NCBI GenBank assembly: GCA_964407925.1 | Contig: CAYOXM010000004.1 | Span: forward strand, 12,389 to 76,388 | DNA length: 64,000 bases | Reading direction: 5' to 3' | From: an uncultured Gammaproteobacteria bacterium | GTDB taxonomy: Bacteria; Patescibacteriota; Patescibacteriia; SG8-24 | Shown here: positions 1 to 64,000 of the stretch, one piece after another | How positions within the stretch are numbered: the first letter of the stretch is position 1 | How the letters are laid out: each line of letters starts with the position of its first letter | Program-made: the position numbers and the translations under genes | The notes under the pieces: model-generated | The model's database searches: none | What the model was told of the DNA's origin: nothing | What the model saw: only the letters and a program-made list of their open reading frames with translations

Positions 1-759
1 TGCGATGAGCGAAACACGGTCCTTTTTCGCCAGCCAGATGCCGAGCGCGACCGCGAGAAGCGCGCCATACTGCGCCGGCGTCAACGAAAGATACCGCGCG
101 TCCCCGCCAGGGAGGTCCCAGGCGCGGTAAAAATCGAGGACGAACCTCGCCGAACCATAGAATACCATGAATCGCGGAAGGAAGCCTTTCTCCCCTTTCC
201 CCCTCCGCTCGATCGAGACGAACCAGGCAAAAATGGCGAAACCGAGGACAGAGAGAAGCAGGCCGTGATCCAGACGCGCCCCCTCCGGATAACGTACGGA
301 AAGGAAAGAATGCGATAGCGTCCCGGGATGGTCGTGGATTAGGAAACAGCCGATGCGGCCGATGCCGTAACCGAGCGGCAGGACGTACGCCGCCACGTCG
401 CCGTACTTTCGAAAATCGACGCGGCGCAGTTTGGCGAAGAGCAACGCGGCGACTGCTGCGCCGGCGAACCCGCCGAAGCTCGACATGCCCCCTTCCCAGA
501 CGCGAAACAGCTTCCAAGGGTCCGCGAGGAAGGACGCCGGATCATACGCCGCGGCGTGAAATACTCGACCGCCGACGAGTGCGGCAATGACGATCCAAGA
601 CGCGAAATCGAGGAATGTGTCGGCGACAAGGCCTCTCTCGCGCGCCTTGCGCGCGCCGGCCCACGCGGCGGTCAGGATGCCGGCGGCGACGAACAGGCCC
701 CATACCTGGATATGGACCGGCCCGATCGGAATTGCCGTAAGACGGAAAAACGGAATCAT
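1..759 (-). CDS. lgt: prolipoprotein diacylglyceryl transferase (Lgt), partial; start codon in window, gene runs off window start
   Basis: Hand translation of the minus-strand frame from ATG at 757-759 (overlaps ubiB stop as ATGA) gives ~250 uninterrupted codons, hydrophobic multi-TM, with ...PIGPVHIQVWGLF..., ...FRVWEGGMSSFGGF..., ...GYGIGRIGCF... resembling Lgt conserved regions. Absent from the ORF track because no stop lies in the window. Confidence 0.6.
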   Translation of the reverse strand, partial: MIPFFRLTAIPIGPVHIQVWGLFVAAGILTAAWAGARKARERGLVADTFLDFASWIVIAALVGGRVFHAAAYDPASFLADPWKLFRVWEGGMSSFGGFAGAAVAALLFAKLRRVDFRKYGDVAAYVLPLGYGIGRIGCFLIHDHPGTLSHSFLSVRYPEGARLDHGLLLSVLGFAIFAWFVSIERRGKGEKGFLPRFMVFYGSARFVLDFYRAWDLPGGDARYLSLTPAQYGALLAVALGIWLAKKDRVSLIA

Positions 760-2465
760 CGCCCCGGCCGCTTACGGATGAGCGCGAACAGCCACGCGAC
801 GAGCACGAGCGAAACGGCGAAACCGGCCTGGCCGAGCGGCAGCCGCCAGGCCGAAAGCGCGGTATCGAGACGCAGCACGACTGCCGACGCGATGAGAAGC
901 GCGACGGCGAGCACAGCGAGGATGCGGACGTCGTTCTGGCGGTCGAATTCGGCCTTGAGGTCATGCAGCTCCTGCAGGTCGATGCGCACGCCGATCTCGC
1001 CGTGCTCGATCCGCTCGAGGAGCGCCCGCGTCCGCTCGGGAAGGCGCTTCAGGAAATGAAGCGTGTCGAACGCCGACGACTGCAGTTCACGGCTGATTTT
1101 TTCCGGTGCGAATTCTTCGCGCAGGATCTTGCCGACGAATGGGCGGAACTCCGCCTCGAGGTCAATTTCGGGATACAGGCGCATGCCCATCGTCTCGAGC
1201 GTCAGGAACGCCTTGCCGAGCAGCACGAGGTCGGCCGGAAAGGTGATGCCGCGACGGGCGCCAGCGAGCAAGACGTTGTAGAACGCGAACGCGACGCCCT
1301 TGCGGTCCGTCGGCTTGTAGAGCACGCCCGTCACGACGGCACGCACGTCGCGGCCGAACGCCTCGGCATCACCCTCTTCGGGGTTTTCCGCGAGATCGAG
1401 CACGTGCCGAGCGTAACCGTCGACGTCCCTGTTCAGGAAGCAGGCGAAGCAGCTGAGCAGCTCGTAGCGCGATTTTTCGGAAAGCGCGCCGACCATGCCG
1501 AAATCGTACAGACCGAGCCGGGGGCCGCCCTCGCCGCGCAGCGCCACGAGATTGCCGGGGTGCGGATCTGCATGGAAGAATCCGGCGACGAAAAACTGGC
1601 GGAATCCGGCATTCAGCCCCAAGAGCGCGAGCGCCTTGCGGTCGATGCCGGCCTTCGCGAGACCGTCGAGATCGTCCACCTTTACGCCTTCCACGAGGTC
1701 GATGACAAGCACCCCCTTGGTCGTCCGGTCCCAATGCACGCGAGGGATCACGACGGAGGGATCGTCCTTGAACATCTCGCGGAAACGATCCATGTTCGCC
1801 CCCTCCACCTCGAAATCAAGTTCTCGCAGCGTCCAGTCGGCGAACTCCCGCGCGACGCGCGCGGGACGGAAACGCCTGCTTTCCGGAACGTGTTCCTCGA
1901 GAAGCCTCGTGAGGGTCGCGAGGATGTGGATGTCGGTCTTCACCTGCCGCTCGATGCCGGGACGCCGCACCTTCACCGCGACGCGCGACCCGTCGCGAAG
2001 GACGGCACGATGCACCTGCGCGAGCGAGGCGGCGGCGACCGGTTTTTCCTCGAATTCGGCGAAAACGTTTTCGATGGGCTGCCGCAGCTCCTCTTCGACG
2101 ATTTTCTCGGCCACTCCGGGAGCAAGCGGGCGCACCCCGTCCTGGAGCTTGGCGAACTCGGCGGCGAACCGTTCGGGAACGACGTCCGTGCGCATGCTGA
2201 GCACTTGGCCGAGCTTCACCCAGGCGGGCCCGAGCCTTTCGAACGCCCTGCGGAACCGGACCTCGAGCGGCGGCTCCCCGCCGACCCCCGCGCCGTCGGG
2301 AATGCCGACGCGCAGCCTCGCGCGGACGCGCGAGCCGAACGGAACGAGATAGCGGAGCCGCAACTCATCCACGAAAAAAGAAAGCCCTTCCTCGAAGAGC
2401 ACGGTAAGCACGTCCCTGAACCGCTTCAGGTCGCCGGCGGTCTGCTTGAGCGGGTTCAGCGTCAT
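756..2465 (-). CDS. ubiB: UbiB/ABC1 (AarF) family atypical protein kinase; start taken at internal Met (MTLNPLKQ...) not the 609-aa ORF start
   Basis: ORF 756..2585 translation has ABC1/UbiB kinase-like motifs (VAVKVRRPGI, HADPHPGN, DFG) and C-terminal TM helices. The 40-codon N-terminal extension is G/R-rich and probably not coding. Confidence 0.8.
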   Translation of the reverse strand: MTLNPLKQTAGDLKRFRDVLTVLFEEGLSFFVDELRLRYLVPFGSRVRARLRVGIPDGAGVGGEPPLEVRFRRAFERLGPAWVKLGQVLSMRTDVVPERFAAEFAKLQDGVRPLAPGVAEKIVEEELRQPIENVFAEFEEKPVAAASLAQVHRAVLRDGSRVAVKVRRPGIERQVKTDIHILATLTRLLEEHVPESRRFRPARVAREFADWTLRELDFEVEGANMDRFREMFKDDPSVVIPRVHWDRTTKGVLVIDLVEGVKVDDLDGLAKAGIDRKALALLGLNAGFRQFFVAGFFHADPHPGNLVALRGEGGPRLGLYDFGMVGALSEKSRYELLSCFACFLNRDVDGYARHVLDLAENPEEGDAEAFGRDVRAVVTGVLYKPTDRKGVAFAFYNVLLAGARRGITFPADLVLLGKAFLTLETMGMRLYPEIDLEAEFRPFVGKILREEFAPEKISRELQSSAFDTLHFLKRLPERTRALLERIEHGEIGVRIDLQELHDLKAEFDRQNDVRILAVLAVALLIASAVVLRLDTALSAWRLPLGQAGFAVSLVLVAWLFALIRKRPGR

Positions 2466-2920
2466 ATCGCGCCTAGGCGCTCGAGCGCCTTGCGGAAAGC
2501 TTTTACCGCGCCCTTCGCCACGCCCGCGTCCAAGTGATAACTCGCCTCGTGCGCGAGCTGATTGCGCACCTTGTGCGCCCACCACACCTCGCGCAGTTCC
2601 GGATACTTGTACTGCGCGAACTTCAGCCGCTCGCCCATCGTCGTTCCGGCCATCGCGAGCGTCTTGAGCGCGTGATCGAGCAGCTTGTCCGCCTCGAGAA
2701 TCGCGACCTTGCGGTTCATCTCGCCGGGCGACTCGATCATCCGTTCAATCTCCGCCCAGCGCTTGCGCATCGCCTCGCGATCGTCGCTGTCGAACGCGCG
2801 CGACGCGAGCCAGCCTCGTACCTTCGACACCGCGAGCGCCGCAACGACGACGACCATCGCGCCGAGCGCGATGACGCCGAGTGCCGGGATGACGCGCGCG
2901 ATGTCGATGGTGACGGTCAT
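2462..2920 (-). CDS. small N-terminally membrane-anchored hypothetical protein with R-N-x3-H (HEPN-like) motif
   Basis: ORF 2462..2974; likely start at MTVTIDIARV (TM helix follows). Alpha-helical-looking soluble part contains 'WAHKVRNQLAHE'. 4-bp overlap with ubiB start suggests an operon. Confidence 0.55.
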   Translation of the reverse strand: MTVTIDIARVIPALGVIALGAMVVVVAALAVSKVRGWLASRAFDSDDREAMRKRWAEIERMIESPGEMNRKVAILEADKLLDHALKTLAMAGTTMGERLKFAQYKYPELREVWWAHKVRNQLAHEASYHLDAGVAKGAVKAFRKALERLGAI

Positions 2921-2925
2921 AAGCG

Positions 2926-3492
2926 CTACCCCTTCGTCCAGTGCACGCGGACGAGCTTGTCCCCCTCCGACCACGTGATGGTGAGCTTGCCGCCCTTATG
3001 GCTGCGATGCACCTGCTTGCCGATCGCGACCGCGAGCTGGTTCTCGGACGTGTACGCGCGGACGGCGCCGCCGGATTCGGCGATGCGCACGATGCGATCC
3101 ATCGGATCTCGCGCGATGGCGCGCTTGCCGACGTTACGGATGAGGCCGAGAATTTCCACCTTTTCCGTCGGCGAAAATTCGCCGTCGAGGACGACCTCGC
3201 CCGCGTACGCGACCCCCGACGACGTTTTTTTCTTCTGCGCTCTGCACTCCTCGCACATCCCCGCCTTGAGCCAGGTGATGTCCATGTCTCCGGCGAGCAC
3301 TGCCGGCGAATGCCAATGCTTGTCGAAATAGATCGCTCCGCAGCTTCCGCAGCGGATTGCGCCCTCGCGGCCCGCGGACCCCCCCTTATGGAGGTCGCCC
3401 TTGGTGCGCCCGCCCTTCGGTCGCGCCGCGACCGCCTTCGACGTCCCCTTCTTTACGGACTTCTTCGTGATGAGCCGCTTCTGCTTTGGCAT
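2926..3492 (-). CDS. basic-tailed Zn-ribbon protein (CxxC...CxxC), possibly NMD3-like/nucleic-acid binding
   Basis: ORF translation: Lys/Arg-rich N-terminal 45 aa, 'CGSCGAIYFDKHWH...CEEC' zinc-ribbon, ~100-aa C-terminal domain. Family assignment uncertain. Confidence 0.6.
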   Translation of the reverse strand: MPKQKRLITKKSVKKGTSKAVAARPKGGRTKGDLHKGGSAGREGAIRCGSCGAIYFDKHWHSPAVLAGDMDITWLKAGMCEECRAQKKKTSSGVAYAGEVVLDGEFSPTEKVEILGLIRNVGKRAIARDPMDRIVRIAESGGAVRAYTSENQLAVAIGKQVHRSHKGGKLTITWSEGDKLVRVHWTKG

Positions 3493-3502
3493 AGGTTCGC
3501 GG

Positions 3503-4969
3503 TTAGGCGTTTGGAGGAATCAGTTTCCCGGCAAGGCCGGCGGCTCGCTCATAGGCGTGCGCGGCGCCGAGAAGCGTTTTTTCGTCGAAGTGGCGGCCGA
3601 TGAGCTGGAGACCGACTGGCAGGCCAGCGTCGAACCCGCACGGGACGCTGATGCCGGGGAGCCCCGCGACGTTCACCGACACCGTGTAGATGTCGGAAAG
3701 GTACATCGCGAGCGGATCGTCGACCTTCTCGCCGAGCTTCCATGCGGCGGTCGGCGCTGTCGGCGTCGCGATGACGTCGACTTCGGTAAAGGCCTGGCTA
3801 AAGTCGTTGGAAATGAGCCGCCGGACCTTGAGCGCCTTCAGGTAGTACGCGTCGTAATAGCCGGACGAAAGCGCGTACGTTCCCACCATGATGCGGCGGC
3901 GCACCTCGCGCCCGAATCCCTGGCCGCGCGACTTGCGATATGTCTCTTCGAGCGTGCCGCCGGCGACGCGCGTGCCGAAACGGATGCCGTCGAACCGCGA
4001 AAGGTTTGCGCTCACCTCGGACGGCATCAGCACGTAATACACCGCGAGCGCGTGTTCCGCGTGCGGAAGCGACACTTCCTTGATTTCGGCGCCGAGCGAC
4101 TGGAGCGTCGCGACCGCGTCACGGACGGCCTTTTCGACGCCAGGGGCCATGCCGGAGACGAAATACTCCTTCGGCAGGCCGACACGGAGGCCCTTGAGCG
4201 ATTCGGGGAACCGATCGGGCAGCGCCCACCCCGGCTCGAGATCGACGCTCGTCGCATCCATCATGTCACGACCCTCGATGGCGCCGAGCATCAGCGCGGC
4301 GTCCTCGACGGTGCGCGTGAAGGGACCGATCTGGTCGAGGCTCGACGCCATCGCCATGAGGCCGTAACGGGACACGCGGCCGTACGTCGGCTTGAGGCCG
4401 ACGACGCCGCACATCGCGGCAGGCTGGCGGATGGAGCCGCCGGTATCGGAACCCAGCGCGGCGACGGCCGAACCTTCGGCCACGGCGATCGCCGAACCGC
4501 CCGACGATCCGCCCGGGATACGCTCGAGGTCCCACGGATTCTTGGATGGCCCGTGGCAGGAGGTCTCGGTCGATCCGCCCATCGCGAACTCATCGAGGTT
4601 GGTCTTGCCGAGAATGACGGCGCCGGCCTCCTTGAGCCGCCTCACGACGGTCGCGTCATACGGCGCGACGTACTCCTTGATGACGTTCGACGCCGCCGTC
4701 GCGCGGACGCCGGCGACGAGCATGTTGTCCTTAATGGCGACCGGCGCACCGTCGAGCGGCGAAAGCGGTTCGCCCGCCCTTCGCCTGGCGTCGGACGCGG
4801 CAGCGTCAGCGAGCGCCGACTCCTCCGTTATCTCGACGTACGCCTTGGTTGTTCCCGCGTTCTTCTTCGCGACCGCCAAACAGTCCCCGACCGCCTCGGC
4901 CGAAGACCATTCCCCTTTCGCCAGTCCCGCGGAGAGCTCGGCGAGCGTTTTCCTTGCAAGCGACATATG
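3503..4969 (-). CDS. gatA: Glu-tRNA(Gln)/Asp-tRNA(Asn) amidotransferase subunit A
   Basis: ORF 3503..5062; amidase signature region (GGSSGGSAIAVA, DTGGSIRQPA). Start set at MSLARKTLAEL, directly after gatC. Confidence 0.9.
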   Translation of the reverse strand, partial: HMSLARKTLAELSAGLAKGEWSSAEAVGDCLAVAKKNAGTTKAYVEITEESALADAAASDARRRAGEPLSPLDGAPVAIKDNMLVAGVRATAASNVIKEYVAPYDATVVRRLKEAGAVILGKTNLDEFAMGGSTETSCHGPSKNPWDLERIPGGSSGGSAIAVAEGSAVAALGSDTGGSIRQPAAMCGVVGLKPTYGRVSRYGLMAMASSLDQIGPFTRTVEDAALMLGAIEGRDMMDATSVDLEPGWALPDRFPESLKGLRVGLPKEYFVSGMAPGVEKAVRDAVATLQSLGAEIKEVSLPHAEHALAVYYVLMPSEVSANLSRFDGIRFGTRVAGGTLEETYRKSRGQGFGREVRRRIMVGTYALSSGYYDAYYLKALKVRRLISNDFSQAFTEVDVIATPTAPTAAWKLGEKVDDPLAMYLSDIYTVSVNVAGLPGISVPCGFDAGLPVGLQLIGRHFDEKTLLGAAHAYERAAGLAGKLIPPNA

Positions 4970-4974
4970 GCAGA

Positions 4975-5268
4975 TCAGGAAAAGACGGCTTTCACCTTGA
5001 GCATGTCGCCTTCGCGCTCGGGAAATTCGCCGAGCAGCGCGTCCCGCGTCCCTTTCGGGCACGGGGCGGGCTCATCGGCCCCGAAAACGTTTCGCACGGC
5101 GATGCTGTGCGCCATCGGCTCGATACCTTCGGTGTCGACCGTGCCGAGCGCGCCGACGTATTCCAAAATGGACGACAGTTGCCGCGTAAGTGCGTCTTTT
5201 TCCTCGACGGGGAGCTCCAGACGGGCAAGCCGTGCGATGTGTTCGACTTCAGCGGGAGTCAGCGACAT
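4975..5268 (-). CDS. gatC: Glu-tRNA(Gln) amidotransferase subunit C
   Basis: ORF 4975..5313; start at MSLTPAEVEHIARLARL. Typical GatC size, and sits immediately upstream of gatA. Confidence 0.8.
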   Translation of the reverse strand: MSLTPAEVEHIARLARLELPVEEKDALTRQLSSILEYVGALGTVDTEGIEPMAHSIAVRNVFGADEPAPCPKGTRDALLGEFPEREGDMLKVKAVFS

Positions 5269-5275
5269 AGGCAGT

Positions 5276-7431
<2,156 letters not shown>

Positions 7432-8310
7432 CTATGGACAGCTGATGGTACCGCTCTTCACGATGGAACATTCGCTGAACACGACGAAATCGTATACTCC
7501 CGAAAGCGGCGTCTGCCGCGGCAGGGTGATGAGCAGCTTCTGCTCCACACCGGCGAACGTGCCGCGACTGTCGACTTTGACGCGACCGGGGAGGTTCACC
7601 GGCGCGTTCCCCGCGTCGTACCCGCGGATCTGCACGTTCTCGAGCGCCCCCTTTCGGGCGACGAGCCTGATGCGGTACAGCTTGTCCGGCGCCGCGACAG
7701 GGAGCACGGCGGTACCGCCGACGTACTGGTTCACGCCGATGGCCACGTTCGCCGCGTTGAGCGGGTCCCACGCGCCTCCGGGCTGCCAGCCGATGAGCGT
7801 CGCGCCCAGTACCGTACAGCCGGAGCAGGCATCGGTCCACGTCACCTCGACTTTGGCCACGTTCGCGCTCGCCTGCGTATCGGGATTGAAGAGCGCGATT
7901 TCCGTGAAGGAATCCTCGAGGATGGTCCCCGCGTAAATGACGCTCTCCTTGTCGTCGACCGACCGCTTCCATGTCGCGTTGTTGGTGAGGGCGGTGGCGC
8001 TGCTCACCGACGACGGCAGCGTGCCGGTCCGCCGCGCCTTGAACAGGGCGTCTTCCGCGCCGCTTTCGGCCGCGTAGTACGCGACGATGGCGCTGTCGAT
8101 GACGCGGGTCTGCTGGAGCGAACTCAGGATGAGCGAACCCAGACCGACGGACGATATGACGACCGACGACATGACGATGAGCGCCATGAGCAGGACGGTG
8201 CCACGGGAGTCGAAGGCGGAGGGTCGAGAGTGGTGAGTCTCGCGCGCCGAACCTCGCCCCGCGAAAGGACGTTCCACTTTCCACTTTCCGCTTTCCACTG
8301 GACGTACCAT
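7432..8310 (-). CDS. PilX-like minor pilin / pilus-associated protein (PilX_N-type hydrophobic N-terminus); start uncertain
   Basis: ORF 7432..8592; hydrophobic segment 'SRGTVLLMALIVMSSVVISSVGLG' resembles the PilX N-terminal domain. Last gene of the pilin/pseudopilin run. Confidence 0.55.
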   Translation of the reverse strand: MVRPVESGKWKVERPFAGRGSARETHHSRPSAFDSRGTVLLMALIVMSSVVISSVGLGSLILSSLQQTRVIDSAIVAYYAAESGAEDALFKARRTGTLPSSVSSATALTNNATWKRSVDDKESVIYAGTILEDSFTEIALFNPDTQASANVAKVEVTWTDACSGCTVLGATLIGWQPGGAWDPLNAANVAIGVNQYVGGTAVLPVAAPDKLYRIRLVARKGALENVQIRGYDAGNAPVNLPGRVKVDSRGTFAGVEQKLLITLPRQTPLSGVYDFVVFSECSIVKSGTISCP

Positions 8311-8312
8311 AG

Positions 8313-8939
8313 CTATCTCTTGTATTTCCTGTTCGTCGCCGTCGTCTGGAGGTAAACGACGGAACGCTCGGCCTGCCGCTCCGCCGAGCTTTCGAGCATC
8401 AGGACGGCGGTCACGCGCGGCTGGAGGTTGGCGGCATACGTTCCCGTGTTCGGATCGAACGCGTTCGGATCGGTCACGGGACCGATGTAGAACTTCACGT
8501 TGTCCACCTTCACGCCCTTCGGGGTGATCGGCGCCGGCGTTCCCGTGCCGACGGTCACGAGCAGGCACGGCCTGCTGAGCGTGTCCGCGCAATTCGACTC
8601 GTTGCCGGAGTCGCTCACGTGGAAACGAAGCTTCGTGTTCGTGCTGTCGATGAGCGCGAGTTCCCCCTCCGGGACGCCGATGGCGGTTCCGCGCGAAACG
8701 TAATACGCGTAATCGAGCGTCCCGGTGCGCACCTCGCGGACGATCGCCTCCATGGTGAACCGCGCGTCCGCCTGGACGCGTTCCAGGCCGAACATCTTGC
8801 GCTGCGACTTGTTGGCGAGCAGGAAGATGTCCGACGCCGCGACGACGACGGTCGAGAAGATGCCGAGGACGACGAGCAGCTCCATCAGCGTGAAGCCGCG
8901 CGCCGCCGCGATTTTCCGCGCATGGACGGTCCTCCGCAT
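8313..8939 (-). CDS. type IV pilin-like minor pilin (pseudopilin) with class III signal peptide
   Basis: N-terminus MRRTVHARKIAAARG|FTLMELLVVLGIFS: G-1, F+1, E+5 prepilin peptidase motif. Adjacent to the upstream pseudopilin stop. Confidence 0.8.
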   Translation of the reverse strand: MRRTVHARKIAAARGFTLMELLVVLGIFSTVVVAASDIFLLANKSQRKMFGLERVQADARFTMEAIVREVRTGTLDYAYYVSRGTAIGVPEGELALIDSTNTKLRFHVSDSGNESNCADTLSRPCLLVTVGTGTPAPITPKGVKVDNVKFYIGPVTDPNAFDPNTGTYAANLQPRVTAVLMLESSAERQAERSVVYLQTTATNRKYKR

Positions 8940-8940
8940 A

Positions 8941-9615
8941 TCAGCGCCAATTGAACATCCGCTCTTCGACATCGAGCGTGTGCACGCGGCCGGCGACGGC
9001 CCAGCGCATCTTCGAGGTCACGCGCATGCCGATCTTCTCGGCCGCGCCGCAACCGGCGCCGCTCGTCACGATGGTGTAGCCGCCCGCGCCGTTGTCGCAC
9101 AGGGGGTCGGTGACGATCAGCCGGCTGAACCCCGAGACTACGGTACCCGCGGGCTGCGCGGCAGCCTGGACGAACAACCCGACGGTGGCGCCGCCGCCGC
9201 CCGTGGTGTAACGGTACACGCGCGCCGCGTTCGCGGTGATGACGTTCGCGGCCGCGTAGTTGACCGACCACGCGTTCGTCGACGGCGAAAATTCGGCAAT
9301 GCCCGTGTAATCGGTGCCGTTGTACAGCCCGCTGTCGAACTGCTGGCCCGCCAGCCAGTTCGAGTCGCGTATCGCGCGCACCGCCTCGATGCCTTCGCGC
9401 GCCAAATTGCCGGCCATGATGCTCGCCTCGCTCTCCTTTTCGGCCTTGATGGTCCCCGCGACCAGCGTGAGCGCGGACGACACCGCCGTCACGATGATGC
9501 CCGTCGCGATGATCGCCTCGAGCATGCTCTGCCCCCTTTGGCGAAGTCCGCGACCGCGGCGCGGCCGATTGCGCTCCGGCAGGGCGTTGTCCGAAAACGT
9601 CGCGGCGTGAGGCAT
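8941..9615 (-). CDS. type IV pilin-like minor pilin (pseudopilin)
   Basis: N-terminus ...RQRG|QSMLEAIIATGIIVTAV with E+5, followed by a hydrophobic helix. Confidence 0.75.
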   Translation of the reverse strand: MPHAATFSDNALPERNRPRRGRGLRQRGQSMLEAIIATGIIVTAVSSALTLVAGTIKAEKESEASIMAGNLAREGIEAVRAIRDSNWLAGQQFDSGLYNGTDYTGIAEFSPSTNAWSVNYAAANVITANAARVYRYTTGGGGATVGLFVQAAAQPAGTVVSGFSRLIVTDPLCDNGAGGYTIVTSGAGCGAAEKIGMRVTSKMRWAVAGRVHTLDVEERMFNWR

Positions 9616-9616
9616 A

Positions 9617-10237
9617 TCAGTCGGCGTTGACTTGTCCCGTGATGCGGTTCACCGTCACGTTTTTCGTCTGGCCCGTCGCCGCGTGCCGCGTGGTGACGGA
9701 CGCCACGCCGGTCGCCGTCGAACCGTTGAAGTACACCGAAGGTTTCGGCGGCTCGAAGACGATGTCGAGCGTCGCGCCGGCAGCGGGAGAGAGCGTCGAC
9801 ACCTTCACGCTCGGACCAGGCGACGCCGAGTCCGACCGGATGAGTTCGCCCGCGTCATAGGCGCGGTCGCCGTCAAGGTCGGCGAACAGGATGACGCTGC
9901 GGTCGTCCGGCGACGTCGTCGAGAGCCGGATGCCGTAACCGCGCGGCACTTCGACGACGCACGTGCCGCCGCCGCACTCCGCGCTGAGGCCCGACGGGCA
10001 CGTTTGCAGGTCGCGCGTTCCTCCGCGGCAGAACGCCGTCGTTTGGCCGGCGACGGCGAGCGTCTGCGCGCGCCGGATTGCGGTCGCCACGAGCTGGCTC
10101 GACAGTCGCAGCTCGTCACCCTGCCGGCCCGCGCGGAAATTCGCGGTGACGAACGCCGTCACGACGGCGAAAATGCTCATTGAGAGGAGCATCTCGATGA
10201 GCGTGAACCCGCGCAAAATTCCGCGATGGCGCGTCAT
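9617..10237 (-). CDS. type IV pilin-like minor pilin (GspH/FimT-like pseudopilin)
   Basis: N-terminus MTRHRGILRG|FTLIEMLLSMSIFAVV class III signal. Start overlaps the pilD stop by 4 bp. Confidence 0.8.
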   Translation of the reverse strand: MTRHRGILRGFTLIEMLLSMSIFAVVTAFVTANFRAGRQGDELRLSSQLVATAIRRAQTLAVAGQTTAFCRGGTRDLQTCPSGLSAECGGGTCVVEVPRGYGIRLSTTSPDDRSVILFADLDGDRAYDAGELIRSDSASPGPSVKVSTLSPAAGATLDIVFEPPKPSVYFNGSTATGVASVTTRHAATGQTKNVTVNRITGQVNAD

Positions 10238-11016
10238 AGGAGTCCCAAGTACCACTGCGCGATGTCATTTCCCCAGAGCAGGCTCGCGACGGCGCCGACG
10301 GCGAGGAACGTGCCGAACGGTATCTGGCTCTGCCAAGAACGCTTCTTCGAGGCGAGGAGCGCGAGGCCGAACAGCGCGCCGGAGACGTACGCGACGAACA
10401 GCGCGACCAGCGTGAGCGGCAGGCCGAGCATGGCGCCGACGAGCAGGCCGAGGTGGACGTCGCCGCCGCCGATCCACTTCCCTTTCGACAGCCAGAACTG
10501 CAGTTGGAAGATGCCGGCGCCGACGACCGCGCCGAGAACGAGTCCCGGCCACGGCATGCCGAGAGCGAGGTTGCCCGCAAAGACGAGCGCCGCCGCCGGA
10601 AGCGTCACCGACCGCAGGATCAGCATGTAACGGTAATCGAACACGAACACCACGACGAGCGTCGCGATGAAGTACCAGGCGAGCAGGAGTTTCGCGAGCC
10701 CGCGGGCGTCGATGAATCCCGCCTCAGGGATCATCCTCGCGGCCGCGGCGAGGAAGAGGATGCCGGTAGCCGCCTCGATCACGAAGTACGACGGGCTGAT
10801 TCCCGCCTTGCAGTAACGGCATCGTCCGCGGAGCAGCAGGGCCCAACTGACGAGCGGAATCAGGTCCTTCGGCGCGAGTTCGTGCCGGCACGACGTGCAA
10901 TAGGATCGGCCGGACACGAAGCTCTCGCCGGTCCTGAGCCGCCACAGCACCGCGTTAAGAAAGCTCCCGATGACGGTGCCGAACAGGAAGACGAATGCCG
11001 CGAGAACGGGTGACAT
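10234..11016 (-). CDS. pilD: prepilin peptidase (A24 family) / N-methyltransferase
   Basis: 260-aa polytopic membrane protein with N-terminal CxxC...CxxC zinc-binding motif (CTSCRHEL...CRYC) and A24 aspartyl-peptidase-like core. Confidence 0.85.
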   Translation of the reverse strand: MSPVLAAFVFLFGTVIGSFLNAVLWRLRTGESFVSGRSYCTSCRHELAPKDLIPLVSWALLLRGRCRYCKAGISPSYFVIEAATGILFLAAAARMIPEAGFIDARGLAKLLLAWYFIATLVVVFVFDYRYMLILRSVTLPAAALVFAGNLALGMPWPGLVLGAVVGAGIFQLQFWLSKGKWIGGGDVHLGLLVGAMLGLPLTLVALFVAYVSGALFGLALLASKKRSWQSQIPFGTFLAVGAVASLLWGNDIAQWYLGLL

Positions 11017-11045
11017 GGGCGCTTACTGACGCCGAACGGCGCCCG

Positions 11046-11543
11046 TCATTGGATGCCGCTCTCCGTGGCGGTATGAACGCCCGCGGCAAGGTCGCCGACC
11101 TGGGCGCCGATGCAGAACGCGATCGTGTACGCGCCGCCCGCGGGAGCGGTGTAGCCGTAATCGTTTTGACCGGAAGAGCAGGTCCCGTCGACGGGCGTGG
11201 GAGCCTTCGGCACGAGCCCCATGTAGGTCGTGTCGCCAGAGGCGCACGCGGTCTTCCAGCCGCCGTTCGAGCAGAGCGCGCCGTAGCTGCCGCCGGCGCC
11301 GAGAACGATGGCCGACGCGGCAGTCGGGTACCCGTTGTTTTCCGAATAATAGAGTTCGAGCGCCGTCTGGATCTGCTTGACGTCGGCGACGCGCTTCGAG
11401 TCGCGCGACTTCTGGCGCGCGCTGTTCAAGGCGACGACGGCGAGCGTCGAGAGGATGCCGATGATGGCGATGACCACCAAGAGCTCGATGAGCGTGAAGC
11501 CGGCGTATGCCGGTCGTGAGCCGTCGTTGCGCGTTTTTCGCAT
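11046..11543 (-). CDS. pilA: type IV major pilin paralog 1 (PilA-like), 166 aa
   Basis: Real start at internal Met of ORF 11046..11966: MRKTRNDGSRPAYAG|FTLIELLVVIAIIGIL... The upstream 141 codons of the ORF are R/P-rich noise. C-terminal Cys pair. Confidence 0.85.
   Translation of the reverse strand: MRKTRNDGSRPAYAGFTLIELLVVIAIIGILSTLAVVALNSARQKSRDSKRVADVKQIQTALELYYSENNGYPTAASAIVLGAGGSYGALCSNGGWKTACASGDTTYMGLVPKAPTPVDGTCSSGQNDYGYTAPAGGAYTIAFCIGAQVGDLAAGVHTATESGIQ
11348..11498 (-). repeat. ~150-nt near-identical segment shared by the two tandem pilin genes (copy in pilin paralog 1)
   Basis: GAGTTCGAGCGCCGTCTGGATCTGCTTGACGTCGGCGACGCGCTTCGAGTCGCGCGACTTCTGGCGCGCGCTGTTCAAGGCGACGACGGCGAGCGTCGA...GAGCTCGATGAGCGTGAAGCC is present in both genes (few mismatches). 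It encodes GFTLIELLVVIAIIG...QIQTALELY. Confidence 0.75.
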
Positions 11544-11570
11544 AGGGTGACTTACTGTGAATACCGCACC

Positions 11571-11600
11571 AGCATACCATTTTTCGCGCTCAACGGACAA
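11571..11600 (-). promoter_or_regulatory. candidate promoter of pilin paralog 1 (TTGTCC-18-TGGTATGCT)
   Basis: Minus strand TTGTCC ... extended -10 TGGTATGCT ~25 nt upstream of the ATG at 11543; no clear SD. Confidence 0.35.
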
Positions 11601-11614
11601 ATCGCGCGCATACG

Positions 11615-11640
11615 AAAACCCCTGCTCGAGCAGGGGTTTT
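11615..11640. terminator. bidirectional rho-independent terminator between the two pilin genes
   Basis: AAAACCCCTGCTCGAGCAGGGGTTTT: 7-bp G/C-rich stem, 4-nt loop, flanked by A4 and T4; 25 nt downstream of the pilin paralog 2 stop. Confidence 0.75.
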
Positions 11641-11664
11641 CCGGTCCAAAATCCGACGAGCGGA

Positions 11665-12147
11665 TTATTGGATGCCGTTCGGGGTCGCCGTGTGCACGCC
11701 GGCAACGAGGTCGCCGACAGCGCCTCCGAGGCAGAACGCGACCGTATACGTGGTACACGGGGCGGTCGTGCAGGAGTTGAACATGTACGGGTTCGTCGTC
11801 GTGGTGCACGTGCCGTCAAACGGCGTCGGCTTCGCGGGGACCAGACCCATGTAGGTCGTGTCGCCCGAGGCGCACGTGGCCTTCCAGCCGCCGTTCGAGC
11901 AGAGGGCCTTGTAGCTGCCCTGACCGAGTTCCTGCGCTGACGCCACGGCAGGATAGCCGTTCGCATCCGCGAAGTAGAGTTCGAGCGCCGTCTGGATCTG
12001 CTTGACGTCGGCGACGCGCTTCGAGTCGCGCGACTTCTGGCGCGCGCTGTTCAAGGCGACGACGGCGAGCGTCGAAAGCAGGCCGATGATGGCGATGACC
12101 ACCAAGAGCTCGATGAGCGTGAAGCCCTTTTGATTAGATTTCGTCAT
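11665..12147 (-). CDS. pilA: type IV major pilin paralog 2 (PilA-like), 160 aa
   Basis: MTKSNQKG|FTLIELLVVIAIIGLL...; ~55 N-terminal codons are nucleotide-identical to paralog 1. Strong SD (GGGAGGTG) and sigma70-like promoter upstream. Confidence 0.9.
   Translation of the reverse strand: MTKSNQKGFTLIELLVVIAIIGLLSTLAVVALNSARQKSRDSKRVADVKQIQTALELYFADANGYPAVASAQELGQGSYKALCSNGGWKATCASGDTTYMGLVPAKPTPFDGTCTTTTNPYMFNSCTTAPCTTYTVAFCLGGAVGDLVAGVHTATPNGIQ
11973..12123 (-). repeat. ~150-nt near-identical segment (copy in pilin paralog 2)
   Basis: See 11348..11498; direct repeat spacing ~625 nt. Confidence 0.75.
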
Positions 12148-12176
12148 AGTTTCACCTCCCTTACGTTACTTAGGAT

Positions 12177-12193
12177 CTCCCTGATATCAGGAG
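12177..12193 (-). promoter_or_regulatory. palindrome CTCC(C)TGATATCAGGAG in the pilin paralog 2 5' UTR
   Basis: Near-perfect 17-bp inverted repeat centred on GATATC, between the -10 box and the SD. Confidence 0.4.
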
Positions 12194-12243
12194 CCTAAGA
12201 GCGCGGACAAGGTCGCCCTTATCCACATTATTTAGGCTTACCA

Positions 12244-12272
12244 ACTATACCACAGAACGCGCCCTCAAACAA
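12244..12272 (-). promoter_or_regulatory. sigma70-like promoter of pilin paralog 2 (TTGTTT-17-TATAGT)
   Basis: Minus strand: TTGTTT (12267-12272), 17-nt spacer, TATAGT (12244-12249); strong SD GGGAGGTG 6 nt before the ATG at 12147. Confidence 0.55.
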
Positions 12273-12294
12273 AGCGAAAGGGTCAAGCCTCGCC

Positions 12295-13503
12295 CTAGAA
12301 ATTCGAGGCGAGGTTGTACATCGGCAGGATGATCGCCGCGACCATGATGCCCACCGCGAGACCCATGACGAGCATGATAAGCGGTTCGATGGCCGAGACG
12401 AGATTCGAAACGCTGTTCTGCAATTCGCGCGAGTAAAAGCTGGTCAGGCGCTCGAGCACCTCGCCGAGCCGGCCCGTTTCCTCGCCGACGGACATCATCT
12501 GCGGAATCATGCCCGGCACCGATTTCTCCCTGAAAAAGACGGTCGTGATCGAATTGCCGTCAGAAACCTCCTTTTTCGTCTCGAGCAGCTGCCGCTTGTA
12601 GTAATCGTTACCCACGATGTCCGCGCAAATCTCTATGCTCGACGGAATGTCGACGCCGCCGGAAAGCAGAGTGGACATGCTCCGCGTCATGCGAACGATG
12701 TAGATTTTTTCGAGCAGGTCGCCGAAGACCGGGATTTTGAGCTTGGCGCGATCCCACAGGGAACGGCCGGTCGGCGTATTCGTCCACCACCGGAATGCCG
12801 CGCCGCCGAGGAACGCGCCGATGACGATCTGGATGGCGAATTTCTGGAAAAACTTGCTCGTCCCGATGAGCAGCCGCGTCGTCCATGGCAGCGCCGCGCC
12901 GGACTCCGAAAGCACCGCGGTGAGTTTCGGAACGACGAACGTCATCATGACGAAGCCGACGATGACGAGGCCGATGATGATGAAGATCGGGTAAATCATA
13001 GCGCCCTTGATCTGCGTCATCAGGTCGTAGTCGCGCTCCATCTGGTCGGCGAGGTAGTTCATCACGTCCTCGAGACGACCCGTCGTTTCGCCCGAGCGGA
13101 TCATGTTCACGAAGAACGCGGAAAACGCCTTCGGGTGCTTCGCCATCGCCATGGAAAGCGACGTGCCCGACTCAACCTCGTTCGCGACGTCGGCGACGAT
13201 GCCGTTCAGCTTCCTGTTCTGGGTCTGCTTCGCGACCGTCTTGAGCGCTTGGACGATCGGCACCTTCGCGCCCATGAGCACGGAAAACTGACGCGAAAAA
13301 ATGACGATGTCCTTGATCGGGATGCTGTTGAAGAACGGAAGCTCCTTTTCAAAAAGGACCTTTTCCTGATGCTCCTCGATGGAGAGCACGAAAAGGCCCT
13401 TGTCCTTCAGGGTGTCGGTCGCGATGTCCAGGGTATCCGCCTCGACCGCGCCTTGGAGCGCGTTGCCTGCGGCGTCCCGGGCGCGGTAATCGTAGCGCGG
13501 CAT
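12295..13503 (-). CDS. pilC: type IV pilus assembly platform protein PilC (GspF family)
   Basis: 402-aa protein with duplicated GspF domains and three TM segments. Confidence 0.9.
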   Translation of the reverse strand: MPRYDYRARDAAGNALQGAVEADTLDIATDTLKDKGLFVLSIEEHQEKVLFEKELPFFNSIPIKDIVIFSRQFSVLMGAKVPIVQALKTVAKQTQNRKLNGIVADVANEVESGTSLSMAMAKHPKAFSAFFVNMIRSGETTGRLEDVMNYLADQMERDYDLMTQIKGAMIYPIFIIIGLVIVGFVMMTFVVPKLTAVLSESGAALPWTTRLLIGTSKFFQKFAIQIVIGAFLGGAAFRWWTNTPTGRSLWDRAKLKIPVFGDLLEKIYIVRMTRSMSTLLSGGVDIPSSIEICADIVGNDYYKRQLLETKKEVSDGNSITTVFFREKSVPGMIPQMMSVGEETGRLGEVLERLTSFYSRELQNSVSNLVSAIEPLIMLVMGLAVGIMVAAIILPMYNLASNF

Positions 13504-13537
13504 GATTCCTCCCCTCCTGCGGACCGGCGGCCCTTCG

Positions 13538-13924
13538 TTAAGCGATCTTGAGCACCTTCTTGATCTTGTCGACCGCCTCGGCGGGCACGAAATGCGCCTT
13601 GATGAGGTAGTCCACGGCGCCGTCCTGCAGGCCCTTCTCGATGTCTTCCTTCTGGCCGAGGTTGGTGAGCATGATGACCGGGATGTTCTTGGTCGTCTCC
13701 TGCTGCTTCAGTTGCCGAAGCGCCTCGAACCCGTCGAGCTTGGGCATGAGCACGTCGAGCAGGATGAGGTCCGGCAGCTCTTTAAGCGCGGCCTTGACGC
13801 CCTCCTCCCCGTCACGCGCGGTCACGACGGCGAATCCTTCGATTTCGAGCTTGGTCGCGTAAATGCCGGACAGGAACGAGTCGTCATCCACGATGAGCAC
13901 TTTCGCTTTTACGGCGTCTGCCAT
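13538..13924 (-). CDS. single-domain response regulator receiver (CheY/PilH-like)
   Basis: 128 aa; 'KVLIVDDD', 'DLILLDVLMP', 'IPVIMLTN' receiver motifs; no output domain. Embedded between pilB and pilC. Confidence 0.85.
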   Translation of the reverse strand: MADAVKAKVLIVDDDSFLSGIYATKLEIEGFAVVTARDGEEGVKAALKELPDLILLDVLMPKLDGFEALRQLKQQETTKNIPVIMLTNLGQKEDIEKGLQDGAVDYLIKAHFVPAEAVDKIKKVLKIA

Positions 13925-13946
13925 ACGTCATGCGTTCTTTAATCGC

Positions 13947-15698
13947 TCATTCAGCGGTTATTCTGAGCACTTCCTCTATTGTAGTCGAACCCTCCAATGC
14001 CTTCAAGAGGCCGTCCTGCCGCAAGGTGATCGCCCCCTGCCGAACGAGCTGCTCCTTCACCTTGTCCATGGGGAACCCTTGGCTGATGAGCAGTCGCAGG
14101 TCGTCTCCGTACACGATCATCTCGGCGACGGCGACGCGGCCGACGTAGCCGGAGTCGCCGCAACGGACGCAGCCGCGGCCCTTGTGGACGGTCAGCTGCG
14201 GTGCGGCGATGTTCGCGGCGAGCGCGGCCTTGTAGGCCTCGGGAATCGCCGCAAGTTCCTCGCGGACCCGCTTTTCCATCTCCGGCGGCAACGTCGCCGT
14301 CCCCTTGCACCGTTCGCAGATTTTACGCGCGAGACGCTGGGCGATGGCGACGTTCAGCGTCGCGGAAAGCAGGAACGGCTCGACGTGCATGTCGGTCAGG
14401 CGCGGCACCACGCCGAGCGCGTCGTTCGTGTGGAGCGTCGAGAAGATGAGGTGGCCCGTGAGCGCGGCGTGAATGGCGAGCTCGCCGGTCTCGCCGTCAC
14501 GGATTTCGCCGACCATGATGATGTTCGGGTCCTGACGGAGGAGCGCGCGGAGGCCCGTGGCGAAGGTGTACCCGACTTCGTGCCGTATCTGCGACTGGTT
14601 CACGCCCTTGATGTAGTACTCGACCGGGTCCTCGAGGGTCGAGATGTTCACGCCTTCCTCGTTCCGCATGCTGAGGATGGTGAGGAGCGACGTCGATTTT
14701 CCCGAGCCGGTCGGACCGGTGATGAGGAAGATGCCATGCGGCTTGCGAATCTCCTCCTTGATGACCTGGATGTACTCCTTGCGGAAACCGAGCTGCTCGA
14801 GCGTCGGCACGCCGCGCGTCGTGTCGAGGATGCGCATCACCACCTTCTCGGTGTCGGAAAGCGGCATCGTCGATACGCGGAAGTCGATCACCTTGCCGTT
14901 GAAACTTTCGGTGATGCGGCCGTCCTGCGGCACGCGCGTCTCGTCGAGCTTGAGGTTCGCGAGCACCTTGATGCGCGACACGATGGACGGGTGGATGTAC
15001 TTCGGCAGCGTGAGCGAGGTGCGCAGTACGCCGTCGACGCGGTAGCGGACCCGCGTGTCGTCGCCGAACGGCTCGATGTGGATGTCCGAAGCGTTGCCGT
15101 CGACGGCGTGCCGCAGGATGACGGAGACGATGCGCGACACCGGCGCGCCCTTGATGGTCTCCTCGAGCTTCTCGCCCGAAACCGGCTCGACCTTCTTCTC
15201 GGGAACGAATTTCTCCTTCGCGACGGCGAGCGCGCCCTCGACCTCCTTGCCGATTTCCGCGTACTTCTTGAGCGCCGCGTTGAACGAGGCGTTGGAAATG
15301 ATGTGGTACTTCGGACGGAATCCTGCGGTCTGCGCCAAAAAGTCGATGGAGCTCGCGGCCTGCGAATCGCGCGGATCGACCATGCCGACGTGCACGCCCT
15401 CGTCGTCGCGATCGAACGCCACGGCCTTGTTCGTCTCGGCGACGGTCTTCGGGATCAGGTTCAGCACCGCCGCGGCGACGGACTTTCCCGTCAGTTCCGC
15501 GTAGGGCACGCCGAGGACCGTCCCGCGCGCCTTGGCGAGAAATTCCTCATCGACGAGCTTTTTCGCAAGCAAAAGCTCGTCGACCGGGCGACCGGACGCG
15601 GCAATCTCCTCTTGGACGGCCTTCGCCTGCTCGACGGTGATGCGTCCGGCATCGAGCAGGATCTCCAGCAATTCGGTTGACGGGTTGGGCATTGCCAT
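13947..15698 (-). CDS. pilB: type IV pilus assembly ATPase PilB (GspE family)
   Basis: 583 aa; Walker A 'GPTGSGKST', Asp box, His box, tetracysteine motif (CERCK...CVRCG). Confidence 0.95.
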   Translation of the reverse strand: MAMPNPSTELLEILLDAGRITVEQAKAVQEEIAASGRPVDELLLAKKLVDEEFLAKARGTVLGVPYAELTGKSVAAAVLNLIPKTVAETNKAVAFDRDDEGVHVGMVDPRDSQAASSIDFLAQTAGFRPKYHIISNASFNAALKKYAEIGKEVEGALAVAKEKFVPEKKVEPVSGEKLEETIKGAPVSRIVSVILRHAVDGNASDIHIEPFGDDTRVRYRVDGVLRTSLTLPKYIHPSIVSRIKVLANLKLDETRVPQDGRITESFNGKVIDFRVSTMPLSDTEKVVMRILDTTRGVPTLEQLGFRKEYIQVIKEEIRKPHGIFLITGPTGSGKSTSLLTILSMRNEEGVNISTLEDPVEYYIKGVNQSQIRHEVGYTFATGLRALLRQDPNIIMVGEIRDGETGELAIHAALTGHLIFSTLHTNDALGVVPRLTDMHVEPFLLSATLNVAIAQRLARKICERCKGTATLPPEMEKRVREELAAIPEAYKAALAANIAAPQLTVHKGRGCVRCGDSGYVGRVAVAEMIVYGDDLRLLISQGFPMDKVKEQLVRQGAITLRQDGLLKALEGSTTIEEVLRITAE

Positions 15699-15705
15699 AA
15701 CGTCT

Positions 15706-15999
15706 TTACCGCTGCGCCTCGCTCACGAAAGGGTTCGGGGACCCGGCGCCGCCGAGCGCGCGGACGGGAACGTCGCCGAACTGCTTGAGCGACTTATATT
15801 CGATGCGGTCGTAAATCTTGTCCTCGAGCGTCGTCGGCAAGGACAGCCGCGGCGAGCTCGGCGGCAGGGCCGCGTCGTCTCCGCTCGCCCGCGGGAGCAG
15901 CTTGTCTCGATAAAAATACAGCAGGACGACGACGATGATCGCGAGGATCGCGCCGAGGGCGAGGACTTGCTGCTGTTCTTTTTTCATCTTCATAGGCAT
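15706..15999 (-). CDS. small single-TM pilus-locus protein (PilP-like?)
   Basis: ORF 15706..16128; plausible start MPMKMKKEQQQ followed by a TM helix; start abuts the pilO stop. The upstream part of the ORF is R-rich noise. Confidence 0.5.
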   Translation of the reverse strand: MPMKMKKEQQQVLALGAILAIIVVVLLYFYRDKLLPRASGDDAALPPSSPRLSLPTTLEDKIYDRIEYKSLKQFGDVPVRALGGAGSPNPFVSEAQR

Positions 16000-16003
16000 C
16001 GGA

Positions 16004-16597
16004 TCACGGAGCCGGCGGCGGCGCGGCAGCCGCGTCGAGGTAATACGCGCGGAGGACGAGGCCGTAGTTGCCGCTCCCCGGAGTGAACACCACGGCCTGC
16101 ACGTCGAACACGCGGAGCGAACGCTCAAGGTCCATGAGGAAAAGCTTGAACTGTTCGTACGTCCCGCCCACGACGTTCACCGCCGAACGCACGGCGCGCC
16201 GGCCCGTCGGCGACATGACCTTCTCGTCAGGCACGGCGTCGACGGATACGAGCACGAGGTCGTGCGCCCGCGCGAGCGCGTCGAGCTGGACATAGATGTC
16301 AGGCACCCCCGGCTGGAGCGGAACGATAGCCTGCAGCTTCTCCTTCCTTTCGGGATTCAGCTTCTTGAACGTCTGCGCCGACGCGACAATCTGCTTCAGG
16401 TAGGCTTCGTCGTCGGCAATACGCTGCTCGATGGCCTTCGTGTCCAGTGAGCCTCCGGCCAAGAGCGGCCCGATTTTCGGCATGAAAAGCAAGAAGTACG
16501 CGGCGGCGAGATACGCGATCGCAAGCACGGCCGTGATGGCGGGCAGCGCCTTCACGAGTCCTTCCTTCGCCATTGGCTTGTTCTGGGTCTGCGCCAT
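16004..16597 (-). CDS. pilO: PilO-like pilus assembly membrane protein
   Basis: 197 aa, N-terminal TM then coiled-coil/periplasmic domain. Position between the pilN-like gene and pilB. Confidence 0.6.
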   Translation of the reverse strand: MAQTQNKPMAKEGLVKALPAITAVLAIAYLAAAYFLLFMPKIGPLLAGGSLDTKAIEQRIADDEAYLKQIVASAQTFKKLNPERKEKLQAIVPLQPGVPDIYVQLDALARAHDLVLVSVDAVPDEKVMSPTGRRAVRSAVNVVGGTYEQFKLFLMDLERSLRVFDVQAVVFTPGSGNYGLVLRAYYLDAAAAPPPAP

Positions 16598-16600
16598 AGG

Positions 16601-17473
16601 TCAGGGCGTCGATGACGAGCCGCCTTCCGCAGTGCCGCCGGCAGCCGGAACGACGGCCGAATCTTCGGCATCAGGCACGACGTTATCCTGCGGTTGCACG
16701 GGCGCGGGGTTCGGCGTCGGCGACGCGGTGGCGGCGGGAACCGCCGTCACCGACCCCGCGACCTTCTTCCAGACTTCCGGTTTTAACCGGAGGACGAGCG
16801 TGAAGGAAACGCCGGTGACTTCCCCCGTCTCGTTGACGCGCGCCGACGCGGACGACGTGCGGACGTCGGCGACGTTCGGATCCTCGCGGAACTGCACGAT
16901 CTGCTCGGCGACGTCACGATACGTCAGGCCGACGGCATCGACGGTCACCGTGCCGGTGTCGGCATCGCCGCTGAAGTTGAGGTATTTCACGGACGGAATG
17001 GTCTTCTTCTCGAGGAACGCGAAGAAGCTCGACCACGAGACGCGCCGGTCAAGCGCCTCGCCGGCAGCGGCGACCTGCGCCTGATACGCGACGACGTCCT
17101 TCGCCGCCGCCTCCTCCTTGGCGATGCTCTTCGCGAGCGCCTCGACCTTCGCGACGAGCTCGTCGCGATTGCCGGTCCGGGAAGAAAGGGTCTTATTCAC
17201 GTAAAAGTACGCCCCGAGGATGACCGCCGTCTCGATGACGAGGACGAGTGCCAGCGCGAGCAGCCGCTTGCCGGGGTCGGCCTGTTTCTTGCCCTCGAGC
17301 TCGCTCGGCATGAGCGAGACGCGCAAACCGGAAAACACGCCTCCGGACGACGCGGGAGCCGTCCCGGACGCCTTGGCAGCGCCCGGTTTCGCGGCGGCGG
17401 GGACGTACGACTCCATCCCCTCCTCGCCCGGTTTCGATCCGGACCCCGGTTTTCCGCCGTCCAAAAGGCTCAT
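16601..17473 (-). CDS. pilN: PilN-like pilus assembly membrane protein
   Basis: 290 aa; low-complexity cytoplasmic N-terminus, single TM (LLALALVLVIETAVILGAYFYV), Ala/Thr/Pro-rich C-terminal tail. Immediately downstream of pilM. Confidence 0.6.
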   Translation of the reverse strand: MSLLDGGKPGSGSKPGEEGMESYVPAAAKPGAAKASGTAPASSGGVFSGLRVSLMPSELEGKKQADPGKRLLALALVLVIETAVILGAYFYVNKTLSSRTGNRDELVAKVEALAKSIAKEEAAAKDVVAYQAQVAAAGEALDRRVSWSSFFAFLEKKTIPSVKYLNFSGDADTGTVTVDAVGLTYRDVAEQIVQFREDPNVADVRTSSASARVNETGEVTGVSFTLVLRLKPEVWKKVAGSVTAVPAATASPTPNPAPVQPQDNVVPDAEDSAVVPAAGGTAEGGSSSTP

Positions 17474-17483
17474 GGCACGTTGG

Positions 17484-18584
17484 TCATTCGATATCGCGCA
17501 TCGCGAGGCCGACCGTCACCGCGAAGCGCGGGCCGATCTCGTCGAGCACCGGCCGGAGTTCGTCGGAATACACGACGCGCGCCCAAGGGTCGCCGACGTA
17601 CGTCTTGGTGTTCAGCTGCTTCGCGAAAAAGCTCGCGAGCGCGGGAAGCGCCGACGCGCCGCCGGTGAGGATGATTTTCTCAATCGACTTGCCGGTCGAC
17701 TCACCGCCCTGGCCGCCGACGTACAGGTTCATCGAGTACTGCAGTTCGGTGAGCATCGGCGCGATGGCGGCCTCGAAAATCTTGGGAAGGCCCTCGCCGG
17801 GATACAGCGTCGAGACGCTCTTGATGTCGCACTTCATCTGTTCCGCCGCCTTCAGGTCCATCGAGAGCGTCTTCGCCATCGCGCGCGTGAGCGTCGCGCC
17901 GCCCATGTCGAGGCTGCGCGTGACGTACGGGATGCCGTTTTCGACGATGATGATGTTCGTCCGGACGGCGCCGACGTCGACGATCATCGAGGTCGCGCGG
18001 TCCTTGCCGATGAGCGAACGGATGAGCGCGAACGTCTCCGTCTCGAGGCTGACGAGCTCGAGGCCGGCCTGCTTGAAGACGGCGACGTACTTTTGCACCA
18101 TCGTCTTCGACGCTCCGGTAATCAGCACCTGCACCGTCTTCGGTTCGTCCTTCTTGTCCTTGTCCGCCGGCTTCGCGGCCTTGGCCTTCTCGCCGGGCGC
18201 GGTGATCGGCTTGAAGTCGAGCACCATCTCCTCAAGCGGCACGGGGATGAGCTTCTTGGCCTGCCACTGGATCGCCTCGCGAAGCTCCTTTTCGTTGCCC
18301 TTCGGCACGGTGATGACCGAACTGAAAACGGAAGCGATCGGCAAGCCCGCGATGGTACGCATCGTGCTCGTCTTCGCGCGCTGGACGATCTTGCGGAGCA
18401 GGTCAGCCGTTTCCTTCGGGGAATCGACGAGATTCACGGGCTGAACGTCGGGCATCCGTTCGGTGAAGCCGTACGTATGCAAACGCGCCCTCCCTTTCTC
18501 GTTCTGGAGCTCGACCAACTTCACGCCACCGGCGCCCAAGTCGACACCGAGATAGCTTTGCTTCTTAGGGCCGAAAAGTCCCAT
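17484..18584 (-). CDS. pilM: type IV pilus assembly protein PilM (actin-like ATPase fold)
   Basis: 366 aa; 'YLGVDLGAGGVKLVEL' sugar-kinase/actin-fold N-terminus typical of PilM. Confidence 0.85.
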   Translation of the reverse strand: MGLFGPKKQSYLGVDLGAGGVKLVELQNEKGRARLHTYGFTERMPDVQPVNLVDSPKETADLLRKIVQRAKTSTMRTIAGLPIASVFSSVITVPKGNEKELREAIQWQAKKLIPVPLEEMVLDFKPITAPGEKAKAAKPADKDKKDEPKTVQVLITGASKTMVQKYVAVFKQAGLELVSLETETFALIRSLIGKDRATSMIVDVGAVRTNIIIVENGIPYVTRSLDMGGATLTRAMAKTLSMDLKAAEQMKCDIKSVSTLYPGEGLPKIFEAAIAPMLTELQYSMNLYVGGQGGESTGKSIEKIILTGGASALPALASFFAKQLNTKTYVGDPWARVVYSDELRPVLDEIGPRFAVTVGLAMRDIE

Positions 18585-18681
18585 AGTTTCGTACCGTTCT
18601 CCGCTGATGAGTTACCACCTTAGAGTATACACTTTTTTGAGCCCGACGGGAACGACGCCGCCTTAAACGGTGGAAAACCCC

Positions 18682-21600
18682 CTATTGCGGCGCCGAATCG
18701 GCGAAAATAGGCAGAGTTTTGGTCACGTCGCCGAATCCCGGGGGCGGGTTCACGACCGCCCGACCGTCATACACGAACTGCTCCGAACCCTGCGTGACGC
18801 TCTTGTAGGAACGGCTCAGGTGGAACTGCCGCGCGACGATGAGGCCGTGGAGCGTGAACGGATCGGGACTGTCCGAGAGCGGCGGAGCGACGCTCCAAAA
18901 ACCGTCATCGCCGCCGACGTAGAACGCGCCGACGAGGTTCTTGACGGACCCGTCGACGTAGACGTTGCCTTTGGCGTTCGACCCGTCGTCGACGACGATC
19001 CACCCGAGCGACGCCAACTGACGGAGATCGGTGACGGTCGAGGTGTCGTAGAGGAAATCGCCGTTGACGTAGAGATTGCCGCCGTCGACGAATACCGTGC
19101 CGTTCCCCTTCGTGCCGTCGTTGTAAATCGTATGCGCGCCCACCGTGGCGTCGCCGACGACGCGGAAGACCTTCCCGCCCAGCCGGTTCGAGTAGGAATT
19201 GAGCGTCGCGTCGAGCTGGCCGGGAGGGACGTCGATGACCGTGCCGAACTTTCCGGCGCGAAGGCCGGCGAGGTCGAGCTTGCCGAGAACGGACGAGTAC
19301 GCGTTGCCCGATTTCGGCCGATCGAACTTCACCGTCGCGTTCGGTCCGGCGGCGCCGGCTGCGGCGAGCGCGTCACAGGTCTGCGCGCTGTTGAAGTTGA
19401 TGATCACGTCCTTCGCGGTGACGCAGAACGTGGCGTTGTACTGGTTCGCCGGCGGGACGTCCGGCGCGGTGATGCGCTTCTTTGAGAAGACGTTGCCCTG
19501 CAGCGTCTGGAGCCACGGGTAGAGCAGGTTTTCGCAGCGGTTTGCCCCGGTGCAGGCGGGAGACCCCATCACGTCCGTGCAATCGACGTCACGCTTGCAC
19601 TTCTTGATACCGTCCTGACACAACCCGTAGCCCGGGAAGCCCGGCGCGGTGCCGCCGTCCGTGCACTGCGTGTCATCGAAGCAGACCTGGCCGCCGATGG
19701 TGCAGAGCCCCCACGCCGGCTCGCAAACCTGCGGATCAACGTGGTCGGGCGGCAAGAGCGAATAATCCATGCCGATCGACGGGCCGGGACAGGGGTAATC
19801 GCACACTTCGTCGGAATCGCACTCGCAGACGATTTCGGTATCGATCCTGCACCGGCCGTACTGCTTGTTCGGTTCGCAGACGTCGCCCACGCCGTTCGCG
19901 TTCGCGTCCGTCTGGGAGGCGTTCGGCAGGCCAACGCAGTTATCGCACGCCTTCGGCGACGTGGAGTACACGGTCGTATAGAGCCCTTCGGAGGCGCCAT
20001 CAAGGTCAAAATCGGCGTAGGCGCAACCGTTTCCGGGATCCGGGTCGCCGGGACCGGGGACGTCGTTACAGACGAAAATCGCCTTGCGGTTCGACTCCAC
20101 GGTGTCGCCGTCGCTGTCGCGGACGCCGACTGTCACGTAATACATCCCGTCTGGAATGGCAGTCGGAAGCGACACCTCCGCCTGGCACTGCATGGTATTG
20201 CCCGTACCGCCGCCAATCAGCCCGACGAACGTCGCGGTCGGCGGTGGGACGGGTCCGGGCGGACCGCCGACGACGACGCCTGCCGGCGTACGAACGTACA
20301 CCTCGCACGGCTGGTTGAATGAGTCACCGGGTGCGGTAATGAAGTTTGCCGAAACGGTCGTCTTTAGATTACCCGTGCGGAAAAACGGCTTGCCGGGGGT
20401 GACCGTCAGGGCCGAGGTCAGCGCCGGCGTGAGGTTCACGGAAAACGCGGGCGCGGAAAAATACGCGCCGAGGTTGCCAGCGCCGTCCTCCGCGCGCGCC
20501 TGAATCGTCAGCGCCATATCGCTCGGAAACAGGAGGGGTGCCGTGAGGCAATCGGGTCCTGTCGGAAAAACGGTGCCGTTGATCTTCACGTCACAGCGGC
20601 AAATGCCCGACGAAAGGGGCGGCGCTCCCCCGGGATCGGTCGGGACCCCCCGAAACATCCGCATTTGCTGCGAGAGTGACGGGGCGACGCCATAGGGGAC
20701 GCGTATCGTGCCGCCCATGGCGGCTTCCGGTTCGACTTCGATGACCGTCGGGACCGTACTCTCGTACAAGGTAGTCGAAAAATTCACGTCGCCATATTCC
20801 GCGACGTCACCGGGCTGCTTGAGCATCGAAATGCTGATCGGGTAGTTCTTCGTCGCCGCGGGAGTCGCGGGCGTGGCGCAGGTCAGCGTGACGTCGAACG
20901 GTCCGAAATTCCCGCCCGGCGTGTTGTAGATCTGCACGGCGTGGCCGGCGACGGCGAGGAAGGTCAGCCGCGCGTGCGGCAGCCCCGTGACCGAATCCAG
21001 GAGCGTGCAGGTCGGGTTCGCCGCGGCGTACGGGTAATACTTCGCCGCGTCGGTGTTGTCGCCGACGATGATCGTAACCGAAGAATACGTCCCTGACCCG
21101 GTGAACCGGAGCACGTCGGTCGAAGACACGTGCGCAGCGACGCGGACGGTCGCGAGGACGGTGGGATTGTTGCTCGTGAACGCGGTCGGCGCGGTCGAGC
21201 GCGGCACGACCTGGCACGTCGCGTTCGTCCAATTCTTCGGCGCGCAGGTACCGACGCCCCAGCAGCTCGAGTCCGCGCAGTCGATCGCCGCATCCCCGTC
21301 GTTGTCCTTGCCGTCACCGCAGGACGATTCTCCCGCCGGCTGACAGGCCTGCAGCTCGGGACCGAGACTGCCCGCGCACTGGGAGTCCGCGCAATCGACC
21401 TTGGCGTCCGAGTCGTTGTCGAAGCCGTCGCCGCACTCGTCGTTCGTGTCCTCCGCCGTCGCGCACATCGCCGCATGCCCGAGACTGCCGAGGTTAGGCC
21501 TGTTCGCCGCCCCCGCGTCGGCGGCGCAGTCCGTCACGTCCGCGCAGTCCTTGATGACGTCAGTGTCGTTGTCGCTGCCGTCGGCGCAAGAATCGTACGT

Positions 21601-23007
21601 GACGTCCTCGCGCGACGGGCACGGCCCGCAATTGCCGAACTTCCGCTTGCAATCGGTATCCGCGCAATCCTGCGGCCCGTCACCGTCGTCGTCGAAGGCG
21701 TTGCCGCAGTACTGATAGCGCTGGCCGAGGTCGAATTCCTTGTCGTAACAGACCTTGGAGGTGTCGAGCGGGTTGACGACGCCCTTGCAGTCGGTGTCGG
21801 CGCAATCCGAAAGGTGGTCGAGGTCGTCATCGACGCCGTTGAAGCACTGCGCGTCGGCATCAACGCCTCCCGCCGTCTTGTTCTCGCTCGCGGGGCAGGC
21901 GGCGTTGCCGGCGCAATCGTAATCCAGGCAGCGGAGCTCGCCGCCCACGGTGATTTCGCCGCCGGTCAGCGGCGCGTTGTCCCACGAGGGGTCGTAGCTC
22001 TTGTCCTTGTCGTTGTCGATGAAATCGGAGCAGCTCGTCTCCGTGGCGGGGCAGCCAAAAGCCGTTTTCTTCCAACAGATGGTGTTGACGTTGCCGCCCG
22101 CCGTCACGTCGAAGACGTTATCGACGCAGTCGGAAAGGCCGTCGGCGTCGTTGTCGAACGCGTCGCCGCACGTCGTAAGGCCGGTCTCGTTGCCGAACTG
22201 GCAAAGCGCCGTGCCCGACGGCTGCCCGACCTTGTTGTTGCAGCTGCTGTCGAGGCAGTCCGGCTTGCCGTCGGCGTCGTTGTCGAATCCGTCGTTGCAG
22301 GTGTTCTCCGGCTGCTCGCAGAGCGCGCCGCTCCCGACATTGCCCGTCTTGCCGGAACACTGCACGTCGGCACAGTCGCCGCCGAAGTCGAGATCGTTAT
22401 CGATGGCATCGGCGCAGGGGAAATCCATGCCCGAAATCGCGCCCCACGACGTCGATTCGTCACCGTTCGACGGCGCGCCCGCGTCGACGTAGAACGTGAG
22501 CGTCTGGCCGCCCGTATCGCCGTTCTGGATGACGCTCAGGCTGAAGTCGTAGGAACCCGCGGCGAGGCCGGAGAACTTCACGCTCATCACCTGGTCGACG
22601 ATGCACCCGGCGCATCCGTCGTTGTCCTTGCGCTCATAGGCGGTGCGTCCCGGATTCACGTCCTCGAGCGGCAGGATGACCGCGCTGTTCGTCGGATTCG
22701 CGTACTTGTCCCAAGTCGTGAAGGCGGGAAGGTCGAACAGGATGTACGAGACGAGACCCGCGGTGCTGTACACGCCGCCGTTCAGACGGACCTTGAGTTC
22801 GCCGCTCGGCGAAAGATGCTGGGTGTACGAGTAGTTCACGGTCTGCCCGCCGACGACCATCGATCCGGTACAGACGTTGCCCGCGCAGGGCGTGCCCGAG
22901 ACGAGCGCGCGCGCCGGCATGGCCGAACGCGCGCCAAACCAGACGACCGTCGCGAGGACGAAGGCCGACATGATGCCGATGGCGGTGGCGCGCGGGGCGG
23001 TCCTCAT
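18682..23007 (-). CDS. giant secreted repeat protein (1441 aa) with 9 or more MopE/thrombospondin-type-3-like Cys-framed Asp-rich repeats; candidate pilus-associated adhesin
   Basis: Start at MRTAPRATAIGIMSAFVLATVVWFGARSAMPARA (signal peptide). Repeats CADAIDNDLDFGGDCADVQC, CNDGFDNDADGKPDCLDSSC, CGDAFDNDADGLSDCVDN, CFNGVDDDLDHLSDCADTDC, CGNAFDDDGDGPQDCADTDC, CADGSDNDTDVIKDCADVTDC, CGDGFDNDSDAKVDCADSQC, CGDGKDNDGDAAIDCADSSC; later a TSP3-like 'QTDANANGVGDVCE' and Cys-rich segments. Confidence 0.8.
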   Translation of the reverse strand: MRTAPRATAIGIMSAFVLATVVWFGARSAMPARALVSGTPCAGNVCTGSMVVGGQTVNYSYTQHLSPSGELKVRLNGGVYSTAGLVSYILFDLPAFTTWDKYANPTNSAVILPLEDVNPGRTAYERKDNDGCAGCIVDQVMSVKFSGLAAGSYDFSLSVIQNGDTGGQTLTFYVDAGAPSNGDESTSWGAISGMDFPCADAIDNDLDFGGDCADVQCSGKTGNVGSGALCEQPENTCNDGFDNDADGKPDCLDSSCNNKVGQPSGTALCQFGNETGLTTCGDAFDNDADGLSDCVDNVFDVTAGGNVNTICWKKTAFGCPATETSCSDFIDNDKDKSYDPSWDNAPLTGGEITVGGELRCLDYDCAGNAACPASENKTAGGVDADAQCFNGVDDDLDHLSDCADTDCKGVVNPLDTSKVCYDKEFDLGQRYQYCGNAFDDDGDGPQDCADTDCKRKFGNCGPCPSREDVTYDSCADGSDNDTDVIKDCADVTDCAADAGAANRPNLGSLGHAAMCATAEDTNDECGDGFDNDSDAKVDCADSQCAGSLGPELQACQPAGESSCGDGKDNDGDAAIDCADSSCWGVGTCAPKNWTNATCQVVPRSTAPTAFTSNNPTVLATVRVAAHVSSTDVLRFTGSGTYSSVTIIVGDNTDAAKYYPYAAANPTCTLLDSVTGLPHARLTFLAVAGHAVQIYNTPGGNFGPFDVTLTCATPATPAATKNYPISISMLKQPGDVAEYGDVNFSTTLYESTVPTVIEVEPEAAMGGTIRVPYGVAPSLSQQMRMFRGVPTDPGGAPPLSSGICRCDVKINGTVFPTGPDCLTAPLLFPSDMALTIQARAEDGAGNLGAYFSAPAFSVNLTPALTSALTVTPGKPFFRTGNLKTTVSANFITAPGDSFNQPCEVYVRTPAGVVVGGPPGPVPPPTATFVGLIGGGTGNTMQCQAEVSLPTAIPDGMYYVTVGVRDSDGDTVESNRKAIFVCNDVPGPGDPDPGNGCAYADFDLDGASEGLYTTVYSTSPKACDNCVGLPNASQTDANANGVGDVCEPNKQYGRCRIDTEIVCECDSDEVCDYPCPGPSIGMDYSLLPPDHVDPQVCEPAWGLCTIGGQVCFDDTQCTDGGTAPGFPGYGLCQDGIKKCKRDVDCTDVMGSPACTGANRCENLLYPWLQTLQGNVFSKKRITAPDVPPANQYNATFCVTAKDVIINFNSAQTCDALAAAGAAGPNATVKFDRPKSGNAYSSVLGKLDLAGLRAGKFGTVIDVPPGQLDATLNSYSNRLGGKVFRVVGDATVGAHTIYNDGTKGNGTVFVDGGNLYVNGDFLYDTSTVTDLRQLASLGWIVVDDGSNAKGNVYVDGSVKNLVGAFYVGGDDGFWSVAPPLSDSPDPFTLHGLIVARQFHLSRSYKSVTQGSEQFVYDGRAVVNPPPGFGDVTKTLPIFADSAPQ

Positions 23008-24674
23008 GGTTTTTTGGTCACGTCGCCCGTCGCCCCGCAGCACAGGTCGCCGGACTGCGCGCCGGGGGAGAAGCAGTCGTCGGTTCCGCTCGCGTTATAC
23101 TTCGCCGCGCTCGTGCAGTCGCAATCGAAGTACCCGTCGTTGGCGTCGCCGTAGCCGCACTCGAGCCCGTCGACGATCTGATGGAGCGCGGGCTGGGAAA
23201 TCGTCCCCTGCCGCGTGCAGCACAGCGTCCCGCTCCCGAGCACGTAGGCGGGATCGGAGCAATCGATGATGCCGTCGCCCGCCTGACCCCAGGTGCACCG
23301 CGTGCGCGGCAGCGTCTGGCCCGAACACTGGTAGGACACGCCCTTGCAATAACGGTCAGCACAGTCGACGTACCCGTTCCCGTCGTTGTCGATCGTGTCG
23401 GCGCAGTTGCCCTCGACGGGAATGCCGCGCCGCATCGCGAGCGCGAACGACGCGTCGCCGGTGAAGTCGCACTGCGCGGCGTTCTTGAAGTAGTTGTCGG
23501 GAAAACCCGCGTTGCACTTGATGGCGAGATACTGGTCCTGCTGGGCGTCGAGGCCGGTCCAGGTGTTGCCGTGCGCGAATACCGGCTTGCGCGACGTCGT
23601 GGCGTCGATGATTTCGCGGCACTTGCCCGCGACTTCGTCGCAAATCTCCGTTCCCGCGGCGCATTGCGCGTCCGAAACGCAGGCCGACCCGTTCGCGTAC
23701 CCGGCGATGAGGCATTTGTTCAGGTACCAGAGGCTGTTCTGCTGGATGTTGTCCGCCGCGACCACCGTGTAGTCGAGCGTCGTGGTGCTGCCGCGCACGG
23801 TCGAGGTCATGACCTTGTTCACGATGCGCTTCGACGCGTCAGGGAGCAGGATCTCGCATTCCAGAAACTGATTTACGGCGGCGGAAAAACCCTGGAAGGT
23901 CACGGACATCTTGTTCCGGTGGGTGCCGGGGTACGTGCACGTCCCCGCGACGGTATCGCACTTGAGGAGCGGCGGCGTCGTGCAGTTCGCGTCGCTCACG
24001 CACGGCGGCATCGCCGTCGCGGTCGGTTCGTATATGCCCTCGGGACGCCGGACGGTGCCGAGGTCCGCAAGCACCCACGACGTGTTGGCGATACTGAAAT
24101 CGATCCAACCAATGCCGGTGCCGTCGGAATTGCCGCTCCACGCCCAGTGGTCGCCCGCCGCGCCTTTGGTGAAGTTGCCGTTCACGTTGTTGAGCACGAC
24201 GTGGTAATTGGAGGTCACGCAGTCGTCCGCGCCGACGTCTTTGTCGCAATTCAGCGAAATCCAGCCGTTCGCGCCGAGACTGACCACTTGCGCCCATCCC
24301 CAGAACTGATCCTGTTTGGCGTTGAACGTGCCGCGGTACTGCGCGTACGGCGCGCCGCCCTCCGGCGTCGTGCCCGTGCAGGTCGTGCCGAAGCAGATCC
24401 ACCCCATCGTTTCCGACCACGCCCAGCCGGTGAGGTCGCCGCGATCGGGGAAGCCGGGGGCGTTATCGATTGCCAAACCGTAATCCGCCGTCGCACAAGT
24501 AGCGTCGTTCGTGCAGTTGAGCGAGACCCAACCGATGGTTCCCGACCACGCCCAGCCGGTGACGTTGTCGGAGGTACCGGCGAACGCGCCTTGCGCGGCA
24601 AAAAAAACTCCGGCGGTAACGCCCAGCATTACCGAAAAAAATCGTATGGCGGCTCCCTTAAAAATGGGTCCCAT
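23004..24674 (-). CDS. secreted repeat protein (556 aa) with 4x GWAWS...GWI(S/D)(L/F) repeats and one MopE-like motif
   Basis: Start MGPIFKGAAIRFFSVMLGVTAGVFFAAQGAFA (signal peptide). Repeats TGWAWSGTIGWVSLNC, TGWAWSETMGWICFG, FWGWAQVVSLGANGWISLNC, DHWAWSGNSDGTGIGWIDFS; CADTIDNDGNGYVDCADRYC. Stop overlaps the giant-protein start (ATGA). Confidence 0.75.
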   Translation of the reverse strand: MGPIFKGAAIRFFSVMLGVTAGVFFAAQGAFAGTSDNVTGWAWSGTIGWVSLNCTNDATCATADYGLAIDNAPGFPDRGDLTGWAWSETMGWICFGTTCTGTTPEGGAPYAQYRGTFNAKQDQFWGWAQVVSLGANGWISLNCDKDVGADDCVTSNYHVVLNNVNGNFTKGAAGDHWAWSGNSDGTGIGWIDFSIANTSWVLADLGTVRRPEGIYEPTATAMPPCVSDANCTTPPLLKCDTVAGTCTYPGTHRNKMSVTFQGFSAAVNQFLECEILLPDASKRIVNKVMTSTVRGSTTTLDYTVVAADNIQQNSLWYLNKCLIAGYANGSACVSDAQCAAGTEICDEVAGKCREIIDATTSRKPVFAHGNTWTGLDAQQDQYLAIKCNAGFPDNYFKNAAQCDFTGDASFALAMRRGIPVEGNCADTIDNDGNGYVDCADRYCKGVSYQCSGQTLPRTRCTWGQAGDGIIDCSDPAYVLGSGTLCCTRQGTISQPALHQIVDGLECGYGDANDGYFDCDCTSAAKYNASGTDDCFSPGAQSGDLCCGATGDVTKKP

Positions 24675-24691
24675 ACTCGTGCTTGAGTATA
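24675..24691 (-). promoter_or_regulatory. TATACT -10 box 11 nt upstream of the GWAWS-repeat protein ATG (leaderless or short-leader transcript?)
   Basis: Minus strand ...TTTTTCGTGCTATACTCAAGCACGAGT-ATG; no SD. Confidence 0.35.
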
Positions 24692-24694
24692 GCA

Positions 24695-24725
24695 CGAAAA
24701 ATAGCCGATTTCACGGCTATTTTTA
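24695..24725. terminator. rho-independent terminator after rnhA (perfect 11-bp stem)
   Basis: AAAAATAGCCG-atttca-CGGCTATTTTT; on the minus strand the hairpin is followed by TTTTTCG. It lies between the rnhA stop and the GWAWS-protein start. Confidence 0.75.
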
Positions 24726-24748
24726 CCCCTGTGGACAGTTTTTTCGCC

Positions 24749-25153
24749 TTACGACGAATGACGGTCGAGCGCCTCATTGACGAGCCGGTCGGCGTCCTTG
24801 TTTTTTTCCCGCCGAACGTGGGTGAAACGCACTTTTTTGAAGCCCAATTTCAGGTTATGGACGCGCATGAAGAGCGCCGCGATGCCGGGGTTGCGGACGC
24901 GGTACTCGCCGTTGAGCTGTTTTACGGCCAGCTCCGAGTCCATGTACATCTCGACCTCATCGGCACCGAGCTCCTTGGCATGCTCGAGTCCGTCGATGAT
25001 CGCCATGTATTCGGCGTAATTGTTGGTCTGGGTCCCGAGGAAGCGGCCGTGCTCCTTGAGGACGGTGCCGTCCTCGGCGGTAAGGTAGGCGCCGCAGGCC
25101 GCAGGCCCCGGATTGCCGCGGCTGCCGCCGTCGGTGTGAATGATGATTTTCAT
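24749..25153 (-). CDS. rnhA: ribonuclease HI
   Basis: Start MKIIIHTDGGSRGNPGPAACG (RNase H type 1 DEDD catalytic region: TDGGS..., EYMAI, NKDADRL). Confidence 0.85.
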   Translation of the reverse strand: MKIIIHTDGGSRGNPGPAACGAYLTAEDGTVLKEHGRFLGTQTNNYAEYMAIIDGLEHAKELGADEVEMYMDSELAVKQLNGEYRVRNPGIAALFMRVHNLKLGFKKVRFTHVRREKNKDADRLVNEALDRHSS

Positions 25154-25245
25154 TGGCTGAGGTTCAGAGCTTGAGGGTTCAGAGGTCAAAGGTTTACACG
25201 CTCTAACCTTTGAAGCTCTGAAACTCTACCCTTTTCTTCCGTCTG
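25154..25245 (-). repeat. intergenic imperfect-palindrome element B, abutting rnhA ATG and containing the recJ stop codon
   Basis: Plus strand: GAGGTTCAGAGCTTGAGGGTTCAGAGGTCAAAGGTT-tacacgctct-AACCTTTGAAGCTCTGAAACTCTACCCTTTTC. Long imperfect hairpin; recJ reads through it, and the TGA stop lies in AGGTCAAAGG. Confidence 0.7.
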
Positions 25246-26985
25246 CCGCACGTCGACAAGCTTGAGTTGGATTTCCTTGCGGCCGTTCCAGGCGTTGATG
25301 CCGATCTCGACGACCGCGTCGACGGTCATGCCGGGCATCAGCCCCTCCGCCTTTTCGACAAAATTAAAACCGATGAGCTTCGCCTCCTTGGGAAGGTCGC
25401 CGCGCGCGGTCATGCGGACGGTCTTGCCGTTCTTGCCGATCATGTCGACCGCGGAGAGCAGCAGGCCGCGGAGCAGGAATTTCGGCCGCGGGTTGCCCTC
25501 GCCGAAGGGTTCGAGCTTGGCAAGCCAGTCGACGAGTTCCCACGTCACCTGACTCATGCGGAGTTCCGCGTCGATGTCGACGACGGGACGCAAATCCTTG
25601 CCGGCGAGCTGCTCCTCGGCGTAGGCCTCGATCGCCGCGACGAACCCGCGGTAATTTTCCTCCCCCTCGATGGTGAGGCCGCAGGCTTGCGGGTGACCGC
25701 CGTAGCGCGCGAGAAATTTCTGCGCGCCGTCCATGCCGGCGACGAGATTGAACCCGGGGACGCTGCGCCCGGAACCGACGATATGCCCGTCGTCGTTGCC
25801 GAAGACGAACGCCGGAACGCCGAATTCGGCGGTGATCTTCCCGGCGACGAGTCCGACGATGCCCGCCGACCAGCCGTCACCGCAGACGCAGTGGACCTTG
25901 CGGCCCGGCGGCGCGGCGGCGACTTCGGCGCGCGCGGCATTCATGATCTGCTCGGTGTATTTCTGGCGGTCGCGGTTCACCTGGTCGAGCTTGGCCGCCG
26001 CGGCGGTCGCCTCCTCGTCGGTCTCGGCCATCAGGCACTTGAACGCGAGCTCGGCGTGCTCCATGCGCGAGGCGGCGTTGATGCGCGGTCCGATGGAGAA
26101 ACCGACCGACGTCGTGTCGAGCGAACCGAACTCGAGCCCCGCGACTTCGATCAGCTTGCGCAGCCCCGGACGCCGCGTCTTGTTGAGCACCACGAGGCCG
26201 TACCGCTCGAGCGTGCGGTTCTCCCCGACGAGCGGCATCACGTCGGTGACGGTCGCGATGGAGACGAGGTCCAGGAGCCACTTGTCGTACCCCGGCTCAA
26301 ACGGCGAGCCCTGCTTGGCGCAATACGCGATAAACCCGCAGGCGAACTTGAACGCCACGCCGACCGCGGCGAGCTTCTTGTACGGATACGTCTCGCCATC
26401 GACGAGCGGGTGCAGGATGACGCACTCAGGGATGCGTTCGGGAATCTGGTGATGGTCAACGACGATGGTGTCCATCCCCTTTTCCGACGCAAGCGCGATC
26501 TCGGCAGCGCAGCCGATGCCGCAATCGACGGTGATCATCACCCTGTTACCCGCGGCCGCGAGCGCCTCGACCGTCGCCGGCCGCACGCCGTAGCCTTCTT
26601 TTTCGCGATGCGGGATGTAGCTCGTGAAGAGCGACGGATCCTTGCCGAGACGTTTTGCCGCGTCACGGAAGGTGGTCATGAGCACGACCGAACCCGTCAC
26701 GCCGTCAGCGTCGTAGTCGCCGTGAATGACGACCTTTTCGCCATCACGAATCGCGCGCCAGACGCGCTCGCAGGCCCGTTCCATGTCGCGGAAAAGGTAC
26801 GGGTCGTGGATGTCCTGGCCGTAGTCAGGCAAAAGGAACTCGTCCACCGCTTCTTGCGTGGTGATGCCGCGGTTCGCAAGGAGCGCAAGCGCGACGGGAT
26901 GGATTTCGGGAAATCGGGCGCGCAGTTCCTCGGACGGAGGCGGCGCGACCTGCCAGCGGGATCGCATAACCCGTTCAGCATACAC
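25186..26985 (-). CDS. recJ: single-stranded-DNA-specific exonuclease RecJ
   Basis: 599 aa; DHH motifs (VIHGDYDADGV, DHH), DHHA1 domain. The C-terminal ~20 aa and the stop codon lie inside intergenic repeat element B. Confidence 0.9.
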   Translation of the reverse strand: MYAERVMRSRWQVAPPPSEELRARFPEIHPVALALLANRGITTQEAVDEFLLPDYGQDIHDPYLFRDMERACERVWRAIRDGEKVVIHGDYDADGVTGSVVLMTTFRDAAKRLGKDPSLFTSYIPHREKEGYGVRPATVEALAAAGNRVMITVDCGIGCAAEIALASEKGMDTIVVDHHQIPERIPECVILHPLVDGETYPYKKLAAVGVAFKFACGFIAYCAKQGSPFEPGYDKWLLDLVSIATVTDVMPLVGENRTLERYGLVVLNKTRRPGLRKLIEVAGLEFGSLDTTSVGFSIGPRINAASRMEHAELAFKCLMAETDEEATAAAAKLDQVNRDRQKYTEQIMNAARAEVAAAPPGRKVHCVCGDGWSAGIVGLVAGKITAEFGVPAFVFGNDDGHIVGSGRSVPGFNLVAGMDGAQKFLARYGGHPQACGLTIEGEENYRGFVAAIEAYAEEQLAGKDLRPVVDIDAELRMSQVTWELVDWLAKLEPFGEGNPRPKFLLRGLLLSAVDMIGKNGKTVRMTARGDLPKEAKLIGFNFVEKAEGLMPGMTVDAVVEIGINAWNGRKEIQLKLVDVRQTEEKGRVSELQRLERVNL

Positions 26986-27011
26986 GAGCGTCGCGGTTCG
27001 GGGCAGGCACG

Positions 27012-27038
27012 AAAAAGCGCCCCGCGCAAGGGGCGCTT
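27012..27038 (-). terminator. rho-independent terminator downstream of lepA/small ORF
   Basis: Minus strand GCGCCCCTTGCGCGGGGCGC followed by TTTTTCG. Confidence 0.7.
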
Positions 27039-27044
27039 CCGCCG

Positions 27045-27191
27045 CTAGCTCGTGAACGCCGGGGAGATCATCCCCATGACGGTCACGATGGCGACGAACG
27101 CGTAGAGGGCGATGACGAGCGCGCGCTTGACGGCGCGCTTGCGAATTTTCGTCTTGGAAAGCGTCGGAAACGTGAGTGCGGGGAACTTCAT
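27045..27191 (-). CDS. possible small hydrophobic protein (48 aa)
   Basis: Hand-found ORF (below the track's size cut-off): MKFPALTFPTLSKTKIRKRAVKRALVIALYAFVAIVTVMGMISPAFTS, followed by a strong terminator hairpin. Coding status unproven. Confidence 0.25.
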   Translation of the reverse strand: MKFPALTFPTLSKTKIRKRAVKRALVIALYAFVAIVTVMGMISPAFTS

Positions 27192-27201
27192 TGCGGTACG
27201 G

Positions 27202-29007
<1,806 letters not shown>

Positions 29008-29013
29008 AGGACG

Positions 29014-30645
29014 CTATGACTCCGGAGTCAGGTTCTCCCCCTCCTGGCGGATGCCGGCGGGAATGACGGCGACGCGGCGGCGGAGCATGGCGACCGCCAT
29101 CTTCGCCTCCTCGAGACCGAGCGCCGACGCGACCGCGACGTAGGTCATGATGCCGGCGACGCCGGCGACCGCGCCCTGCGTGAGGATGCCGACGAACGAA
29201 CGCATGTCGACCGCGCTGCCGAGCACGACCTTCGCCGTCTGTACCGCCGCGGCCATGCAGAGCGCCGCGACGCTCATGAGCGCGAGGTCGCGGAACATCC
29301 GCCGCTCGTCGAGGTCGCCCGTACGATGACGCAGGTACGCCCAGAGCAGGACGAAATTCAGGATGCAGCCCGCGGAAAACGCGAGGGCGAGGCCGGGCGT
29401 GCCCATCCCGAGCGCGACGAGCTTCCAGGCGATGACACGTTCGAAGACGACGGAGGCCGCCGCGGCGAAGAGCGGCGTGCGCATGTCCCGGATGGCGAAG
29501 AAGGCGCGCGCGACGAGGGGCAGGAGCGCCTGCGCGAAGAGCGACAGCGTGAAAAACGAGAGCGTGTCGGCGGTATCGACGGTGTCCTTCCAGTCGAACC
29601 GCCCGGTACCGAGCACGACGCGGACGATCTGCGCGCGCAGAAGCAGCAGGAGGATAGTCGCGGGGACCACGAGGAACAGGACCGTCCGCACCGTCTTGGC
29701 GAAGGCAGCGACGAATTCGCCGTTCTTCCCTTTCGCGGCGAGCTCGGATATCAGCGGGAACGCTGCGACGGCGAACGAGATGCCGAGGACGCCGACCGGG
29801 AAGCTTTGCAGGTTGTTCGCGAGGCTGAACGTGGCGAGGCCTCCCGCGCCGACGGTCGAGGCGATTCCCGTGAGCAGGAGGAGGTTGACCTGGCTCACGG
29901 CAAGCGTCGCGGTACGCGGCAGCATCAGCCTGCCGATTTCGCGGACGCCCTCGTCGTGAAACGCGAGACGCGGCCGGTAGCGGTAGCCGAGGCCGCGGCA
30001 GGCGGCGAGCTGGAAGGCGAAATGCAGGAACGACCCCGCCGCCACGCCGACGGCGACGCCCTCTATGCCGAGCGACGGCGCGAGCGCGACGACGCCGACG
30101 ATGATGCCGACGTTGTAGGCGATCGGCGCGAGCGCGTACACGAGAAAACGGCGATGCGTCTGCAAGATTCCGCCGAGTACGCTCGACAGGCCGAGAAATA
30201 CCGGGGAAAGGAACATCACGCGCGTGAGTCCGACGGCGAGCTCGCGCTGGCCGTTTCCGAATCCCGGCGTCAAGAACGGCACGATGACGCCCGCGAAGAT
30301 GATGCCGAGCGCGGAAAGCGCGATCAGCGCGAGACCGAGGATCGTGAGAAGCGACGATGCGAGGTCGTTCGCGGCGTCGTTCCCCCGTTCGCCGTCAGCG
30401 AGAAATTTCGAAAACACGGGGATGAATCCCGCCGTGATGGCGCCGAGGACGAAAAGGTTGTAGATGAAATCCGGCGCACGAAAGGCGGCATAATACGCAT
30501 CCAGCTCCGGCCCGGCGCCGAACGTGCCAGAAAGCAGCCGGTCGCGGATGACACCGGCCAGGCGGCTGACAAGCGATGCCGCTCCCAGGAGAAACGCGGC
30601 AAAGGTCACGGTCGTGGATTTCAGCCCGAGGACCCGCTTCAACAT
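29014..30645 (-). CDS. murJ: lipid II flippase MurJ (MviN)
   Basis: ~540-aa polytopic membrane protein with MurJ/MOP-superfamily features; start at MLKRVLGLKS. Confidence 0.85.
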   Translation of the reverse strand: MLKRVLGLKSTTVTFAAFLLGAASLVSRLAGVIRDRLLSGTFGAGPELDAYYAAFRAPDFIYNLFVLGAITAGFIPVFSKFLADGERGNDAANDLASSLLTILGLALIALSALGIIFAGVIVPFLTPGFGNGQRELAVGLTRVMFLSPVFLGLSSVLGGILQTHRRFLVYALAPIAYNVGIIVGVVALAPSLGIEGVAVGVAAGSFLHFAFQLAACRGLGYRYRPRLAFHDEGVREIGRLMLPRTATLAVSQVNLLLLTGIASTVGAGGLATFSLANNLQSFPVGVLGISFAVAAFPLISELAAKGKNGEFVAAFAKTVRTVLFLVVPATILLLLLRAQIVRVVLGTGRFDWKDTVDTADTLSFFTLSLFAQALLPLVARAFFAIRDMRTPLFAAAASVVFERVIAWKLVALGMGTPGLALAFSAGCILNFVLLWAYLRHRTGDLDERRMFRDLALMSVAALCMAAAVQTAKVVLGSAVDMRSFVGILTQGAVAGVAGIMTYVAVASALGLEEAKMAVAMLRRRVAVIPAGIRQEGENLTPES

Positions 30646-30804
30646 AGATGAAACTCCGGGCACCGATGCGGCATCCGAATCCGGTTGAGTATAAGCAGAA
30701 AATAAGGCGAAAGCAAGGGAGCACCCGTGTGAACTTGACCTGACGGCCGTTCATTGCGCAGGATAAGGCGGCCGTCCTCCGAAACGGCAGAAATAGAGGA
30801 CCGG

Positions 30805-31200
30805 ATGGACCGAGAAAAACGCCTGCTCGCCTGCGAAACCGCCGGCTCTATCGCCTGGTTCGCCATGGACGCGAGCTGGATGCTGGGCCTGCCGGTCCCG
30901 GCCGCCAGCCTCGCCGTTCCGACGGTGCTGCTCAACCTGCTCATTTTCCGGTGGACCGTCCGGACCTGGCCGAACCTGCTCGTCACCGCGGCGATGGCCG
31001 CATGGGCCTGCATGAACGTCCTGTGGATGTGCGCCGACCTGAAGCTCGTCGCCTGGGGACTCCCCGTCGCGAAGGGCTTCTGCGTCGCCGGCGGCATCCT
31101 CCTCGCCGCCGCGCTCATCGGCGCGACGCGCTGGACTGACGCGCTCGAGGCGCTCCTGCGACGGTTCCGCCGGCTGCGTCTCCGCAGCCGCGAAAAATAA
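30805..31200 (+). CDS. hypothetical small integral membrane protein
   Basis: Internal Met start (MDREKRLLACE...) of ORF 30754..31200; four predicted TM helices. One of the few plus-strand genes; followed by a bidirectional terminator. Confidence 0.5.
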   Translation: MDREKRLLACETAGSIAWFAMDASWMLGLPVPAASLAVPTVLLNLLIFRWTVRTWPNLLVTAAMAAWACMNVLWMCADLKLVAWGLPVAKGFCVAGGILLAAALIGATRWTDALEALLRRFRRLRLRSREK

Positions 31201-31227
31201 ACGGTCCGCCCAGGGCGGACCGTTTTC
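31201..31227. terminator. bidirectional terminator between convergent membrane-protein gene and ackA
   Basis: ACGGTCCGCCC-AGG-GCGGACCGT followed by TTTTCTT on plus; A-rich/T-rich on the other side. Confidence 0.75.
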
Positions 31228-32382
31228 TTATTGCTTGAGCGCCCGTTTCGCTTCCGTGGCGATCATCAGCTCCTCGTTCGTCGGAACGACGAGCACTTTC
31301 GTCCTCCCGGGAAGCTTCAGCATGCCCATCACTTTCTTGCGGATGTCCTCGCTCCGTTCGCCGACGCCGGCAGTGAACACGACCGCGTCCGCGCCGCCCA
31401 TGAGCGTCGCATACGAACCGACGTATCGCGCGACGTCGTAGCAGAACATCTCGATGGCGAGGTTCGCGCGGTATTTCGTCTCCGCCGACGGCTTTTCCGC
31501 GAGCTTGTAGCCGGGAATCTTGTATCCTGCCGCGCTCATCACGTCGCGCAGATCCTTGTACCCCGATACGCCGAGGAGGCCGGACTGCTTGTTGAGCACG
31601 TCGTCGACCTGCTGCTCGGTCATCCCGAACGTGCGGATCATGTACAGCGGGATCGCTGGATCGATGTCGCCGCAGCGCGTGGACATGGTAAGGCCCTCGA
31701 GCGGGGTGAAGCCCATCGTCGTGTCGAACGCCTTGCCGTTCATGACCGCGGTGACGGACGAGCCCGACCCGAGGTGGCACGAAACGATTTTCGCCCTTCT
31801 GTAGGGCTTTTTCAGCATTTTCGCCGCCTGCTCGGTGACGTAGCGGTGCGAGATGCCGTGGAACCCGTACTTCCGGATCTTGTGCTTGGCGTAGTACTCC
31901 CACGGCAGCGCGTACATGAACGCGAAATCGGGAATCGTCTTGTAAAAGGCGGTGTCAAACACCGCGACGTTCGCGGCGCGGGGCAAAAGCGTTCGGCAAG
32001 AGTCGATGCCGGAGAGGTTCGGCGGGTTATGGAGCGGTGCGAGACGGTTGTAGGCGCGCAGTTTCTCGAGGTTCGCGTCCGTAATGACGGTCGGTTCGGT
32101 AAATTCCTCTCCGCCATGCACGACGCGGTGACCGAAGGTGACGATGCGCTTCGTATCGATGCCGCCGTTCACGAGCGCGGAAAAGACCTTCGTGAGCGCG
32201 TCCTTGTGGTCGGGTACCGCGTCAAACTCGAGCTTCTTTTCATCCGCGCCGACCGCGACCTTCATGAACGGCTTATCGAGACCGATGCGCTCGACAAGGC
32301 CGCCAGCGAGCTCCTTGAGGCTCTTCGCCTCGAACAGCTTGAATTTCAGGCTCGAGCTGCCGGAATTGACGACGAAAATCAT
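31228..32382 (-). CDS. ackA: acetate kinase
   Basis: 384 aa; 'MIFVVNSGSSSLKFKLF' N-terminus and full-length acetate/propionate kinase family features. Confidence 0.95.
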   Translation of the reverse strand: MIFVVNSGSSSLKFKLFEAKSLKELAGGLVERIGLDKPFMKVAVGADEKKLEFDAVPDHKDALTKVFSALVNGGIDTKRIVTFGHRVVHGGEEFTEPTVITDANLEKLRAYNRLAPLHNPPNLSGIDSCRTLLPRAANVAVFDTAFYKTIPDFAFMYALPWEYYAKHKIRKYGFHGISHRYVTEQAAKMLKKPYRRAKIVSCHLGSGSSVTAVMNGKAFDTTMGFTPLEGLTMSTRCGDIDPAIPLYMIRTFGMTEQQVDDVLNKQSGLLGVSGYKDLRDVMSAAGYKIPGYKLAEKPSAETKYRANLAIEMFCYDVARYVGSYATLMGGADAVVFTAGVGERSEDIRKKVMGMLKLPGRTKVLVVPTNEELMIATEAKRALKQ

Positions 32383-32395
32383 ACGCGTTGCCGGT

Positions 32396-33037
32396 TCAGA
32401 CGTCGCCGAAGAAATGCGCCGCCTCGCCGTCTGCCGGATGCACGCCGACGATCTCGCCCATCGCGCCCTGCGCGTCGAGCGACGCCGCGTTTGCCTCGTC
32501 CGTGTCGAGGTGGATGTTCATCCGGAACGACGGGTGGACGCGGACGATGACCTCGCGCGCGATGAACGGCGTATGTCCGGGAATCGACACGTCAAGCACG
32601 TCGCCGGTCTTGAGACCGAGTTCGGCGGCCTCGGTGTCTGAGCAGTGCAGATGGCGCTGGTCGTTGATGACGCCTTCCTTGAGTTCGATACTCCCCTTCG
32701 GCCCGACGAGCGTGACGCCACCGCCCGAACCCGCGAGGTCGCCGGAGAGCCGGAGCGGGGTCTCGACGCCGAGCGTCCGCCCGTCGCTCCACGCGAGCTC
32801 GACCTGCGTCTGCTTGCGGCACGGCCCGAGGATGCGCGCGGAAACCTCCCCCTTCGGCCCTTTCACCCCGACTTTTTCCTCGTAGGCGAACTGGCCCGTC
32901 TGGGAAAGTTCCTTGATCGGCTTCATCTGGTAGCCGGCGCCGAAAAGCGCGTCCTGATCGGCCTGCGACAAGTGAACGTGGCGGGCGGAATACTCGATGC
33001 GTACTTGGCGTCCGAGCGCTTTGTGCTGATCTGACAT
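32396..33037 (-). CDS. pduL: PduL-type phosphate acyltransferase (phosphotransacetylase/propanoyltransferase)
   Basis: ~213 aa with duplicated PduL motifs (ARHVHLS ... QRHLHCS). Immediately upstream of ackA. Confidence 0.75.
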   Translation of the reverse strand: MSDQHKALGRQVRIEYSARHVHLSQADQDALFGAGYQMKPIKELSQTGQFAYEEKVGVKGPKGEVSARILGPCRKQTQVELAWSDGRTLGVETPLRLSGDLAGSGGGVTLVGPKGSIELKEGVINDQRHLHCSDTEAAELGLKTGDVLDVSIPGHTPFIAREVIVRVHPSFRMNIHLDTDEANAASLDAQGAMGEIVGVHPADGEAAHFFGDV

Positions 33038-33071
33038 AGGCATGAGGTTACGCGATACAGGATAGCACGGT

Positions 33072-34424
33072 TCACATGAATACGGAGGCGAGCCCGAGGA
33101 AGACGAAGAAGCCGCAGCAATCGGTGAGCGTCGTGACGAAAACGGTCGAAGCGAGCGCGGGATCGATGCGCATGCGCTTCATGATGACGGGGACCGCGAC
33201 GCCGCCGAGCCCGGCGACGAGAAGGTTGGCGGTCATGGCAACGAGGATGACGCCGGCGAGGCGGGCGTTGCCCGTCCACGCGTAGGCGATGCCGCCCATG
33301 ATGACGCCGTTCGCGAGGCCGTTCAGCGTCCCGGCGGCGACCTGCTTCGCGACGGCATGGAGGGTGTTCAGGTGCCGAAGCTCGCCGAGCGCGATCGCGC
33401 GGACGACGACGCCGAGCGTCTGCGTCGCGGCGTTGCCGCCCATCCCCGCGATGATCGGCATGTAGGCGGCGAGGATGACGATGCGCTGGATGGTGTCCTC
33501 GAACAGGCTCACGACCCCGGCGGCGAGCACGGCCGTCGCGAGGTTGACGATGAGCCACGGGAGACGCCTGCGGACGGTGAGGAGCACGGGATCGCTGATG
33601 CGATCGTCCTCGTCCACGCCGGTGAGTCGGGAGATGTCTTCCGCGTACTCCTTCTCCATGACCTCGAAAATGTCGTCGGCGGTCACGATGCCGAGCACGC
33701 GCCCCTTGGGCCCGACGACCGGGAGCTCGATGGCGTTATGCTCGTCGAACACCTGCGCCATCTCCTCCTGGTCCATCGTCGGCGGCACGCTCACGACGGC
33801 GGCGTTCATGAGGTCGCCGAGTTTCGCGTCGGCCGCGGCGGTGAGGAGCCGCATGAGCGGCAGCGTGCCGACGAGCGCGTCCTTGTCGTCGGTGACGTAC
33901 ACCTGATGCGACTTCGGTTTCGTCGCCGACTCGCGCGCGATCTGCCGGCGCGCCTCGTCGACGGTGGCGTCCGCGCGGATGCGGAACGCCTCATGCTTCA
34001 TGCGACCGCCGGCGGTCTCCTCGCCGAAAACGAGCAGCGGCATGAGGCCGTGCGGGTCGTTTTTCCTGAGCTCCGCGATGACGCGGTCGCGCTGCCCGTC
34101 CTTGAGCAGCTGAATGAGGTCGACGGCGTCGTCGGATTCGGCCGCGTCGATCATCGCGGCCACTTCCGCCTGCGAAAGCGCGGGGAGCACCGCGTCCTGC
34201 GAGTACTCGCTGAGCTTCAGGAGGACGCGGGAATGCCGCTCCGCGGGGAGCCCCTTGAACATCCTGCGTTTCTCGTGGACGGACAGCGAATCAACGACGT
34301 GGATGACGTCCTCGTCGCCCATCTTCGCGAGCAGTTCGCGGAGCAGCGCGTCCTGGTTGCGGAACAGCATCTCCCTCGCGCGGTCGGCGAACCCCTTCCA
34401 ATTCAGCATCGTCGGTAACGGCAT
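33072..34424 (-). CDS. mgtE: magnesium transporter MgtE
   Basis: 450 aa; N domain, tandem CBS domains, C-terminal 5-TM MgtE channel domain (AYMPIIAGMGGNAATQTL). Confidence 0.9.
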   Translation of the reverse strand: MPLPTMLNWKGFADRAREMLFRNQDALLRELLAKMGDEDVIHVVDSLSVHEKRRMFKGLPAERHSRVLLKLSEYSQDAVLPALSQAEVAAMIDAAESDDAVDLIQLLKDGQRDRVIAELRKNDPHGLMPLLVFGEETAGGRMKHEAFRIRADATVDEARRQIARESATKPKSHQVYVTDDKDALVGTLPLMRLLTAAADAKLGDLMNAAVVSVPPTMDQEEMAQVFDEHNAIELPVVGPKGRVLGIVTADDIFEVMEKEYAEDISRLTGVDEDDRISDPVLLTVRRRLPWLIVNLATAVLAAGVVSLFEDTIQRIVILAAYMPIIAGMGGNAATQTLGVVVRAIALGELRHLNTLHAVAKQVAAGTLNGLANGVIMGGIAYAWTGNARLAGVILVAMTANLLVAGLGGVAVPVIMKRMRIDPALASTVFVTTLTDCCGFFVFLGLASVFM

Positions 34425-34473
34425 ACGTGCGGCAGTATAACAAAACCGCGGGAATCAATCCCGCGGCGCACGC

Positions 34474-34965
34474 TCATTTATCCACCACTTCGTACTCCTT
34501 GATCGGCTCGTCCGTATACCGGAGGAAGCCGCGCATGAGCCGCGCGACGAGCGTCTTGTCCTTCGACTTGCCGAATTTCTTGAGCCTGTCCTTCGACGTC
34601 CGGAAATGCGTGACCGCCCACTCGATGACGACCGCATTCATCCGCACGACGGCACCGAGCGGTCCGGTGCTGAACAGCTTCGACTCAAGCCGCTTGTTGG
34701 TGATTTCAATGGCGTGGTCCGGACAGACGCGCTCGCACGTCTCGCAGCCGATGCACTTGTCGAGATCGATGTAAATCGCCGGTTCGCCGAGCATGCCGAG
34801 CTCCTTGTCGTGCCAGGAAATCGCGTTCACCGGGCATTTCACGATGCACGAACCGCAGGACTTGCAGAGGTTCGTAAACCGCGTCACGCGAATCTTCGAG
34901 GTCTCCGCGACCTTCGGGGCGAAGCGCATCGGGCCGGTCGAATTGTCGGTCGGAGTGGTTCCCAT
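34474..34965 (-). CDS. porD: 2-oxoacid:ferredoxin oxidoreductase delta subunit (2x[4Fe-4S] ferredoxin) with ~65-aa C-terminal extension
   Basis: Two CxxCxxCxxxCP motifs (CKSCGSCIVKCP; CIGCETCERVCP). Start may be MRFAPKV (34929). Follows porG. Confidence 0.8.
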   Translation of the reverse strand: MGTTPTDNSTGPMRFAPKVAETSKIRVTRFTNLCKSCGSCIVKCPVNAISWHDKELGMLGEPAIYIDLDKCIGCETCERVCPDHAIEITNKRLESKLFSTGPLGAVVRMNAVVIEWAVTHFRTSKDRLKKFGKSKDKTLVARLMRGFLRYTDEPIKEYEVVDK

Positions 34966-34966
34966 A

Positions 34967-35521
34967 TCATTTGACGAGGTCGTAGCCGACGTTGAACGCC
35001 TTCTCGTTGAGGTCCTTGAGCGAGGGATCCTTCTCGTACTTGTCCTTGAACGTCTTCTCGAGCGCCTTGCCGAACGACGCCTTGTCGAGCACCGGCGTGA
35101 GCTTCAGCATCGCGCCCATCACGATCATGTTGAACGTCCGCGGCTTCTTGAGCTGCAGTTTCGCGATATTGCCCGCGTCGACGAGGTGCGGCGCCCACTG
35201 CCGGACGCGCGAGACGTCATGCACGAGCGTGCTGTTCACGACGACCTTCGTGCCTTCCTGCAGGTACTCGAACGTGCGGTCGATGGCGCGCTGCGACATG
35301 GCGACCCACAGGTCTGCCTTGGCGAACTTCGGAAACGGGATCGGCTCGTCGCCGATCTGCGCGAACGCGATGGAAATTCCGCCGCGTTTCTCGGTACTGA
35401 AGTACGGCACGTAGAGCGTCTGCTTCCCCTGCATCCACGCGGCATACGCCATGATTTTCGCGATCGAAAGCACGCCCTGCCCGCCCTCGCCGCTAATGAC
35501 GATCTTGAACGGCTCGGCCAT
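34967..35521 (-). CDS. porG: 2-oxoacid:ferredoxin oxidoreductase gamma subunit
   Basis: 184 aa; 'IVISGEGGQGVLSIAKIMAYAA' PFOR gamma-family N-terminus. Confidence 0.85.
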   Translation of the reverse strand: MAEPFKIVISGEGGQGVLSIAKIMAYAAWMQGKQTLYVPYFSTEKRGGISIAFAQIGDEPIPFPKFAKADLWVAMSQRAIDRTFEYLQEGTKVVVNSTLVHDVSRVRQWAPHLVDAGNIAKLQLKKPRTFNMIVMGAMLKLTPVLDKASFGKALEKTFKDKYEKDPSLKDLNEKAFNVGYDLVK

Positions 35522-35522
35522 A

Positions 35523-36266
35523 TCAGTAGGTCTTCACGGGGTAGACGCCGGCGAGCGTGTTCTCGAGGAAATCGAACGTCTTCCAGGGGTTGTCCATCGT
35601 CTTCCAGTTCAGCGTGCACGGCGAGAGCACTTCGACGAAGGTAAACCCGCGCCCCTCCTTGTGGAACGTAAGCGCGTCCGTCATCAGCTTGCGCAGGCCA
35701 ATCTGCCGGCTCGTGATGCCGCGCGCCACGAACGCGTTCGGGTTCACCTGACGGATCATCTCGGGACCCTTCATGTAATACTGGTCGGCGCCGCACGGAG
35801 CGGTGTCGACGACCATGCCCGGGAGCGTGGTCGGCGCTTCTTGACCTCCGGTCATGGCGTACACGGCGTTGTTCACCACGATGACCATGATCTTCTCGTC
35901 ACGAATGGCCGCGTTCATGAGGTGCCCGCCGCCGATGGCGTACCCGCCGCCGTCACCGACGTACGCGACGGTCAGCGCCTTCGGATTGGCGCGTTTGAAC
36001 CCGACCATCGTCGGGATGGTTCGGCCGTGGTGCGTCTCGATGGTGTCGACATTGAAGTAGTCCCAAGCGAGGAGCGAGCAGCCGATGTCGACGCCGAAGG
36101 CGAGCTCCTTCTGGATACCAAGGTCGTCGATGGCATGACCGAGCGCCTTGAGCACTTCCGGATGCCCGCAGCCGGGACAGAAGAGGTGCGGCTTGGATTC
36201 GATCCGCACGCATTTCGGAAACGCCATCTTCACCTCGCTCTTGTCCATGAAAAGTTTCTTCGCCAT
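35523..36266 (-). CDS. porB: 2-oxoacid:ferredoxin oxidoreductase beta subunit (TPP-binding)
   Basis: 247 aa; 'CPGCGH' and 'GDGGGYAIGG' TPP-binding motifs. Confidence 0.9.
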   Translation of the reverse strand: MAKKLFMDKSEVKMAFPKCVRIESKPHLFCPGCGHPEVLKALGHAIDDLGIQKELAFGVDIGCSLLAWDYFNVDTIETHHGRTIPTMVGFKRANPKALTVAYVGDGGGYAIGGGHLMNAAIRDEKIMVIVVNNAVYAMTGGQEAPTTLPGMVVDTAPCGADQYYMKGPEMIRQVNPNAFVARGITSRQIGLRKLMTDALTFHKEGRGFTFVEVLSPCTLNWKTMDNPWKTFDFLENTLAGVYPVKTY

Positions 36267-36267
36267 A

Positions 36268-37398
36268 TCATTGTCCGGACGCGAACGTGACGAGTTCGGT
36301 CGGCGTTATGCCCATCGACGGCCGTTCGTATCCCACGACCGGCGCGGACGCGTGGCCGTACAGGGAGTTGCGGACGAAGCGGCCGAGCTGGTCGAGGGCG
36401 GATTCGGGCACGAGGATTTTCCGCGCGCCTTTCGCGGCGGCACGAAGGGCATCGTCGGGGAACGGCCGGAGCGTGATCGGACGGAACAGCCGGGCCTTCA
36501 CGCCCCTCTCTGCCAGCGTCTTGATCGCGGCGCGCGCCGAAGCCGCGACGATGCCGTGCGCGACGATGAGCAGGTCCGCGTCCTTGTCGCCGAACTCCTC
36601 GTGCGCCGCGACCTGCGGCGCCATCTTGTCCCACGCCTCCTTGATTTCCATGTTGACGGCGAGCGTCTCCTCTTCGAGGTTCAGGCAGTTGCGGAAACAG
36701 TCGTACGACGTGCCGTCGGGCCCCTTGCGGATGTGCATTTCCGGCGACGGAACGAGCCCCTCGAGCGGCCGCGTACGGCTCTTCTCGAGCATGTACGCCT
36801 CGGTCGGTTCCATGACGATGCCCTTCTCTTCGGGCGAATACACCTCGACCTCCCCCATCATCTTGTTAAGGTAGCCGTCGGAAAGCAGGAAGGTCGGAAA
36901 CCGGTACTTCCAGGCGATGTCGAAAACCTTGATGCCGAAATCGTACAGCTCCTGAAGCGTCGACGGGGAATAGACGATTCGGTAGCCGTTGCCGTTGCCG
37001 CCGTAACAGGCGAGGTTCACCTCGGACTGCGAATAAATGACGGTGGACGTCGACGGGCCGCCGCGCTGGCCGATGTACGCGACGACGGGAAGGCGCATCG
37101 CTTCCGCCATTGAAAACGCGTCCTGCATCAGGACGTGGCCGGGACCGCCGGTCGCGGTAAAACTCTTCACGCCGGCGAGCACGGCGCCGAGCAGCATGAA
37201 GCTCGCGCCGATCTCGTCCTCGGCCTGGAGGAACACGAGACCGTCCTTCTTGCCCTTATCGCCGCACGATTCTTTGGACCAGAAATGCAGGATCTCCGAC
37301 GTCGGTGTGATCGGATAGCCGTACATCGCCTTCACGCCCGCCGCCAAAGCCGCGCGCCCGAGCGCCTCGTTGCCCATGAGGAATTTCTTCTCAGCCAT
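36268..37398 (-). CDS. porA: 2-oxoacid:ferredoxin oxidoreductase alpha subunit
   Basis: 376 aa; 'MGNEALGRAALAAGVKAMYGYPITPTSEI' typical PFOR/KOR alpha N-terminus. Confidence 0.9.
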   Translation of the reverse strand: MAEKKFLMGNEALGRAALAAGVKAMYGYPITPTSEILHFWSKESCGDKGKKDGLVFLQAEDEIGASFMLLGAVLAGVKSFTATGGPGHVLMQDAFSMAEAMRLPVVAYIGQRGGPSTSTVIYSQSEVNLACYGGNGNGYRIVYSPSTLQELYDFGIKVFDIAWKYRFPTFLLSDGYLNKMMGEVEVYSPEEKGIVMEPTEAYMLEKSRTRPLEGLVPSPEMHIRKGPDGTSYDCFRNCLNLEEETLAVNMEIKEAWDKMAPQVAAHEEFGDKDADLLIVAHGIVAASARAAIKTLAERGVKARLFRPITLRPFPDDALRAAAKGARKILVPESALDQLGRFVRNSLYGHASAPVVGYERPSMGITPTELVTFASGQ

Positions 37399-37447
37399 GC
37401 GGATGCAGTTAGCTACGGGGACACTATACCACGGTCACGGTGGCCGT

Positions 37448-37475
37448 GGGGACTGTCCCTATGGGGACAGTCCCC
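37448..37475 (-). promoter_or_regulatory. tandem palindromic boxes GGGGACTGTCCC-TAT-GGGGACAGTCCCC upstream of porA (candidate operator)
   Basis: Each 11-12-bp box (GGGAC-N-GTCCC) is itself a perfect palindrome. They sit ~20 nt upstream of a TATAGT -10-like box (37423-37428) and ~50 nt upstream of the porA ATG. Confidence 0.5.
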
Positions 37476-37513
37476 TGTGGATAACGAAAGACCGGCTTTC
37501 GCCGGCCTGCGTT

Positions 37514-37849
37514 TCAGTCAAAATTATCCGCCCAAGGCGAACGCTCCTCCTCGCGCATCCAGTACAGCTCGCCGCCCTCCGCGACGACGGTCACCGCCTT
37601 GAGGCGTTGACCTTCGGCACCGACGACGTTCTCTCCCGTCGCGGCCTCGAACTGCGCGCCGTGCCAGCTGCACACCAGTTTCTTCTCACCGTCATAGCGG
37701 ACGGCGCCGCCCATGTGCGGGCACTTGTTCTCGAAGGCCTTGAGCTCGCCCTTCACGTTGGCGACGAGAATCATCTTCCCTTGCGCGACGAACGTCTTGC
37801 CGCGTCCCGCAGGGACGTCGCCCGTTTTCCCCAACAGTATCTTCTGCAT
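37514..37849 (-). CDS. Rieske [2Fe-2S] domain protein (small, soluble)
   Basis: Internal start MQKILLGKTGD; 'CPHMGG ... CSWHGAQF' Rieske motifs. The upstream part of ORF 37514..37957 is R/E-rich noise. Confidence 0.75.
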   Translation of the reverse strand: MQKILLGKTGDVPAGRGKTFVAQGKMILVANVKGELKAFENKCPHMGGAVRYDGEKKLVCSWHGAQFEAATGENVVGAEGQRLKAVTVVAEGGELYWMREEERSPWADNFD

Positions 37850-37851
37850 GG

Positions 37852-38583
37852 TCAGGCGTTCTGCGGCTCTTTCTTCTTCGCCGCCTTCTCGTGCCCGAAG
37901 GTGTAGTTGAAGATGTCGGACTTCACCTTGCCGCGCGTGCGCATGTACACCTCGCACATCAGGTACTTCACGGCGATGTTCAGGCGTCCGTCGCGGTCGA
38001 AACGGCGGACGGACACCGGAATCTTGTAGGTCTTGAGCAGGCCGAACTTCGCGACCTTGCCGATGCGGTTCACGTAGTCATGATCCTCGGCCAGCTTGAT
38101 TTCGGGATCGAAGCCGCCGATTTTGTCGTGAATCGCCTTGCGCGCGAAAATGCAGAACCCCGGCGCGTGCGGCAACGTCTCCTGCGTGACGAACATGAAG
38201 TAGTTGAAGACCTCGTGGAACACCTTGTCGATCTTCTTCTCGGAGATCGGGTCGATCTTGCAGGTCGCGGCGCCGAAGGTGCGCTTCTCGAATTCGGCGA
38301 CGGTCATCTGCAGGAACCACGGGTCGGGCAGGACGACGTCCGCATCGAGGAACAGGAGGTTCTCGCCCTTGGCCGCGGCGGCGCCGTTGTTGCGGCCGAC
38401 GGCGACCTTGCCGCCCTCGACCACGCGCGCGCCAAAAGAGGCCGCGATTTCGCGTGTCTTATCCGCCGAGTTCGCGTCGGCGACGATGATCTCGTAGTCC
38501 TTGTAGGTCTGGCCCTGAATGGACCGGAGCAGAAACGGGAGATATTCCTCTTCGTTGTACGTCGGGATGACGATGGAAAGCAT
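37852..38583 (-). CDS. family 2 glycosyltransferase
   Basis: Start at MLSIVIPTYNEEEYL (canonical GT2 N-terminus), DAD/DxD motif (LFLDADVV). The longer ORF to 38778 crosses an AT-rich promoter region and overlaps the spoU-like gene, so it was rejected. Confidence 0.8.
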   Translation of the reverse strand: MLSIVIPTYNEEEYLPFLLRSIQGQTYKDYEIIVADANSADKTREIAASFGARVVEGGKVAVGRNNGAAAAKGENLLFLDADVVLPDPWFLQMTVAEFEKRTFGAATCKIDPISEKKIDKVFHEVFNYFMFVTQETLPHAPGFCIFARKAIHDKIGGFDPEIKLAEDHDYVNRIGKVAKFGLLKTYKIPVSVRRFDRDGRLNIAVKYLMCEVYMRTRGKVKSDIFNYTFGHEKAAKKKEPQNA

Positions 38584-38668
38584 AGGATGGTCCGTCACAG
38601 CGTAGCAGGAGCGAGTGCCGCATGGGAAGGGCGTTTCGCTCTGCCGCACGCGGCGGGCAGGACCAAAG

Positions 38669-38697
38669 AATATAGCAGAAACTAGCGAAAAAGTCAA
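38669..38697 (-). promoter_or_regulatory. sigma70-like promoter of the GT2-Rieske operon (TTGACT-17-TATATT)
   Basis: Minus strand TTGACTTTTTCGCTAGTTTCTGCTATATT in an AT-rich gap; ~85-nt leader. Confidence 0.55.
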
Positions 38698-38764
38698 TGG
38701 TTTTGCCAGGTATGCGGCAACAAAAAAGGCCTTGATTAGCGATTTTTTTGCGTCTCCGGAAAGC

Positions 38765-39226
38765 CTATTTTGGCGCACCCGACAACGCGTAGAGGGCTAC
38801 ACCGCAGGCGACCGCGACATTGAAGGATTCCTTGATCCCGACCATGGGAATTTCGACCGTCGCCTCGAGCCGTTTTCGGAGTGCGGGAGAGAGCCCACGC
38901 ACTTCGTTTCCGACGACGAGCGCGAGTTTCTTCGGCGGGCGATATCCGCCGATGGGCACCGAACCGGCGCACCGTTCGAGGCCGACTCCGGCATACCCCT
39001 CTTTCTTCAATCGCTCCACCACGCGCCAGGCATGACCGCTCTTCTCCCATGGGACCGCGAGTTCCGCGCCGAGCGCGACTTTCTTGAGACCGTTCTGCTC
39101 CGGCGTTCCCGTAATGCCGCACAGGAAAATTTTTTTCACGCCGAAACCGTCGGCGGTCCGGAACATCGAACCAACGTTATGCAAAGAACGGATGTTATCG
39201 AGGACGAGGACGATATCTGGACGCAT
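38765..39226 (-). CDS. SpoU/TrmH-family RNA 2'-O-methyltransferase
   Basis: 153 aa; SPOUT motifs (LVLDNIRSLHNVGSMFRTADGFG; LVVGNEVRGLS; NVAVACGVALY). Confidence 0.85.
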   Translation of the reverse strand: MRPDIVLVLDNIRSLHNVGSMFRTADGFGVKKIFLCGITGTPEQNGLKKVALGAELAVPWEKSGHAWRVVERLKKEGYAGVGLERCAGSVPIGGYRPPKKLALVVGNEVRGLSPALRKRLEATVEIPMVGIKESFNVAVACGVALYALSGAPK

Positions 39227-39228
39227 GG

Positions 39229-40572
39229 GTGAAAATCGGCTATCCTCCGCAGGATATGAAATTCGGCGACAAGGCCGTCCTGAAAATCACGGACGTCGAC
39301 AAGAAGGGACGGGGCTGCGGTCTCGTCGGCGAGCGCGCGGCCTGCGCCAACTTTACCGTTCCCGGCGAGGAAGTCGAGGCTCGGCTCGTCGCGCGGCGGC
39401 ACGGCATGCTGCGGATGGAAATCGAGAACGTCCTCGTCGCGTCGCCGCACCGCGTCGCTCCCCGCTGCCCGTACGCCGGCAAATGCGGCGGCTGCGCGTG
39501 GCAGCAGTTTGATTACGCCTACCAGCTCTCTCTGAAACGCGATCTCGTAAACCGCGCGTTCGCAGCCGGAGGACTCGCGGAACGCATCGACGCAGTCATC
39601 CCCGCGCCAGACCTCTTTTATTATCGCAACCGGATGGACTACTGCGTCGGTTGGAAGGGCGAAGTCGGCCTCAAGGAACCCGGCAGGTGGAACGCCTACG
39701 TGGACTTGGACGAATGCCACCTGCTTTCCCCCGATGCCGTCAAGGCGATAGGACGGTTCAGGTCGTGGATGCGCGAGAATGCCGTCGCGCCCTGGGACGC
39801 GAAGCGGCAGACGGGCTACGCGCGATACCTCGTCATCCGCGAAGGCAAGAATACCGGCCGGCGCATGATAACGGTCGTCACGTCCGAGGGGACGCTGCCC
39901 GGAAGGGACGGGCTTGTCGCGGCGCTCGCCGAATTCGCGACGACCGTCTACCACGGGATAAATCCGACCGTCACCGACCTTTCGACCGCCTCGCGCCTGG
40001 AACTGCTCCACGGGGAACAGTTCCTCGAGGAGACGGTCGACGGCCGCACGTTCGCCATCCATCCGAATTCTTTCTTTCAGACGAACACCGCGATGGCCGA
40101 ACGGCTCGTCGGAACGGTCCGCTCGTTCATCGGGGAACGGAAACCGCGCGCTCTCCTCGACCTGTACTGCGGCGTCGGCCTGTTCGGCATCTGCCTTGCC
40201 GGCGACGCGACGAAGGTCGTCGGCGTCGAAATCGACGGGCAGGCGATCGACATGGCACGCGAGAACGCGAAACGGAACGGCGTCGCCAACGCGGCGTACT
40301 TCGCCGACAAGGCCGAAGGGCTCGTCTGGGAAAAGGAGCGGCCCGACCTCGTCATCGTCGATCCGCCACGCGCCGGCCTGCACCACAAGGTCGTCGCGAC
40401 GCTTCTCGCCAACGCCCCCGAGCGCATCGCCTACGTCTCGTGCAACTACGAGAGTTTCGTCCGGGACTTCAAGGACCTCGCCGCCAAGTACCGCATCGCG
40501 GAAGTCGCCGCCCTCGACCTGTTCCCCCATTCCGCGCATGTCGAACTCGTCGCGATGCTGGAACGAAAATGA
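39229..40572 (+). CDS. rlmD: 23S rRNA (uracil-C5)-methyltransferase RlmD/RumA family (TRAM + [4Fe-4S] + SAM MTase)
   Basis: 447 aa; Cys cluster 'CPYAGKCGGCAWQQ', SAM-binding 'LLDLYCGVGLFG', catalytic 'VIVDPPRAGL'. Start may be the second Met (39256). Confidence 0.85.
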   Translation: MKIGYPPQDMKFGDKAVLKITDVDKKGRGCGLVGERAACANFTVPGEEVEARLVARRHGMLRMEIENVLVASPHRVAPRCPYAGKCGGCAWQQFDYAYQLSLKRDLVNRAFAAGGLAERIDAVIPAPDLFYYRNRMDYCVGWKGEVGLKEPGRWNAYVDLDECHLLSPDAVKAIGRFRSWMRENAVAPWDAKRQTGYARYLVIREGKNTGRRMITVVTSEGTLPGRDGLVAALAEFATTVYHGINPTVTDLSTASRLELLHGEQFLEETVDGRTFAIHPNSFFQTNTAMAERLVGTVRSFIGERKPRALLDLYCGVGLFGICLAGDATKVVGVEIDGQAIDMARENAKRNGVANAAYFADKAEGLVWEKERPDLVIVDPPRAGLHHKVVATLLANAPERIAYVSCNYESFVRDFKDLAAKYRIAEVAALDLFPHSAHVELVAMLERK

Positions 40573-40589
40573 CCGCGCCGGCGCGGTCA
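40570..40589 (+). terminator. perfect 20-bp palindrome overlapping the rlmD stop codon, followed by a T-rich tract (terminator)
   Basis: TGACCGCGCC|GGCGCGGTCA then TTGCGTTTTC. Confidence 0.6.
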
Positions 40590-40612
40590 TTGCGTTTTCA
40601 GGGGAAAGAAAA

Positions 40613-40646
40613 CCGGTTCGCGAAGCGAAACCGGCGAAGTTTTTTT
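40613..40646. terminator. second hairpin + T7 run (terminator; could serve either strand)
   Basis: CCGGTTCGCGAAGCGAAACCGG followed by CGAAGTTTTTTTCG; on the minus strand the same hairpin is followed by TTTTCTTTCCCC. Confidence 0.55.
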
Positions 40647-41089
40647 CGAAATTGCCTCAATTGAGGCAGGTCAGCGTCCCGTCGGGGACGAGGGACAGGA
40701 GGGTCCAAGGCAGCATGCGTGCGACGGACCGGGGAACGGACCATCGGGGAAGATCGTGAGCGAGAGTGCCGCAACGGCGGATTTTCCTTGCGGTAGCGGT
40801 GCGCTCGTGGCGCTCCGCCACACCTTCGAGGATTTCCGTACGCAGCCTGTTGGCCTCGCGTCGCGTCGTCTTATTCGTCATCTTAGCCTCCGATGAGGAA
40901 TGCGCATCGCGTGAACGTGTCTCGTGCGGGGCTTGCGACCCCGCAGGCCGAAACCCTCCCGGACCCCTTTGCGCTGGTGTCGAGGAACGATGACTTAAGC
41001 CTAGCGGGGCCGAACGGCCCTGTCAACGCCGGCGAACCCCGCCGACTGGCATAATCACGGCGGAACGGGTACGCTCTCCGCGTAAACCT

Positions 41090-41950
41090 ATGGCTGATAA
41101 ACTCAAAAAATCCGGCCTCGCCGTTCTCGTCGGGCGATCGAACGTGGGCAAGTCCACGCTCCTCAACTCGCTCGTCGGCACCAAGGTCGCCATCACGACG
41201 CCCAAGCCGCAGACCACGCGGCATATCATCCAAGGCGTCGTCCACGACCCGCGCGGGCAGGTCGTCTTCGTCGACACTCCCGGCATCTTCACGCGCATCC
41301 CCGATACGCTGACGGCGAAGCTGAACGAGAAGGCGAAGGACGCCCTCGACGGCATCGACGTCCTGCTGTACGTCGTCGATCCCACGCGCCACGTCGGCGA
41401 CGAGGAGAAGGCAGTCCACCGCCTCGTGCGGAACGCGACGGTTCCGAAAATCCTCGTCATCAACAAGAGCGACCTGAAGGGCCCCTACGCCGACGAATAT
41501 CGGGCATGGGAGGAAGAGTTCGACGAGGTCATCGAAATCTCCGCGCTCAATCGCCGCAACCTGAAGGCGCTCGTCGACGCGATCTTCGGCTACCTGAAAG
41601 AGGGTGAGCCGCTCTACCCGCCGGACCAGATTTCCGGCGTCGAAAACCGGTTCTGGCTCGAGGAGCTTTTCCGCGAAAAGGTGTTCATGAAGATGCACGA
41701 GGAAATCCCCTACACCACCGCCGTGCACGTGAGCGAAGTCGCGGCGCGCGACAACGGCGTGACGTACGTCCGCGCGACGATCGTCACGACGTCGCCGCGA
41801 TACAAAAAGATGCTCATCGGCGCCGGCGCGCGGACCGTCAAGGACATCGGCCGGGCCGTGCGCAAGGAACTCGAGGAGGTCAGCGGAAAAAAATATTTCA
41901 TCGACCTCGACGTGCAGGTCGAAGAGCGCTGGCAGGAACGGTTCGAATGA
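41090..41950 (+). CDS. era: GTPase Era
   Basis: 286 aa; G1 'GRSNVGKSTL', 'DTPG', 'NKSD', C-terminal KH domain. Confidence 0.95.
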   Translation: MADKLKKSGLAVLVGRSNVGKSTLLNSLVGTKVAITTPKPQTTRHIIQGVVHDPRGQVVFVDTPGIFTRIPDTLTAKLNEKAKDALDGIDVLLYVVDPTRHVGDEEKAVHRLVRNATVPKILVINKSDLKGPYADEYRAWEEEFDEVIEISALNRRNLKALVDAIFGYLKEGEPLYPPDQISGVENRFWLEELFREKVFMKMHEEIPYTTAVHVSEVAARDNGVTYVRATIVTTSPRYKKMLIGAGARTVKDIGRAVRKELEEVSGKKYFIDLDVQVEERWQERFE

Positions 41951-42071
41951 TGGAGAGGTTGAAAGGTTGAGAGTTAATAAGGTTAAAAGACCCGATTGAA
42001 TTTCGCTTACCTCTCAACCTTTTAACCTTTCAACCTTTTAACCTTGCTGCCGCCTGTTATACTGCCCCCGT
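41951..42071 (+). repeat. intergenic imperfect-palindrome element C between era and the LOG gene
   Basis: GGAGAGGTTGAAAGGTTGAGAGTTAATAAGGTTAAAAG ... CTTACCTCTCAACCTTTTAACCTTTCAACCTTTTAACCTTG, then TGTTATACT (extended -10-like) 8 nt before the ATG. Confidence 0.7.
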
Positions 42072-42797
42072 ATGTCCATCATCAAGAAGCATTCCGACGA
42101 GCACAAGCCGCGGCTGGACGAGGAGATGAAGAAAGTCGACGTCTGCGCGTCGCCGTATACCGACTTCCGCTCCGGCGCGAGTTGGCGCATCTTCCGCATC
42201 ATGGCGGAATTCATCGAAGGGTTCGAATTTCTCGCCGACCTCAAGAAGGAAGTCTCGATTTTCGGCTCGGCGCGCTCGAAGCCGACCGACCACTGGTACA
42301 AGGAATCGCGCAAGCTCGGCACGCTGCTCGGCCGCGCCGGATTCACGATGATCACGGGGGGCGGTCCGGGCATCATGGAAGCGGCGAACCGCGGCGCCGT
42401 GGAGGCCGGGGCGGTGTCGGTCGGACTGAACATCGAACTCCCCCAGGAGCAGCGGGTCAACCGCTACGTCCGCAAACCGAAGAACTTCCATTATTTCTTC
42501 ACGCGAAAGGTGATGCTGTCGGTGTCGTCGCAGGCCTACATCTTCTTCCCCGGCGGCTTCGGCACGATGGACGAGTTCATGGAACTCATCACGCTCATAC
42601 AGACGAAGAAGATGTGCCCCATCCCCCTCGTCCTCGTCGGCAAGGAGTACTGGACGGGACTCTTCACGTGGGTGAAGCGGGCGATGATCGACGAGGGGTA
42701 CATTTCCGCCGAGGACCTCAACCTGTTCAAAATCGTCGATACCGCCGAGGAGGCGTTCGACATCGTGAAAGACTCGCAGGAACGCGCGTACTTCTAG
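42072..42797 (+). CDS. LOG-family (TIGR00730) protein, putative cytokinin/nucleotide riboside 5'-monophosphate phosphoribohydrolase
   Basis: 241 aa; 'ITGGGPGIMEAANRGA' and 'FPGGFGTMDEF' LOG motifs. Confidence 0.85.
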   Translation: MSIIKKHSDEHKPRLDEEMKKVDVCASPYTDFRSGASWRIFRIMAEFIEGFEFLADLKKEVSIFGSARSKPTDHWYKESRKLGTLLGRAGFTMITGGGPGIMEAANRGAVEAGAVSVGLNIELPQEQRVNRYVRKPKNFHYFFTRKVMLSVSSQAYIFFPGGFGTMDEFMELITLIQTKKMCPIPLVLVGKEYWTGLFTWVKRAMIDEGYISAEDLNLFKIVDTAEEAFDIVKDSQERAYF

Positions 42798-42821
42798 CAC
42801 GGCGCGCCGCGAAGAAAAAAC

Positions 42822-42852
42822 CGCCCCGCGGAAGCGCGGGGCGGTTTTATTT
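42822..42852. terminator. bidirectional terminator between the LOG gene and the convergent membrane-protein gene
   Basis: AAAAAA-CCGCCCCGCG-GAAG-CGCGGGGCGG-TTTTATTTT. Confidence 0.8.
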
Positions 42853-42857
42853 TCGGG

Positions 42858-43853
42858 TCAGTGCGCGCGTTTCTCGGGGTCACGGCCCTTGTAATACGTG
42901 TCGCCGTAGGCGAAAAGGACGAACAGGATGCCGAGGATCGGCAGGTGGCCGACGAGCTCGCTCGCCCCGAGAAAAATGACGCTTCCCATGAACACCGGCG
43001 CAAGGAGGACGGCGGAGAGCCGCGTGAGGAATCCGAACGCCTCGAACAAGCCGATGGTCGCCTCGATGACCACGAGCAGGAAGACGTACAGTTCGCGCGA
43101 GAGTTCCGCCCCCGTCCATCCCAGAATCACGAACGGGTTGAAATTCGGAAATTTGTCCATGAGCGAAAAATGCAGGTCCGGCCGGCGCCACTTGAGCAAC
43201 CCGAGCCAGAACACCGTGATGCCCGTGATGATCCTGAGCGCGACGTACGCCTTCTTGCGCTGCTCGGCCGTCGAGACGATCGGCTTGCCGAGGAACCAGT
43301 CCATCGAGAAACGGCCGCGGGAAAACGCGAGCAGGTACACGCCGATGCCGAGGTAATGGAGGTAGTCGAGCGCGTCGATCCACGGGAACAGCGCGAATGT
43401 CGCGAGGAAGAGCGCGATGACGCCCATCGCCGCAGCCTGCGTGAACAGGCCGATGAGCAGGAGCACGCCGATGGCGGATTGGCATCCGAGGAGCACGGTC
43501 GCGGCGGCGCCGTGCGGGAGGACGAAATTCGGCGCGAGCAGCGCGCCGCGGTACGACATCACGAGCAGCGTGACCGCCGTCGACACGGCAAGCACGCCGG
43601 CCGCGTAGTCGCGGAGCGGGCGGATTTTCTTCTCGTACCTGCCGTACGCGGGAAGTTTCTCGTACCACCGGTCGACGAACCAGCCGACGACCGTGAGCGC
43701 GGCGACCGCGGCGACCGCGCCGTACGTCCACCCGTTCGCGGTGACGAAAAAATCCGGCACCGGCGCGGTGACCGGGTCGACGGGGACGAACCATTTTTCA
43801 TGCGCCTGCGCCGCAGGCACGACGAGGCCGGCCAGCCGATCGAAGAGGCTCAT
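42858..43853 (-). CDS. hypothetical polytopic membrane protein
   Basis: Likely start MSLFDRLAGLV within ORF 42858..43943; 8 or more predicted TM helices; no recognised family. Confidence 0.55.
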   Translation of the reverse strand: MSLFDRLAGLVVPAAQAHEKWFVPVDPVTAPVPDFFVTANGWTYGAVAAVAALTVVGWFVDRWYEKLPAYGRYEKKIRPLRDYAAGVLAVSTAVTLLVMSYRGALLAPNFVLPHGAAATVLLGCQSAIGVLLLIGLFTQAAAMGVIALFLATFALFPWIDALDYLHYLGIGVYLLAFSRGRFSMDWFLGKPIVSTAEQRKKAYVALRIITGITVFWLGLLKWRRPDLHFSLMDKFPNFNPFVILGWTGAELSRELYVFLLVVIEATIGLFEAFGFLTRLSAVLLAPVFMGSVIFLGASELVGHLPILGILFVLFAYGDTYYKGRDPEKRAH

Positions 43854-43927
43854 GCCGCCATCATACCACGGCTCGCCGGCGGCGCGCACGCCGAATAAAA
43901 AAATCCCCCTCAGCGAGGGGGACGGCG

Positions 43928-44719
43928 TCACGGGCAGCCGCACTCCGGATCGAAATCCGTATTGCAGCCGTCAGTACGCGGCGAGAGGTGCATGAGCGTG
44001 TAGCCCCAGCGCCAGCCGAGGCCGCCCGCCATGTATCCGTAGGCGAGCTGGTCGTAGGTGACGTCGAAGACGCCGTTGTAAGGATCGATCACGCGGTACG
44101 TCGACTTGCCGTACGCCGACGGACCGTAACCGCTCACGACGACGACGTGCCCCGCGAACGAGTTCAGGTACCCGACGATGATCGGCCTGCCGTTCGAGAG
44201 CTCGATACGCACTGCGGTCTCGCTGATGCCGCTGTCGAGCGCGGTGCCGTGGATGCCGAGCGTGGTGCCGAGGATGTACTCCATCTGCGGCTGGGGCGCC
44301 GGCTGGTTGCACGGTTGGTAGCCGCAGGCCGCGTAGTTGCAACAGACGGGCTGGGAAAAGCCGGCCTTGTACGAGGCGAGCTGGCACTCGCCCGCAGCGA
44401 TGCCGTAGTAGTTCGCCACCATCGTGATGGTCGCGGCCCAGCACCACTGCTGGCAGTACTGCGCGAGCGGGGTGACCGGAAGCAGGACGCCGTCGGGATC
44501 GGGCGAGAGCCGGTCGCCGCAGTACCCGCCCGGATTCGGGCCGGGTCCCGGTCCGGGTTTCCCAGGAGCATAGCCGCAGTCGCGCGGACAGGTATACGGC
44601 GATTCGTAGTTGTTGCAGGCGCCATCGCCGCAGTACGGCGCGGGCGGTCCGCAACTCGCTGCGACGAGCGCGACGATGGCGACGGCGACGATCGACCAAA
44701 TGGCGTTCAAAGTACGCAT
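43928..44719 (-). CDS. papain-like (C1/C39-like) cysteine peptidase lipoprotein
   Basis: Internal start MRTLNAIWSIVAVAIVALVAAS|CG (lipobox). Gly/Pro-rich linker, 'QQWCWAATITM' (catalytic Cys context), 'AGHVVVVSGYG' (His), 'GWRWGY' (Asn/Trp region). Own promoter and strong SD upstream. Confidence 0.65.
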   Translation of the reverse strand: MRTLNAIWSIVAVAIVALVAASCGPPAPYCGDGACNNYESPYTCPRDCGYAPGKPGPGPGPNPGGYCGDRLSPDPDGVLLPVTPLAQYCQQWCWAATITMVANYYGIAAGECQLASYKAGFSQPVCCNYAACGYQPCNQPAPQPQMEYILGTTLGIHGTALDSGISETAVRIELSNGRPIIVGYLNSFAGHVVVVSGYGPSAYGKSTYRVIDPYNGVFDVTYDQLAYGYMAGGLGWRWGYTLMHLSPRTDGCNTDFDPECGCP

Positions 44720-44765
44720 GAGCCTCCTCCTTGTCTTGTCCGTCCGGCTCTGAACGGGACTGCGC

Positions 44766-44794
44766 AGCGTAGCCGAAAAACGAACTCCCGTCAA
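44766..44794 (-). promoter_or_regulatory. promoter of the papain-like lipoprotein gene (TTGACG-17-TACGCT) with strong SD
   Basis: Minus strand TTGACGGGAGTTCGTTTTTCGGCTACGCT; AAGGAGGAGG 5 nt before the ATG. Confidence 0.5.
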
Positions 44795-44804
44795 CCCGTC
44801 AGGC

Positions 44805-44843
44805 AAAAGAAAACCGCCCGCGCACACGAAAGTGCGGGGCGGT
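44805..44843 (-). terminator. terminator downstream of nadE
   Basis: Minus strand CCGCCCCGCAC-TTTCGTG-TGCGCGGGCGG followed by TTTTCTTTTG. Confidence 0.65.
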
Positions 44844-44851
44844 CGCGCGAA

Positions 44852-46924
44852 TCAGCGAATCGCGTCGGGAACGTTCGCCTCGAGCTCGTCGAGCCACATC
44901 CGTGCCGTGGCGTCCGACGGCATCCGCCAGTCGCCGCGCGGCGAGATTGCCGTGAGGCCGACCTTCGGACCGTCGGGCAGGCACGAACGCTTGAACTGGC
45001 TGCCGACGAAACGCTGAAGGAACAGCCGCAGCCAGCGTTTGACGGTCGCGAGGTCGTACTTCCCGTCGAAGGCGTGGAGCGCCAGCCGCGCGATGCGCGA
45101 CGGACGGTAGCCCCAGCGGACCGTGCAGTAGCCGAAGAAGTCGTGGAGCTCGTACGGCCCGATGATCGACTCCGTCTTCTGCGCGATCTTCCCGTGCTCG
45201 TCCGGCGGAAGGAGTTCCGGGGAAATCTCCGTGTCGAGGACGTCCTTGAGGACCGCCCGGACTTCGGGCTCCTTCGCGTAGATGACTTCCGCCGTCCAGC
45301 CGATGAGGAACGAGATGAGCGTCTTCGGGACGCCCGCGTTCACGCCGTAGTGGCTGGCATGGTCGCCGAACATCGTGCACCAGCCGAGCAGGAGCTCGGA
45401 CAAGTCGCCGGTGCCGAGCACCATCGCGCCCTCGAATCCGGAGACCGAAAAGAGCACGTGCTTCCTCGACCACGCCTGGACGTTCTCGAAGAACGTCCGA
45501 CGGCGCAGGGTCACGACGCTCGCGTCCCCCGCGGCGATGCCGGCCTTGATCTCCGCGATGAAGGCGCCGGCGTCGTCGATGCCGAGGTCACGGAAGGTCT
45601 GCGAGGAGAGGTCGCGGATAGAAATTTCCCGGAACGTCCCGCCGATCGCCTTGATGAGCCGACAGGCGTTCTGATAGGTCCGGTCCGTGGTCCCGAAGCC
45701 GGGCATGGTGACGCCGACGATGTTCGTGCGCGGCAGACCAAGCAGGTCCATGGCATAGGCAGCCACGAGAATCGCCTGCGTCGAGTCCTGCCCGCCGGAG
45801 ACGCCGATGACGAGCTTGCGCATATCCGGGCGGAGCGACTCGAGCTTCCGCGCGAGCGCCGTCGCCTGGATCATGAACGTCTCCCGGCACCGCTCGTCCC
45901 GCCGCTTGGGGTCTGACGGCACGAAGGGGTGCGGTTCGACGGAGCGCTTGAGCGCGCGGTACGTCGCCGCCGCCGCGCCGGATTCCGTACGGTGGCGGAA
46001 CGCCGCGGTGCGGAACGGCGTACGGCGGTCGCTCGCATTCTGGTGGAACGAGCTCTGCCGGATGCGATCCTGTTGCAGCGATTCGAGGTCCACGTCGACG
46101 ACCGCGCTCGCGCCCTTGAGCGAGAACCGTTCGGTCCGCGCGACGAGCGCGCCGCGTTCGGCGACGTACCCGTCGCCGTCCCACGAAAGGTCGGTCGACG
46201 ACTCGCCGAAACCCGCGGCGCTGTACATTTGCACCGCGAGATTGCGTCCGGACGATCCCACGACGAGCTGCTCGCGGTACTCGGCCTTGCCGATCGTGAT
46301 GTTCGACGCCGACAGGTTGGCGAGCACGGTCGCGCCCGCGAGGGCGGCGACGGTCGACGGCGGAATCGGGACCCAGATGTCCTCGCACACTTCCGTATGC
46401 AGGACGAATCCCGAACCGTCGGTCGCCGCGACGAGGACGTCGGTACCGAACGGCACGACGTCCTCGTGGATGCGAATTTCCCTGCTGCGCGCCTCGCATC
46501 CGCGGGCGAAGTGCCGGAGTTCGTAGAACTCGCGGTACTCGGGCGGGTACGACTTCGGCGCGACGGCGATGACGTGGCCGTTCTGGCAGGTGACCGCGCA
46601 GTTGTAGACGGCGTCGTCCACGAGGAGCGGCATGCCTACCGAGAACAGCAGGTCGCGCCAACGGGTCGAATTCGCCAGAATCGAACTCAAGGCGCGCAAG
46701 GCGCCTTCGAGCAGGACCTGCGAATGGAACAGGTCGGCGCAACTGTAACCGGTGAGCCCGAGCTCGGGACAGAGCGCGTAGCAGGCGCCGTCCTTGTATG
46801 CGACGTCGAGCGCGTCGACGTGCGCTGCGGCGTTCGCCGCGGGATCGGCAACGGTCACGCGCGGAATGACGACCGCGACGCGACTGAAACCGTGTTCGAG
46901 TACGTTCAAGAAATCGTCTGACAT
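44852..46924 (-). CDS. nadE: glutamine-dependent NAD+ synthetase (nitrilase-like glutaminase domain + NAD synthetase domain)
   Basis: ~690 aa long-form NadE: N-terminal CN-hydrolase domain, C-terminal PP-loop 'GVSGGQDST'. Start chosen at the second Met (MSDDF), preceded by GAAGGAGG. Confidence 0.9.
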   Translation of the reverse strand: MSDDFLNVLEHGFSRVAVVIPRVTVADPAANAAAHVDALDVAYKDGACYALCPELGLTGYSCADLFHSQVLLEGALRALSSILANSTRWRDLLFSVGMPLLVDDAVYNCAVTCQNGHVIAVAPKSYPPEYREFYELRHFARGCEARSREIRIHEDVVPFGTDVLVAATDGSGFVLHTEVCEDIWVPIPPSTVAALAGATVLANLSASNITIGKAEYREQLVVGSSGRNLAVQMYSAAGFGESSTDLSWDGDGYVAERGALVARTERFSLKGASAVVDVDLESLQQDRIRQSSFHQNASDRRTPFRTAAFRHRTESGAAAATYRALKRSVEPHPFVPSDPKRRDERCRETFMIQATALARKLESLRPDMRKLVIGVSGGQDSTQAILVAAYAMDLLGLPRTNIVGVTMPGFGTTDRTYQNACRLIKAIGGTFREISIRDLSSQTFRDLGIDDAGAFIAEIKAGIAAGDASVVTLRRRTFFENVQAWSRKHVLFSVSGFEGAMVLGTGDLSELLLGWCTMFGDHASHYGVNAGVPKTLISFLIGWTAEVIYAKEPEVRAVLKDVLDTEISPELLPPDEHGKIAQKTESIIGPYELHDFFGYCTVRWGYRPSRIARLALHAFDGKYDLATVKRWLRLFLQRFVGSQFKRSCLPDGPKVGLTAISPRGDWRMPSDATARMWLDELEANVPDAIR

Positions 46925-47052
46925 GCCGCGATCCTCCTTCGCCATGCTGGTTGACGTTGCGTCGTTGTAAGGAGCGGGTCCTCCTTTCTCCGTGCCGCTG
47001 CGGCAAGCGGCGCGGGGAAAGGAGGCCGTGCCCGGAAAGGCACGGCGCGACC

Positions 47053-48015
47053 TCAGTCGTCGATCTGGTCGTCCGCCTCGTCGTCATCGTCGAAGATGAC
47101 GCGGGCGATCGAGCGATTCAGCGAGATGACTTCGAAAGGAGCGAGCTTCTCCACCTTGGCGGCGGTCTTGGGGCAGGAATCCGTGATCCACACCTTGGTA
47201 AATCCGGCATTCAGGAATTTCTTCCATGAGTCCTTCGGACAGCTGGCATGCGTCGCGAAGGCGCTCACCTTCGACGCGCCCGCGTCGAGGAGCGCCTTGC
47301 CGCACTCGATGGTCGTGCCGCCGGACTTGATGATGTCGTCGACGATGACCACGTGACGGCCGCGCACCTCGCCCTCGCGGACCGTGACGATGCGCCTGTC
47401 GCCGTCACGGACCTTGTCGCAGATCACGAGAGGAAACGCGCGGTCGCCCTTCTTCGATCCGTCGAACATCGCCTTGAACCGCTTCCAGGCGCCGATGTCG
47501 GGAAACGCGATCGACACGTCTTCGCCCTCGAGCGCGGTCTTCAGGTACTTCGTGCCGGTCTTGTACCGGGTCACGACGTTGTCGCCGAAGTAGTGCCGCT
47601 GGCCGAGCGCGTGGATGTCGTAGAGCACGACCTCCACGGGACCGCTCCGGCAGAGCGGCGTGGCGGAAAGCATCCGCGCGAACGTCTTCGCGGTGACCAC
47701 TTGGCTTTCGGTGTCGCCGCGCTCGAGCGTCCCGGTCGGGTAGTACGGCATGATCACCTTGATCTCCCTCGCGCCGAGGCGAGGCAAGGTATAGATGACG
47801 CTCAGCTGGCCGAAGACGTCCTCGACCGAGTCGAACGAGGCGAGAAAGGCGGCGCGCTTCTGGCGGATGCGCTCCTCCTTGCCGACGAAGACGTTCGGCC
47901 ACCCGTCCTCGAACGTCTTCCAGGAAATCTTGCCAAGGTGGATCTTGTCGTTCGCCTCGCAGATCTTCTGCGCGAGGCCCTTCATCTGCGGGCAGTGGAA
48001 AAGGACCGCTTCCAT
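47053..48015 (-). CDS. prs: ribose-phosphate pyrophosphokinase (PRPP synthetase) with acidic C-terminal tail
   Basis: Start MEAVLFHCPQMKGLAQKI; PRPP-binding 'VVIVDDIIKSGGT'. Unusual DDDDEADDQIDD tail. Confidence 0.8.
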   Translation of the reverse strand: MEAVLFHCPQMKGLAQKICEANDKIHLGKISWKTFEDGWPNVFVGKEERIRQKRAAFLASFDSVEDVFGQLSVIYTLPRLGAREIKVIMPYYPTGTLERGDTESQVVTAKTFARMLSATPLCRSGPVEVVLYDIHALGQRHYFGDNVVTRYKTGTKYLKTALEGEDVSIAFPDIGAWKRFKAMFDGSKKGDRAFPLVICDKVRDGDRRIVTVREGEVRGRHVVIVDDIIKSGGTTIECGKALLDAGASKVSAFATHASCPKDSWKKFLNAGFTKVWITDSCPKTAAKVEKLAPFEVISLNRSIARVIFDDDDEADDQIDD

Positions 48016-48084
48016 CGTGTTCCCTCCTGACTGATGTCGCACGTGCACACTTCCGCGTTTCGTCCTCGGCAGCCGACGACCGTC

Positions 48085-48125
48085 GGCAACCGAGGAAAAA
48101 CGCGGAGACGGCAGACCGTCTCCGC
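48085..48125 (-). terminator. terminator downstream of pncB, upstream of prs
   Basis: Minus strand GCGGAGACGG-TCTG-CCGTCTCCGC-GTTTTT, then a second nested hairpin and the AGGAGGG SD of prs. Coordinates approximate. Confidence 0.6.
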
Positions 48126-48130
48126 GCGGC

Positions 48131-49393
48131 TCATACCACGCACTCGCGCCGTTCTACGTTGGCGTACCCGAAAATCTTTTTGAAGAGATCGACGGTCGCC
48201 GCGTCGCCCGAGGCCTTGTCGAGATTGTTCGACAGCTTCACGAGCGGATGCCCGTTGGCCTCGGTCGCCTTCACGACGAACGAACCGAACGTCGGCAGTC
48301 CCGTGTCGTTCGAGAGCGTCGTCCCCCATCCCGGCTTCATCGCCTTGAAGCGATTGCGAAAGGTGAGATGGAGCGCGATGACCGAATCGACGTCGAGCCC
48401 GTCGGTCGGGTTCAGGACCTTCGTCCGCGGGTCGACGCCGTGCGACCTGAGGTACGCCTCGAGCATCTCTCCCTCGTGGAACGGATTGCCCGAGTCGACC
48501 TTGTAGACGTTCCAGGCCGCGGCGCGTTCGGCGCCGAAGTCCTCGAAGAACGCCTTGGAGCCGTACGTGTCGAGCACCGCCGTGCTCCAGCGCGGGCCGA
48601 ACGTCGCCATCCAGTCGTCCATGAACTTCATGTGCGACGCGCGGATTTCCGCCCGGAGTCCCCAGTGGATGCCGGAATAGACCATCGGGCCTTGATGCGC
48701 GAACGTGCCGATGACCGGCCAGCCGAGTTCCTTGGCCATCCAGACGTGCGAGATGCCGGCCAGTTGTCCGGGGATTTCCCGGACGAGCGTCTCGTCGATG
48801 AACCGCGACAGTTCGTAGCTGAATTGCCGCCGCAGGCCGAACTCCCCGAACTGGAGGTCCGGGTACTGCCGCAGGAGCTCGATCTTGCGACCGAGCCTGC
48901 GGCCGGCCTCGGCCCAGAGCCGGCGTTCCGTGACGCCATGCTGACGCATCACCCACTCGCCGTTCAGCTTGGTGATGATCGGCAGGATGAAGGTTTCCCA
49001 GTCCATGCCGTCGCACCAGGCGCCATGCGGCTCGATGCGATATGTCGGCCCGTCGGGCGACGCGACCTTCTCGATGTCGATCGCCGACAGCCAGTTCGTC
49101 TGGAGATAGCCGAGATACTCGTCGGGCAGGAAGCCGTTCGGGACGCCGACGCCGAACTTGGCGCGGAGCCACTCGATTTCCTCCGCCGTGTAGGCGAGAC
49201 GGCTGACATGCCCGATCTCCTCGCGGAGCCGGCCCTCGTCAATGCGTTCGCCGAGCACGATGCCCTTGGAGCGGTTCTTGAATCCCCAGCGGACGTGGAC
49301 GTCGCGATGCCGCAGCCAGGCGAAGTAGCCCATGGTGACGTAGTACCAGTCCTTCTGCAGGCGGCTGCTCACGATCGGCTTGTCGTTGGTCAT
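48131..49393 (-). CDS. pncB: nicotinate phosphoribosyltransferase
   Basis: 420 aa; NAPRTase-family length and features. Own SD (GGAGGAG) and TACAAT -10-like box upstream. Confidence 0.85.
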   Translation of the reverse strand: MTNDKPIVSSRLQKDWYYVTMGYFAWLRHRDVHVRWGFKNRSKGIVLGERIDEGRLREEIGHVSRLAYTAEEIEWLRAKFGVGVPNGFLPDEYLGYLQTNWLSAIDIEKVASPDGPTYRIEPHGAWCDGMDWETFILPIITKLNGEWVMRQHGVTERRLWAEAGRRLGRKIELLRQYPDLQFGEFGLRRQFSYELSRFIDETLVREIPGQLAGISHVWMAKELGWPVIGTFAHQGPMVYSGIHWGLRAEIRASHMKFMDDWMATFGPRWSTAVLDTYGSKAFFEDFGAERAAAWNVYKVDSGNPFHEGEMLEAYLRSHGVDPRTKVLNPTDGLDVDSVIALHLTFRNRFKAMKPGWGTTLSNDTGLPTFGSFVVKATEANGHPLVKLSNNLDKASGDAATVDLFKKIFGYANVERRECVV

Positions 49394-49509
49394 GTCTCCT
49401 CCAAAATCGGGGCGTGGTATGGATTGTAACGATCAGGCTTGATCTTCCGCGGGCGACCGGATGTCACCGGCGGAAGAAGAAGGGCAAGCGCGAGGCTTGC
49501 CGTGCCGCG

Positions 49510-50037
49510 CTAGGCGGCGAGCGCGTTCCATTCGCTGCGGAGCATCGACATGCGCACCATGTCGTGATACACGCCGTCGAGCAGGTACTCCTGGCGAAGG
49601 ACGCCCTCCTGGACGAAGCCCATCTTGGCGTACGTCGTCCGTGAACGGACGTTCTCGACGAAAACGTTCAGGTAGACCTTGTTGAGGTCGAGCTGCGTGG
49701 GATCGAAGGCCACGGCGAGCGCCGCGCTGATCGCCGCCCTGCCATACCCCTTGCCGCGGTCATCCTTCCGGAAGACGAGCAGGCCGAGACGGGCGGTGCG
49801 AAGGTGCTCGTCGATCTCATGGAGGCCGACCGTGCCGACGAGGACGCCGTCGGCATCCACGCCCCACAGCCGCTCGGCGGGATTCGCGAGCACCTTTTCG
49901 AGGTATGCGCGCTGCCGTGGGACCGTCACCGGCGCGGAGAAGAACTTGAGGTTCCTCGTCGCCCCGGGATCGAGCGCGTCGACCATGCGCGCGGCGTCAT
50001 CCGCACTCACGGGAACCAACCGGATCGTCATGGCTTC
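49510..50037 (-). CDS. GNAT family N-acetyltransferase (RimJ/RimL-like)
   Basis: Internal start MTIRLVPVSADD of ORF 49510..50511 (the upstream 158 codons are R-rich noise). 'LLVFRKDDRGKGYGRAAI' acetyl-CoA binding motif. Confidence 0.8.
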   Translation of the reverse strand, partial: EAMTIRLVPVSADDAARMVDALDPGATRNLKFFSAPVTVPRQRAYLEKVLANPAERLWGVDADGVLVGTVGLHEIDEHLRTARLGLLVFRKDDRGKGYGRAAISAALAVAFDPTQLDLNKVYLNVFVENVRSRTTYAKMGFVQEGVLRQEYLLDGVYHDMVRMSMLRSEWNALAA

Positions 50038-50042
50038 CTCCT

Positions 50043-51431
50043 TCACGGAAACAGGTCTTCGGCGAGTTTTGCCGCCATGTCGCGATGCGGCGAGAAGGCG
50101 ATCTCGACCGAGGCCACGCGACTCGGCCGAATGCGCATCGCGCAGACTTCGCCGCGGTCCTGGCCGTCGACGAACGCGCGGATCGGACGCTTCCGGAAAT
50201 CGAGCGATGCGATCTCGACCGACGAATCGAGCGAGAGCGGCGCCGACTTCCAGCCGCGCGGCGAGAACACGTTGTTGCCGACGATGAGCCAGCCGCGCGT
50301 GTCGACGAGGAGCGGCGTCGCGCCCATCGAGCGCGCGTAACCGGTGGAACCGGCCGCGGTGCTCACGAGCGCGCCATCCGCGACGAGCTTTTCGATGCGC
50401 GCGTGGCCGTCGACTTTCACCTCGAGCCAGGCGCACTGCCCGGTGCCGCAGGCGACCCACGCGTCGTTGAACGCGTAGGAGCCGAAACGGTCGCCGCGCA
50501 GGTCCTGGCACTCGACGTAAAGCTGCGGGAGCTGCTGCACGCGGAGACTGTCGAAGAAGAAGCCGGGATCCTGCAGGTCGTCGTCGATCTCGTTCAGCAG
50601 ATATCCGCGGTGTCCCGCGTTCAGCCCGACGAACGGCAGGCGGCGACGCCAGTGCTTGCGGATGGCCCGCAGCATGGTGCCGTCGCCGCCGATGGCGACG
50701 AAGCAGTTGGCCGAATCTTCCGTCGTCGCGATGCCGGACAGCCGTTCTGCCAGCGCCTTCGCGCGCGGATTGCGCTCGTCGACGAAGACGAACGGTCGCG
50801 GGTCACCGAGGCGCAAGGTCGTCGTCTGCGACGGCGTGCCGCCGCGGTACAGGTTGTACCGCTCCATGTAGGCCGCGACCTCCGGGACGACCCGGTCGGC
50901 ATACGGTTGCCGCCGGAACGCCCGTTCGCGGACGTCAGTGCTCGAACCGCCGTTCATGCCGTCGATCACGATGCGCTGCGGCGGGAGGTCTGCGGGGTTG
51001 CAGGGGAAGTCGTTGCGCGTCATCACGACGAAGCGGCAGGTACGCCACAGGCGCTCCCCCTCCTCCCACTGCCGCTGGATGGGCGACTGCCCGTCCTTGC
51101 CGCCGGCAATCAGGTCCGTGCCGACCACGTGCCAGATTTCGCCGCCTTCTCGCAAACCGTACAGCTCGTCGAGCCGGTGGGTCTTCGTGAAGGTGGCGTG
51201 CTCGAGGTCGAACAAGTCGACCTGCGCCTTGGGGATGCCGCGGAAGGTCAGGTCCGCCATCACCGCCCGATGGACGGGCTCGATGTCGTTGGTCTGCTCC
51301 TTGTCCGGGCGCGGCCCGCACGGGATGACGATGATCTTTTCGAAATGCGGGACGAGCGCCGCGGCGACGTCGCGATGATGCGCCGCCGACGGGTTGAAAC
51401 TCCCGCCGAACAGGGCGACTTTTGCGGTCAT
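50043..51431 (-). CDS. nadD-nadK: fusion protein: NaMN/NMN adenylyltransferase (NadD-like) N-terminal domain + NAD kinase (NadK) C-terminal domain
   Basis: N-terminus 'VALFGGSFNPSAAHHRD' (nucleotidyltransferase (H/T)xGH-type motif, NadD-like). C-terminal half 'NCFVAIGGDGTMLRAI', 'NDAWV', 'TAAGSTGYARSMGATPL' (NAD kinase GGDG and conserved C-terminal motifs). Confidence 0.8.
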   Translation of the reverse strand: MTAKVALFGGSFNPSAAHHRDVAAALVPHFEKIIVIPCGPRPDKEQTNDIEPVHRAVMADLTFRGIPKAQVDLFDLEHATFTKTHRLDELYGLREGGEIWHVVGTDLIAGGKDGQSPIQRQWEEGERLWRTCRFVVMTRNDFPCNPADLPPQRIVIDGMNGGSSTDVRERAFRRQPYADRVVPEVAAYMERYNLYRGGTPSQTTTLRLGDPRPFVFVDERNPRAKALAERLSGIATTEDSANCFVAIGGDGTMLRAIRKHWRRRLPFVGLNAGHRGYLLNEIDDDLQDPGFFFDSLRVQQLPQLYVECQDLRGDRFGSYAFNDAWVACGTGQCAWLEVKVDGHARIEKLVADGALVSTAAGSTGYARSMGATPLLVDTRGWLIVGNNVFSPRGWKSAPLSLDSSVEIASLDFRKRPIRAFVDGQDRGEVCAMRIRPSRVASVEIAFSPHRDMAAKLAEDLFP

Positions 51432-51463
51432 TGCGCACCTCTTGGATGGAGGTCAAGGAACGT

Positions 51464-51490
51464 TTGCCGCAAGCGACATGCTTGCGGCAA
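51464..51490 (-). promoter_or_regulatory. perfect 11-bp inverted repeat TTGCCGCAAGC-N5-GCTTGCGGCAA upstream of nadD-nadK (candidate operator)
   Basis: Located ~35 nt upstream of the ATG, just upstream of a TTGACC box and the AGAGGTG SD; not followed by a U-run, so unlikely to be a terminator. Confidence 0.5.
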
Positions 51491-51590
51491 GAGAGCTTGC
51501 GCCGACGCCGCCGTCAGCGGAAATTCTCTGAAAAGATATCCGAGGACGGACCGCGCACGGCGGTCCGCCCCGGGGTCGTGACGAAAGGGA

Positions 51591-52376
51591 TCACTTTGCC
51601 GCGAGCTGGTCGGCGACGATGATGCGCACGCCGGCGTCTGCCATGAGCAGCGTCATCTTCTCCTCGAGGCCGGGAATCGGCACCGAGCGCGTCGCGTCCT
51701 TGATGACGCAGACCTCGAAGCCGCGCTTGGCGAAACCGAGGGCGCTGTAGCCGACGCAGTGGGTGAAGGCGTTGCCGTCCATGAAGACGCGCTTCACGCC
51801 CTCGTCCCGCATCTGCTCCGCAAGACCGGTCGTCCTGCCGAGGTTGTCGCTCTCGGCGCTGTACGAGTCGCACAGCGGGTCGTACCCCTTGAGGAGCACG
51901 AGACGGAAACCGAGGTCGCGGAGCGCGGGATGGAGCTCGGCCTCTTCGGAACCGATCCCGCCGTGCTCCGGCCAGAGCGTCTGCTTCTTGTCGGTCGTCC
52001 CCTCGAGGTAGTGCATCAGGTCGAACAGGCTGATGCCTGCCGCGCGAATGACGGCGGACGGATCCGTGCCGTCATTGATCCAGCCGAGCACGCGGTCGAG
52101 GGTGAGGTCGTCGTACGGCTTGAAGCCGACGTACGACGACACCCAGGAGACGTGCCCTCGCGGATGCTGGTCGAGCGAGGCGAACCGCCGCTCGACCGGG
52201 AAGAACGACGTATTCCGGAGGACGACGGGGAGAATCTCGTGGCCGCCGGGTACCGGGAGCCCGCCGCCTTTGACCGGCTTTCCGTCCCAGGAATGGTCGG
52301 GCATGAAAGCGGTCTGGACGTCGGTGTGAAGGATTGCATCGGTCTCCGGATCGATGACGATTGTGCCGTTATGCAT
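51591..52376 (-). CDS. pncA: isochorismatase-family nicotinamidase
   Basis: Internal start MHNGTIVIDPETDA...; 'VQTAFMPDHSWDGKP' and Cys-containing 'THCVGYSALGF' typical of PncA-like nicotinamidases. Confidence 0.7.
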   Translation of the reverse strand: MHNGTIVIDPETDAILHTDVQTAFMPDHSWDGKPVKGGGLPVPGGHEILPVVLRNTSFFPVERRFASLDQHPRGHVSWVSSYVGFKPYDDLTLDRVLGWINDGTDPSAVIRAAGISLFDLMHYLEGTTDKKQTLWPEHGGIGSEEAELHPALRDLGFRLVLLKGYDPLCDSYSAESDNLGRTTGLAEQMRDEGVKRVFMDGNAFTHCVGYSALGFAKRGFEVCVIKDATRSVPIPGLEEKMTLLMADAGVRIIVADQLAAK

Positions 52377-52407
52377 CGGACGTTCCTTTCGTGGTGGAAG
52401 GAGCTGA

Positions 52408-52460
52408 TATCCGCCGACTTTGGCGAAAAAACGCGAAGGCGGATAACGCCGAACGCTATC
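52408..52460 (-). promoter_or_regulatory. inverted repeats upstream of pncA (TATCCGCC-N22-GGCGGATA; GATAACGCC-G-AACGCTATC): candidate NrtR/regulator site
   Basis: Two overlapping IR systems in the 119-nt nrtR-pncA gap; the second is a 9-1-9 IR with one mismatch. Confidence 0.4.
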
Positions 52461-52495
52461 GCGTTTCTGACCTTCCGTCAAGGCGGCCGACCGCC

Positions 52496-53167
52496 TTAAA
52501 AGAGCGCGATGTCCGCCTTCCTGCGCGACCGGAAACGGTACAACGCCGCGGGACGATGCGCGCCGCCGCGATCACGCTTTCCGGTATCGGCGAGAAGGTC
52601 GAGGGAGAGGATTTTTTTGCGGAAGTTCCGCTTGTCGAGCGTACGGCCGAGGATGGCCTCGTACGTCGCCTGGAGCGCCGAGAGCGTGAATGCCTCGGGA
52701 AGCAGGCTCCACGCCACGTTCGCGTACTGCAACTTCGCCCGGACGCGCCCGAGCGCGTACCGGAGCATGGACTCGTGGTCGTATGCGAGCCTCGGCAGCG
52801 CGCCGACGGGCCAGAAGCGCACGTCGGCGTACTTCTCGGAGGTACGCAAGCGGACGCCGTCGTGCGGCACGAGCGCGAATGAAGCGATGCTCACCACGCG
52901 GCCGAACGGGTCGCGGCGGGGATCGTCAAACGTGGCGAGCTGCTCGAGGTAGAGGTCGGTGACGCCGGTCTGCTCGCGCAGGATGCGGCGCGCGGCGTCC
53001 TCCGACGTCTCGTCGTCGCCCAGCAGGCCGCCCGGCATCGCCCACCGCCCGGCGAACGGCTTCTTTTTCATCTGGATGAGCAGGACGTGCAGCTCCCCTC
53101 CGCGCACCGTAAAAATGGCGGCATCGACGGCGACCTTGATGTCCTGAGACGAGGGGTGGCGCGGCAT
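52496..53167 (-). CDS. nrtR: Nudix-related transcriptional regulator of NAD metabolism (NrtR-like): Nudix domain + C-terminal winged-helix-like domain
   Basis: 223 aa; N-terminal Nudix fold with degenerate Nudix box (GRWAMPGGLLGDDETSEDAARRILREQTG), ~80-aa C-terminal extension ending ...ALYRF. Sits at the head of the pncA/nadD/pncB/nadE cluster. Confidence 0.6.
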   Translation of the reverse strand: MPRHPSSQDIKVAVDAAIFTVRGGELHVLLIQMKKKPFAGRWAMPGGLLGDDETSEDAARRILREQTGVTDLYLEQLATFDDPRRDPFGRVVSIASFALVPHDGVRLRTSEKYADVRFWPVGALPRLAYDHESMLRYALGRVRAKLQYANVAWSLLPEAFTLSALQATYEAILGRTLDKRNFRKKILSLDLLADTGKRDRGGAHRPAALYRFRSRRKADIALF

Positions 53168-53262
53168 GGTCGTTAGTTAGTGTTCGATGGACGTAAAGTA
53201 GCACCACCCGCCCCGGCGGTCAACCCGCGGCAAAGAAAAAAGGGCCGACGTCGTCGGACCTC

Positions 53263-53913
53263 TCAGTGCGCCGCGCGCGCCGGCACTTCGCCGCCGTTCG
53301 GCAGACAGCAACGGGCGCGCATCCATCCCTTCCCCGCCCCGAAAGCCTCGTGCGGGAACCAGACGACGGCGTCCTGAAGCACCATGCCGCCCCTGCCGAC
53401 CCGGGAATTGCCGCGGACGAAACTCAGCCGAAGCGGCCGCAGTTCCTCCTCGACGACCTGCGCTACGGCAGTCACCGTCAGCGCGCCGAGCAGATGCCGC
53501 TCGTCGCCGCGGGCGCCGCCGTCGACCGCGATGCACGGCGTCGGATCGATTTCCGCCACGGGACGCCGGTCGCGCGTCGTGAGCGCGTCCTTCCCGGGGT
53601 CATAGACGCACCAGGCCGCGCCGAGCAGGTACACGCGCAGCACGAGCGGACCGGTGACGATCACCTGATGGTCAGGCGCGGCCTCGTGGTACTTCCGGAT
53701 GCCCGCCCACTTCTCGTACGACTGCCTGCGGGCGGGGTCGGGCCACGGGACGGCGGCGTCGGACCACGTCGCGACGCCGTTGCCGAAACGCTTCGCGAGA
53801 CGGCCGACGAGCGTCGAGTACGCGCCGAAGACGCGCGCGAAGTTGAACAGCGGACCCTCGACGAGTGCCGCTCCGCCGGAAATGACGTAACGGCTCGGAC
53901 CGGTCATGCGCAT
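53263..53913 (-). CDS. conserved hypothetical protein, paralog A (WC(V)YDP ... FPH motif family)
   Basis: 216-aa ORF; clear paralogy to 54517..55176 (ALVEG..F, WP(D/E)P, YLLG..WCV(Y/H)DP, (W/T)FPH..(F/Y)G.GKG). Followed by a terminator. Confidence 0.6.
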   Translation of the reverse strand: MRMTGPSRYVISGGAALVEGPLFNFARVFGAYSTLVGRLAKRFGNGVATWSDAAVPWPDPARRQSYEKWAGIRKYHEAAPDHQVIVTGPLVLRVYLLGAAWCVYDPGKDALTTRDRRPVAEIDPTPCIAVDGGARGDERHLLGALTVTAVAQVVEEELRPLRLSFVRGNSRVGRGGMVLQDAVVWFPHEAFGAGKGWMRARCCLPNGGEVPARAAH

Positions 53914-54027
53914 TCCTTTCGCAAGGAGCTGTCGGTAAGGATGGCAGGATTACCGCCCTTGTCAACGCCCTGTTCCCCTTCCCGCGGCACGATGTTATCA
54001 TCGGCGCACCGCCCTACGGAGAACGCC

Positions 54028-54453
54028 ATGAAAACGAGAGTCGAGGGAAAACGCGTCATCGTGAGCTTGGAGCGCGGCGATGCCGTGCGCGCGTCGGTCG
54101 AGGCCGTCGCCAAGGAGCGCGGCATTCTCGGCGCCGCGGTGACCGCCATCGGCGCGATCGAGAATCCGGAGCTCGGTTTCTACCGGCTCGACGAAAAACG
54201 CTACGAACGCAAGCGGTTCCCCGGCATCTGGGAGCTGGTGAGCCTGCTCGGCAATGTCACGGCGAAGGACGGCGAGCCGTTCATGCACGCGCACGTCGCC
54301 ATCGGCGGTCCGGATTTCGCCGTCTACGGCGGCCACCTCTTCGACGCCACGACCGGCGTCGTCGTGGAGCTCGTCATCGAACCGTTCGACCGCCCGCTCG
54401 AACGCGTCCTCTGCGAGGACATCGGCCTCCACCGCTGGGAGCCGCAACGCTGA
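54028..54453 (+). CDS. PPC/DUF296 domain protein
   Basis: Internal Met of the GC-frame ORF 53266..54453; 141 aa with PPC-domain features (AIGAIENPELGFY; HAHVAIGGPDFAVYGGHLFDATTGVVVELVI). GGAG SD 9 nt upstream; terminator downstream. Confidence 0.7.
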   Translation: MKTRVEGKRVIVSLERGDAVRASVEAVAKERGILGAAVTAIGAIENPELGFYRLDEKRYERKRFPGIWELVSLLGNVTAKDGEPFMHAHVAIGGPDFAVYGGHLFDATTGVVVELVIEPFDRPLERVLCEDIGLHRWEPQR

Positions 54454-54455
54454 TA

Positions 54456-54483
54456 CCCCCCCGCTGCCGCGGGGGCTTTTTTT
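54456..54483 (+). terminator. terminator after the PPC/DUF296 gene
   Basis: CCCCCCGC-TGC-CGCGGGGG-CTTTTTTT. Confidence 0.8.
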
Positions 54484-54485
54484 AA

Positions 54486-54512
54486 AAAAACAGCCCCGCA
54501 AAATGCGGGGCG
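54486..54512 (-). terminator. terminator after paralog B (convergent with the previous)
   Basis: Minus strand GCCCCGC-ATTTT-GCGGGGC followed by TGTTTTTTT. Confidence 0.75.
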
Positions 54513-54516
54513 CCGG

Positions 54517-55176
54517 TCAGTTCGCCTTCTGGTCCGTATCCGCAGGGTCGCCGTCGGGTTCGACGCAGCGCACGCGGACGAAGTCGCGGCCTTTGCCGTA
54601 GACGGCGTGCGGGAACGTCACGTACGCGACGAGCAGCGCGCGTCCGGTGGCGCGATCGACTCGCGGCCCGCTCGCCTCGAAAGCGAGCCCGAGATGCGCA
54701 AGATTCGCCGTGACGATACGGCGCGCGACAGCGATGTCGCGCTCGTCCGCCATGCCGTACTGGTTCGGCCCGATCTGCTCGCCGTAAATGCAGACGACCG
54801 GTTGCGGCTCGAGGTCGGCGACGTCCTCCCCGAGCGGCGTGGTGATGCGTCCGGTCGCGGGATCATGCACGCACCAGGTCTTGCCGAGCAGGTACGCCTT
54901 CACGGTCATCCTGCCCATCACATGCACGAGCGCCTCGTCCACGACCTCGTAGAGTTCCGCCATCCCGTACCAGGCCTTGCGTGCCGTCGCCTTTCCCGGC
55001 TCGGGCCAAGGAATCTTTTTCTGATGCGCCGGGTGGGCCGTCGAAAGCGTCGTCGCGCCGTCAGCGAACTCCTCGGCGAGCGCGCCGACGAGCTCCTCGT
55101 AGGCATCGAGGATGACGTTCAGGTCGAAACGATTTCCCTCAACGAGGGCGTAACCGTGCATCACGCGCGGGTTCAT
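54517..55176 (-). CDS. conserved hypothetical protein, paralog B
   Basis: C-terminal 219 codons of the artefactual 1167-aa ORF 54517..58020 (a different frame from PBP1A): MNPRVMHGYALVEGNRFDL...WCVHDP...TFPHAVYGKGRDF; paralog of 53263..53913; terminator downstream. Confidence 0.6.
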   Translation of the reverse strand: MNPRVMHGYALVEGNRFDLNVILDAYEELVGALAEEFADGATTLSTAHPAHQKKIPWPEPGKATARKAWYGMAELYEVVDEALVHVMGRMTVKAYLLGKTWCVHDPATGRITTPLGEDVADLEPQPVVCIYGEQIGPNQYGMADERDIAVARRIVTANLAHLGLAFEASGPRVDRATGRALLVAYVTFPHAVYGKGRDFVRVRCVEPDGDPADTDQKAN

Positions 55177-55292
55177 CGGCGTGCTCCTTTCTTTGGAAGG
55201 GACTTGTCCAAGCTTTGCCCTTTCCGCGAGCCTCGTCAACCCCGCGCCGCAAAAGAAAAACCGTCCCGCAATTCTGCGGGACGGCCTGCCGT

Positions 55293-57923
55293 TCAGAACG
55301 GCGACGAGTCGTCGAAGTTTCCGGTCGGCATGGTGCCGACCATCAGCCGCTGCGGCATCCGCCCGCGCTGGAACGGCATGAGCTCTCCCCACGGCGACCG
55401 CACCAGCGTGACGTCGTCCGGCACGGGGAATTCCCGCGCCGGCGTCTCCGGATGCGCCGCCTTCATGAAGGCGAGCCAGATCGGCAGCGCGACGCCGCCG
55501 CCCGTGGCTTCCTTGATGATGGGCTGCGGGGTCATGCGCCCCACCCAGACGCCGACGACGAGGTCCGTGGTGAAACCCATGAACCAGACGTCGCGGAAGT
55601 CGTTGGTGGTACCGGTCTTCGCGGCGGCGGGCCTCTGGAGCTCGCGCACGCGCCTGCCGGTGCCTTGCTCGACCACGCCCTTCATCAGGTACGTGAGCGC
55701 GTAGGCGTCGCCGGCCGGAACGGCCTGCGGCAGTTTCTCCCTCGGCACGGGGTCGTACCGGTAGAGTTCCTTGCCGTCGGCGTCGAGCACGGACGTCAGG
55801 AAGATGCCCGCCTGCTCCGCGCCGGGATGGCGCGGCATCTGCTTTCCGCCGGACGCGATCGTCGCGTAGGCGTAGGTATGCTCCCACGGCGAGAGCTCGG
55901 CCGAACCGACCGCGAGCGGCAGGACGCGTTCGAGCGGCGACGTGATGCCGACCGTCCGCATCGTGCGGATGACCTCCTCGATGCCGTACTTGTAGGCGAG
56001 GCGGACCGAGACGGAGTTCAGCGAGAGCGCGAGCGCCGTCCGGAGGTTCACCATGCCGTAGTACTGCGTCACCGTGTTCGGGCCGCGGTAATTCTGCGGA
56101 CACCAGATGCCGGACGCCGACGGGTAACAACTCGGCCCGTCGAGCACCGTCTCGTCGACCGTCATGCCGTGCATGAGCCCGGTGAGGTAGACGTAGGGCT
56201 TGATCGACGAGCCCGGCTGCCGGTGCGCCATCGTCGCGGCGTTGTACTGGCTCTCGGTGAAGTCGTAGCCGCCGACGAGCGCCTTGAGCTCGCCGGTGTT
56301 CGGGTCGACCGCGACGAGCGCCGACTGGAGCGCCTCGGGATGATCCGGACCGCTCGTGCGGCGCGCGGCGAGCGCGTAGCGCGTGAGGTTCGGCGTCTTG
56401 CCCTTGGGAGCGCCGACGGTTTCGAGCGTCGCGATCTGGACGGACATCAGGTCGCCGACCGCGACTGCGGCCTTCGCCTTCGCCTCCCATTTCGCGACGC
56501 GCGCGGCATCGTCGGGATGCAGCGGGAACGCGGTCCCGCGGACGCAGACCGTCGGCGTGCCGCCGACCGACGCGACGCGCGCCATTTCGATGGCGCCGTC
56601 GACGACGGGTTCGGCGGGGCCGTTGCAGCCCGCGTACTTGGGATCCTTGCCTTCCGGACCGTTCCAGCCGATGCGCCGCTCGAGATCGATGAGCCCGCGT
56701 CGGACCGCCGATTCGGCCGCCCGCTGCATGCGCATATCGATCGTCGTGCGGACCGTGAGCCCCTTCTCGAAGACGGCTTCGTTGCCGTACATCCGCTTGA
56801 GCTCGCGTCGCACGTGATCGCAGAAGTACGGCGCGGCCGTGCGGTTGAGCGGGTCCTCGTGATAGATCATCACGATCTCCTGGGCGCGGGCCTCGTCGGC
56901 CTGCGCCTGGGTGATGGCCCCGGTCTCGACCATCCGTCCGAGCACGTACGCCTGTCTGGCGCGCGCACGATCGTAGTGGGCGTACGGCGAGTCGCGCGAC
57001 GGCGCGCGGGGCAATCCCGCGAGCAGCGCCGCCTCCGCTACCGTGAGCTGGCTCACGTCCTTCGCGAAATAGGTCTGTGCCGCCGCCTGGACGCCGTAGG
57101 CGCCGTGGCCGAGGAAGACGTGGTTCAGGTAGACCTCGAGGATCTTGTCCTTCGACATCGTCTTCTCGATCTCGACGGCGAGCACGATTTCCTGGAGCTT
57201 GCGACGGTAGGTCTTCTCGTTGTTCTTGAGAATGACCTGTTTGATCGCCTGCTGGGTCAGCGTGGACGCGCCCTGCTTGGTGTCGCCGCTCTCGAAGTTC
57301 ACCGACGCCGCGCGGATGATGGCGACGGGATCGATGCCGGTGTGCGTGTAGAAGCTCTTGTCCTCCGCGGCAATGAACGCCTGGCGGACGTGGTTCGGGA
57401 TGCGTTCGAGCGGCACGCGCACGCGGTTCTCGAGCGTGAACGTGCAGACGAGCTCGTTGTCCGCGGAATATACCTGCGTCGTGACCGGCGGACTGTACGC
57501 GACGAGCGCGTTCAAGTCCGACGGCACGCCTTCGGCGATCTTCTTGCGCGCATAGGGCAGCGAGAGCGAACCGAGGAGCGCGAGGCAGGCGAAGAAGAGC
57601 GCGAGCGACCGGAACAGCGCGAAGCGCTTTCCCGGCAGCTCGATCTTCACGATGCGCCAAAAGATGATGCGACCGAATCGCTTCATCTTCCTGCGCTTCT
57701 CCCTGGGCACGCCGCGGATGCGCCATGCCCAACGGTTCGGCGGACGCGTCCTGTAGGGCGGTCCGGCGAGGAGGGCGAAGGCGGCGAAGGCGACCGCGGC
57801 GGGGACGGAGAGCAGGCTGGTACCGACGAACGACTGAACGTTTCGCCAGACCAGCCATGCGCACAGGCCCGCGCCGCAGAGCCAGAGGACGATTCTCACC
57901 CGACGGGCGAACTGGGGCTTCAT
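55293..57923 (-). CDS. mrcA: class A penicillin-binding protein (PBP1A; transglycosylase + transpeptidase)
   Basis: 876 aa; GT51 motifs (EDKSFYTHTGID, GASTLTQQ), transpeptidase SxxK (SSIKP), SxN, KTGT. N-terminal TM; start could be a downstream Met. Confidence 0.9.
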   Translation of the reverse strand: MKPQFARRVRIVLWLCGAGLCAWLVWRNVQSFVGTSLLSVPAAVAFAAFALLAGPPYRTRPPNRWAWRIRGVPREKRRKMKRFGRIIFWRIVKIELPGKRFALFRSLALFFACLALLGSLSLPYARKKIAEGVPSDLNALVAYSPPVTTQVYSADNELVCTFTLENRVRVPLERIPNHVRQAFIAAEDKSFYTHTGIDPVAIIRAASVNFESGDTKQGASTLTQQAIKQVILKNNEKTYRRKLQEIVLAVEIEKTMSKDKILEVYLNHVFLGHGAYGVQAAAQTYFAKDVSQLTVAEAALLAGLPRAPSRDSPYAHYDRARARQAYVLGRMVETGAITQAQADEARAQEIVMIYHEDPLNRTAAPYFCDHVRRELKRMYGNEAVFEKGLTVRTTIDMRMQRAAESAVRRGLIDLERRIGWNGPEGKDPKYAGCNGPAEPVVDGAIEMARVASVGGTPTVCVRGTAFPLHPDDAARVAKWEAKAKAAVAVGDLMSVQIATLETVGAPKGKTPNLTRYALAARRTSGPDHPEALQSALVAVDPNTGELKALVGGYDFTESQYNAATMAHRQPGSSIKPYVYLTGLMHGMTVDETVLDGPSCYPSASGIWCPQNYRGPNTVTQYYGMVNLRTALALSLNSVSVRLAYKYGIEEVIRTMRTVGITSPLERVLPLAVGSAELSPWEHTYAYATIASGGKQMPRHPGAEQAGIFLTSVLDADGKELYRYDPVPREKLPQAVPAGDAYALTYLMKGVVEQGTGRRVRELQRPAAAKTGTTNDFRDVWFMGFTTDLVVGVWVGRMTPQPIIKEATGGGVALPIWLAFMKAAHPETPAREFPVPDDVTLVRSPWGELMPFQRGRMPQRLMVGTMPTGNFDDSSPF

Positions 57924-57967
57924 TTAAGGCTCCTTGTGCGGTCGTTTTGACGGTAAAAAGGACGTGA

Positions 57968-58020
57968 TTCCCGCGTGGCGGGAACATCACAAGGTAGACC
58001 CTCTTCGTCGAAAAAGTCAA
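57968..58020 (-). promoter_or_regulatory. PBP1A promoter region (TTGACT-18-TACCTT) plus 5' UTR hairpin TTCCCGC-GTG-GCGGGAA
   Basis: Shares the 12-mer TTGACTTTTTCG with the GT2-Rieske promoter; the hairpin lies between the -10 and the CAAGGAG SD. Confidence 0.45.
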
Positions 58021-58033
58021 CCGGCCGGAGGAT

Positions 58034-58064
58034 AAAAAAGAGCCCCTTTCGTGAAGAAAGGGGC
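58034..58064 (-). terminator. terminator downstream of the TPR protein gene
   Basis: Minus strand GCCCCTTTC-TTCAC-GAAAGGGGC followed by TCTTTTTTAT. Confidence 0.8.
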
Positions 58065-58068
58065 CGTC

Positions 58069-60228
58069 TCATTTGGCAGGTCGGACCTTGAGGGTCCAAC
58101 CGTCGTGAAGGAACGGGGTGCGAAGCGAGCCGTCGCCGCACGTACCGCCCTTCGTGCGGAGGCACAGGCGGTGCGGGCCGAGCCGGGCGAAGAACGTCAT
58201 CTTCATCCCGGGAAGGACGCTGCCGAGATCCTCCCCGTCGATGACCACCGTGAGTTCCGCCTTGCCATCGACGTTGTCGACGGTGAAGCGGATCTTCCGC
58301 CCCTTGTCGGGTTCGATCTGCGGCGTGAACGGCATCGAGTACTGCGGCGGCTTGACCTCCGGCAGCGTGACGCGCCGGTCGGCGTCCCTCTTCGCCACCG
58401 CCTCAAGCGTCGAGGCAGTGAGCGGGCCGTCGTACGTCTCGCACTTGTACTGACGGTAGAGCGGCAGGAGGACGTTGTTGAACGACCCGCGCATCTCGCG
58501 CACGTCGCGTTCGGCCTTCGCCGTCGCGTCGAGCACCGCCTTCATCGCGTCCGCCTCGTCCGGCGTGAGCGCCGCACCCTCGCCGCCGCGCCCCGCTTTC
58601 GCGATGCGCGCCGACATGTGCGCGAGCCACGTCCCGAGTTCGGCGTGCCGCTTGCCCTGCTCCCTTGCGAGGAGCGCGGACGATGCGGCCGCGCCGTCGA
58701 GGCAGCCCTTTTCCTTGTTGAGGTGCAGGTCGAAAACCGCGTCGTTCGTCGCCTTCTGGAAAGTCGCTCTCGCGTCCTCCATCGTGCCGACGGTCGCCGT
58801 GCTTTCGATGATCGCCCTCAGAAGCTCCTCGCCCCCGAGCGGACCGTTCGCCTGCGTCTCGCCGTCGAGTATCGCGCGGAGCCGAGGATCATCCGGCGCG
58901 AGCCGGGCCGCCTCCTTGTACTCCTTGAGCGCCTCCTTGGCATCGCCGGCCTGCGTCCGCAGGTCGCCACGGAACTTGCGCAGCCGCGCTTCCTTGGGGA
59001 AGCGAGCGAGCGCCGAACCGAGGGCGTCGTACGCGGCATCGCGGTCGCCGGCGGCGCGCAGGCATGCGGCCTCGAGGAACACGACGTTGACATCGCCGGG
59101 AACGAGCTTGGCGACCTCGTGCAGCTCGCCGGCGGCGTCGCGGTAGCGACGGTAACCGGCGTAGAGCGTGGCGAGCTCGCGGCGTGCCTCGACGTGCGTC
59201 GGCCAGAGCGTACGGGCGTCCTCGAAGGCGATGATCGCCTTCGGTTTCAGCTCGAGCGCGATGAGCGACATGCCGAGCCAGTACCGCGTGTCGCCGTCGA
59301 ACGGCCGGACCCCGGCCGCGCGTTCGAGGTATCCTCGGGCGATGTCGGGATTCTTCTCGTGGAGCTCGAGCTTGCCGAGCGCCACGAGCGACCGCACGTC
59401 CTTGGGACGCTTCTCCACCGCGAACTCGTAGTGGAGCCGCGCCAGGCGGCGCTTGTCCGCCTCCTCGAGGAGGTGAGCGTAAAAGCGCTGCGCTTCGGCG
59501 TGCGCGGGATCGATGCGCACCGCGACCTCGGCCATGCCGAGCGCGGTGTCACCGCTGCCGTCGTCCTTGTCCGCGAAGTAGCGGACCAGGGCGCGCGAGT
59601 ACTTCAGGAACGCGAACGCGTCTCCCGTCGGCGGCGTTTCGACGGCTTTCGCCGTCTCCGCCGCGAGCGGGTGACCGCCTGCGGCGAACGCGTCCGCGAC
59701 GGCTTTCGCGAAGAGCGCCTGTACGCGCGCCTGGGACTGCGTGCGAACCGTCCGTCCCGACGCGGTCTTCACCTCGTCGGTGAGATCGCCGGACGCCGTT
59801 CCGCTGCCGACGAGCCTCGCGCCTTCGGGGCGCGCTTCGTAAAGCTCGACGACGAACGTCCACTGCCACGTCTGACCGCTCATGCGGCCGGTGAGGAAGT
59901 GGGTCGCGCCGCGCGACGCGGCGAGCGCGTTCGCGGCGGCGACGTCGAACGGCGTCCCCGCCGCAGGGTACAGTCGCGCCTGTTCCTTCGTCAGGATCAG
60001 CGGACCGTTCAGCGGTTCGACGCCAGGATCGTCCTCGAGCCGTTCCGCGACGATCGCGGGAAGGCCCGTCGCGAGCGCCGAGAGCGACCGCGCCGCCGCC
60101 CCGTTCTGGAGCGGCGTCACGAGCAGCTTGATGCGCGTCGCGGGGACGGCCGGTTGCGCCTTGGCGACATGGACGTCCAAGACGAACGTAAAGAGCAGTA
60201 CGCAAAGAAACAGGATCAGCTTGCGCAT
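58069..60228 (-). CDS. secreted tetratricopeptide-repeat (TPR) protein
   Basis: Start MRKLILFLCVLLFTFVLDVHVAKA (signal peptide); multiple TPR-like helical repeats; strong terminator downstream. Confidence 0.7.
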   Translation of the reverse strand: MRKLILFLCVLLFTFVLDVHVAKAQPAVPATRIKLLVTPLQNGAAARSLSALATGLPAIVAERLEDDPGVEPLNGPLILTKEQARLYPAAGTPFDVAAANALAASRGATHFLTGRMSGQTWQWTFVVELYEARPEGARLVGSGTASGDLTDEVKTASGRTVRTQSQARVQALFAKAVADAFAAGGHPLAAETAKAVETPPTGDAFAFLKYSRALVRYFADKDDGSGDTALGMAEVAVRIDPAHAEAQRFYAHLLEEADKRRLARLHYEFAVEKRPKDVRSLVALGKLELHEKNPDIARGYLERAAGVRPFDGDTRYWLGMSLIALELKPKAIIAFEDARTLWPTHVEARRELATLYAGYRRYRDAAGELHEVAKLVPGDVNVVFLEAACLRAAGDRDAAYDALGSALARFPKEARLRKFRGDLRTQAGDAKEALKEYKEAARLAPDDPRLRAILDGETQANGPLGGEELLRAIIESTATVGTMEDARATFQKATNDAVFDLHLNKEKGCLDGAAASSALLAREQGKRHAELGTWLAHMSARIAKAGRGGEGAALTPDEADAMKAVLDATAKAERDVREMRGSFNNVLLPLYRQYKCETYDGPLTASTLEAVAKRDADRRVTLPEVKPPQYSMPFTPQIEPDKGRKIRFTVDNVDGKAELTVVIDGEDLGSVLPGMKMTFFARLGPHRLCLRTKGGTCGDGSLRTPFLHDGWTLKVRPAK

Positions 60229-60377
60229 GGCTACCCTCCTCCGGGTCGGTAGCTGGCTCCAGCAACCGTGGGTTTGAGCCGATTTCGGTCTATCAAGGTT
60301 TCCCGCGGGCGTCAATCGAAAAATAGAAATCGAGCCGCAGTACTGCGGCTCGAATTTCGGCCAATCTCCGCATCGTT

Positions 60378-61580
60378 TTAGGCGACCTTCCGGCGCCGGA
60401 CGAGGCAGACGAAAGACTTCAAGTAGGCGGATTCGGGGAAATAGACGGAGAGTGGATGGTCGGCGGACTGACGTACCGTTTCAAGGATGCGGAGATCGAC
60501 GCCAGCCTGCACCGACGCGCGCCGCAGGATGAAAGCGAGGTCCTCTTCAGGAAGGAAGTGCGAGCAGCTCGAGGTGACGAAGATGGCACCGTCCTCGGCG
60601 AGACGCAGCGCGGCGCGATTCAGAAAGTGGTAGGCCTTTTTCCCCTCTTCCGCGTCCTTGCGGCTCTTGATGAGCGCCGGAGGGTCGAGGATGATCATGC
60701 CGAAACGCTCGCCCGCCTTGTCGGAGAGGAACTGGAAGGCGTCCGCCTCGACCGTCGTGAACTTTTCCGGCGCGACCCCGTTCGCTTGGGCATGCGCCGC
60801 GCATGCGGCGAGTGCGGACGCGGAAGAGTCGACGTTCACGACCTCGTCCGCGCCGCCCTTGATGGCGGCGACGCCGGTCGCGCCGCCGTACGAGAACAGG
60901 TTCAACGCGCGACGCCCCCTGGCGTACCGCGCGACGACGGCGCGGAGATCCTTCTGATCGAGGAAAAATCCCGTTTTCTGTCCCTCCTTCACGTCGACCG
61001 CGAAATGCATGCCGCGCTCGTCGAAGACGACATTCTCGGGGAGCACGCCGTACCGCAGGCCGACCTCGTCGTGAAGCCCCTCTTCCTTGCGCACGGCGAT
61101 GTCGCTCCGCTCATAAATGGCGACCGGCGAAAAAACCTCGACGAGGGCGGTCACGACGTCGTCGCGCAGCCGGTCCATGCCGGCGGTCGAAAGCTGGATG
61201 ACGATGACGTCGTCATAACGGTCGACGACGAGGCCTGGGAGGCCATCCGCCTCGCCGAACACGACGCGGTAGCCGGTCGTGTCCGTGTCGGGGCCGAGGC
61301 CGACCAAACGACGCGCGGCATCGGCTTCCTTTATGCGCGCCTTGAGAAAGGCGGCGTCGATGACGGCGTTCTCGAAGGCGAACAGCCGGACGGCAATGGA
61401 CGATTTGGCCGAGTATGTACCCGTGCCGACGATGGCGCCGTCGGGACCGGCGACGTTGATGATTGCCCCATGTTCGACGTCGTCAGGACGACGCTCAAGC
61501 GCGCCCGAGAAGATCCACGGGTGCTTGAAGGCGGCATTCGCCATCTTGGTTTTCTGAAGCGTCGCGACGGGATAGGACAT
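60378..61580 (-). CDS. rlmI: 23S rRNA m5C methyltransferase RlmI/RlmK-like (PUA + SAM-dependent MTase)
   Basis: Internal start MSYPVATLQKTK of ORF 60378..61847 (upstream part is R/S-rich noise). SAM-binding 'ALNLFSYGGATGVAA', 'ILDPPAL'. Confidence 0.8.
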   Translation of the reverse strand: MSYPVATLQKTKMANAAFKHPWIFSGALERRPDDVEHGAIINVAGPDGAIVGTGTYSAKSSIAVRLFAFENAVIDAAFLKARIKEADAARRLVGLGPDTDTTGYRVVFGEADGLPGLVVDRYDDVIVIQLSTAGMDRLRDDVVTALVEVFSPVAIYERSDIAVRKEEGLHDEVGLRYGVLPENVVFDERGMHFAVDVKEGQKTGFFLDQKDLRAVVARYARGRRALNLFSYGGATGVAAIKGGADEVVNVDSSASALAACAAHAQANGVAPEKFTTVEADAFQFLSDKAGERFGMIILDPPALIKSRKDAEEGKKAYHFLNRAALRLAEDGAIFVTSSCSHFLPEEDLAFILRRASVQAGVDLRILETVRQSADHPLSVYFPESAYLKSFVCLVRRRKVA

Positions 61581-61659
61581 AGGCGTGCGAAAAAATATTC
61601 GTGAATGACGGTCGAGCGTAGCACGCTCCGTCGCCCCGGTCAATGGCGGCACCGCCTCC

Positions 61660-62202
61660 TCAGGATTTCCTCGCCTGTCGCGAGAGCACGGCGATTTCCA
61701 CGGCGACGAGCGCCGCCGCGAGCGCGTACAGCGCAGGAAACGACCGCTCCTGCGCGCCGTCGCCCGGGCTCGCGCCCCCTTCGGTGACAGACGCGGCGAC
61801 CACGGTGAGCGGGAAGGTCTGTTCCGCCATCGTCTCGCCTGCGACATCGAGAAACCGCGCGGCGAGCTCGTACTCCCCCGCCGCCGGGAACGTCTGCGTG
61901 AACGTCACGTTCCTGCCGAACGCGCGCAGCGTTCCCGCGAAAGCGATCTTGTCGCCCGAGGAAATCCGCACCCAGACGCTGCCGAAGTCCGCCGCCTTGT
62001 CCGCGTCCTTGTCGACGAGATTGAACGCCAGCGCGGCCGGCTCGCCCGCGACGAACGTCTCGGGCGACCAACCGACGTCGATGAGGTACTTTCCGACCGC
62101 GGCGTCTGCGCCGCCGGCCATGTGCGCCATCGTCGCCGCGGGCATGAAAACGGCCGTCATCGCGCACGCCGCCGCCGCGACCATGGTGAGAATTTTCAGC
62201 AT
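61660..62202 (-). CDS. hypothetical secreted/membrane-anchored protein
   Basis: 180 aa; N-terminal signal peptide (MLKILTMVAAAACAMTAVFMPAATMAHMAGG), C-terminal TM (ALYALAAALVAVEIAVL). Confidence 0.5.
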   Translation of the reverse strand: MLKILTMVAAAACAMTAVFMPAATMAHMAGGADAAVGKYLIDVGWSPETFVAGEPAALAFNLVDKDADKAADFGSVWVRISSGDKIAFAGTLRAFGRNVTFTQTFPAAGEYELAARFLDVAGETMAEQTFPLTVVAASVTEGGASPGDGAQERSFPALYALAAALVAVEIAVLSRQARKS

Positions 62203-62246
62203 ACTGCGGCATGATAGCGCGGAGCCGCGCTTCGCGGAAGTCGCGG

Positions 62247-62804
62247 CTACCCGCCGTCAGGCCCGTTCTCCTTGAGCAGTTCCGCGAAACGCTTCTTGGC
62301 CTTCGCGAGCTTGGGGTTGATGACGACTTGGCAGTATGGTTCGTCCTTGTTGTTGGCGTAATAATTCTTATGGTAGTCCTCGGCGGGATAGAACGCCGCT
62401 AGCGGCTCGAGCGAGGTCACGATCGGGTCGCCGCCGGGATGATCCTTCTCAAGCCCGGCGATGAACGCCGCGGCAGCCGCCCTCTGTTCCTCGTCGACGT
62501 AGAAAACCGCTGAACGGTACTGCGTGCCGACGTCGTTTCCCTGACGATTGAGCGTCGTCGGGTCGTGCGTCGCGAAAAACACGGAAAGCAGGTCATCGAA
62601 CGCGATGAGCCCCTCGTCATACGCGACGCGAATGACTTCGGCGTGACCGGTGCGTCCCGTGCACACTTGGTCGTACGTCGGATTCGGCACCGTGCCCCCG
62701 GCGTATCCCGGTTCGACCGCCGTGACGCCGCGCAGCATCTTGAAAATCGCCTCAGTGCACCAGAAGCAACCGCCGCCGAATACCGCCTGTTTCGTTTCGC
62801 TCAT
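62247..62804 (-). CDS. msrA: peptide methionine sulfoxide reductase MsrA
   Basis: 185 aa; 'AVFGGGCFWCTEAIF' catalytic motif. Confidence 0.95.
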   Translation of the reverse strand: MSETKQAVFGGGCFWCTEAIFKMLRGVTAVEPGYAGGTVPNPTYDQVCTGRTGHAEVIRVAYDEGLIAFDDLLSVFFATHDPTTLNRQGNDVGTQYRSAVFYVDEEQRAAAAAFIAGLEKDHPGGDPIVTSLEPLAAFYPAEDYHKNYYANNKDEPYCQVVINPKLAKAKKRFAELLKENGPDGG

Positions 62805-63571
62805 AATCCGAAAATCCTTACCGCGTTCTTAGAGAATACGTCCGCGTCGGCGCCGAAAACCTTCTTCGCGACGGCGACGTATGACGACTGATCGCTGATG
62901 GGCCAATCGGTCCCGAAGAGCAGCCTGTCCGTGCCTCCAGCGACGCGAACGAAATCGCGAACGACATCGGCGAAATGCGCGCGATGTTTCGCGTCGAACG
63001 CCCCGTAGACGAATCCGGAACAGTCCGCGTGAACGTTCTTGTTCTTATACACCACCTCGGCCGCGTCGATCTGCCACGGGTAGCCCATGTGCGCTATTAC
63101 GATGGGCAGTTCGGGCATTTCGGTCGCGATTTCGTCGACGTGCAGCGGGTGCGCGAAACGCAGCTTGGCGACGTGCACGCGGCTGTACGTGTCGCCGCTG
63201 TGAAAAATCGCCGGCCGCTTGAATTCGGCGAGCAGCTTCAGGTACGGACGCAGCACCTTGTCGTACGGGTAGAAATACTCGTATCCGGGATAAAATTTCA
63301 TGGCGTGAATTTGCCCCTTCTCGAGCCAGCCGCCGACGGTCTTGAGCGAGGGCCGTTTCGCGAGCGGCGAAATCGCGCCGACGGGAAAAAGCCTGTCGCG
63401 GTACGACGCGACCGCCTCGATGAGCGCCTCGGTCGAGCATTGGTTGATGCGTCCCGCGAACACCATTGCCTTCGCGATGCCGGCTTTTCGCATCGACGCG
63501 ACGAGCGAAGCCGGCCGCGCGTCGATGGCGCCGCCGAACCCGATGTGCACGTGACTGTCGATGATGAGCAT
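62801..63571 (-). CDS. amidohydrolase-2 family (TIM-barrel metal-dependent hydrolase)
   Basis: 256 aa; 'LIIDSHVHIGF' metal-binding HxH start, later His/Asp ligands. 4-bp overlap with msrA. Confidence 0.75.
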   Translation of the reverse strand: MLIIDSHVHIGFGGAIDARPASLVASMRKAGIAKAMVFAGRINQCSTEALIEAVASYRDRLFPVGAISPLAKRPSLKTVGGWLEKGQIHAMKFYPGYEYFYPYDKVLRPYLKLLAEFKRPAIFHSGDTYSRVHVAKLRFAHPLHVDEIATEMPELPIVIAHMGYPWQIDAAEVVYKNKNVHADCSGFVYGAFDAKHRAHFADVVRDFVRVAGGTDRLLFGTDWPISDQSSYVAVAKKVFGADADVFSKNAVRIFGL

Positions 63572-63634
63572 GGCGAAAGTATACAGCCGCGAACGCGCCG
63601 TGAAAAGAAAAAATCCGCCGACGGGCGGACGTTC

Positions 63635-64000
63635 TCAGGCGGCGAGCGGGCGCGGCAACCAGACGGACAGCGCATCGGGAACGCGGAGCGCCCCGGCCGA
63701 ACCGGCGGCCGCGATGGCGGCGCGCATGCACTGGTACTCGACCGCGAAGTCGTGCGTGCCCGCGCACCAACCGACGGGATCGGCGGAGGCGGCGCGAATC
63801 ACGTCTTCGGGCGAGAGCCAGCGGAACTCGTCCACTTCGCCCGGCTGCGGGACGAGCGTGGCGTCACGGTCGGCGACGGTGACGAACTCCCGCACCCAAA
63901 GGCGCGCGTTCTCGAGGCGCGTGGTGCGCCACGAAAGCAGCGTGCCGCCGGCAGGCGCGATGCCAGCCTCCTCGTACAGCTCCTTCTCGGCGTTCGTCTC
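63635..64000 (-). CDS. NUDIX hydrolase, 3' part (gene continues beyond window end)
   Basis: The frame is open to the window end; hand translation of the last 100 nt gives ...ETNAEKELYEEAGIAPAGG... (Nudix box-like E-x2-EE-x-G-I). The track shows only the Met-initiated fragment 63635..63895. Confidence 0.65.
   Translation of the reverse strand, partial: ETNAEKELYEEAGIAPAGGTLLSWRTTRLENARLWVREFVTVADRDATLVPQPGEVDEFRWLSPEDVIRAASADPVGWCAGTHDFAVEYQCMRAAIAAAGSAGALRVPDALSVWLPRPLAA

Follow-up and report, generated by a model that had tools for sequence, protein, structure and literature searches.

We found that W_1 and W_2, two adjacent type IV pilin genes of an uncultured, ultrasmall member of the Patescibacteria (CPR), are very probably old tandem paralogs whose alpha-1 segment has been homogenised by gene conversion. 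Alignments with relatives showed that this segment was homogenised through a conversion patch of roughly 100–150 nt that is internal and involved no crossover, and that the leaders, the 5' flanks and the sequences of the globular domains have kept their separate ancestry. The case is one of partial gene conversion, clean but unsurprising. An earlier note on this DNA had put forward either a recent duplication or ongoing gene conversion, and our results favour the latter.

The two pilin genes lie between pilC and pilD

The window, i.e., the whole 64-kb stretch of DNA analysed here, contains two full-length type IV pilin genes, probably of the major type, arranged in tandem on the minus strand and flanked by pilC and pilD. 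Open reading frames and their translations gave 160 aa for W_1, the first, promoter-proximal gene (11665..12147, minus strand), and 165 aa for W_2, the second paralog (11046..11543, minus strand). The W_1 protein has 6 Cys and a leader of 7 residues plus Gly-1 (MTKSNQKG, followed by FTLIE); that of W_2 has 4 Cys and a leader of 14 residues (MRKTRNDGSRPAYAG, followed by FTLIE, so that it ends with AYAG before FTLIE). Both carry the features of a class III signal peptide, namely a short basic leader with a Gly end, Phe+1, Glu+5 and a hydrophobic stretch, and both matched PF07963 (N_methyl) above the curated cut-off (E = 2.4e-10 for W_1 and 7e-9 for W_2). The mature proteins are 150–152 aa in size. 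In the AlphaFold2 model of W_1 (pLDDT 92.6), a helix at residues 11–62 is followed by a beta domain with six strands, which is the 'lollipop' fold of a type IV pilin. When the PDB was searched with Foldseek, nothing matched the globular domain strongly; the best hit, PAK pilin (1oqw), was weak (E = 0.16, TM 0.43–0.47). The GAST content was 40.8% for W_1 and 44.0% for W_2, in comparison to 28% for PilB and PilC, and both pilins fall inside the range of 38–47% quoted for major pilins (PMC11623550). Neither W_1 nor W_2 had an exact match in the contig index.

The genes of the pilus machinery pilD, pilC and pilB adjoin the pilin pair. The platform protein gene pilC (12295..13503, minus strand; PF00482, E = 1e-58) is located immediately upstream of W_1, and the prepilin peptidase gene pilD (10234..11016, minus strand; PF06750 and PF01478) immediately downstream of W_2, beginning 29 nt past its end with no terminator between them. 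A receiver-only response regulator (13538–13924; PF00072) separates pilC from the assembly ATPase gene pilB (13947..15698, minus strand; PF00437, E = 3e-117), and pilM is found at 17484–18584. The operon order is of the Patescibacteria type: pilM ... pilB, response regulator, pilC, W_1, W_2, pilD, minor pilins. Both pilins are under purifying selection, with a C-terminal dN/dS of 0.10–0.22 against orthologs. As the C-terminal value for W_2 against its ortholog L013_2 is about 0.10, W_2 is a constrained, functional gene.

Nucleotide identity is concentrated in the alpha-1 block

The shared N-terminal block covers the alpha-1 helix from Gly-1 to Tyr50, corresponding to the helix of residues 11–62 in the AlphaFold2 model, and was delimited by repeat and alignment at 11974..12126 in W_1 and at 11349..11501 in W_2 (both on the minus strand). 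In the one metagenome assembly on which this identity rests, the block is a direct repeat of 153 nt at an offset of 625, with 149/153 nt identical; the tandem pilin paralogs with a shared N-terminal block described in the earlier note are thereby confirmed. Three of the four differences sit in one Leu/Ile-Leu codon pair, and the perfect runs measure 101 nt (11350–11450 = 11975–12075) and 45 nt (11457–11501 = 12082–12126). At the protein level, 49 of 50 alpha-1 residues are identical between W_1 and W_2. The nucleotide identity is, as had been claimed, above what amino-acid conservation predicts: 48 of 50 codons are identical, while 26.3 would be expected from the window's own codon usage (P < 1e-6). 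At codons for identical amino acids, synonymous differences numbered 2/50 in the block and 26/64 in the C-terminal domain (p = 2.5e-6, Fisher's test), and dS between the two genes was 0.066 and 0.96, respectively. Similar synonymous divergence inside and outside the block had been named beforehand as an outcome that would speak against conversion; the two values are not similar, and conversion stands.

The longest-run permutation test gave p <= 1e-5 for the 101-nt run and p = 2.7e-4 for the run of silent codons, i.e., the identity run is longer than the spread of differences predicts, as in gene conversion. Judging by the alignment, the 101-nt run can be taken as the secure converted tract, and the 45-nt 5' sub-block adds little independent signal, since orthologs differ there by only 2–10 nt.

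The C-terminal domains showed no homogenisation in terms of dS. They are clear homologs (63% amino-acid and 68% nucleotide identity), and with 38 of 64 codons identical versus 36.3 expected, their synonymous sites are saturated and look randomised. Thus, the earlier description of these domains as divergent holds at the level of synonymous sites, but their homology is clear.

Relatives confine concerted evolution to the block

Scans with a PilC alignment yielded three loci from genomes and five from metagenomes. The closest two-gene relative, L013, carries an ortholog of each C-terminal domain; its contig starts inside the copy-1 leader, and many pilin matches come from contigs of 600–1000 nt. 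In L018, the closest LigA relative (87% identity), the contig ends before the pilin locus. When W_1, W_2, L013_1 and L013_2 were compared as a quartet, 32 sites in the C-terminal part grouped by ortholog versus 5 and 4, whereas in the block 12 sites grouped by genome versus 1 by ortholog. Within the tract, W_1 and W_2 therefore resemble each other more than either resembles its ortholog, while the flanking sequence keeps orthology. As the heads group by ortholog and the block by genome, it can be concluded that this is concerted evolution, confined to the block, and not a recent duplication; separate L013 orthologs of the heads and saturated synonymous sites leave no place for the latter.

The block is homogenised in 6 of 9 multi-copy loci. 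Elsewhere, the codons differing within homogenised blocks amount to 1/51 in L015, 4/49 in L003, 5/44 in L016, 7/50 in L013 and 8/51 in L017, and the paralogs in L001 and L004 show no homogenisation, with 17/48 codons differing. Among 169 between-genome pairs, counted when they encode at least 47 of 51 identical block residues, a median of 37.5% of the codons for identical amino acids differ synonymously (minimum 10%), in comparison to 4% in the window; the genomes compared are of similar GC content (59–65%).

The 5' flank of W_2, consisting of a -10-like motif and then GCGGTATTCA, is common to L013_2, and a copy-specific Leu/Ile codon has been retained within the block. Both observations point to an internal patch and not to a crossover. 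In three lineages, the Leu/Ile codon has survived with a homogenised run on either side of it; one simple tract does not account for this, and either selection at the site or separate events would be required. A chimeric origin of W_2, in which the head end of a 'copy-3' gene would have been joined to the tail of a 'copy-2' gene as found in L001-type arrays, was also considered and rejected, as nucleotide identities lent it no support and L013 has true orthologs of both genes.

Expression signals differ between the two copies

A generic sigma-70 scan of positions 10900–12400 found no promoter, and a generic terminator scan of the same region did not flag the intergenic hairpin. Comparative conservation was used after these scans had missed the signals, and the promoters and the terminator given here are putative ones, deduced from conserved motifs alone. 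An extended -10-like motif, TGnTAnnnT, is present upstream of W_1, of W_2 and of almost all pilin copies in 12 related loci. Ahead of the first copy it takes the form TGnTATAnT in 12/12 loci (TGATAGAAT in L016). The candidate motif of W_1, recognised by conservation, is TGGTATAGT (12244..12252, minus strand), and that of W_2, recognised by sequence and conservation, is TGGTATGCT (11571..11579, minus strand), with TTGTCC at 11595–11600, 18 nt upstream; its L013 counterpart is TGCTATACT, then GCGGTATTCA. The claim that each copy has its own promoter is thus supported by the conserved motif, but not by the sigma-70 scan.

The earlier note had also placed a terminator between the copies, and one does seem to be present, although the generic scan missed it. 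A GC-rich hairpin, AAAACCCCTGCTCGAGCAGGGGTTTT, with a flanking U-run resembles an intrinsic terminator and lies at 11615..11640 (minus strand), 24 nt past the W_1 stop codon. It has a 12-bp stem and a region z of -3.1 upon folding, and an equivalent hairpin with a T-run occurs in most intergenic spacers of the relatives. At a permissive threshold, Rfam gave a single sub-threshold match, which covers only this hairpin.

Comparative sequence and folding predict a W_1-specific structured leader of ~95 nt (12148..12243, minus strand), comprising the invariant TGTGGATAA (12219–12227), hairpin 1 (12203–12226) and hairpin 2 (12169–12199). The SD of W_1 is GGGAGGTGA at 12152–12160; W_2 has a short leader of about 20 nt and no SD, which agrees with the previous assignment of an SD to one copy only. 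This asymmetry is kept in the relatives, where a strong SD and a long structured leader mark the first copy, and the leaders of the later copies are short and lack an SD. The leaders and 5' flanks are unrelated between W_1 and W_2 and conserved with their orthologs. From these signals, differential expression of W_1 and W_2 is plausible, and the two genes would form separate, unequal transcription units. W_1 is probably the main subunit because of its conserved structured leader, strong SD and own terminator. It seems that W_2 reads through into pilD, and as its leader is short and SD-less, W_2 probably serves as an alternative subunit that is made at a lower level or regulated differently.

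Copy number differs between species

Between pilC and pilD, the relatives carry 1, 2 or 3 pilin copies, and these differences are found between species. The direct repeats would feed unequal recombination, which is probably why the numbers vary. A hybrid protein, P0006, known as a protein sequence only and from one 880-nt contig in ERZ27296333, joins a W_1-type leader (8/8 residues) and the copy-1 Leu codon to a W_2-type head (90/100 residues), with the next gene 30 nt downstream. It may be either a deletion product or an assembly chimera. L014, a single-copy locus, showed no pilin remnants in its long spacers. A tblastn search of the 64-kb window with both C-terminal domains revealed no further copies and no silent cassettes, the G4 motif (G3+N1-7)x4 did not occur on either strand of 8000–16000, and neither an invertase nor a recombinase turned up among the selected ORFs scanned with Pfam. 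Of the consequences proposed earlier for the direct repeats, deletion or amplification is plausible on an evolutionary scale, given the copy numbers and P0006, possibly a chimera; programmed phase or antigenic variation was not borne out by these searches.

Alternative explanations

It might be supposed that the locus is a switching system, in which copies are lost or doubled by recombination inside the block and heads are swapped behind the strong promoter, leader and SD of W_1, leading to phase, antigenic or host-range variation of the pilus within populations. We consider this unlikely. The repeats are indeed direct and 625 nt apart, relatives hold 1, 2 or 3 copies, and strong, conserved expression signals are present on copy 1 only, but deletion is irreversible without a copy reservoir and the 64-kb window is devoid of silent cassettes; there are also no G4 motifs in 8000–16000 and no site-specific recombinase among the scanned ORFs. 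P0006 has exactly the structure predicted for a deletion product; however, it is a single short contig and a possible de Bruijn-graph chimera across the repeat, and the differences in copy number lie between species and not within one. A fault of the assembly, by which collapse or cross-polishing gave both blocks a single consensus or strains were mixed, is still less probable. Repeats of 100–150 nt are near read length, and public pilin contigs are often very short or broken near the block. However, the block retains three clustered differences specific to one copy or the other, so that the assembler did distinguish them, common read lengths exceed the longest perfect run (101 nt), and the same pattern, graded from 88% to 99%, occurs in five other independent assemblies.

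Diversifying selection is common on surface-exposed pilin domains, and a high block identity combined with differing heads could be read as a recent tandem duplication after which positive selection drove a very rapid divergence of the head alone. This is hardly credible, as the synonymous saturation of the C-terminal part (dS 0.96; 38 identical codons versus 36.3 expected) is beyond the reach of protein-level positive selection, each head has its own L013 ortholog (32 sites versus 5 and 4), and the leaders and 5' flanks are unrelated between W_1 and W_2, yet conserved with their orthologs. Just as far-fetched is selection at the nucleotide level (mRNA structure, co-translational targeting signals or extreme codon bias) that keeps the block identical without recombination, in spite of an imperfect palindrome on the block coding strand (inverted repeats I10 and I11) and a genome of 65% GC, which narrows codon choice. 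Such a constraint is practically excluded, because other genomes of 59–65% GC spell the same peptide with 10–59% of codons synonymously different; moreover, the L001 and L004 paralogs differ at 17/48 codons and the codon-usage control predicts just 26/50 identical codons.

Comparison with known systems

The CPR envelope is monoderm-like. In Streptococcus sanguinis, a monoderm according to the source paper (PMC10628169), two major pilins, PilE1 and PilE2, form one heteropolymeric type IV pilus (PMC10628169, PMC6497953). The pair resembles W_1/W_2 in that there are two major-type genes per machinery, with an alpha-1 that is identical in PilE1 and PilE2 (at 49 of 50 residues in W_1 and W_2) and differing globular domains (PMC10628169). 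Co-assembly and comparable abundance were shown there for PilE1/PilE2, whereas W_1/W_2 are known from their sequence; in the present locus, W_2 is SD-less and divergence between the heads is much greater (63% identity). Conversion at the nucleotide level does not form part of the PilE1/PilE2 work, as far as the available text goes (PMC10628169). [quoted passage not shown]

In Neisseria, the donors of variable C-terminal sequence are silent, promoterless cassettes truncated at the 5' end, and the process depends on a G4 element. The geometry of W_1/W_2 is the opposite, since both genes are complete and conversion has affected the constant N-terminal part. No silent cassettes of the Neisseria type were found in the 64 kb and no G4 in 8000–16000. 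What the antigenic variation of pilE/pilS has in common with W_1/W_2 is gene conversion between pilin-gene copies (PMC4023411, PMC13017665). Inversion of the Moraxella Piv type, in which a neighbouring site-specific invertase acts on inverted pilin segments, does not fit either, as the repeats are direct and no recombinase domain was found in the operon ORFs scanned.

Concerted evolution of bacterial duplicates has been reported for tufA/tufB, and flagellin, likewise a filament subunit, is among 19 bacterial genes concerned (PMC6053082). In-genome paralogs are there, as here, closer than between-genome orthologs through recurrent gene conversion. Pilins are absent from that list, however, and in W_1/W_2 one domain is converted while the rest evolves independently. 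Two major pilins per cell are also known as PilA1/PilA2 of Saccharibacteria (TM7x) and PilA4/PilA5 of Thermus thermophilus (PMC11623550, PMC7203116). The likeness lies in more than one major pilin per small cell and in pili being central to the CPR episymbiotic lifestyle; those pilins belong to distinct loci or filaments, whereas W_1/W_2 are adjacent between one pilC and pilD.

Possible mechanism and significance

With gene conversion of the alpha-1 segment as the preferred reading, we infer a self-sustaining process. The helix forms the membrane anchor and the core of the filament; strong purifying selection on it would hold the copies at least 80–85% identical, which would suffice for homologous recombination, presumably RecA-dependent, and every conversion would reset the divergence of the W_1 and W_2 helix segments. 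The two proteins would offer PilD and the platform the same substrate and the same packing interface, so that one machine could build both, possibly in one mixed filament, with different surfaces shown; mixed filaments of two pilins that have the same alpha-1 are on record (PMC10628169).

A further idea, which we hold only tentatively and regard as rather doubtful, is that in this group of Patescibacteria the alpha-1 block is a portable homology region which makes the heads modular, with recombination re-joining copies and populations varying the pilus surface by general recombination only. If true, hybrids like P0006 would put another head behind the strong promoter and leader of the first copy, and host-dependent cells could possibly vary their host range or phage exposure; conversion would keep each copy fit for one assembly machine, and unequal recombination would create and delete copies.

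Returning to the partial conversion of two old paralogs, it shows that these reduced genomes undergo homologous recombination, which is confined here to one domain, so that the assembly interface is homogenised and the exposed heads diverge. The pattern recurs in independent lineages, alongside copy-number change. Where pilin contigs of metagenome assemblies are fragmented or chimeric, the repeated block is a probable reason, and as whole-gene pilin trees mix two histories, the C-terminal domain alone should be used for phylogenies. Almost all Patescibacteria have type IV pili, which serve for host-cell attachment (PMC11623550); thus, the origin and the machine compatibility of the subunit repertoire matter for host specificity.

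Both pilin genes are maintained within a pilus operon

The two type IV pilin genes, W_1 (11665-12147; 160 aa, prepilin leader MTKSNQKG/FTLIELLVV...) and W_2 (11046-11543; 165 aa, leader MRKTRNDGSRPAYAG/FTLIELLVV...), are both complete and match the PF07963 N-terminal methylation motif over its curated cut-off. They follow pilM (17484-18584), pilB (13947-15698), a receiver-only response regulator (13538-13924) and pilC (12295-13503), and precede pilD (10234-11016), beyond which come minor pilin-like genes (9617-10255, 8941-9615 and 8313-8972) and, last in the operon reading order, ligA (5276-7348), all on the minus strand. Purifying selection acts on W_1 and W_2 (C-terminal dN/dS of 0.10-0.22 against orthologs), and both are selectively maintained.

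The stand-alone receiver (128 aa, without an output domain) lies between pilB and pilC in all loci covering this position, namely also in the related loci L001, L004, L014 and L016. W_1 carries six cysteines, W_2 and most family members four; the extra pair (mature residues 118 and 123) falls within a short insertion, MFNSCTTAPCT, which may form a further small, disulfide-bonded loop at the surface that is specific to W_1. Long ORFs (484 to 1453 aa) lacking a Pfam match at E <= 1e-5 lie at 18682-23043 (-), 54517-58020 (-), 23004-24695 (-), 27112-29019 (+) and 39136-40590 (-), the 1453-aa one directly upstream of pilM, and given the 65% GC of the window some of them may be spurious, on the wrong strand.

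W_1 and W_2 are near-identical only in the segment encoding the N-terminal helix

The 153-nt block common to both genes begins with the Gly(-1) codon and ends with that for Tyr50 (mature numbering). Its copies, at 11349-11501 (W_2) and 11974-12126 (W_1) on the minus strand, show 4 differences, three of them inside one Leu-Leu/Ile-Leu codon pair, so that runs of 101 and 45 nt match perfectly; repeat analysis confirmed the 625-nt offset reported earlier. In the AlphaFold2 model of W_1 (pLDDT 92.6), one helix spans residues 11-62 and a beta domain comes after it; the block thus corresponds to the alpha-1 helix.

Outside the block the two genes are still homologous (63% amino-acid and 68% nucleotide identity). 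Synonymous differences at same-residue codons number 2/50 in the block and 26/64 outside it (Fisher p = 2.5e-6), with Nei-Gojobori dS of 0.066 and 0.96, respectively. The 101-nt run gave p <= 1e-5 by permutation, and the silent-codon run p = 2.7e-4. The 45-nt sub-block by itself carries little signal. Relative to the codon usage of eight confident genes of the window, 48 of 50 block codons are identical where chance predicts 26.3 (P < 1e-6); for the C-terminal part the figures are 38 of 64 against 36.3, and its synonymous sites appear fully randomised. Thus, the codon, dS and run tests bear out the suggestion of the earlier note that nucleotide identity in the block exceeds what amino-acid conservation would give, and the unequal synonymous divergence inside and outside it upholds gene conversion.

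Codon 16 of the block (approximately mature position 15) is copy-specific in the window, L013, L003, L001 and L004, being Leu (CTG or TTG) in the first copy and Ile (ATC) in later ones; P0010, a later-copy-type protein with Leu, is an exception. In the window, L013 and L003 the difference is kept despite identical flanks on both sides, reflecting either selection at that transmembrane position or separate conversion tracts.

Homogenisation of the block is recurrent and younger than the duplication

Comparison loci were drawn from 14 other assemblies by pilin matches and PilC alignment; these and the window are all metagenome assemblies, compared without reads. Hardly any residue of the block varies within the family, so its protein identity is uninformative, but its nucleotide sequence is informative. 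Constraint at the nucleotide level could also keep two copies alike, but it is excluded by the between-genome comparison: among 169 pairs encoding at least 47 of 51 identical block residues, from genomes of similar GC (59-65%), the share of amino-acid-identical codons with a synonymous difference has a median of 37.5% and a range of 10-59%.

Recent duplication, one of the two readings offered in the earlier note, does not hold either. In L013, the nearest relative whose two genes are arranged in the same way, each C-terminal domain (head) has its ortholog: nucleotide identity there reaches 80% between W_1 and L013_1 and 78% between W_2 and L013_2, the cross pairs sharing 66-69%, and 32 quartet sites group by ortholog, with 5 and 4 backing the two other groupings. 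Within the block, by contrast, 12 quartet sites group by genome and 1 by ortholog. The duplication is therefore older than the split of the two lineages, and the block was homogenised separately in each. Over a 102-nt sub-block the window pair differs at 1 position and the L013 pair at 2, versus 10-17 between W_1 and copies from other genomes. As W_2 retains its own leader, its own head and its own 5' flank (common to L013_2), the event was gene conversion over an internal patch rather than one unequal crossover. Elsewhere, synonymous codon differences in the block amount to 1/51 in L015, 4/49 in L003, 5/44 in L016 and 8/51 in L017, and the block is not homogenised in L001 and L004 (17/48 codons). 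We thus conclude that W_1 and W_2 are old paralogs in which the segment coding for alpha-1 was recently homogenised, and that such homogenisation is lineage-specific and recurrent across the family.

Copy number varies, but no dedicated switching system was found

The earlier note also suggested deletion or amplification through the repeats. In its favour, between pilC and pilD there is one major-type pilin in L010, L011 and L014, two in the window, L013, L015, L016 and L017, and three in L001, L003, L004 and L006. P0006, a protein from a single 880-nt ENA contig, joins a W_1 leader (8/8 residues) and the copy-1 Leu codon to a W_2-type head (90/100 residues identical to the W_2 type, 67 to W_1), and the next gene begins 30 nt downstream, as does pilD in the window. 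As read from the protein sequence, this structure is exactly that expected of a deletion product of recombination within the block; a graph-assembler artefact, with the repeat mis-threaded, also fits. Against switching by a dedicated system, we found no further block copies or head-only cassettes in the 64-kb window, no G4 motifs around the pilin locus and no recombinase among the ORFs scanned, and the repeats are direct, not inverted; at the sequence level, none of the features of such a system was found.

Public contigs that encode these pilins tend to be very short or to have one end beside the block (P0005, P0006, P0007 and many matches on 600-1000-nt contigs), and L013 (1-20) starts within the copy-1 leader, a pattern that fits fragmentation of short-read assemblies by the repeated block.

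Expression signals differ between the copies

Generic scans around W_1 and W_2 called nothing useful, and this account rests on cross-locus comparison. A TGnTAnnnT extended -10-like motif lies upstream of the first pilin copy in 12/12 loci (W_1: TGGTATAGT, 12244-12252, minus), and also upstream of W_2 (TGGTATGCT, 11571-11579, minus) and almost all later copies. A leader of ~95 nt that contains two conserved hairpins and ends in a strong SD (W_1: GGGAGGTGA, 12152-12160, minus) is confined to the first copy; later copies, including W_2, have leaders of ~20 nt, mostly without an SD. The earlier note had described this asymmetry correctly, and it is conserved in relatives. The spacers after pilin genes mostly hold a GC-rich hairpin followed by a T-run (after W_1, a 12-bp stem at 11615-11640, minus). 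Since only 29 nt, without a convincing hairpin, separate the end of W_2 from pilD, these two are probably co-transcribed. A hairpin across the pilC stop codon (CCTCGCC...GGCGAGG, 12288-12313, minus), with a T-rich stretch after it, may act as terminator or attenuator between pilC and the W_1 transcription unit.

The 9-mer TGTGGATAA is invariant in 10/10 aligned leaders, and in that of W_1 (12148-12252, minus) it supplies the 5' arm of the first hairpin (GUGGAUAAGG-loop-CCUUAUCCGC); the second hairpin comes next, then the SD, and the CUUAGG arm of this second hairpin could pair instead with upstream CCUAA. The conserved leader element lies at 5920-5928 in L001, 1616-1624 in L003, 4682-4690 in L004, 1406-1414 in L006, 4832-4840 in L009, 7284-7292 in L010, 7300-7308 in L011, 2590-2598 in L014 and 899-907 in L015. 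The first-copy leader had no Rfam match, and covariation in its hairpin is weak because one arm never varies. Read on the other strand, the 9-mer is the DnaA-box consensus TTATCCACA. Each pilin locus has it once, and the window has it twice (0.06 expected); the second window copy (37476-37484, plus) is ~47 nt upstream of a TGGTATAGT motif preceding a pyruvate:ferredoxin oxidoreductase gene (36268-37398, minus). In L016 (4692-4700, minus) and L017 (4262-4270, minus) it stands in the opposite orientation, upstream of a promoter-like motif, and this flipped orientation argues for a candidate site of protein binding on the DNA and against an RNA element.

Taxonomy of the homologues

Named LigA and pilin homologues belong to Uhrbacteria, Parcubacteria SG8_24 and 'Patescibacteria group', all of them Patescibacteria, and the window, at 65% GC, most likely comes from a high-GC lineage of this radiation. 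The closest MAG contigs carry conflicting labels (Candidatus Binatia, Candidatus Eisenbacteria and Candidatus Parcubacteria), closely related but discordantly labelled pilus loci being L001/L007 (DATJFD010000042), L004 (DATJGO010000026) and L005/L017 (JBEEJS01). This conflict suggests mis-binning of a high-GC lineage and, as the homologues point to Patescibacteria, the Binatia and Eisenbacteria labels are probably binning or classification errors.

Relation to known systems and a proposed mechanism

Multiple major pilins with a common N-terminus also occur in Haloferax (PilA1-6), and pilin-gene conversion is known in Neisseria. There, conversion carries variable sequence out of silent cassettes; the geometry is thus opposite to that of W_1 and W_2, where the alpha-1 segment is homogenised. 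Streptococcus sanguinis likewise has multiple major pilins with a common N-terminus, PilE1 and PilE2, which co-polymerise (PMC10628169), and concerted evolution of bacterial duplicates such as tuf and flagellin genes is well documented (PMC6053082). A non-exhaustive literature search found no account of conversion restricted to alpha-1 in the pilin arrays of Patescibacteria. The pair is a well-supported, tidy example of known phenomena and not a surprise.

Conversion would be carried out by general homologous recombination between the tandem repeats, with selection on the helix preserving enough identity for it to go on. PilD and the platform recognise a pilin by this helix, which also packs in the core of the filament (general pilin knowledge; PMC10628169), and so the two subunits would stay interchangeable for one machine. 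By analogy with PilE1 and PilE2, W_1 and W_2 may co-polymerise. W_1 is probably the principal subunit, and W_2 would be an alternative to it, made at a lower level or under separate regulation.

Follow-up and report, generated by a model that had tools for sequence, protein, structure and literature searches.

Among the non-pilin adhesins of type IV pili, PilY1/PilC of Pseudomonas, Neisseria and Myxococcus are believed to use the C-terminus for docking and the N-terminus for binding, and they are encoded together with the minor pilins. In Streptococcus sanguinis, the pilins themselves are modular, PilB carrying a vWA module and PilC a lectin module. Short aromatic-rich beta-hairpins are found in designed tryptophan zippers and in choline-binding (CW_binding_1) repeats, and aromatic beta-hairpin repeats such as the latter are typical wall-binding modules. 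Patescibacteria (CPR) represent a large share of bacterial diversity. Their cultivated members grow on the surface of other microbes, a way of life in which type IV pili are considered to play a central part (PMC6744442; PMC12206443). The pil genes are listed in the main text of Meheust 2019, the family described here is not, and the 'Pam pilus' of a 2026 preprint is a different, donor-strand-exchange system. Our search of the literature on CPR pili found no description of the protein studied here, and searches with the motif strings returned unrelated papers alone.

The gene studied here lies in a 64,000-nt stretch of DNA (the window) and codes for a 556-aa protein with 69 full-length homologues of 33-87% identity (Table 1). 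The first-pass annotation of the window had placed it correctly at 23004-24674; the coding strand is minus. The plus-strand frame of this interval is also stop-free but contains none of the repeats, and the protein quoted earlier is that of the reverse-complement frame. GC3 of the coding sequence is 0.85.

Table 1. Features of the locus, with positions counted from the first letter of the window.
Feature	Position	Strand	Basis or remark
CDS, 556-aa secreted Trp-hairpin/Cys-rich protein	23004..24674 (stop included)	minus	ATG 24674, TGA 23006-23004
Sec-type signal peptide, residues 1-32, cleavage AFA↓G	24579..24674	minus	predicted from A-x-A↓G pattern
N-terminal Trp-hairpin module, residues 33-205, four repeats	24060..24578	minus	three repeats with N-C...C disulfide loop
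Repeat 1, residues 38-52, VTGWAWSGTIGWVSL	24519..24563	minus	profile match 40-71, E 2e-13
Repeat 2, residues 81-95, TGWAWSETMGWICFG	24390..24434	minus	profile match 83-103, E 2.5e-8
Repeat 3, residues 122-141, QFWGWAQVVSLGANGWISLN	24252..24311	minus	partial profile match 137-144, E 5e-4
Repeat 4, residues 174-193, DHWAWSGNSDGTGIGWIDFS	24096..24155	minus	partial profile match 188-198, E 1.3e-3
Linker motif RPxGxYEP, residues 210-217	24024..24047	minus	R210, P211, G213, E216 invariant in 64 homologues
Beta-sandwich region, about residues 250-367 (approximate boundaries)	23574..23927	minus	secondary structure of model
Acidic double-disulfide (MopE-like) repeat, residues 422-447	23334..23411	minus	NF033662, E 5.6e-8
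Cys-rich C-terminal region, residues 448-556	23007..23333	minus	11 of its Cys invariant or nearly so
ATGA stop/start overlap, 556-aa gene TGA/giant gene ATG (23007)	23004..23007	minus	...AAAACC ATGA GG...
GTGAAA-17-TATACT, promoter-like, TG-extended, 12 nt 5' of ATG	24686..24714	minus	sigma-70-like match
11-bp hairpin AAAAATAGCCG-tgaaat-CGGCTATTTTT, terminator-like, 3' of RNase H gene	24697..24724	minus	sequence and fold
CDS, 1441-aa giant partner	18682..23007	minus	signal/TM segment, 9 acidic double-disulfide repeats, conserved C-terminal domain
Giant C-terminal domain, about residues 1160-1441	18685..19530	minus	fused to Trp-hairpin module in other lineages
pilM	17484..18584	minus	Pfam PilM_2, E 3.9e-41

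As judged from its sequence, the protein is predicted to be exported by Sec, and once mature it begins with a module of 170 aa made up of four Trp-rich beta-hairpin repeats. An n-region, an h-region and the A-x-A↓G pattern just ahead of the first repeat were seen in the window protein and in all 39 homologues printed; together with 32 Cys residues, they bear out the earlier description of a secreted, Cys-rich protein, which is left without a membrane anchor once the signal peptide is cleaved. The identity of a type IV pilin or pseudopilin was rejected, as there was no N_methyl match and the signal peptide is of the Sec type instead of class III. The A-x-A cleavage and the missing N-methylation motif also set the protein apart from the S. 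sanguinis pilins.

The four repeats hold 12 of the 16 Trp residues of the protein, with longer hairpin loops in repeats 3 and 4. The unit, including a disulfide loop and a third strand, spans 33-50 aa, and its W-x-W ... W-x-F spacing over a tight turn resembles, we presume, cross-strand Trp pairs. A 33-aa repeat profile (consensus GYAWSENIGWISFSCANTGVCGTVDYGVSLDGG) built from 66 units, all from other, non-pilus proteins, recovered the same four copies. The Trp-hairpin repeat is present in no further ORF of the window. The AlphaFold model of the whole protein was confident (pLDDT 90, pTM 0.84), with blocks of the N-terminal module mostly at pLDDT 76-97 and a beta-hairpin at every repeat. Foldseek gave nothing at E<=1e-3 against the PDB and nothing meaningful against viral structures, and a profile search of PDB sequences gave chance-level matches only (a dinoflagellate light-harvesting protein, E 0.4-0.7, and, for the acidic repeat, teneurin-4, E 0.22). 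The suggestion that the repeats build a propeller or a solenoid found no backing in the model, which had no Foldseek match to either in the PDB, and the candidate identity of a beta-propeller repeat protein was dropped for want of a match to solved propellers.

No Pfam-A family matched the 556-aa protein at E<=1, and neither Pfam nor NCBIfam has a model for the Trp-hairpin repeat, to which the first reading could give no confident name. In these HMM-to-sequence searches, the multi-repeat relatives likewise had no match to CW_binding_1, CW_binding_2, GW, WG_beta_rep or KWG. The likeness to choline-binding repeats and tryptophan zippers is one of general build, a short aromatic-rich beta-hairpin, whereas the longer unit and the missing Pfam (E<=1) and PDB fold matches distinguish the repeat from CW_binding_1.

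The N-terminal module is acidic (pI 4.05, 17 D+E vs 5 K+R), as are the whole 556-aa protein (pI 4.4) and the giant protein encoded next to it (pI 4.1), which is unfavourable for DNA binding. This bears on the idea that the protein serves a competence pilus as its DNA receptor. Its exposed Trp residues would then engage bases by stacking and pass DNA to the uptake machinery, replacing ComEA, which is missing from many CPR. DNA uptake is regarded as a function of CPR pili, and no more than 31% of CPR genomes have an annotated ComEA (PMC6744442); moreover, the 556-aa gene adjoins recJ and the RNase H gene. Besides the acidity, however, no DNA-binding family of Pfam or NCBIfam was matched and the link with recJ is absent in most of the fused loci described below, which leaves this role very improbable.

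Further along the chain, the beta-sandwich gave weak, partial matches to Ig-like structures in Foldseek (E 0.02-0.1). The one MopE-like motif noticed before was found again by NF033662 at residues 422-447 and probably binds Ca2+; the same residues weakly resemble the teneurin-4 C-rich domain (7plp, E 0.22). With 32.4 bits, the whole protein stays below the family cutoff of 41 because it has a single copy of the repeat. The giant, with 124 bits over 9 stretches, is a member of the acidic double-disulfide repeat family. Compared with the NF033662, Cu-binding_MopE and teneurin C-rich proteins, the 556-aa protein has one such repeat and the giant nine, and in the former the motif is a minor, non-defining part.

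The stop codon of the 556-aa gene overlaps the start of the giant gene in ATGA. This overlap recurs in 16 of 25 related split loci, gaps of 0-12 nt being present in the others, in agreement with the translational coupling assumed previously. The promoter also assigned to the 556-aa gene (TATACT) fared less well. The site is the sole sigma-70-like match in the 7 kb between 18300 and 25300, where 0.9 matches are expected by chance, so this single consensus match is weak on its own. It overlaps the hairpin at 24724-24697 and extends just past it. The 61-nt stretch with this hairpin has an MFE of -16.6 and a centroid energy of -12.7 kcal/mol (z -2.2), and the consensus terminator scan did not include it among its matches.

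The C-terminal domain of the giant ends in DGR-x-x-x-NPPPG-x-x-D-x-x-K-x-LP and was modelled as an all-beta fold with a core pLDDT >90. As to an ice-binding-like beta-helix (DUF3494), Foldseek found weak matches (3wp9, E 0.016; 6bg8, E 0.06; TM 0.15-0.36), and the Pfam scan of the giant gave no match. Two candidate identities were rejected for both proteins: a secretin (PilQ/GspD), for which there was no match in Pfam or NCBIfam, and PilY1/PilC, as no Pfam match to the PilY1-type propeller domain was obtained. A word-indexed homology search with the C-domain returned 9 proteins. By BLAST within the fetched set, it is carried by 61 of 267 proteins, and among these fetched proteins it was seen solely in those encoded just before pilM.

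The relation of the two genes was examined in loci found with the full-length alignment as a query. The 79 genome loci comprised 26 split and 46 fused ones, while 7 were unclassifiable. In the fused form, which is that of most lineages, a single chain of 470-850 aa consists, in this order, of a signal peptide, the Trp-hairpin module, acidic double-disulfide repeats and the all-beta C-terminal domain. P0085 and P0073 unite the N-module, acidic repeats and the giant-type C-domain, and residues 335-633 of P0085 align with residues 1121-1438 of the giant (33% identity, E 2e-42). In P0070, a close relative, an N-module 63% identical to that of the window is joined directly to the giant-type last ~340 aa (45% identity). 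The stretch between the two domains varies from almost nothing (P0070) to >1000 aa; the distance from the N-module match start to the C-domain match end is 1.2-6.3 kb across loci, which means that the sequence between two constant ends varies several-fold in length. By these alignments, a single Patescibacterial protein has the N-module as one constant end and the final ~300 aa of the giant as the other. Since both occur in one chain in 46 loci, the two genes of the window represent its split, expanded form: as read from the gene sequences, this lineage encodes the protein in two overlapping genes and at a much greater length. That the giant is a partner had been guessed at in the first-pass annotation, and its extension to one polypeptide elsewhere goes beyond that guess.

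In the window, the end of the giant gene (18682) is followed by the start of pilM (18584), and after pilM come genes for PilN-like and PilO-like proteins, a small ORF, pilB, a response regulator gene, pilC, a pilin gene and pilD. Wherever the sequence was sufficient, the next gene was pilM in the same orientation, as seen for 16/16 split and 41/41 fused loci (57/57). The gene order in the window and in related loci agrees with the 556-aa gene being the head of a unit leading into the pil genes. The C-domain match ends a median of 87 nt, often 10-30 nt and at least 10 nt, before the pilM match. Eight loci were inspected gene by gene, and the RNase H column of the synteny table, being unreliable, was left out of account. 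The window protein shows all three marks of the N-module...C-domain protein, i.e., the signal with four hairpins, the C-domain in the coupled gene and the position at pilM.

In the clade of the window, the order LepA-RecJ-RNaseH-X-pil is conserved, so that inheritance of gene order accounts for some of the synteny. One could go further and regard the protein as a general surface or S-layer-type protein without a role in the pilus, with a neighbourhood that is inherited and a repeat that is a generic display module. The housekeeping genes LepA, RecJ and RNase H within the conserved order would fit, as would the TATACT-like element that pilM has of its own and the presence of the repeat in thousands of other surface proteins, some of them non-Patescibacterial. 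The fused loci nevertheless speak against it: recJ is upstream in just 10 of the 41, so the link with pilM is independent of recJ, and the short distance to pilM (down to 10 nt) and the occurrence of the C-domain solely at the pre-pilM position among the proteins fetched count against it as well. We consider a role outside the pilus improbable.

In the fused loci, the median identity to the window is 36% for the N-module and 44% for PilM. Receptor-specific adhesin heads might be expected to vary more; being nearly as conserved as PilM, the N-module fits a conserved ligand and a structural role equally well. The latter would be that of an envelope part at the pilus base, similar to PilQ, TsaP or PilP, which anchors the machine to the wall or S-layer of a cell that lacks a secretin, or helps the filament to pass this layer, the Trp-hairpin module binding a polymer of the cell's own wall. 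Its single copy heading the pilM-pilN-pilO operon in all 57 loci, a conservation near that of core machine proteins and the wall-binding habit of aromatic hairpin repeats are consistent with such a part, as is the absence of PilQ from CPR type IV pilus loci (PMC6744442). On the other hand, neither Pfam nor NCBIfam gave a match to a secretin, LysM, SLH, CW_binding or any other wall-binding family, a stalk of such variable length is odd for a component spanning a fixed envelope, and the 556-aa protein has no anchor after signal-peptide cleavage. The repeat is, moreover, found on type IV pilins, where a wall-binding module would hinder filament extrusion. We see the envelope role as unlikely, although it is the most probable of the rivals.

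The distribution of the repeat agrees with a binding role. The N-module profile retrieved 7062 representative proteins (clusters at 50% identity) at E<=1e-3, also outside Patescibacteria, e.g., a Desulfobacterales protein. In a set of 85 further proteins with the repeat, the accompanying domains were Ig-like (22), PKD (13), fn3 (8), LamG (4), TSP3 (2) and dockerin (2), and no enzyme domains were found. Two of the 85 (P0144 and P0236) are type IV pilins with the repeat at the C-terminus, much as in S. sanguinis, where an adhesion module is grafted on a pilus component. We infer a binding role from this occurrence on pilins and on adhesin-like proteins without enzyme domains. Our preferred reading, held tentatively and with slightly less than even confidence, is that the type IV pilus system may have an extracellular accessory in two parts, with the 556-aa protein as its ligand-binding head. 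Both products would assemble outside the membrane as one complex serving that system, in which the giant provides the C-terminal domain for docking to the pilus machine or filament. Acidic repeats together with Ig-like modules would make a stalk that differs in length and owes its stiffness to Ca2+ and disulfides, and the Trp-hairpin module would be its distal head, probably binding a glycan or another surface structure of the partner cell.

Such an accessory would resemble PilY1/PilC, which are likewise large Sec-exported non-pilin proteins from pilus clusters with a conserved C-terminal domain, a differing N-terminal binding region and Ca2+ sites, binding and Ca2+ being predictions in the present case. 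It would differ from them in a C-domain that is weakly beta-helix-like with no propeller, and in being made of two polypeptides. The location of the 556-aa gene beside pilM, and not beside minor pilins, counts against the adhesin reading, as do the small number of pilin-borne repeats (2 of 85) and the inherited share of the gene order.

This family of proteins is new and has not been characterised before, although its general type is familiar. A bolder view is possible, if doubtful: the Trp-hairpin module might have a fold of its own and stand for a large repeat family that has escaped recognition, the N-module-stalk-C-domain protein might be a hitherto overlooked, Parcubacteria-wide T4P component by which episymbionts recognise a host or partner cell, and the split form of the window a head made into a separate subunit on a giant stalk. 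The protein is conserved and secreted, heads the pilM operon in each of the 57 checkable loci and combines a terminal module of the binding type with a family-specific domain at its opposite end. It is a concrete, testable candidate for the part of the pilus system that touches other cells, and the essential parts can be read from its natural fused, split and 'mini' forms. Naming the repeat, which current domain libraries miss, would annotate thousands of hypothetical surface proteins.

The gene of the 556-aa protein proved to lie on the minus strand. The extent given in the first-pass annotation was correct, but the protein quoted there comes from the reverse-complement frame; the plus-strand frame over the same coordinates is stop-free, yet its translation contains none of the four repeats. 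The third-position GC of 0.85, in a window of 65% GC, indicates a real gene. Along the whole window GC varied between 58 and 69% (mostly 62-67%), a high level for a Patescibacterium, and no tRNA genes were found in the 64 kb. An 11-bp hairpin stands upstream, after the RNase H gene, and beside it lies GTGAAA-17-TATACT; no other sigma-70-like match was found in 7 kb, where about one is expected by chance. The stop codon overlaps the start of the gene for the 1441-aa protein (the giant) as ATGA, which bears out the translational coupling claimed earlier.

Positions of the features discussed, in the window and in the 556-aa protein
Feature	Window position (strand)	Residues	Match to the 33-aa repeat profile
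556-aa gene	24674-23004 (-); ATG 24674, TGA 23006-23004		
11-bp hairpin	24724-24697		
Trp-hairpin module (N-module)		33-205	
Trp repeat 1		38-52	40-71 (E 2e-13)
Trp repeat 2		81-95	83-103 (E 2.5e-8)
Trp repeat 3		122-141	137-144 (E 5e-4)
Trp repeat 4		174-193	188-198 (E 1.3e-3)
RPxGxYEP linker motif	24024-24047 (-)	210-217	
4-Cys 'knob' insertion	about 23927-24011 (-)	222-250	
Acidic double-disulfide repeat		422-447	
Gene of the giant	18682-23007 (-)		
C-domain of the giant	18685-19530 (-)		
Second TATACT element	about 18620-18640 (-)		
140-aa ORF	15706-16128 (-)		
Response regulator	13538-13924 (-)		

The sequence itself establishes the export signal, the repeat architecture, the disulfide- and Ca-type motifs and the coupling to the giant. 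The N-terminus (MGPIFKGAAIRFFSVMLGVTAGVFFAAQGAFA, followed by GTSDNV) combines a basic n-region with a hydrophobic core and an A-x-A site. Since all 39 homologues listed share this pattern with the window protein, in each case right up to the first repeat, Sec export and cleavage are most likely, in agreement with the earlier description of the protein as secreted. It is neither a lipoprotein nor a prepilin. Twelve of the 16 Trp residues fall inside the four repeats, and a 33-aa profile built independently from 66 repeat units of other, non-pilus proteins (consensus GYAWSENIGWISFSCANTGVCGTVDYGVSLDGG) recovered all four copies, the third and fourth only partially because of their longer hairpin loops. 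No other ORF of the window has a copy. The mature protein contains 32 Cys and has a pI of 4.4. The single MopE-like Cys/Asp motif noted at first corresponds to the NCBIfam acidic double-disulfide repeat NF033662 (CADTIDNDGNGYVDCADRYC); this one sub-threshold copy is the sole part of the protein from a named family, and the giant carries nine repeats of that type.

The 69 full-length relatives (33-87% identity; Patescibacteria, Parcubacteria and Uhrbacteria) are all labelled 'hypothetical' and come without a precomputed Pfam domain. When 64 of them were aligned, 48 columns proved invariant, including the hairpin Trp and Gly, 17 Cys and the linker motif. RPxGxYEP, directly after the repeat module, has four residues invariant in the 64 split-type homologues (those with the giant in a separate gene) and is missing from proteins in which the two are fused. 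A 4-Cys 'knob' insertion (CVSDANCTTPPLLKCDTVAGTC) occurs in 14 of 64 homologues and is doubled in two of those. Nothing in Pfam-A matched the 556-aa protein at E<=1, and in NCBIfam the acidic repeat was the sole match. The AlphaFold2 model made from the homologue alignment is compact and confident (mean pLDDT 90, pTM 0.84). Each repeat folds into a beta-hairpin whose two strands, at xGWAWS and at GWIxF, are linked by a turn; after the repeats come, in this order, a beta-sandwich (residues ~250-367), two helices and a Cys-rich end. Foldseek matched no chain of the PDB at E<=1e-3, the top matches being partial, Ig-like and confined to the middle domain; a viral structure library gave no match and profile searches of PDB sequences no genuine one. 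By Pfam and NCBIfam profiles the protein could be assigned neither to the pilins, PilY1 or the secretins nor to choline-binding or other wall-binding repeats, nor, by Foldseek, to the propellers.

The repeat is widespread. A profile of the N-module (17 sequences, residues 33-215), scored against 1.84 billion cluster representatives, matched 7062 proteins at E<=1e-3, of which 3426 reached E<=1e-10; the matched proteins are 120-3269 aa long, and many carry multiple copies, in up to 12 stretches. Some lie beyond Patescibacteria, such as a 3269-aa Desulfobacterales protein. Even proteins packed with the repeat matched no Pfam or NCBIfam repeat model, in line with the first impression of a repeat without a name. 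Among 85 repeat proteins outside pilus operons, the partner domains were Ig-like (22), PKD (13), fn3 (8), LamG (4), MopE (3), TSP3 (2) and dockerin (2), and no enzyme domain was found. Two of the 85, P0144 (651 aa) and P0236 (435 aa), are type IV pilins with a class III signal peptide; having a G|FTLIE-type leader and two to three C-terminal Trp-hairpin units, they represent modular pilins that display the repeat. Such pilins argue against anchoring to the cell's own wall. That the 556-aa protein has a structural role at the base of the pilus, in a cell lacking a secretin, is a less likely reading. Two loci, L069 (10076-10375) and L085 (1533-1847), gave tblastn matches to ~100 aa of the N-module with no pilM, pilB, pilC or C-domain within 5-10 kb; they presumably belong to the wider repeat family as well.

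The partnership with the giant, suggested before, is strongly supported by the ATGA coupling and by the fusion of both ends in other lineages, which is likewise established at the sequence level. In a group of ~630-aa relatives only the first third of the 556-aa query aligned; the rest consists of acidic double-disulfide repeats and then a domain, here called the C-domain, that has its homologue in the ~300 residues ending the giant. Residues 335-633 of one relative, P0085, are 33% identical to residues 1121-1438 of the giant (E 2e-42). The clearest case is P0070 (599 aa): an N-module 63% identical to that of the window runs almost directly into a stretch with 45% identity to the final ~340 aa of the giant. 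These fused relatives indicate a single protein whose two constant ends are the N-module and the C-domain. The C-domain occurs in 61 of 267 collected proteins, nearly always alongside the N-module, and its carriers share a C-terminal DGR...NPPPG..D..KSLP consensus. Judged from these comparisons, the lineage of the window split this single protein and inserted about 1400 residues; they make up the last 350 aa encoded by the first gene and the initial ~1100 aa of the giant. The modelled C-domain has an all-beta core (pLDDT >90) and weak beta-helix fold matches, the top ones to bacterial ice-binding/antifreeze proteins of the DUF3494 type (3wp9, E 0.016; 6bg8, E 0.06), and others to pectate lyases.

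On the minus strand of the window the order is recJ, RNase H, the 556-aa gene, the giant, pilM, PilN-like and PilO-like ORFs, a 140-aa ORF, pilB, a response regulator, pilC, a pilin, pilD and further pilin-like genes; four pilin-like proteins are encoded at 12147-8313, and neither pilT nor a second T2SSE-family ATPase was found in the window. Eight related contigs checked gene by gene had the same arrangement, four with the split pair and four with the fused gene directly before pilM. We then scanned one genome per species. Of the 79 loci obtained, nearly all came from MAGs of Patescibacteria (Parcubacteria, Uhrbacteria, Buchananbacteria, Komeilibacteria, Minisyncoccota); tblastn classed 26 as split and 46 as fused, and 7 stayed unclassed, mostly owing to truncated contigs. 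Wherever enough downstream sequence was available, pilM followed on the same strand (16/16 split and 41/41 fused loci, 57/57 in all), which strongly supports the claimed unit running into the pilus genes and the co-occurrence of the repeat with them; the constant position before pilM is established. The upstream recJ was present in 16/16 split but only 10/41 fused loci, so the link with pilM is not merely a by-product of frozen genome order. A surface protein unconnected with pili is an improbable reading. The C-domain match ended a median of 87 nt (minimum 10 nt) before the pilM match. Of 25 split loci, 16 have the two genes overlapping by ATGA, and in the remainder the genes are 0-12 nt apart. 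In fused loci, identity to the window was 36% for the N-module and 33% for the C-domain, compared with 44% for PilM, 47% for PilC and 51% for PilB.

Several other features of these loci were recorded. Within the 97 nt that separate the giant from pilM lies a second TATACT element (aaaaaagtgTATACT), a candidate promoter, so pilM may also have one of its own. The response regulator between pilB and pilC is a single-domain protein (Response_reg, E 2.7e-25), and all of the eight loci checked gene by gene except L008 have one of the same size and domain there. The 140-aa ORF between the PilO-like gene and pilB matched no family; most related loci have an unannotated ORF of 85-130 aa in its place (438 aa in L008). 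In P0219 (461 aa) the second half of the Trp-hairpin module is joined to a PilM 49% identical to that of the window over 281 aa, probably through a frameshift or gene-calling artefact, a genuine fusion being less likely. Many MAG records (L013, L015, L017, L020 etc.) titled 'uncultured Gammaproteobacteria' carry a typically Patescibacterial locus, and one record each is titled Binatia, Vicinamibacterales and Chlamydiae; these titles look like placeholders or binning errors.

Altogether, the 556-aa protein and the giant probably belong to the type IV pilus system as an extracellular component. The two would form one extracellular complex working with it. The C-domain would be the likelier docking end, because among the collected proteins it was seen only in this family, and the Trp-hairpin module, shared with pilins and many adhesin-like proteins, would be the likelier, putative ligand-binding head, placed at the far end of a stalk that varies several-fold in length. 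A binding role is plausible, and we tentatively propose that the 556-aa protein may be the ligand-binding head of this two-part complex. A DNA receptor is highly improbable, since the N-module is acidic (pI 4.05). Nearest in role are the non-pilin pilus adhesins of the PilY1/PilC type and the modular pilins of Streptococcus sanguinis. The literature search returned no paper describing this family, which is uncharacterised, and its Trp-hairpin repeat is an unnamed, widespread module; the 556-aa protein is nevertheless of a recognisable general kind, extracellular, pilus-associated and adhesin-like.

Follow-up and report, generated by a model that had tools for sequence, protein, structure and literature searches.

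The minus strand of the window, by which we mean the whole 64,000-nt stretch of DNA that was analysed, carries recJ (25186..26985) followed by rnhA (24749..25153). Protein matches assign this DNA to high-GC Patescibacteria, within the Uhrbacteria/Parcubacteria-type part of the CPR. The recJ open reading frame (ORF) encodes 599 aa when counted from its GTG and contains the domains DHH, DHHA1 and RecJ_OB; the database form of the protein (P0243) has 593 aa and starts at the Met at 26967. The rnhA gene encodes an RNase H of 134 aa (MKIIIHTDGG...), and its ATG (25153-25151) is conserved as a start in orthologues. The order recJ-then-rnhA is kept across Patescibacteria down to 45% RecJ identity, where the two genes are separated by short plain spacers. 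The end of the recJ-rnhA unit is evidently marked by a terminator-like hairpin at 24697..24724 (AAAAATAGCCG-ATTTCA-CGGCTATTTTT), which has flanking A and T runs and lies 24 nt past the rnhA stop; it was read from the sequence, and the consensus terminator scanner did not score it. Directly downstream of rnhA, also on the minus strand, lie the genes of two very large secreted-looking proteins of 1453 and 563 aa (18682-23043 and 23004-24695), which contain many Cys/Asp-rich repeats (CxDxxDNDxDGxxDCxDxxC), and the same arrangement of large proteins downstream of rnhA is found at loci L038 and L041.

Between recJ and rnhA lies an imperfect palindromic element of 76 nt (25155..25230, minus strand), a low-GC island in a window of 64.7% GC, which is built of 7–8-nt units of the GGTYNARA type (GGTTNARA). 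Its predicted fold is a single long, imperfect hairpin (−35 kcal/mol; z = −2.7 for either strand, with one shuffle in 200 doing as well), whose 5' strand is at 25198-25230, apical loop at 25194-25197 and 3' strand at 25155-25193. The recJ frame is free of stops upstream of the element, crosses the whole 5' strand and the apical loop, and meets its first in-frame stop 6–8 nt past the loop in the 3' strand. This stop is the TGA at 25186-25188 (minus strand; 'tca' on the plus strand, within AGGTCAAAGG), in the first unit (AACCTTTGA) of the 3' arm. The C-terminal end of the ORF reads ...VDVRQTEEKGRVSELQRLERVNL, and the ending before the TGA is also given as ...LKLVDVRQTEEKGRVSELQRLERVNL. That recJ runs through the element and ends at a TGA inside it, as the initial annotation of this stretch had proposed, is confirmed by the ORF, the stop and the fold. 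The same annotation had attributed about 20 codons to the element; the tail is indeed element-encoded, but the hairpin holds 14 codons and the stop (25186..25230, minus strand; peptide GRVSELQRLERVNL), and the QTEEK that precedes them is a linker. Likewise, the rnhA ATG does follow after a short spacer, which measures 32 nt (25154..25185, minus strand) instead of the 30 nt first given. The spacer, read directly, is pyrimidine-rich and is the remainder of the 3' arm; the element was therefore rightly said to supply the 5' context of rnhA, as its 3' arm makes up the whole 32-nt rnhA leader.

The element-encoded residues lie outside the known domains of the enzyme. The RecJ_OB profile of Pfam is matched in full (positions 1-107 of 107), up to residue D578, whose codon is at 25252..25254 (minus strand). 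All sequence 3' of this codon is tail, and the 21 residues past it are beyond any Pfam domain. The tail begins with the purine-rich linker codons for VRQTEEK (25231..25251, minus strand), which are outside the hairpin. In the AlphaFold model, built on 42 homologues, the RecJ core has a mean pLDDT of 90 and its last strand ends at D578, whereas the tail has a pLDDT of about 50 and is modelled, with low confidence, as a helix. A Q(S)TEEK prefix is common to the window linker and to the element-free-looking orthologue P0241, which suggests that the boundary between native and element sequence may be after K585 and that the element may have replaced about 11 native codons.

Searches of known motif classes placed the element in none of them. 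Rfam gave no match in the 64 kb at the gathering threshold and otherwise chance-level matches only (E ≥ 0.6), and consensus scans identified neither a promoter nor a terminator in the element. An integron attC site was rejected: the polarity is reversed here, with GGTT... first and ...AACC last as against RYYYAAC at the 5' side and GTTRRRY at the 3' side, and the flanking genes are syntenic housekeeping genes, not cassettes. A TIGR array was also dropped, as there is a single hairpin here and no Tas-type protein among the window proteins scanned.

In an alignment of 120 RecJ homologues, the sequences are solid up to ...IQLKLVDVR and then pass into unalignable tails of 0-40 residues. The only orthologue with a related tail is P0001 (VADEQVRVSEPQRLEHAKL), which comes from locus L017 of another sample; 10 of 19 tail residues are identical between the window and P0001, compared with 96% in the core. 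L017 has an orthologous element in the same place (score 72, z = 28), with a TAA stop in the first units of its 3' arm. Because this independent contig carries the same ORF entering the orthologous element, the recJ reading frame is evidently no assembly artefact. Two further orthologues, which are within the 90% cluster of P0001 and are known here from protein sequence, have different ends. The core of P0241 is 98.1% identical to that of P0001 and 95.8% identical to that of the window, and its tail (QSTEEKAAVTKAAAHAV) is unrelated; the core of P0242 is 93.6-94.6% identical to the other three, and its tail (PAEETEKVKNEKMKSLAR) is likewise unrelated. The P0241 tail needs GC-rich codons and, as far as the protein sequence goes, cannot derive from the element. 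Should the P0241 junction have an ATGA overlap (GCCGTATGAAA) and no hairpin, it would represent an unoccupied site behind a core that is 98% identical. The alignment thus bears out the proposal of an element-supplied, lineage-specific tail: the 120 orthologues are unalignable after ...LKLVDVR, the tail is shared only by the element carrier P0001/L017, and two orthologues with 94-98% identical cores have unrelated tails. The converse, the same tail conserved in repeat-free genomes, was not found. The remodelling of the gene end by the repeat also stands, since the tail is element-derived and orthologues without the element end differently. We observed that the RecJ tail is hypervariable throughout the clade, with a hairpin or none (high-GC loci L001, L017-L020 and L038-L044).

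The junctions of recJ and rnhA in the high-GC clade take two forms. The first, found at L039, L040, L043, L044, L038, L041 and on the P0015 contig, is an ATGA overlap or a plain 5-27-nt spacer with no element. The comparison of syntenic loci, which had been put forward as a check, thereby gave relatives at 69-76% identity that are element-free and have an ATGA recJ/rnhA overlap or a short plain spacer. The second form is a unit-built hairpin, in which the position of the recJ stop varies. L001/L018 and L020 have it in the first unit (AAG GTT TAG), L042 has it where the 5' arm ends, and the window, L017 and L019 have it past the loop. The distance from this stop to the rnhA ATG is 32-34 nt in four of the six element-bearing recJ loci. 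On a neighbor-joining (NJ) tree of the conserved RecJ core, the presence of the hairpin is patchy (e.g., L042 has one and its sister L039 does not), and the cross-genome scores of the recJ-locus hairpins (23-31) are no higher than those between unlinked loci. Taken together, these two observations mean that several gains, losses or allelic exchanges are needed. Orthology of the recJ-locus hairpins across genomes is, at scores of 23-31, unsupported beyond the pair of the window and L017. Tail endings in KV or RV (AAGGTTTAG) were tried as a mark of a stop in the first unit and failed, with only L001 and L020 fitting; in L043, L044, L039 and the P0015 contig, the V-stop is a GTATGA overlap with the rnhA ATG.

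The divergence between the window and L017 bears on the age of the insertion. Four-fold sites are 71% identical (29% diverged), so the shared insertion at recJ apparently predates the split from L017 and is not very recent. The identity is 62% in the linker and 62% in the 3' arm when compared without gaps, with unit-scale indels evident, while the 5' arm core (window 25198-25230 vs L017 3643-3675) is identical at 27 of 29 positions. This asymmetry may hint that the peptide, or the arm as sequence, is under weak selection; it is only a hint because it comes from two sequences and from a region chosen after the data had been seen. The consensus hairpin common to the window and L017 retains 20 pairs despite about 25% sequence change, and between these two sequences three one-sided changes keep the pairing and there are no compensatory double changes.

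Hairpins of similar build are present elsewhere in the window. Chains of at least three GGTY-type units at 6-9-nt spacing occur at 7355-7408, 25160-25226 and 41956-42044 only, each time as two facing arms; the six chains observed compare with a mean of two per mononucleotide shuffle of the window. In this architecture, an arm is a short tandem array of 7–8-nt GGTTNARA-type units and the opposite arm is its complement. Both look-alikes of the recJ hairpin are low in GC. One (7349..7431, minus strand) takes up the whole gap from an unnamed pilus-operon gene (stop 7432-7434) to ligA (ATG 7348). The other (41951..42044, plus strand; −41 kcal/mol, z = −5.7) comes directly after the era stop (41948-41950) and upstream of a TGnTATACT box and the ATG (42072) of a LOG-family gene. 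All copies seen fill junctions between co-directional genes, in extragenic positions at gene ends, and begin within a few nt of the stop that precedes them and end 3-25 nt short of the ATG that follows. Most elements have stops in two or three frames, and an ORF that enters an element is for this reason soon terminated. Ordinary terminators with a GC stem and a U-tract exist elsewhere in the window (31193-31231 and 42808-42857), which sets the junction hairpins apart as a separate class.

The resemblance among these copies is limited. In pairwise comparison, the similarity among the three window copies is confined to local matches of 12-19 nt (scores 23-38), and the exact 19-mer around the recJ stop has no second match in the window even when up to three mismatches are allowed. 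The repeat family that the initial annotation had recognised is therefore present as unit-built hairpins at three junctions, but it has no near-identical copies; we regard it as apparently real but loose. No transposase, including RAYT (the IS200/IS605-like Y1 type), was found among the 26 proteins of the 64-kb window that were scanned against Pfam or in the annotated syntenic loci, and the window and the compared loci contain no IS, though the element arms are inverted repeats. A search of the literature turned up no account of such repeats from Patescibacteria. A fourth intercistronic hairpin, at 8212-8300 (minus-strand sense, about −45 kcal/mol), is built of a different unit, GGAAAGYG; it also has a purine-rich 5' arm and a pyrimidine-rich 3' arm, and lies between the stop of a pilin-like gene (8313-8315) and the next ATG (8174-8176). 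An N-terminal pilin motif is common to at least five genes in the region from 8.8 to 12.1 kb, and the tandem paralogous pilin-like genes at 11048-11501 and 11667-12126 are direct repeats of 71-90% identity. Hairpins with yet other units are located just upstream of recJ in L001 (3873-3958; GGTATCAGG) and in L043 (1918-2013; GGATKCAGG).

The turnover of such hairpins can be followed at the era-LOG junction. At L045, L047 and L040 (Era identity 94%, 87% and 71%), the junction is a plain 16-36-nt spacer. The window has an GGTTGAAA-type hairpin of 95 nt in this place. In L046 (93% Era identity, from the sample that also yielded L017), the hairpin is a different one and does not align with that of the window. 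Because this junction is empty, filled or differently filled at 87-94% Era identity, turnover among close relatives is apparently real. The inserts are always between the era stop and the conserved TGnTATACT box, and no target-site duplication was seen when the filled sites (window and L046) were compared with the empty ones (L045, L047 and L040). The recent mobility that had been suggested for the recJ element is thus not borne out: L017 is already 29% diverged, filled and empty junctions differ without a target-site duplication, and the 26 proteins include no transposase. The L046 era copy was also considered as kin of the L017/window recJ copy and was rejected, the two having only a 13-nt match (score 26). 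The box itself (window 42050-42071) is 8-13 nt before the LOG ATG in all five genomes (window, L045, L046, L047 and L040) and resembles an extended -10 element placed for a leaderless or very-short-leader mRNA.

We count the element among the junction hairpins of high-GC Patescibacteria, a loose class with rapid turnover. The likely explanation is that a REP/REPIN- or MITE-like palindromic junction element occupies an otherwise tight recJ-rnhA junction, with the RecJ tail as its by-product. The recJ frame reads the 5' arm and the loop and ends in the 3' arm, and in this way appends a 14-residue peptide after a short linker past the OB domain. This peptide is probably a by-product of insertion and not a selected part of RecJ, because it lies outside the folded part of the protein, lacks conservation and gives way to other tails in near-identical orthologues. 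Since the terminator-like hairpin comes after rnhA, the palindrome would form within a recJ-rnhA co-transcript. Ribosomes that finish recJ would melt it and terminate 32 nt before the rnhA AUG, and rnhA could still be translated by re-initiation after recJ termination in the opened stem. The 32-nt spacer has no GGAG, GAGG or AGGA ahead of the rnhA ATG, and a consensus scan of it found no promoter-like site for rnhA; with a leader that lacks a Shine-Dalgarno sequence, translation of rnhA probably depends on the ribosomes finishing recJ. In element-free relatives, the ATGA overlap would do the job of coupling, and in L001 and L020, where the stop is at the stem foot, the folded hairpin would still hold stop and start close together. 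An in-frame TTG (25187-25189) overlaps the recJ TGA and would add 12 codons (MTSEPSSSEPQP), all of them 3' arm, to rnhA; it is probably not an rnhA start, since the codon is CTA in L017.

Several other explanations have to be weighed against the palindromic junction element, and one of them concerns how the palindromes originate. They may grow in place: slippage would duplicate the 7–8-nt units and copying with a strand switch (template switch) would make the inverted arm, so that no transposition is involved and the recJ tail is expanded local sequence. The copies share units and no alignable consensus, the filled junctions have no target-site duplication, and the 3' arms of the window and L017 differ by unit-scale indels, all of which agrees with such growth. 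So do the sister genomes L039 and L042, in which the element-free ...CGAGTAAAAGTATGAAA resembles single units of the 5' arm GAGGTAAAAAGGTTAAAAGGTGTAAAAGTT, and the junction hairpins with other units (GGAAAGYG at 8212-8300, GGTATCAGG in L001 and GGATKCAGG in L043). However, units of the same AAAGGTT type turn up at junctions that are not linked and in separate genomes, which counts against local origin because independent origin predicts it only with an added sequence-specific bias; moreover, the recJ copy of L042 resembles the lgt copy of L039 (score 38, z = 10), as copy-and-paste within a lineage would predict. We hold growth in place to be possible, if tentative, and lean slightly towards arrival by a non-autonomous mobile element. 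Arrival as a mobile element has its own difficulties, in that the window copies share 12-19-nt matches and are never near-identical, unlike young REP or MITE families, and in that neither a target-site duplication at era-LOG nor a transposase among the 26 window proteins was found. The palindromic junction element as a whole must also accommodate the patchy presence on the tree, which needs several gains or losses either way, the absence of compensatory pair changes in the two sequences compared, and the 5' arm core (27/29 vs 71% at four-fold sites), which hints at constraint on the coding arm or the peptide.

In other readings, something at the junction is selected. The hairpins could be intercistronic RNA elements under selection and not selfish or neutral DNA, serving as an RNase III processing or mRNA-stability site or as a keeper of adjacent stop and start for coupling; the read-in of recJ would then be part of opening the hairpin, and the tail could still be a by-product. 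Every copy seen fills a co-directional gene junction, the downstream genes have no Shine-Dalgarno sequence, the hairpin with its 20 shared pairs is kept in the window and L017 despite about 25% change, and the recJ stop is 32-34 nt from the rnhA ATG in four of six element-bearing loci. On the other hand, presence, absence and replacement next to flanking proteins of 87-98% identity argue against an indispensable function, compensatory covariation is lacking, and the 3' arm changes no more slowly than neutral sequence; the bias in location counts for little because neighbouring genes in these compact genomes are mostly co-directional in any case. On balance, a selected RNA seems rather unlikely to us. 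High-GC Patescibacteria might instead carry a junction-palindrome class new to science, in which the purine-rich 5' and the pyrimidine-rich 3' arm are each a tandem array of 7–9-nt units and both target duplications and a conserved consensus are lacking; its members would repeatedly be gained at, or exchanged into, the few nt between stop and start, and be tolerated or used since the hairpin keeps stop and start adjacent for coupling. This reading is quite doubtful at present; if it were true, the read-in of recJ would be one visible consequence. We think it very unlikely that selection maintains the tail as a true C-terminal extension of RecJ, such as a partner-binding helix, with the palindrome being incidental. 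The window and L017 have RVSE.QRLE in common, their 5' arm cores agree at 27/29 positions against 71% of four-fold sites, and AlphaFold gives a helix of low confidence, but P0241, whose core is 98.1% identical to that of P0001, has an unrelated tail that needs GC-rich codons, and the tail is absent from all other orthologues, has a pLDDT of about 50 and is identical at 10 of 19 positions as against 96% of the core. Finally, a long stable stem at a gene end could be taken for a transcription terminator or attenuator between recJ and rnhA. This is highly improbable: the stem is AU/GU-rich with no U-tract after it, the consensus scan finds no terminator in it, ordinary terminators are available at 31193-31231 and 42808-42857 in addition to the terminator-like hairpin 24 nt past rnhA, and the spacer offers rnhA no promoter-like site.

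Comparable gene ends are known from other bacteria. In Coxiella burnetii, QMITE1 and QMITE2 overlap the 3' ends of genes, including pntAA (42 bp), nagZ (50 bp), mutT, recN and ruvB, and in enhC it depends on an indel whether the QMITE contributes 33 residues; cleavage of the stem by RNase III is a further possibility that the authors mention (Wachter et al. 2018, PMC5896051). The likeness lies in a small hairpin-forming repeat at the 3' ends of housekeeping genes that supplies the last residues and/or the stop, and the recJ gene agrees with enhC in that the terminal codons and the stop are inside the repeat and orthologues without the repeat end differently. QMITEs, however, can be recognised as one family of many copies that bear terminal inverted and direct repeats, whereas the element here shares only 7–8-nt units with its look-alikes, has no duplication seen and resides in a Patescibacterium. 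The target-site duplication expected of a MITE is also missing at the era-LOG junction. REPINs are hairpins of two inverted REPs that are mobilised by RAYT transposases (Bertels and Rainey 2011, PMC3116915; PMC3337134). Like them, the junction elements have inverted arms around a spacer, form hairpins of about 70-100 nt, are non-coding, sit extragenically at gene ends in operons and occur as lineage-specific families. REPINs differ in having a REP consensus of 20-40 nt, tens to hundreds of copies and a cognate RAYT, and neither a REP consensus nor a RAYT is visible in this 64-kb window, where each arm is an array of short tandem units and the copies are very unlike one another. The palindromic hairpin and the extragenic position thus agree with REPs and REPINs, while a conserved multi-copy consensus is not found within the 64 kb.

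Rickettsia palindromic elements (RPEs) are translated in frame within host proteins (review, PMC10969869). Both there and here, a palindromic repeat is translated as part of a host protein and the added peptide is tolerated; RPEs, however, are about 150 bp long, lie inside ORFs and keep the frame open, whereas here the element ends the gene. Liang, Rudd and Deutscher reportedly found in 2015 that REP hairpins at most about 15 nt from a stop make the gene before them less strongly expressed, by way of ribosome stalling and tmRNA. Both cases have in common a stable hairpin placed at the stop or right behind it, with which the terminating ribosome would collide or which it would unwind. In contrast to those hairpins, the recJ stop is inside the stem and after the loop, so that the ribosome would already have opened the hairpin on reaching it. 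The phenomenon is therefore already documented in other bacteria, while the repeat family is undescribed and oddly built.

The recJ-rnhA junction illustrates that the ends of essential genes in very compact CPR genomes get rewritten. Even RecJ proteins with 98% identical cores have different tails, and among the causes is a small palindrome that has taken over a junction at which recJ and rnhA normally overlap. For annotation, the last 14 residues of the window RecJ should not be counted as part of the enzyme. The junction hairpins also offer a tractable case for distinguishing spread by transposition from local generation, and for learning how translational coupling survives an 80-nt insertion. 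A scan of viral contigs for AAGGTTRAAAGGTTRARAG gave 15 matches, mostly in AT-rich phage with tandem units and no inverted arm, which were uninformative for the junction hairpins. One viral contig of 70% GC (L051) has five tandem GGTTGAAA units at 5940-5990, again with no inverted arm, and on the other strand these units form a (CAACCTTT)n leader directly upstream of an ATG.

Follow-up and report, generated by a model that had tools for sequence, protein, structure and literature searches.

An octamer-repeat hairpin and a predicted leaderless start between era and a LOG-family gene in a high-GC member of the Patescibacteria

Promoters of the extended -10 (TGn) type, from which leaderless mRNAs are transcribed, are known from Actinobacteria and Deinococcus. 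Intergenic palindromes have been described as the REP/BIME sequences of enterobacteria, where the malE-malF intercistronic hairpin stabilises the upstream mRNA, and as the Correia elements of Neisseria, while the attC sites of integrons form imperfect hairpins of 60-140 nt whose arms carry GTTRRRY- and RYYYAAC-like motifs. To our knowledge, the gene expression signals of the Patescibacteria (CPR), which have few cultured members, are almost unstudied. Our literature searches found no report of leaderless transcripts for these bacteria and nothing on octamer-repeat terminators, and the repeat sequences described below appear in no paper searched. For M. tuberculosis, a TANNNT box centred 7-12 bp upstream of the transcription start site (TSS) has been reported, a transcript being defined as leaderless when its TSS lies at most 5 bp from the start codon (Cortes et al. 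2013, PMC3898074).

Here, we analysed a 64-kb stretch of DNA (the window) from an uncultured, ultra-small bacterium. Its G+C content is about 65%, and the best matches to its LOG, Era and RNase H proteins come from Patescibacteria, chiefly from records under the names Uhrbacteria or Magasanikbacteria. Between the gene for GTPase Era and a gene of the LOG/TIGR00730 family lies an imperfect palindrome of about 95 nt, which we call element C, with GAAAGGTT-type octamers on its 5′ side and AACCTTTY-type octamers on its 3′ side. The best overall explanation of this locus, to which we assign a probability of roughly 0.55, is that LOG would be expressed as a leaderless mRNA from a conserved extended -10 promoter, and that element C, gained separately, would serve era as a terminator or 3′-end hairpin. 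Downstream of the era stop codon, the order is element C, the 9-nt gctgccgcc, the box TGtTATACT, the 8-nt gcccccgt and the LOG ATG, and the individual features are as follows.

41090-41950, plus strand: era (GTPase Era; Pfam MMR_HSR1 and KH_2), stop codon TGA at 41948-41950.
41952-41989, plus strand: 5′ purine-rich arm of element C, GAGAGGTT GAAAGGTT GAGAGTTA ATAAGGTT AAAAG, that is GGAGAGGTTGAAAGGTTGAGAGTTAATAAGGTTAAAAG, with three AGGT cores (41956, 41964 and 41980).
41990-42008, plus strand: loop or spacer of element C, 19 nt, acccgattgaatttcgctt.
42009-42045, plus strand: 3′ pyrimidine-rich arm of element C, ACCTCTCAACCTTTTAACCTTTCAACCTTTTAACCTT, with five ACCTYTYN units (TRF period 8, 90% matches).
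42055-42063, plus strand: extended -10 of LOG, TGtTATACT (TGTTATACT), conserved in the relatives L001, L002, L003, L130, L132 and L133.
42064-42071, plus strand: 8-nt discriminator gcccccgt, with the TSS predicted at G42070 or A42072 from the usual -10-to-TSS spacing, which gives a leader of 0-2 nt.
42072-42797, plus strand: LOG/TIGR00730-family gene, ATG start without a Shine-Dalgarno sequence (SD); Pfam PF03641 and PF18306.

Element C spans 41951-42045 and comprises three AGGT units, the 19-nt loop and five ACCT units with a period of 8 nt, the ACCT cores following each other at strict 8-nt spacing (42009, 42017, 42025, 42033 and 42041). An earlier note on this DNA had reported three AGGT units followed by five ACCT units between era and LOG, with coordinates and counts that proved right; it had also described the element as fused to the extended -10, which is accurate as to adjacency and only approximate as to fusion, a 9-nt spacer (gctgccgcc) separating the last ACCTT from the TG. 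The repetition goes far beyond chance, with seven matches to ACCTNNNNACCT against 0.46 expected and five matches to AACCTTTNAACCTT against 0.00 expected. The arms are 79-81% complementary over 32-34 nt, and both this anatomy and the fold energies are direct readings of the sequence: the RNA of the element folds at -41.3 kcal/mol (z = -5.4), and the hairpin, which begins 2 nt past the era stop, at -37.4 kcal/mol, the last one or two 3′ units (42036-42045, UUUUAACCUU) being partnerless and single-stranded in the fold. As an inverted repeat, the element reads 'AGGT then ACCT' on either strand, and this order is silent on its orientation relative to LOG; the succession of an AGGT arm and an ACCT arm is a polarity inherent in the element and does not indicate how it is oriented with respect to a neighbouring gene. 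An Rfam search of the whole window returned zero matches at or above the gathering score, and a permissive search returned only sub-threshold matches to generic hairpins of the miRNA-precursor kind.

The box upstream of LOG has the composition of an extended -10 of the sigma-70 type, with TG one base 5′ of a hexamer that carries A at position 2 and T at position 6. It occupies 42055-42063, at just the distance of 8 nt from the ATG at 42072 that the earlier note had given, and the absence of an SD claimed there also holds, since none of GGAG, GAGG and AGGA occurs within 20 nt 5′ of the LOG ATG. Clear GGAGG-type SDs are used at other genes of the window (12147, 13503, 44719, 48015, 49393 and 60228), so that their absence is specific to LOG and the genes that start in the same manner; an AUG without an SD in a genome that otherwise uses SDs is what the sequence of a leaderless mRNA looks like. 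All three occurrences of TGNTATACT in the window, against 0.05 expected, lie 8-11 nt 5′ of a first ATG, namely those of LOG, of the GWAWS protein and of a 450-aa protein at 34424, and TATACT is found eight times against 1.4 expected. Within the window, TAnnnT stands 5-11 nt upstream of 6 of the 48 first ATGs, compared with 6 of the 341 internal ATGs (Fisher p = 0.0014). At the GWAWS gene, TATACT (24686-24691) is followed after 11 nt by the ATG at 24674, an arrangement whose coordinates had likewise been given correctly. Judged by the same pattern, four further minus-strand starts would be of the leaderless type: those at 34424 (TGtTATACT, 9 nt, ATG; the 450-aa protein), 43853 (TGgTATGAT, 6 nt, ATG; a DoxX-like membrane protein, just past a T7 terminator), 63571 (TATACT, 6 nt, ATG) and 26967 (TATGCT, 9 nt, ATG; recJ).

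RNA polymerase would start 6-8 nt past TGtTATACT, at G42070 or A42072, with no need for a -35, and the resulting LOG mRNA, with its leader of 0-2 nt and its AUG without an SD, would take the leaderless route of translation. We infer both the TSS position and leaderless translation, the predicted leader of 0-2 nt following from the M. tuberculosis standard (PMC3898074) applied to the 8-nt distance. Because this distance exceeds the optimum by 1-2 nt, a leader of 2 nt and a truly leaderless 5′ end are equally likely.

The decisive evidence for the LOG promoter comes from comparative sequence analysis of the era-to-LOG region in seven independent relatives, among them L001, L002, L003, L130, L132 and L133, in which conservation of the promoter and absence of the element could be observed directly. 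In all seven, TGnTAYAMT is kept 5′ of a conserved MSII(K/R)K start. L003, L130 and L132 have 8 nt between box and ATG, L133 has 10 nt, and L001 and L002 have 19-20 nt; in none of the seven is there an SD upstream of LOG. The MSIIKK start is conserved at the DNA level, in contrast to the diverged sequence upstream of it, and era orthologues lie 5′ of LOG in L001, L002, L003 and L130. The extended -10 layout is also conserved at the gene 3′ of rnhA and at the DoxX-like gene. On this evidence, TGtTATACT is best described as a conserved extended -10 promoter that is separate from element C, and a LOG mRNA that is leaderless or has a 1-2-nt leader is a well-supported prediction of the comparison. 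The public LOG call in L130 (GCA_023246195.1, 291 aa; L130:2948-3120) begins 50 codons 5′ of the MSIIKK start, which in that genome sits 8 nt past TGgTATACT; the annotated start is probably wrong through neglect of the leaderless architecture.

The same comparison also bears on the element. In the closest relatives, L001 and L002 (96% and 91% LOG identity, respectively), the era-LOG spacer is only 33 nt long and consists of the stop, 4-5 nt, TGcTATACT, 19-20 nt and the ATG, with neither repeat nor hairpin. In L003, L130, L132 and L133, an ordinary terminator, made of a GC-rich hairpin and a T run, separates the upstream gene from the -10 box. As the promoter occurs without the element in L001 and L002, and ordinary terminators occur in the others, element C is to be read as a lineage-specific gain. 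It appears to have been acquired recently between the era stop and the LOG promoter, in the slot where relatives have either a terminator or nothing.

In the era transcript, element C would fold into a very stable hairpin that can close after each AACC, and each closure would then be followed by UUUU or UUUC. The successive nascent closure energies are -21.5, -29.8 and -37.4 kcal/mol, with the tails UUUUAACCU, UUUCAACCU and UUUUAACCU (UUUU, UUUC and UUUU), compared with only -5 to -16 kcal/mol, together with T runs, for the canonical terminators in the window. In the complete element, the two surplus 3′ units would stay unpaired as the U-rich tail UUUUAACCUUGC, which would explain the asymmetry of three versus five units as a hairpin plus U-rich tail on the era strand. 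The element would thus act as an iterated intrinsic terminator or as a protective hairpin at the 3′ end of era, and would insulate era from the LOG promoter, as ordinary terminators do in the relatives.

Such termination or stabilisation by the hairpin is something that we infer, and the resemblance to intrinsic terminators is partial. Like these, element C is a stable stem-loop directly 3′ of a stop codon, and a U-rich tail on the sense strand is present only in this copy, the one that precedes a promoter of its own, which supports the terminator role. A canonical terminator has a G+C-rich stem, a small loop and at least five U in 8 nt; the stem of element C is AU-rich with a large interior loop, its tail UUUUAACC has four U in the first 8 nt, and a terminator consensus scan of the window did not call it, so 'terminator-like' is the appropriate term, and not membership of the canonical class. 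Two further observations count against the role, namely that the genome has ordinary terminators elsewhere and that L001 and L002 do without any hairpin between era and LOG. From the sequence evidence as a whole, a lineage-specific terminator or 3′-end hairpin for era is the most likely identity of element C, and this functional claim is made with moderate confidence. Other functions were considered for the same DNA and set aside: the 3′ arm, which is C-rich and poor in G, is unlikely to be a Rho-utilisation site, as it is base-paired, and phase-variable promoter spacing was rejected because the array lies 5′ of the -35 position, where gain or loss of units leaves the sequence unchanged.

Three other hairpins of the window were compared with element C.

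7349-7433, minus strand: element A, between the stop TAG (7434-7432) of a pseudopilin-like gene and the ATG of ligA (7348-7346).
25157-25236, minus strand: element B, with the recJ frame crossing the 5′ arm and loop and stopping at TGA (25188-25186) in the 3′ arm.
8199-8313, minus strand: GC-richer hairpin of GGAAAGY units, between the stop TAG (8315-8313) and the ATG at 8187 of pilin-operon genes.

The stem of element A ends 4 nt 5′ of the ligA AUG, and its fold is weaker than the others (-20.5 kcal/mol; z = -1.7); the ligA relatives available for comparison were all matches of at most 64% identity. For element B, whose stem ends 1 nt before the rnhA ATG (25153-25151), the relatives are more telling. 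L124 (1060-1110), L125 and L127 have an ATGA overlap of recJ and rnhA instead of the element, whereas in the window (25154-25240) 44 nt of the recJ tail have been replaced by 86 nt of element B, which encodes a new 18-aa C-terminus of RecJ (TEEKGRVSELQRLERVNL) and leaves the SD-less rnhA start 35 nt past the recJ stop. Judging from these relatives, element B is lineage-specific and broke an ancestral ATGA gene overlap.

In alignments of A, B and C the octamer units are common to all, a 23-nt run of units is common to A and C, and the loops and ends are unrelated. The idea that the three are copies of one mobile element was rejected for this lack of common ends and loops, which makes them a structural class and not a sequence family. 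Neither A nor B has a U tail on the sense strand, such as the U-rich one of C, and this fits a need for read-through, as no promoter lies between them and ligA or rnhA; the two would sit in operons as read-through intercistronic hairpins. A promoter for ligA or rnhA inside the 3′ arm was rejected, since neither A nor B has a suitably spaced TAnnnT. In the hairpin at 8199-8313, a GGAAAGT heptamer repeated four times (8272-8299) pairs with a downstream CT-rich stretch in the same purine-then-pyrimidine layout (-52 kcal/mol); with a fold z of only -1.6, its kinship with A, B and C is tentative.

Nearly all confident genes between about 750 and 38800 of the window are on the minus strand; among them are a type IV pilus-like operon and the genes of two secreted proteins of very large size that carry CxDxxDNDxD and GWAWS repeats. 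A TGAT-ATG junction (stop TGA, one T, ATG) recurs at 9615, 34965, 35521 and 36266 on the minus strand, linking consecutive genes without an SD, which suggests frequent termination-reinitiation coupling in the source genome.

Hairpins of this build are not confined to the window. A scan of a genome collection with one genome per species for ACCTYTYNACCTYTYNACCTYT (three consecutive ACCTYTYN units) found at least 120 arrays (L004-L123), and the matches listed come from Bacteroidota (many of them Prevotella), Verrucomicrobiota, Lentisphaerota, Planctomycetota, Acidobacteriota, Burkholderiales, Cloacimonadota and a CPR genome of WWE3, T-rich units dominating among them. Many of the listed arrays, of which L039:5207-5580 is one example, share the two-arm layout of element C (L061:6880-7080, L032:7444-7550, L088:1944-2014 and L107). 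Where the flank was sufficient, in 114 listed arrays, a complementary arm was found upstream only in 39, downstream only in 2 and on both sides in 1, and this precedence of the purine arm (39 to 2) is the A-rich-then-U-rich polarity of terminators. By crude ORF calls, about 29 of 38 listed hairpins adjoin the 3′ end of a gene, often only a few nucleotides from the stop, and none of the 38 lies clearly between divergent genes. How the ACCT strand is oriented towards the following gene was discarded as a measure, since it has no meaning for an inverted repeat, and the single arrays listed have no consistent orientation. An Rfam search of 17 loci with similar hairpins returned nothing relevant.

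A metagenome scan for the 23-nt run common to A and C led to a genome of 52% GC, represented by L128 and L129. Here, an octamer hairpin (L128:8701-8776, identical in L129:6481-6556) lies 3 nt past the mreB stop TAA, and 3 nt after its stem comes the SD-less ATG of mreC; a 25-nt run of units is common to this hairpin and element C. Octamer hairpins of the PVC group (Lentisphaera, Kiritimatiellae and others) have in common an inner segment, ttgctgttgtYcatgtg / gctgttgtccgcttgttg, at L008:620-716, in L107 (minus strand, upstream of 4527) and at L031:7330-7425, with at least four copies in one Lentisphaera MAG, and may form a genuine sequence family there.

The cross-phylum polarity and the location at gene ends fit a terminator-derived or terminator-like class. 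A broader reading, which we regard as speculative and rather unlikely, extends this to all the hairpins: element C would be the local example of an undescribed cross-phylum type of gene-end hairpin (GAAAGGTT-type units, a loop and AACCTTTC-type units, purine 5′ and pyrimidine 3′), whose members would work as iterated 'accordion' terminators or, where they lack the U-rich tail and stand between a stop and an SD-less AUG (A, B and the mreB-mreC element of L128), as intercistronic hairpins that keep stop and start close to each other for re-initiation.

A serious rival to an era terminator or 3′-end hairpin regards element C and its sisters as palindromic DNA, selfish or neutral, that has no role at the site, whether it derives from a MITE- or REP-like insertion or from in-situ replication slippage and template-switch inverted duplication, and that would be tolerated because a hairpin between a stop and the next gene's signals does little harm. 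Such an origin, which we consider possible although on balance doubtful, accords with the absence of the elements from close relatives at both testable sites (C in L001 and L002; B in L124, L125 and L127), with the fact that L001 and L002 get by without any element between era and their LOG promoter, and with the presence of three to four copies in 64 kb against none in 34 kb of relatives. The unequal unit numbers of the two arms are as expected from slippage, and the 5′ arm of B is loosely similar to the ancestral Glu-rich recJ tail (EEKGRVSE versus EENATVEK), a hint of growth in place. A and B show that a hairpin of this build can persist at sites where termination would do damage, so a function need not be assumed for the family as a whole. 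However, while B and C do vary between presence and absence at orthologous sites in the manner of MITE or REP sequences, A, B and C have no consensus that includes termini. No conserved termini, common loop or target-site duplication was found, the last not being visible at the junctions of C or B in a window that is partly annotated for transposases, and pairwise alignments of A, B and C cover little besides the octamer units. Neutrality also leaves unexplained both the fixed purine-then-pyrimidine polarity across phyla (39 to 2 among the matches listed) and the restriction of a sense-strand U-rich tail to the copy that is followed by a promoter.

The earlier note had instead suggested a possible tie of the repeat family to promoter or start-site architecture, and the element could then be an AT-rich UP-like sequence or an operator array for a regulator of the extended -10. 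Its 3′ arm does lie at about -17 to -60 of the predicted start and is AT-rich in a genome of 65% GC, its last unit holds a weak -35-like TTTTAA (3/6 matches), and direct repeats of an octamer are conceivable binding sites for a protein. Nevertheless, the same promoter is present without the element in all relatives examined, the nearest ones included, while others have ordinary terminators at that site; A and B have no -10-like box between them and the following ATG; a period of 8 bp does not keep phase with the turns of the DNA helix; and the cross-phylum hairpins adjoin gene 3′ ends, with none clearly between divergent genes among the matches listed. We consequently think this architecture very improbable. 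What endures of the earlier interpretation is the leaderless start of LOG, as a prediction backed by a box conserved in seven relatives and the lack of an SD, together with predicted leaderless starts at some other genes, where the box is conserved at two further orthologous genes and TAnnnT is enriched (p = 0.0014); the repeat as a promoter component does not. Little credit can be given, too, to a translational role of the family, in which the hairpin would bring a stop and an SD-less AUG together, permit shunt-like re-initiation and block independent initiation. The arrangement of A, B and the mreB-mreC element of L128 (stop, 0-3 nt, hairpin, 1-4 nt, AUG, with no SD and no promoter) would suit such a device, and B has taken the place of a 4-nt ATGA coupling overlap, but the idea is inapplicable to C, where the next gene is served by a conserved promoter of its own at a distance of 27 nt, and closeness of stop and start is expected from insertion into an already tiny spacer.

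Under the preferred reading, a conserved promoter for a leaderless LOG mRNA and a separately gained hairpin at the end of era, a Uhrbacteria-like clade would routinely use extended -10 promoters 6-11 nt from the AUG, implying leaderless or near-leaderless mRNAs beside SD-led genes. Such an architecture bears on the annotation of start codons, as illustrated by the relative whose LOG was called 50 codons too long. The era-LOG spacer further indicates that the boundaries of transcription units can be rebuilt quickly, a terminator, nothing or a repeat-built hairpin being found at one site in close relatives. If octamer hairpins truly are a type of terminator or coupling device, they would provide a simple new annotation feature for terminators and operon structure.

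Set against the described systems, the promoter belongs to a known class of signals, met here in an unusual lineage, and the hairpin is an unusual variant of the palindromes found at gene ends. The LOG start resembles the leaderless promoters of M. tuberculosis (PMC3898074) in having TGnTAnnnT a few nucleotides 5′ of the AUG, no -35 consensus and no SD, and in recurring at several genes; it differs in that the host is a high-GC CPR bacterium, that the 8-11 nt are slightly more than the ~6 nt of an exactly leaderless transcript, and that the TSS is predicted here. As for the hairpin, units such as GTTGAAA and TTTCAAC resemble the motifs of integron attC sites, an identity that was rejected because the order of the arms is reversed (GTTRRR first and YYYAAC last) and there is no integrase or cassette array. 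With REP/BIME and Correia elements, the hairpins of the window have in common that they are multi-copy, imperfect intergenic palindromes past stops or within operons, variable in presence and apt to act at the RNA level as 3′ hairpins or terminators; in contrast to those families, their copies have no consensus past the octamer, show internal tandem periodicity, and revealed neither a duplicated target site nor a consensus of terminal repeats nor a transposase associated with them. Finally, intrinsic terminators, including bidirectional ones, share with element C a stem-loop right past the stop, an A-rich 5′ and a U-rich 3′ side and the slot that canonical terminators occupy in the relatives, whereas element C has a short, interrupted U tract (UUUUAACCUU) and an AU-rich stem of about 30 bp that is built of tandem 8-nt units and offers several points of closure.
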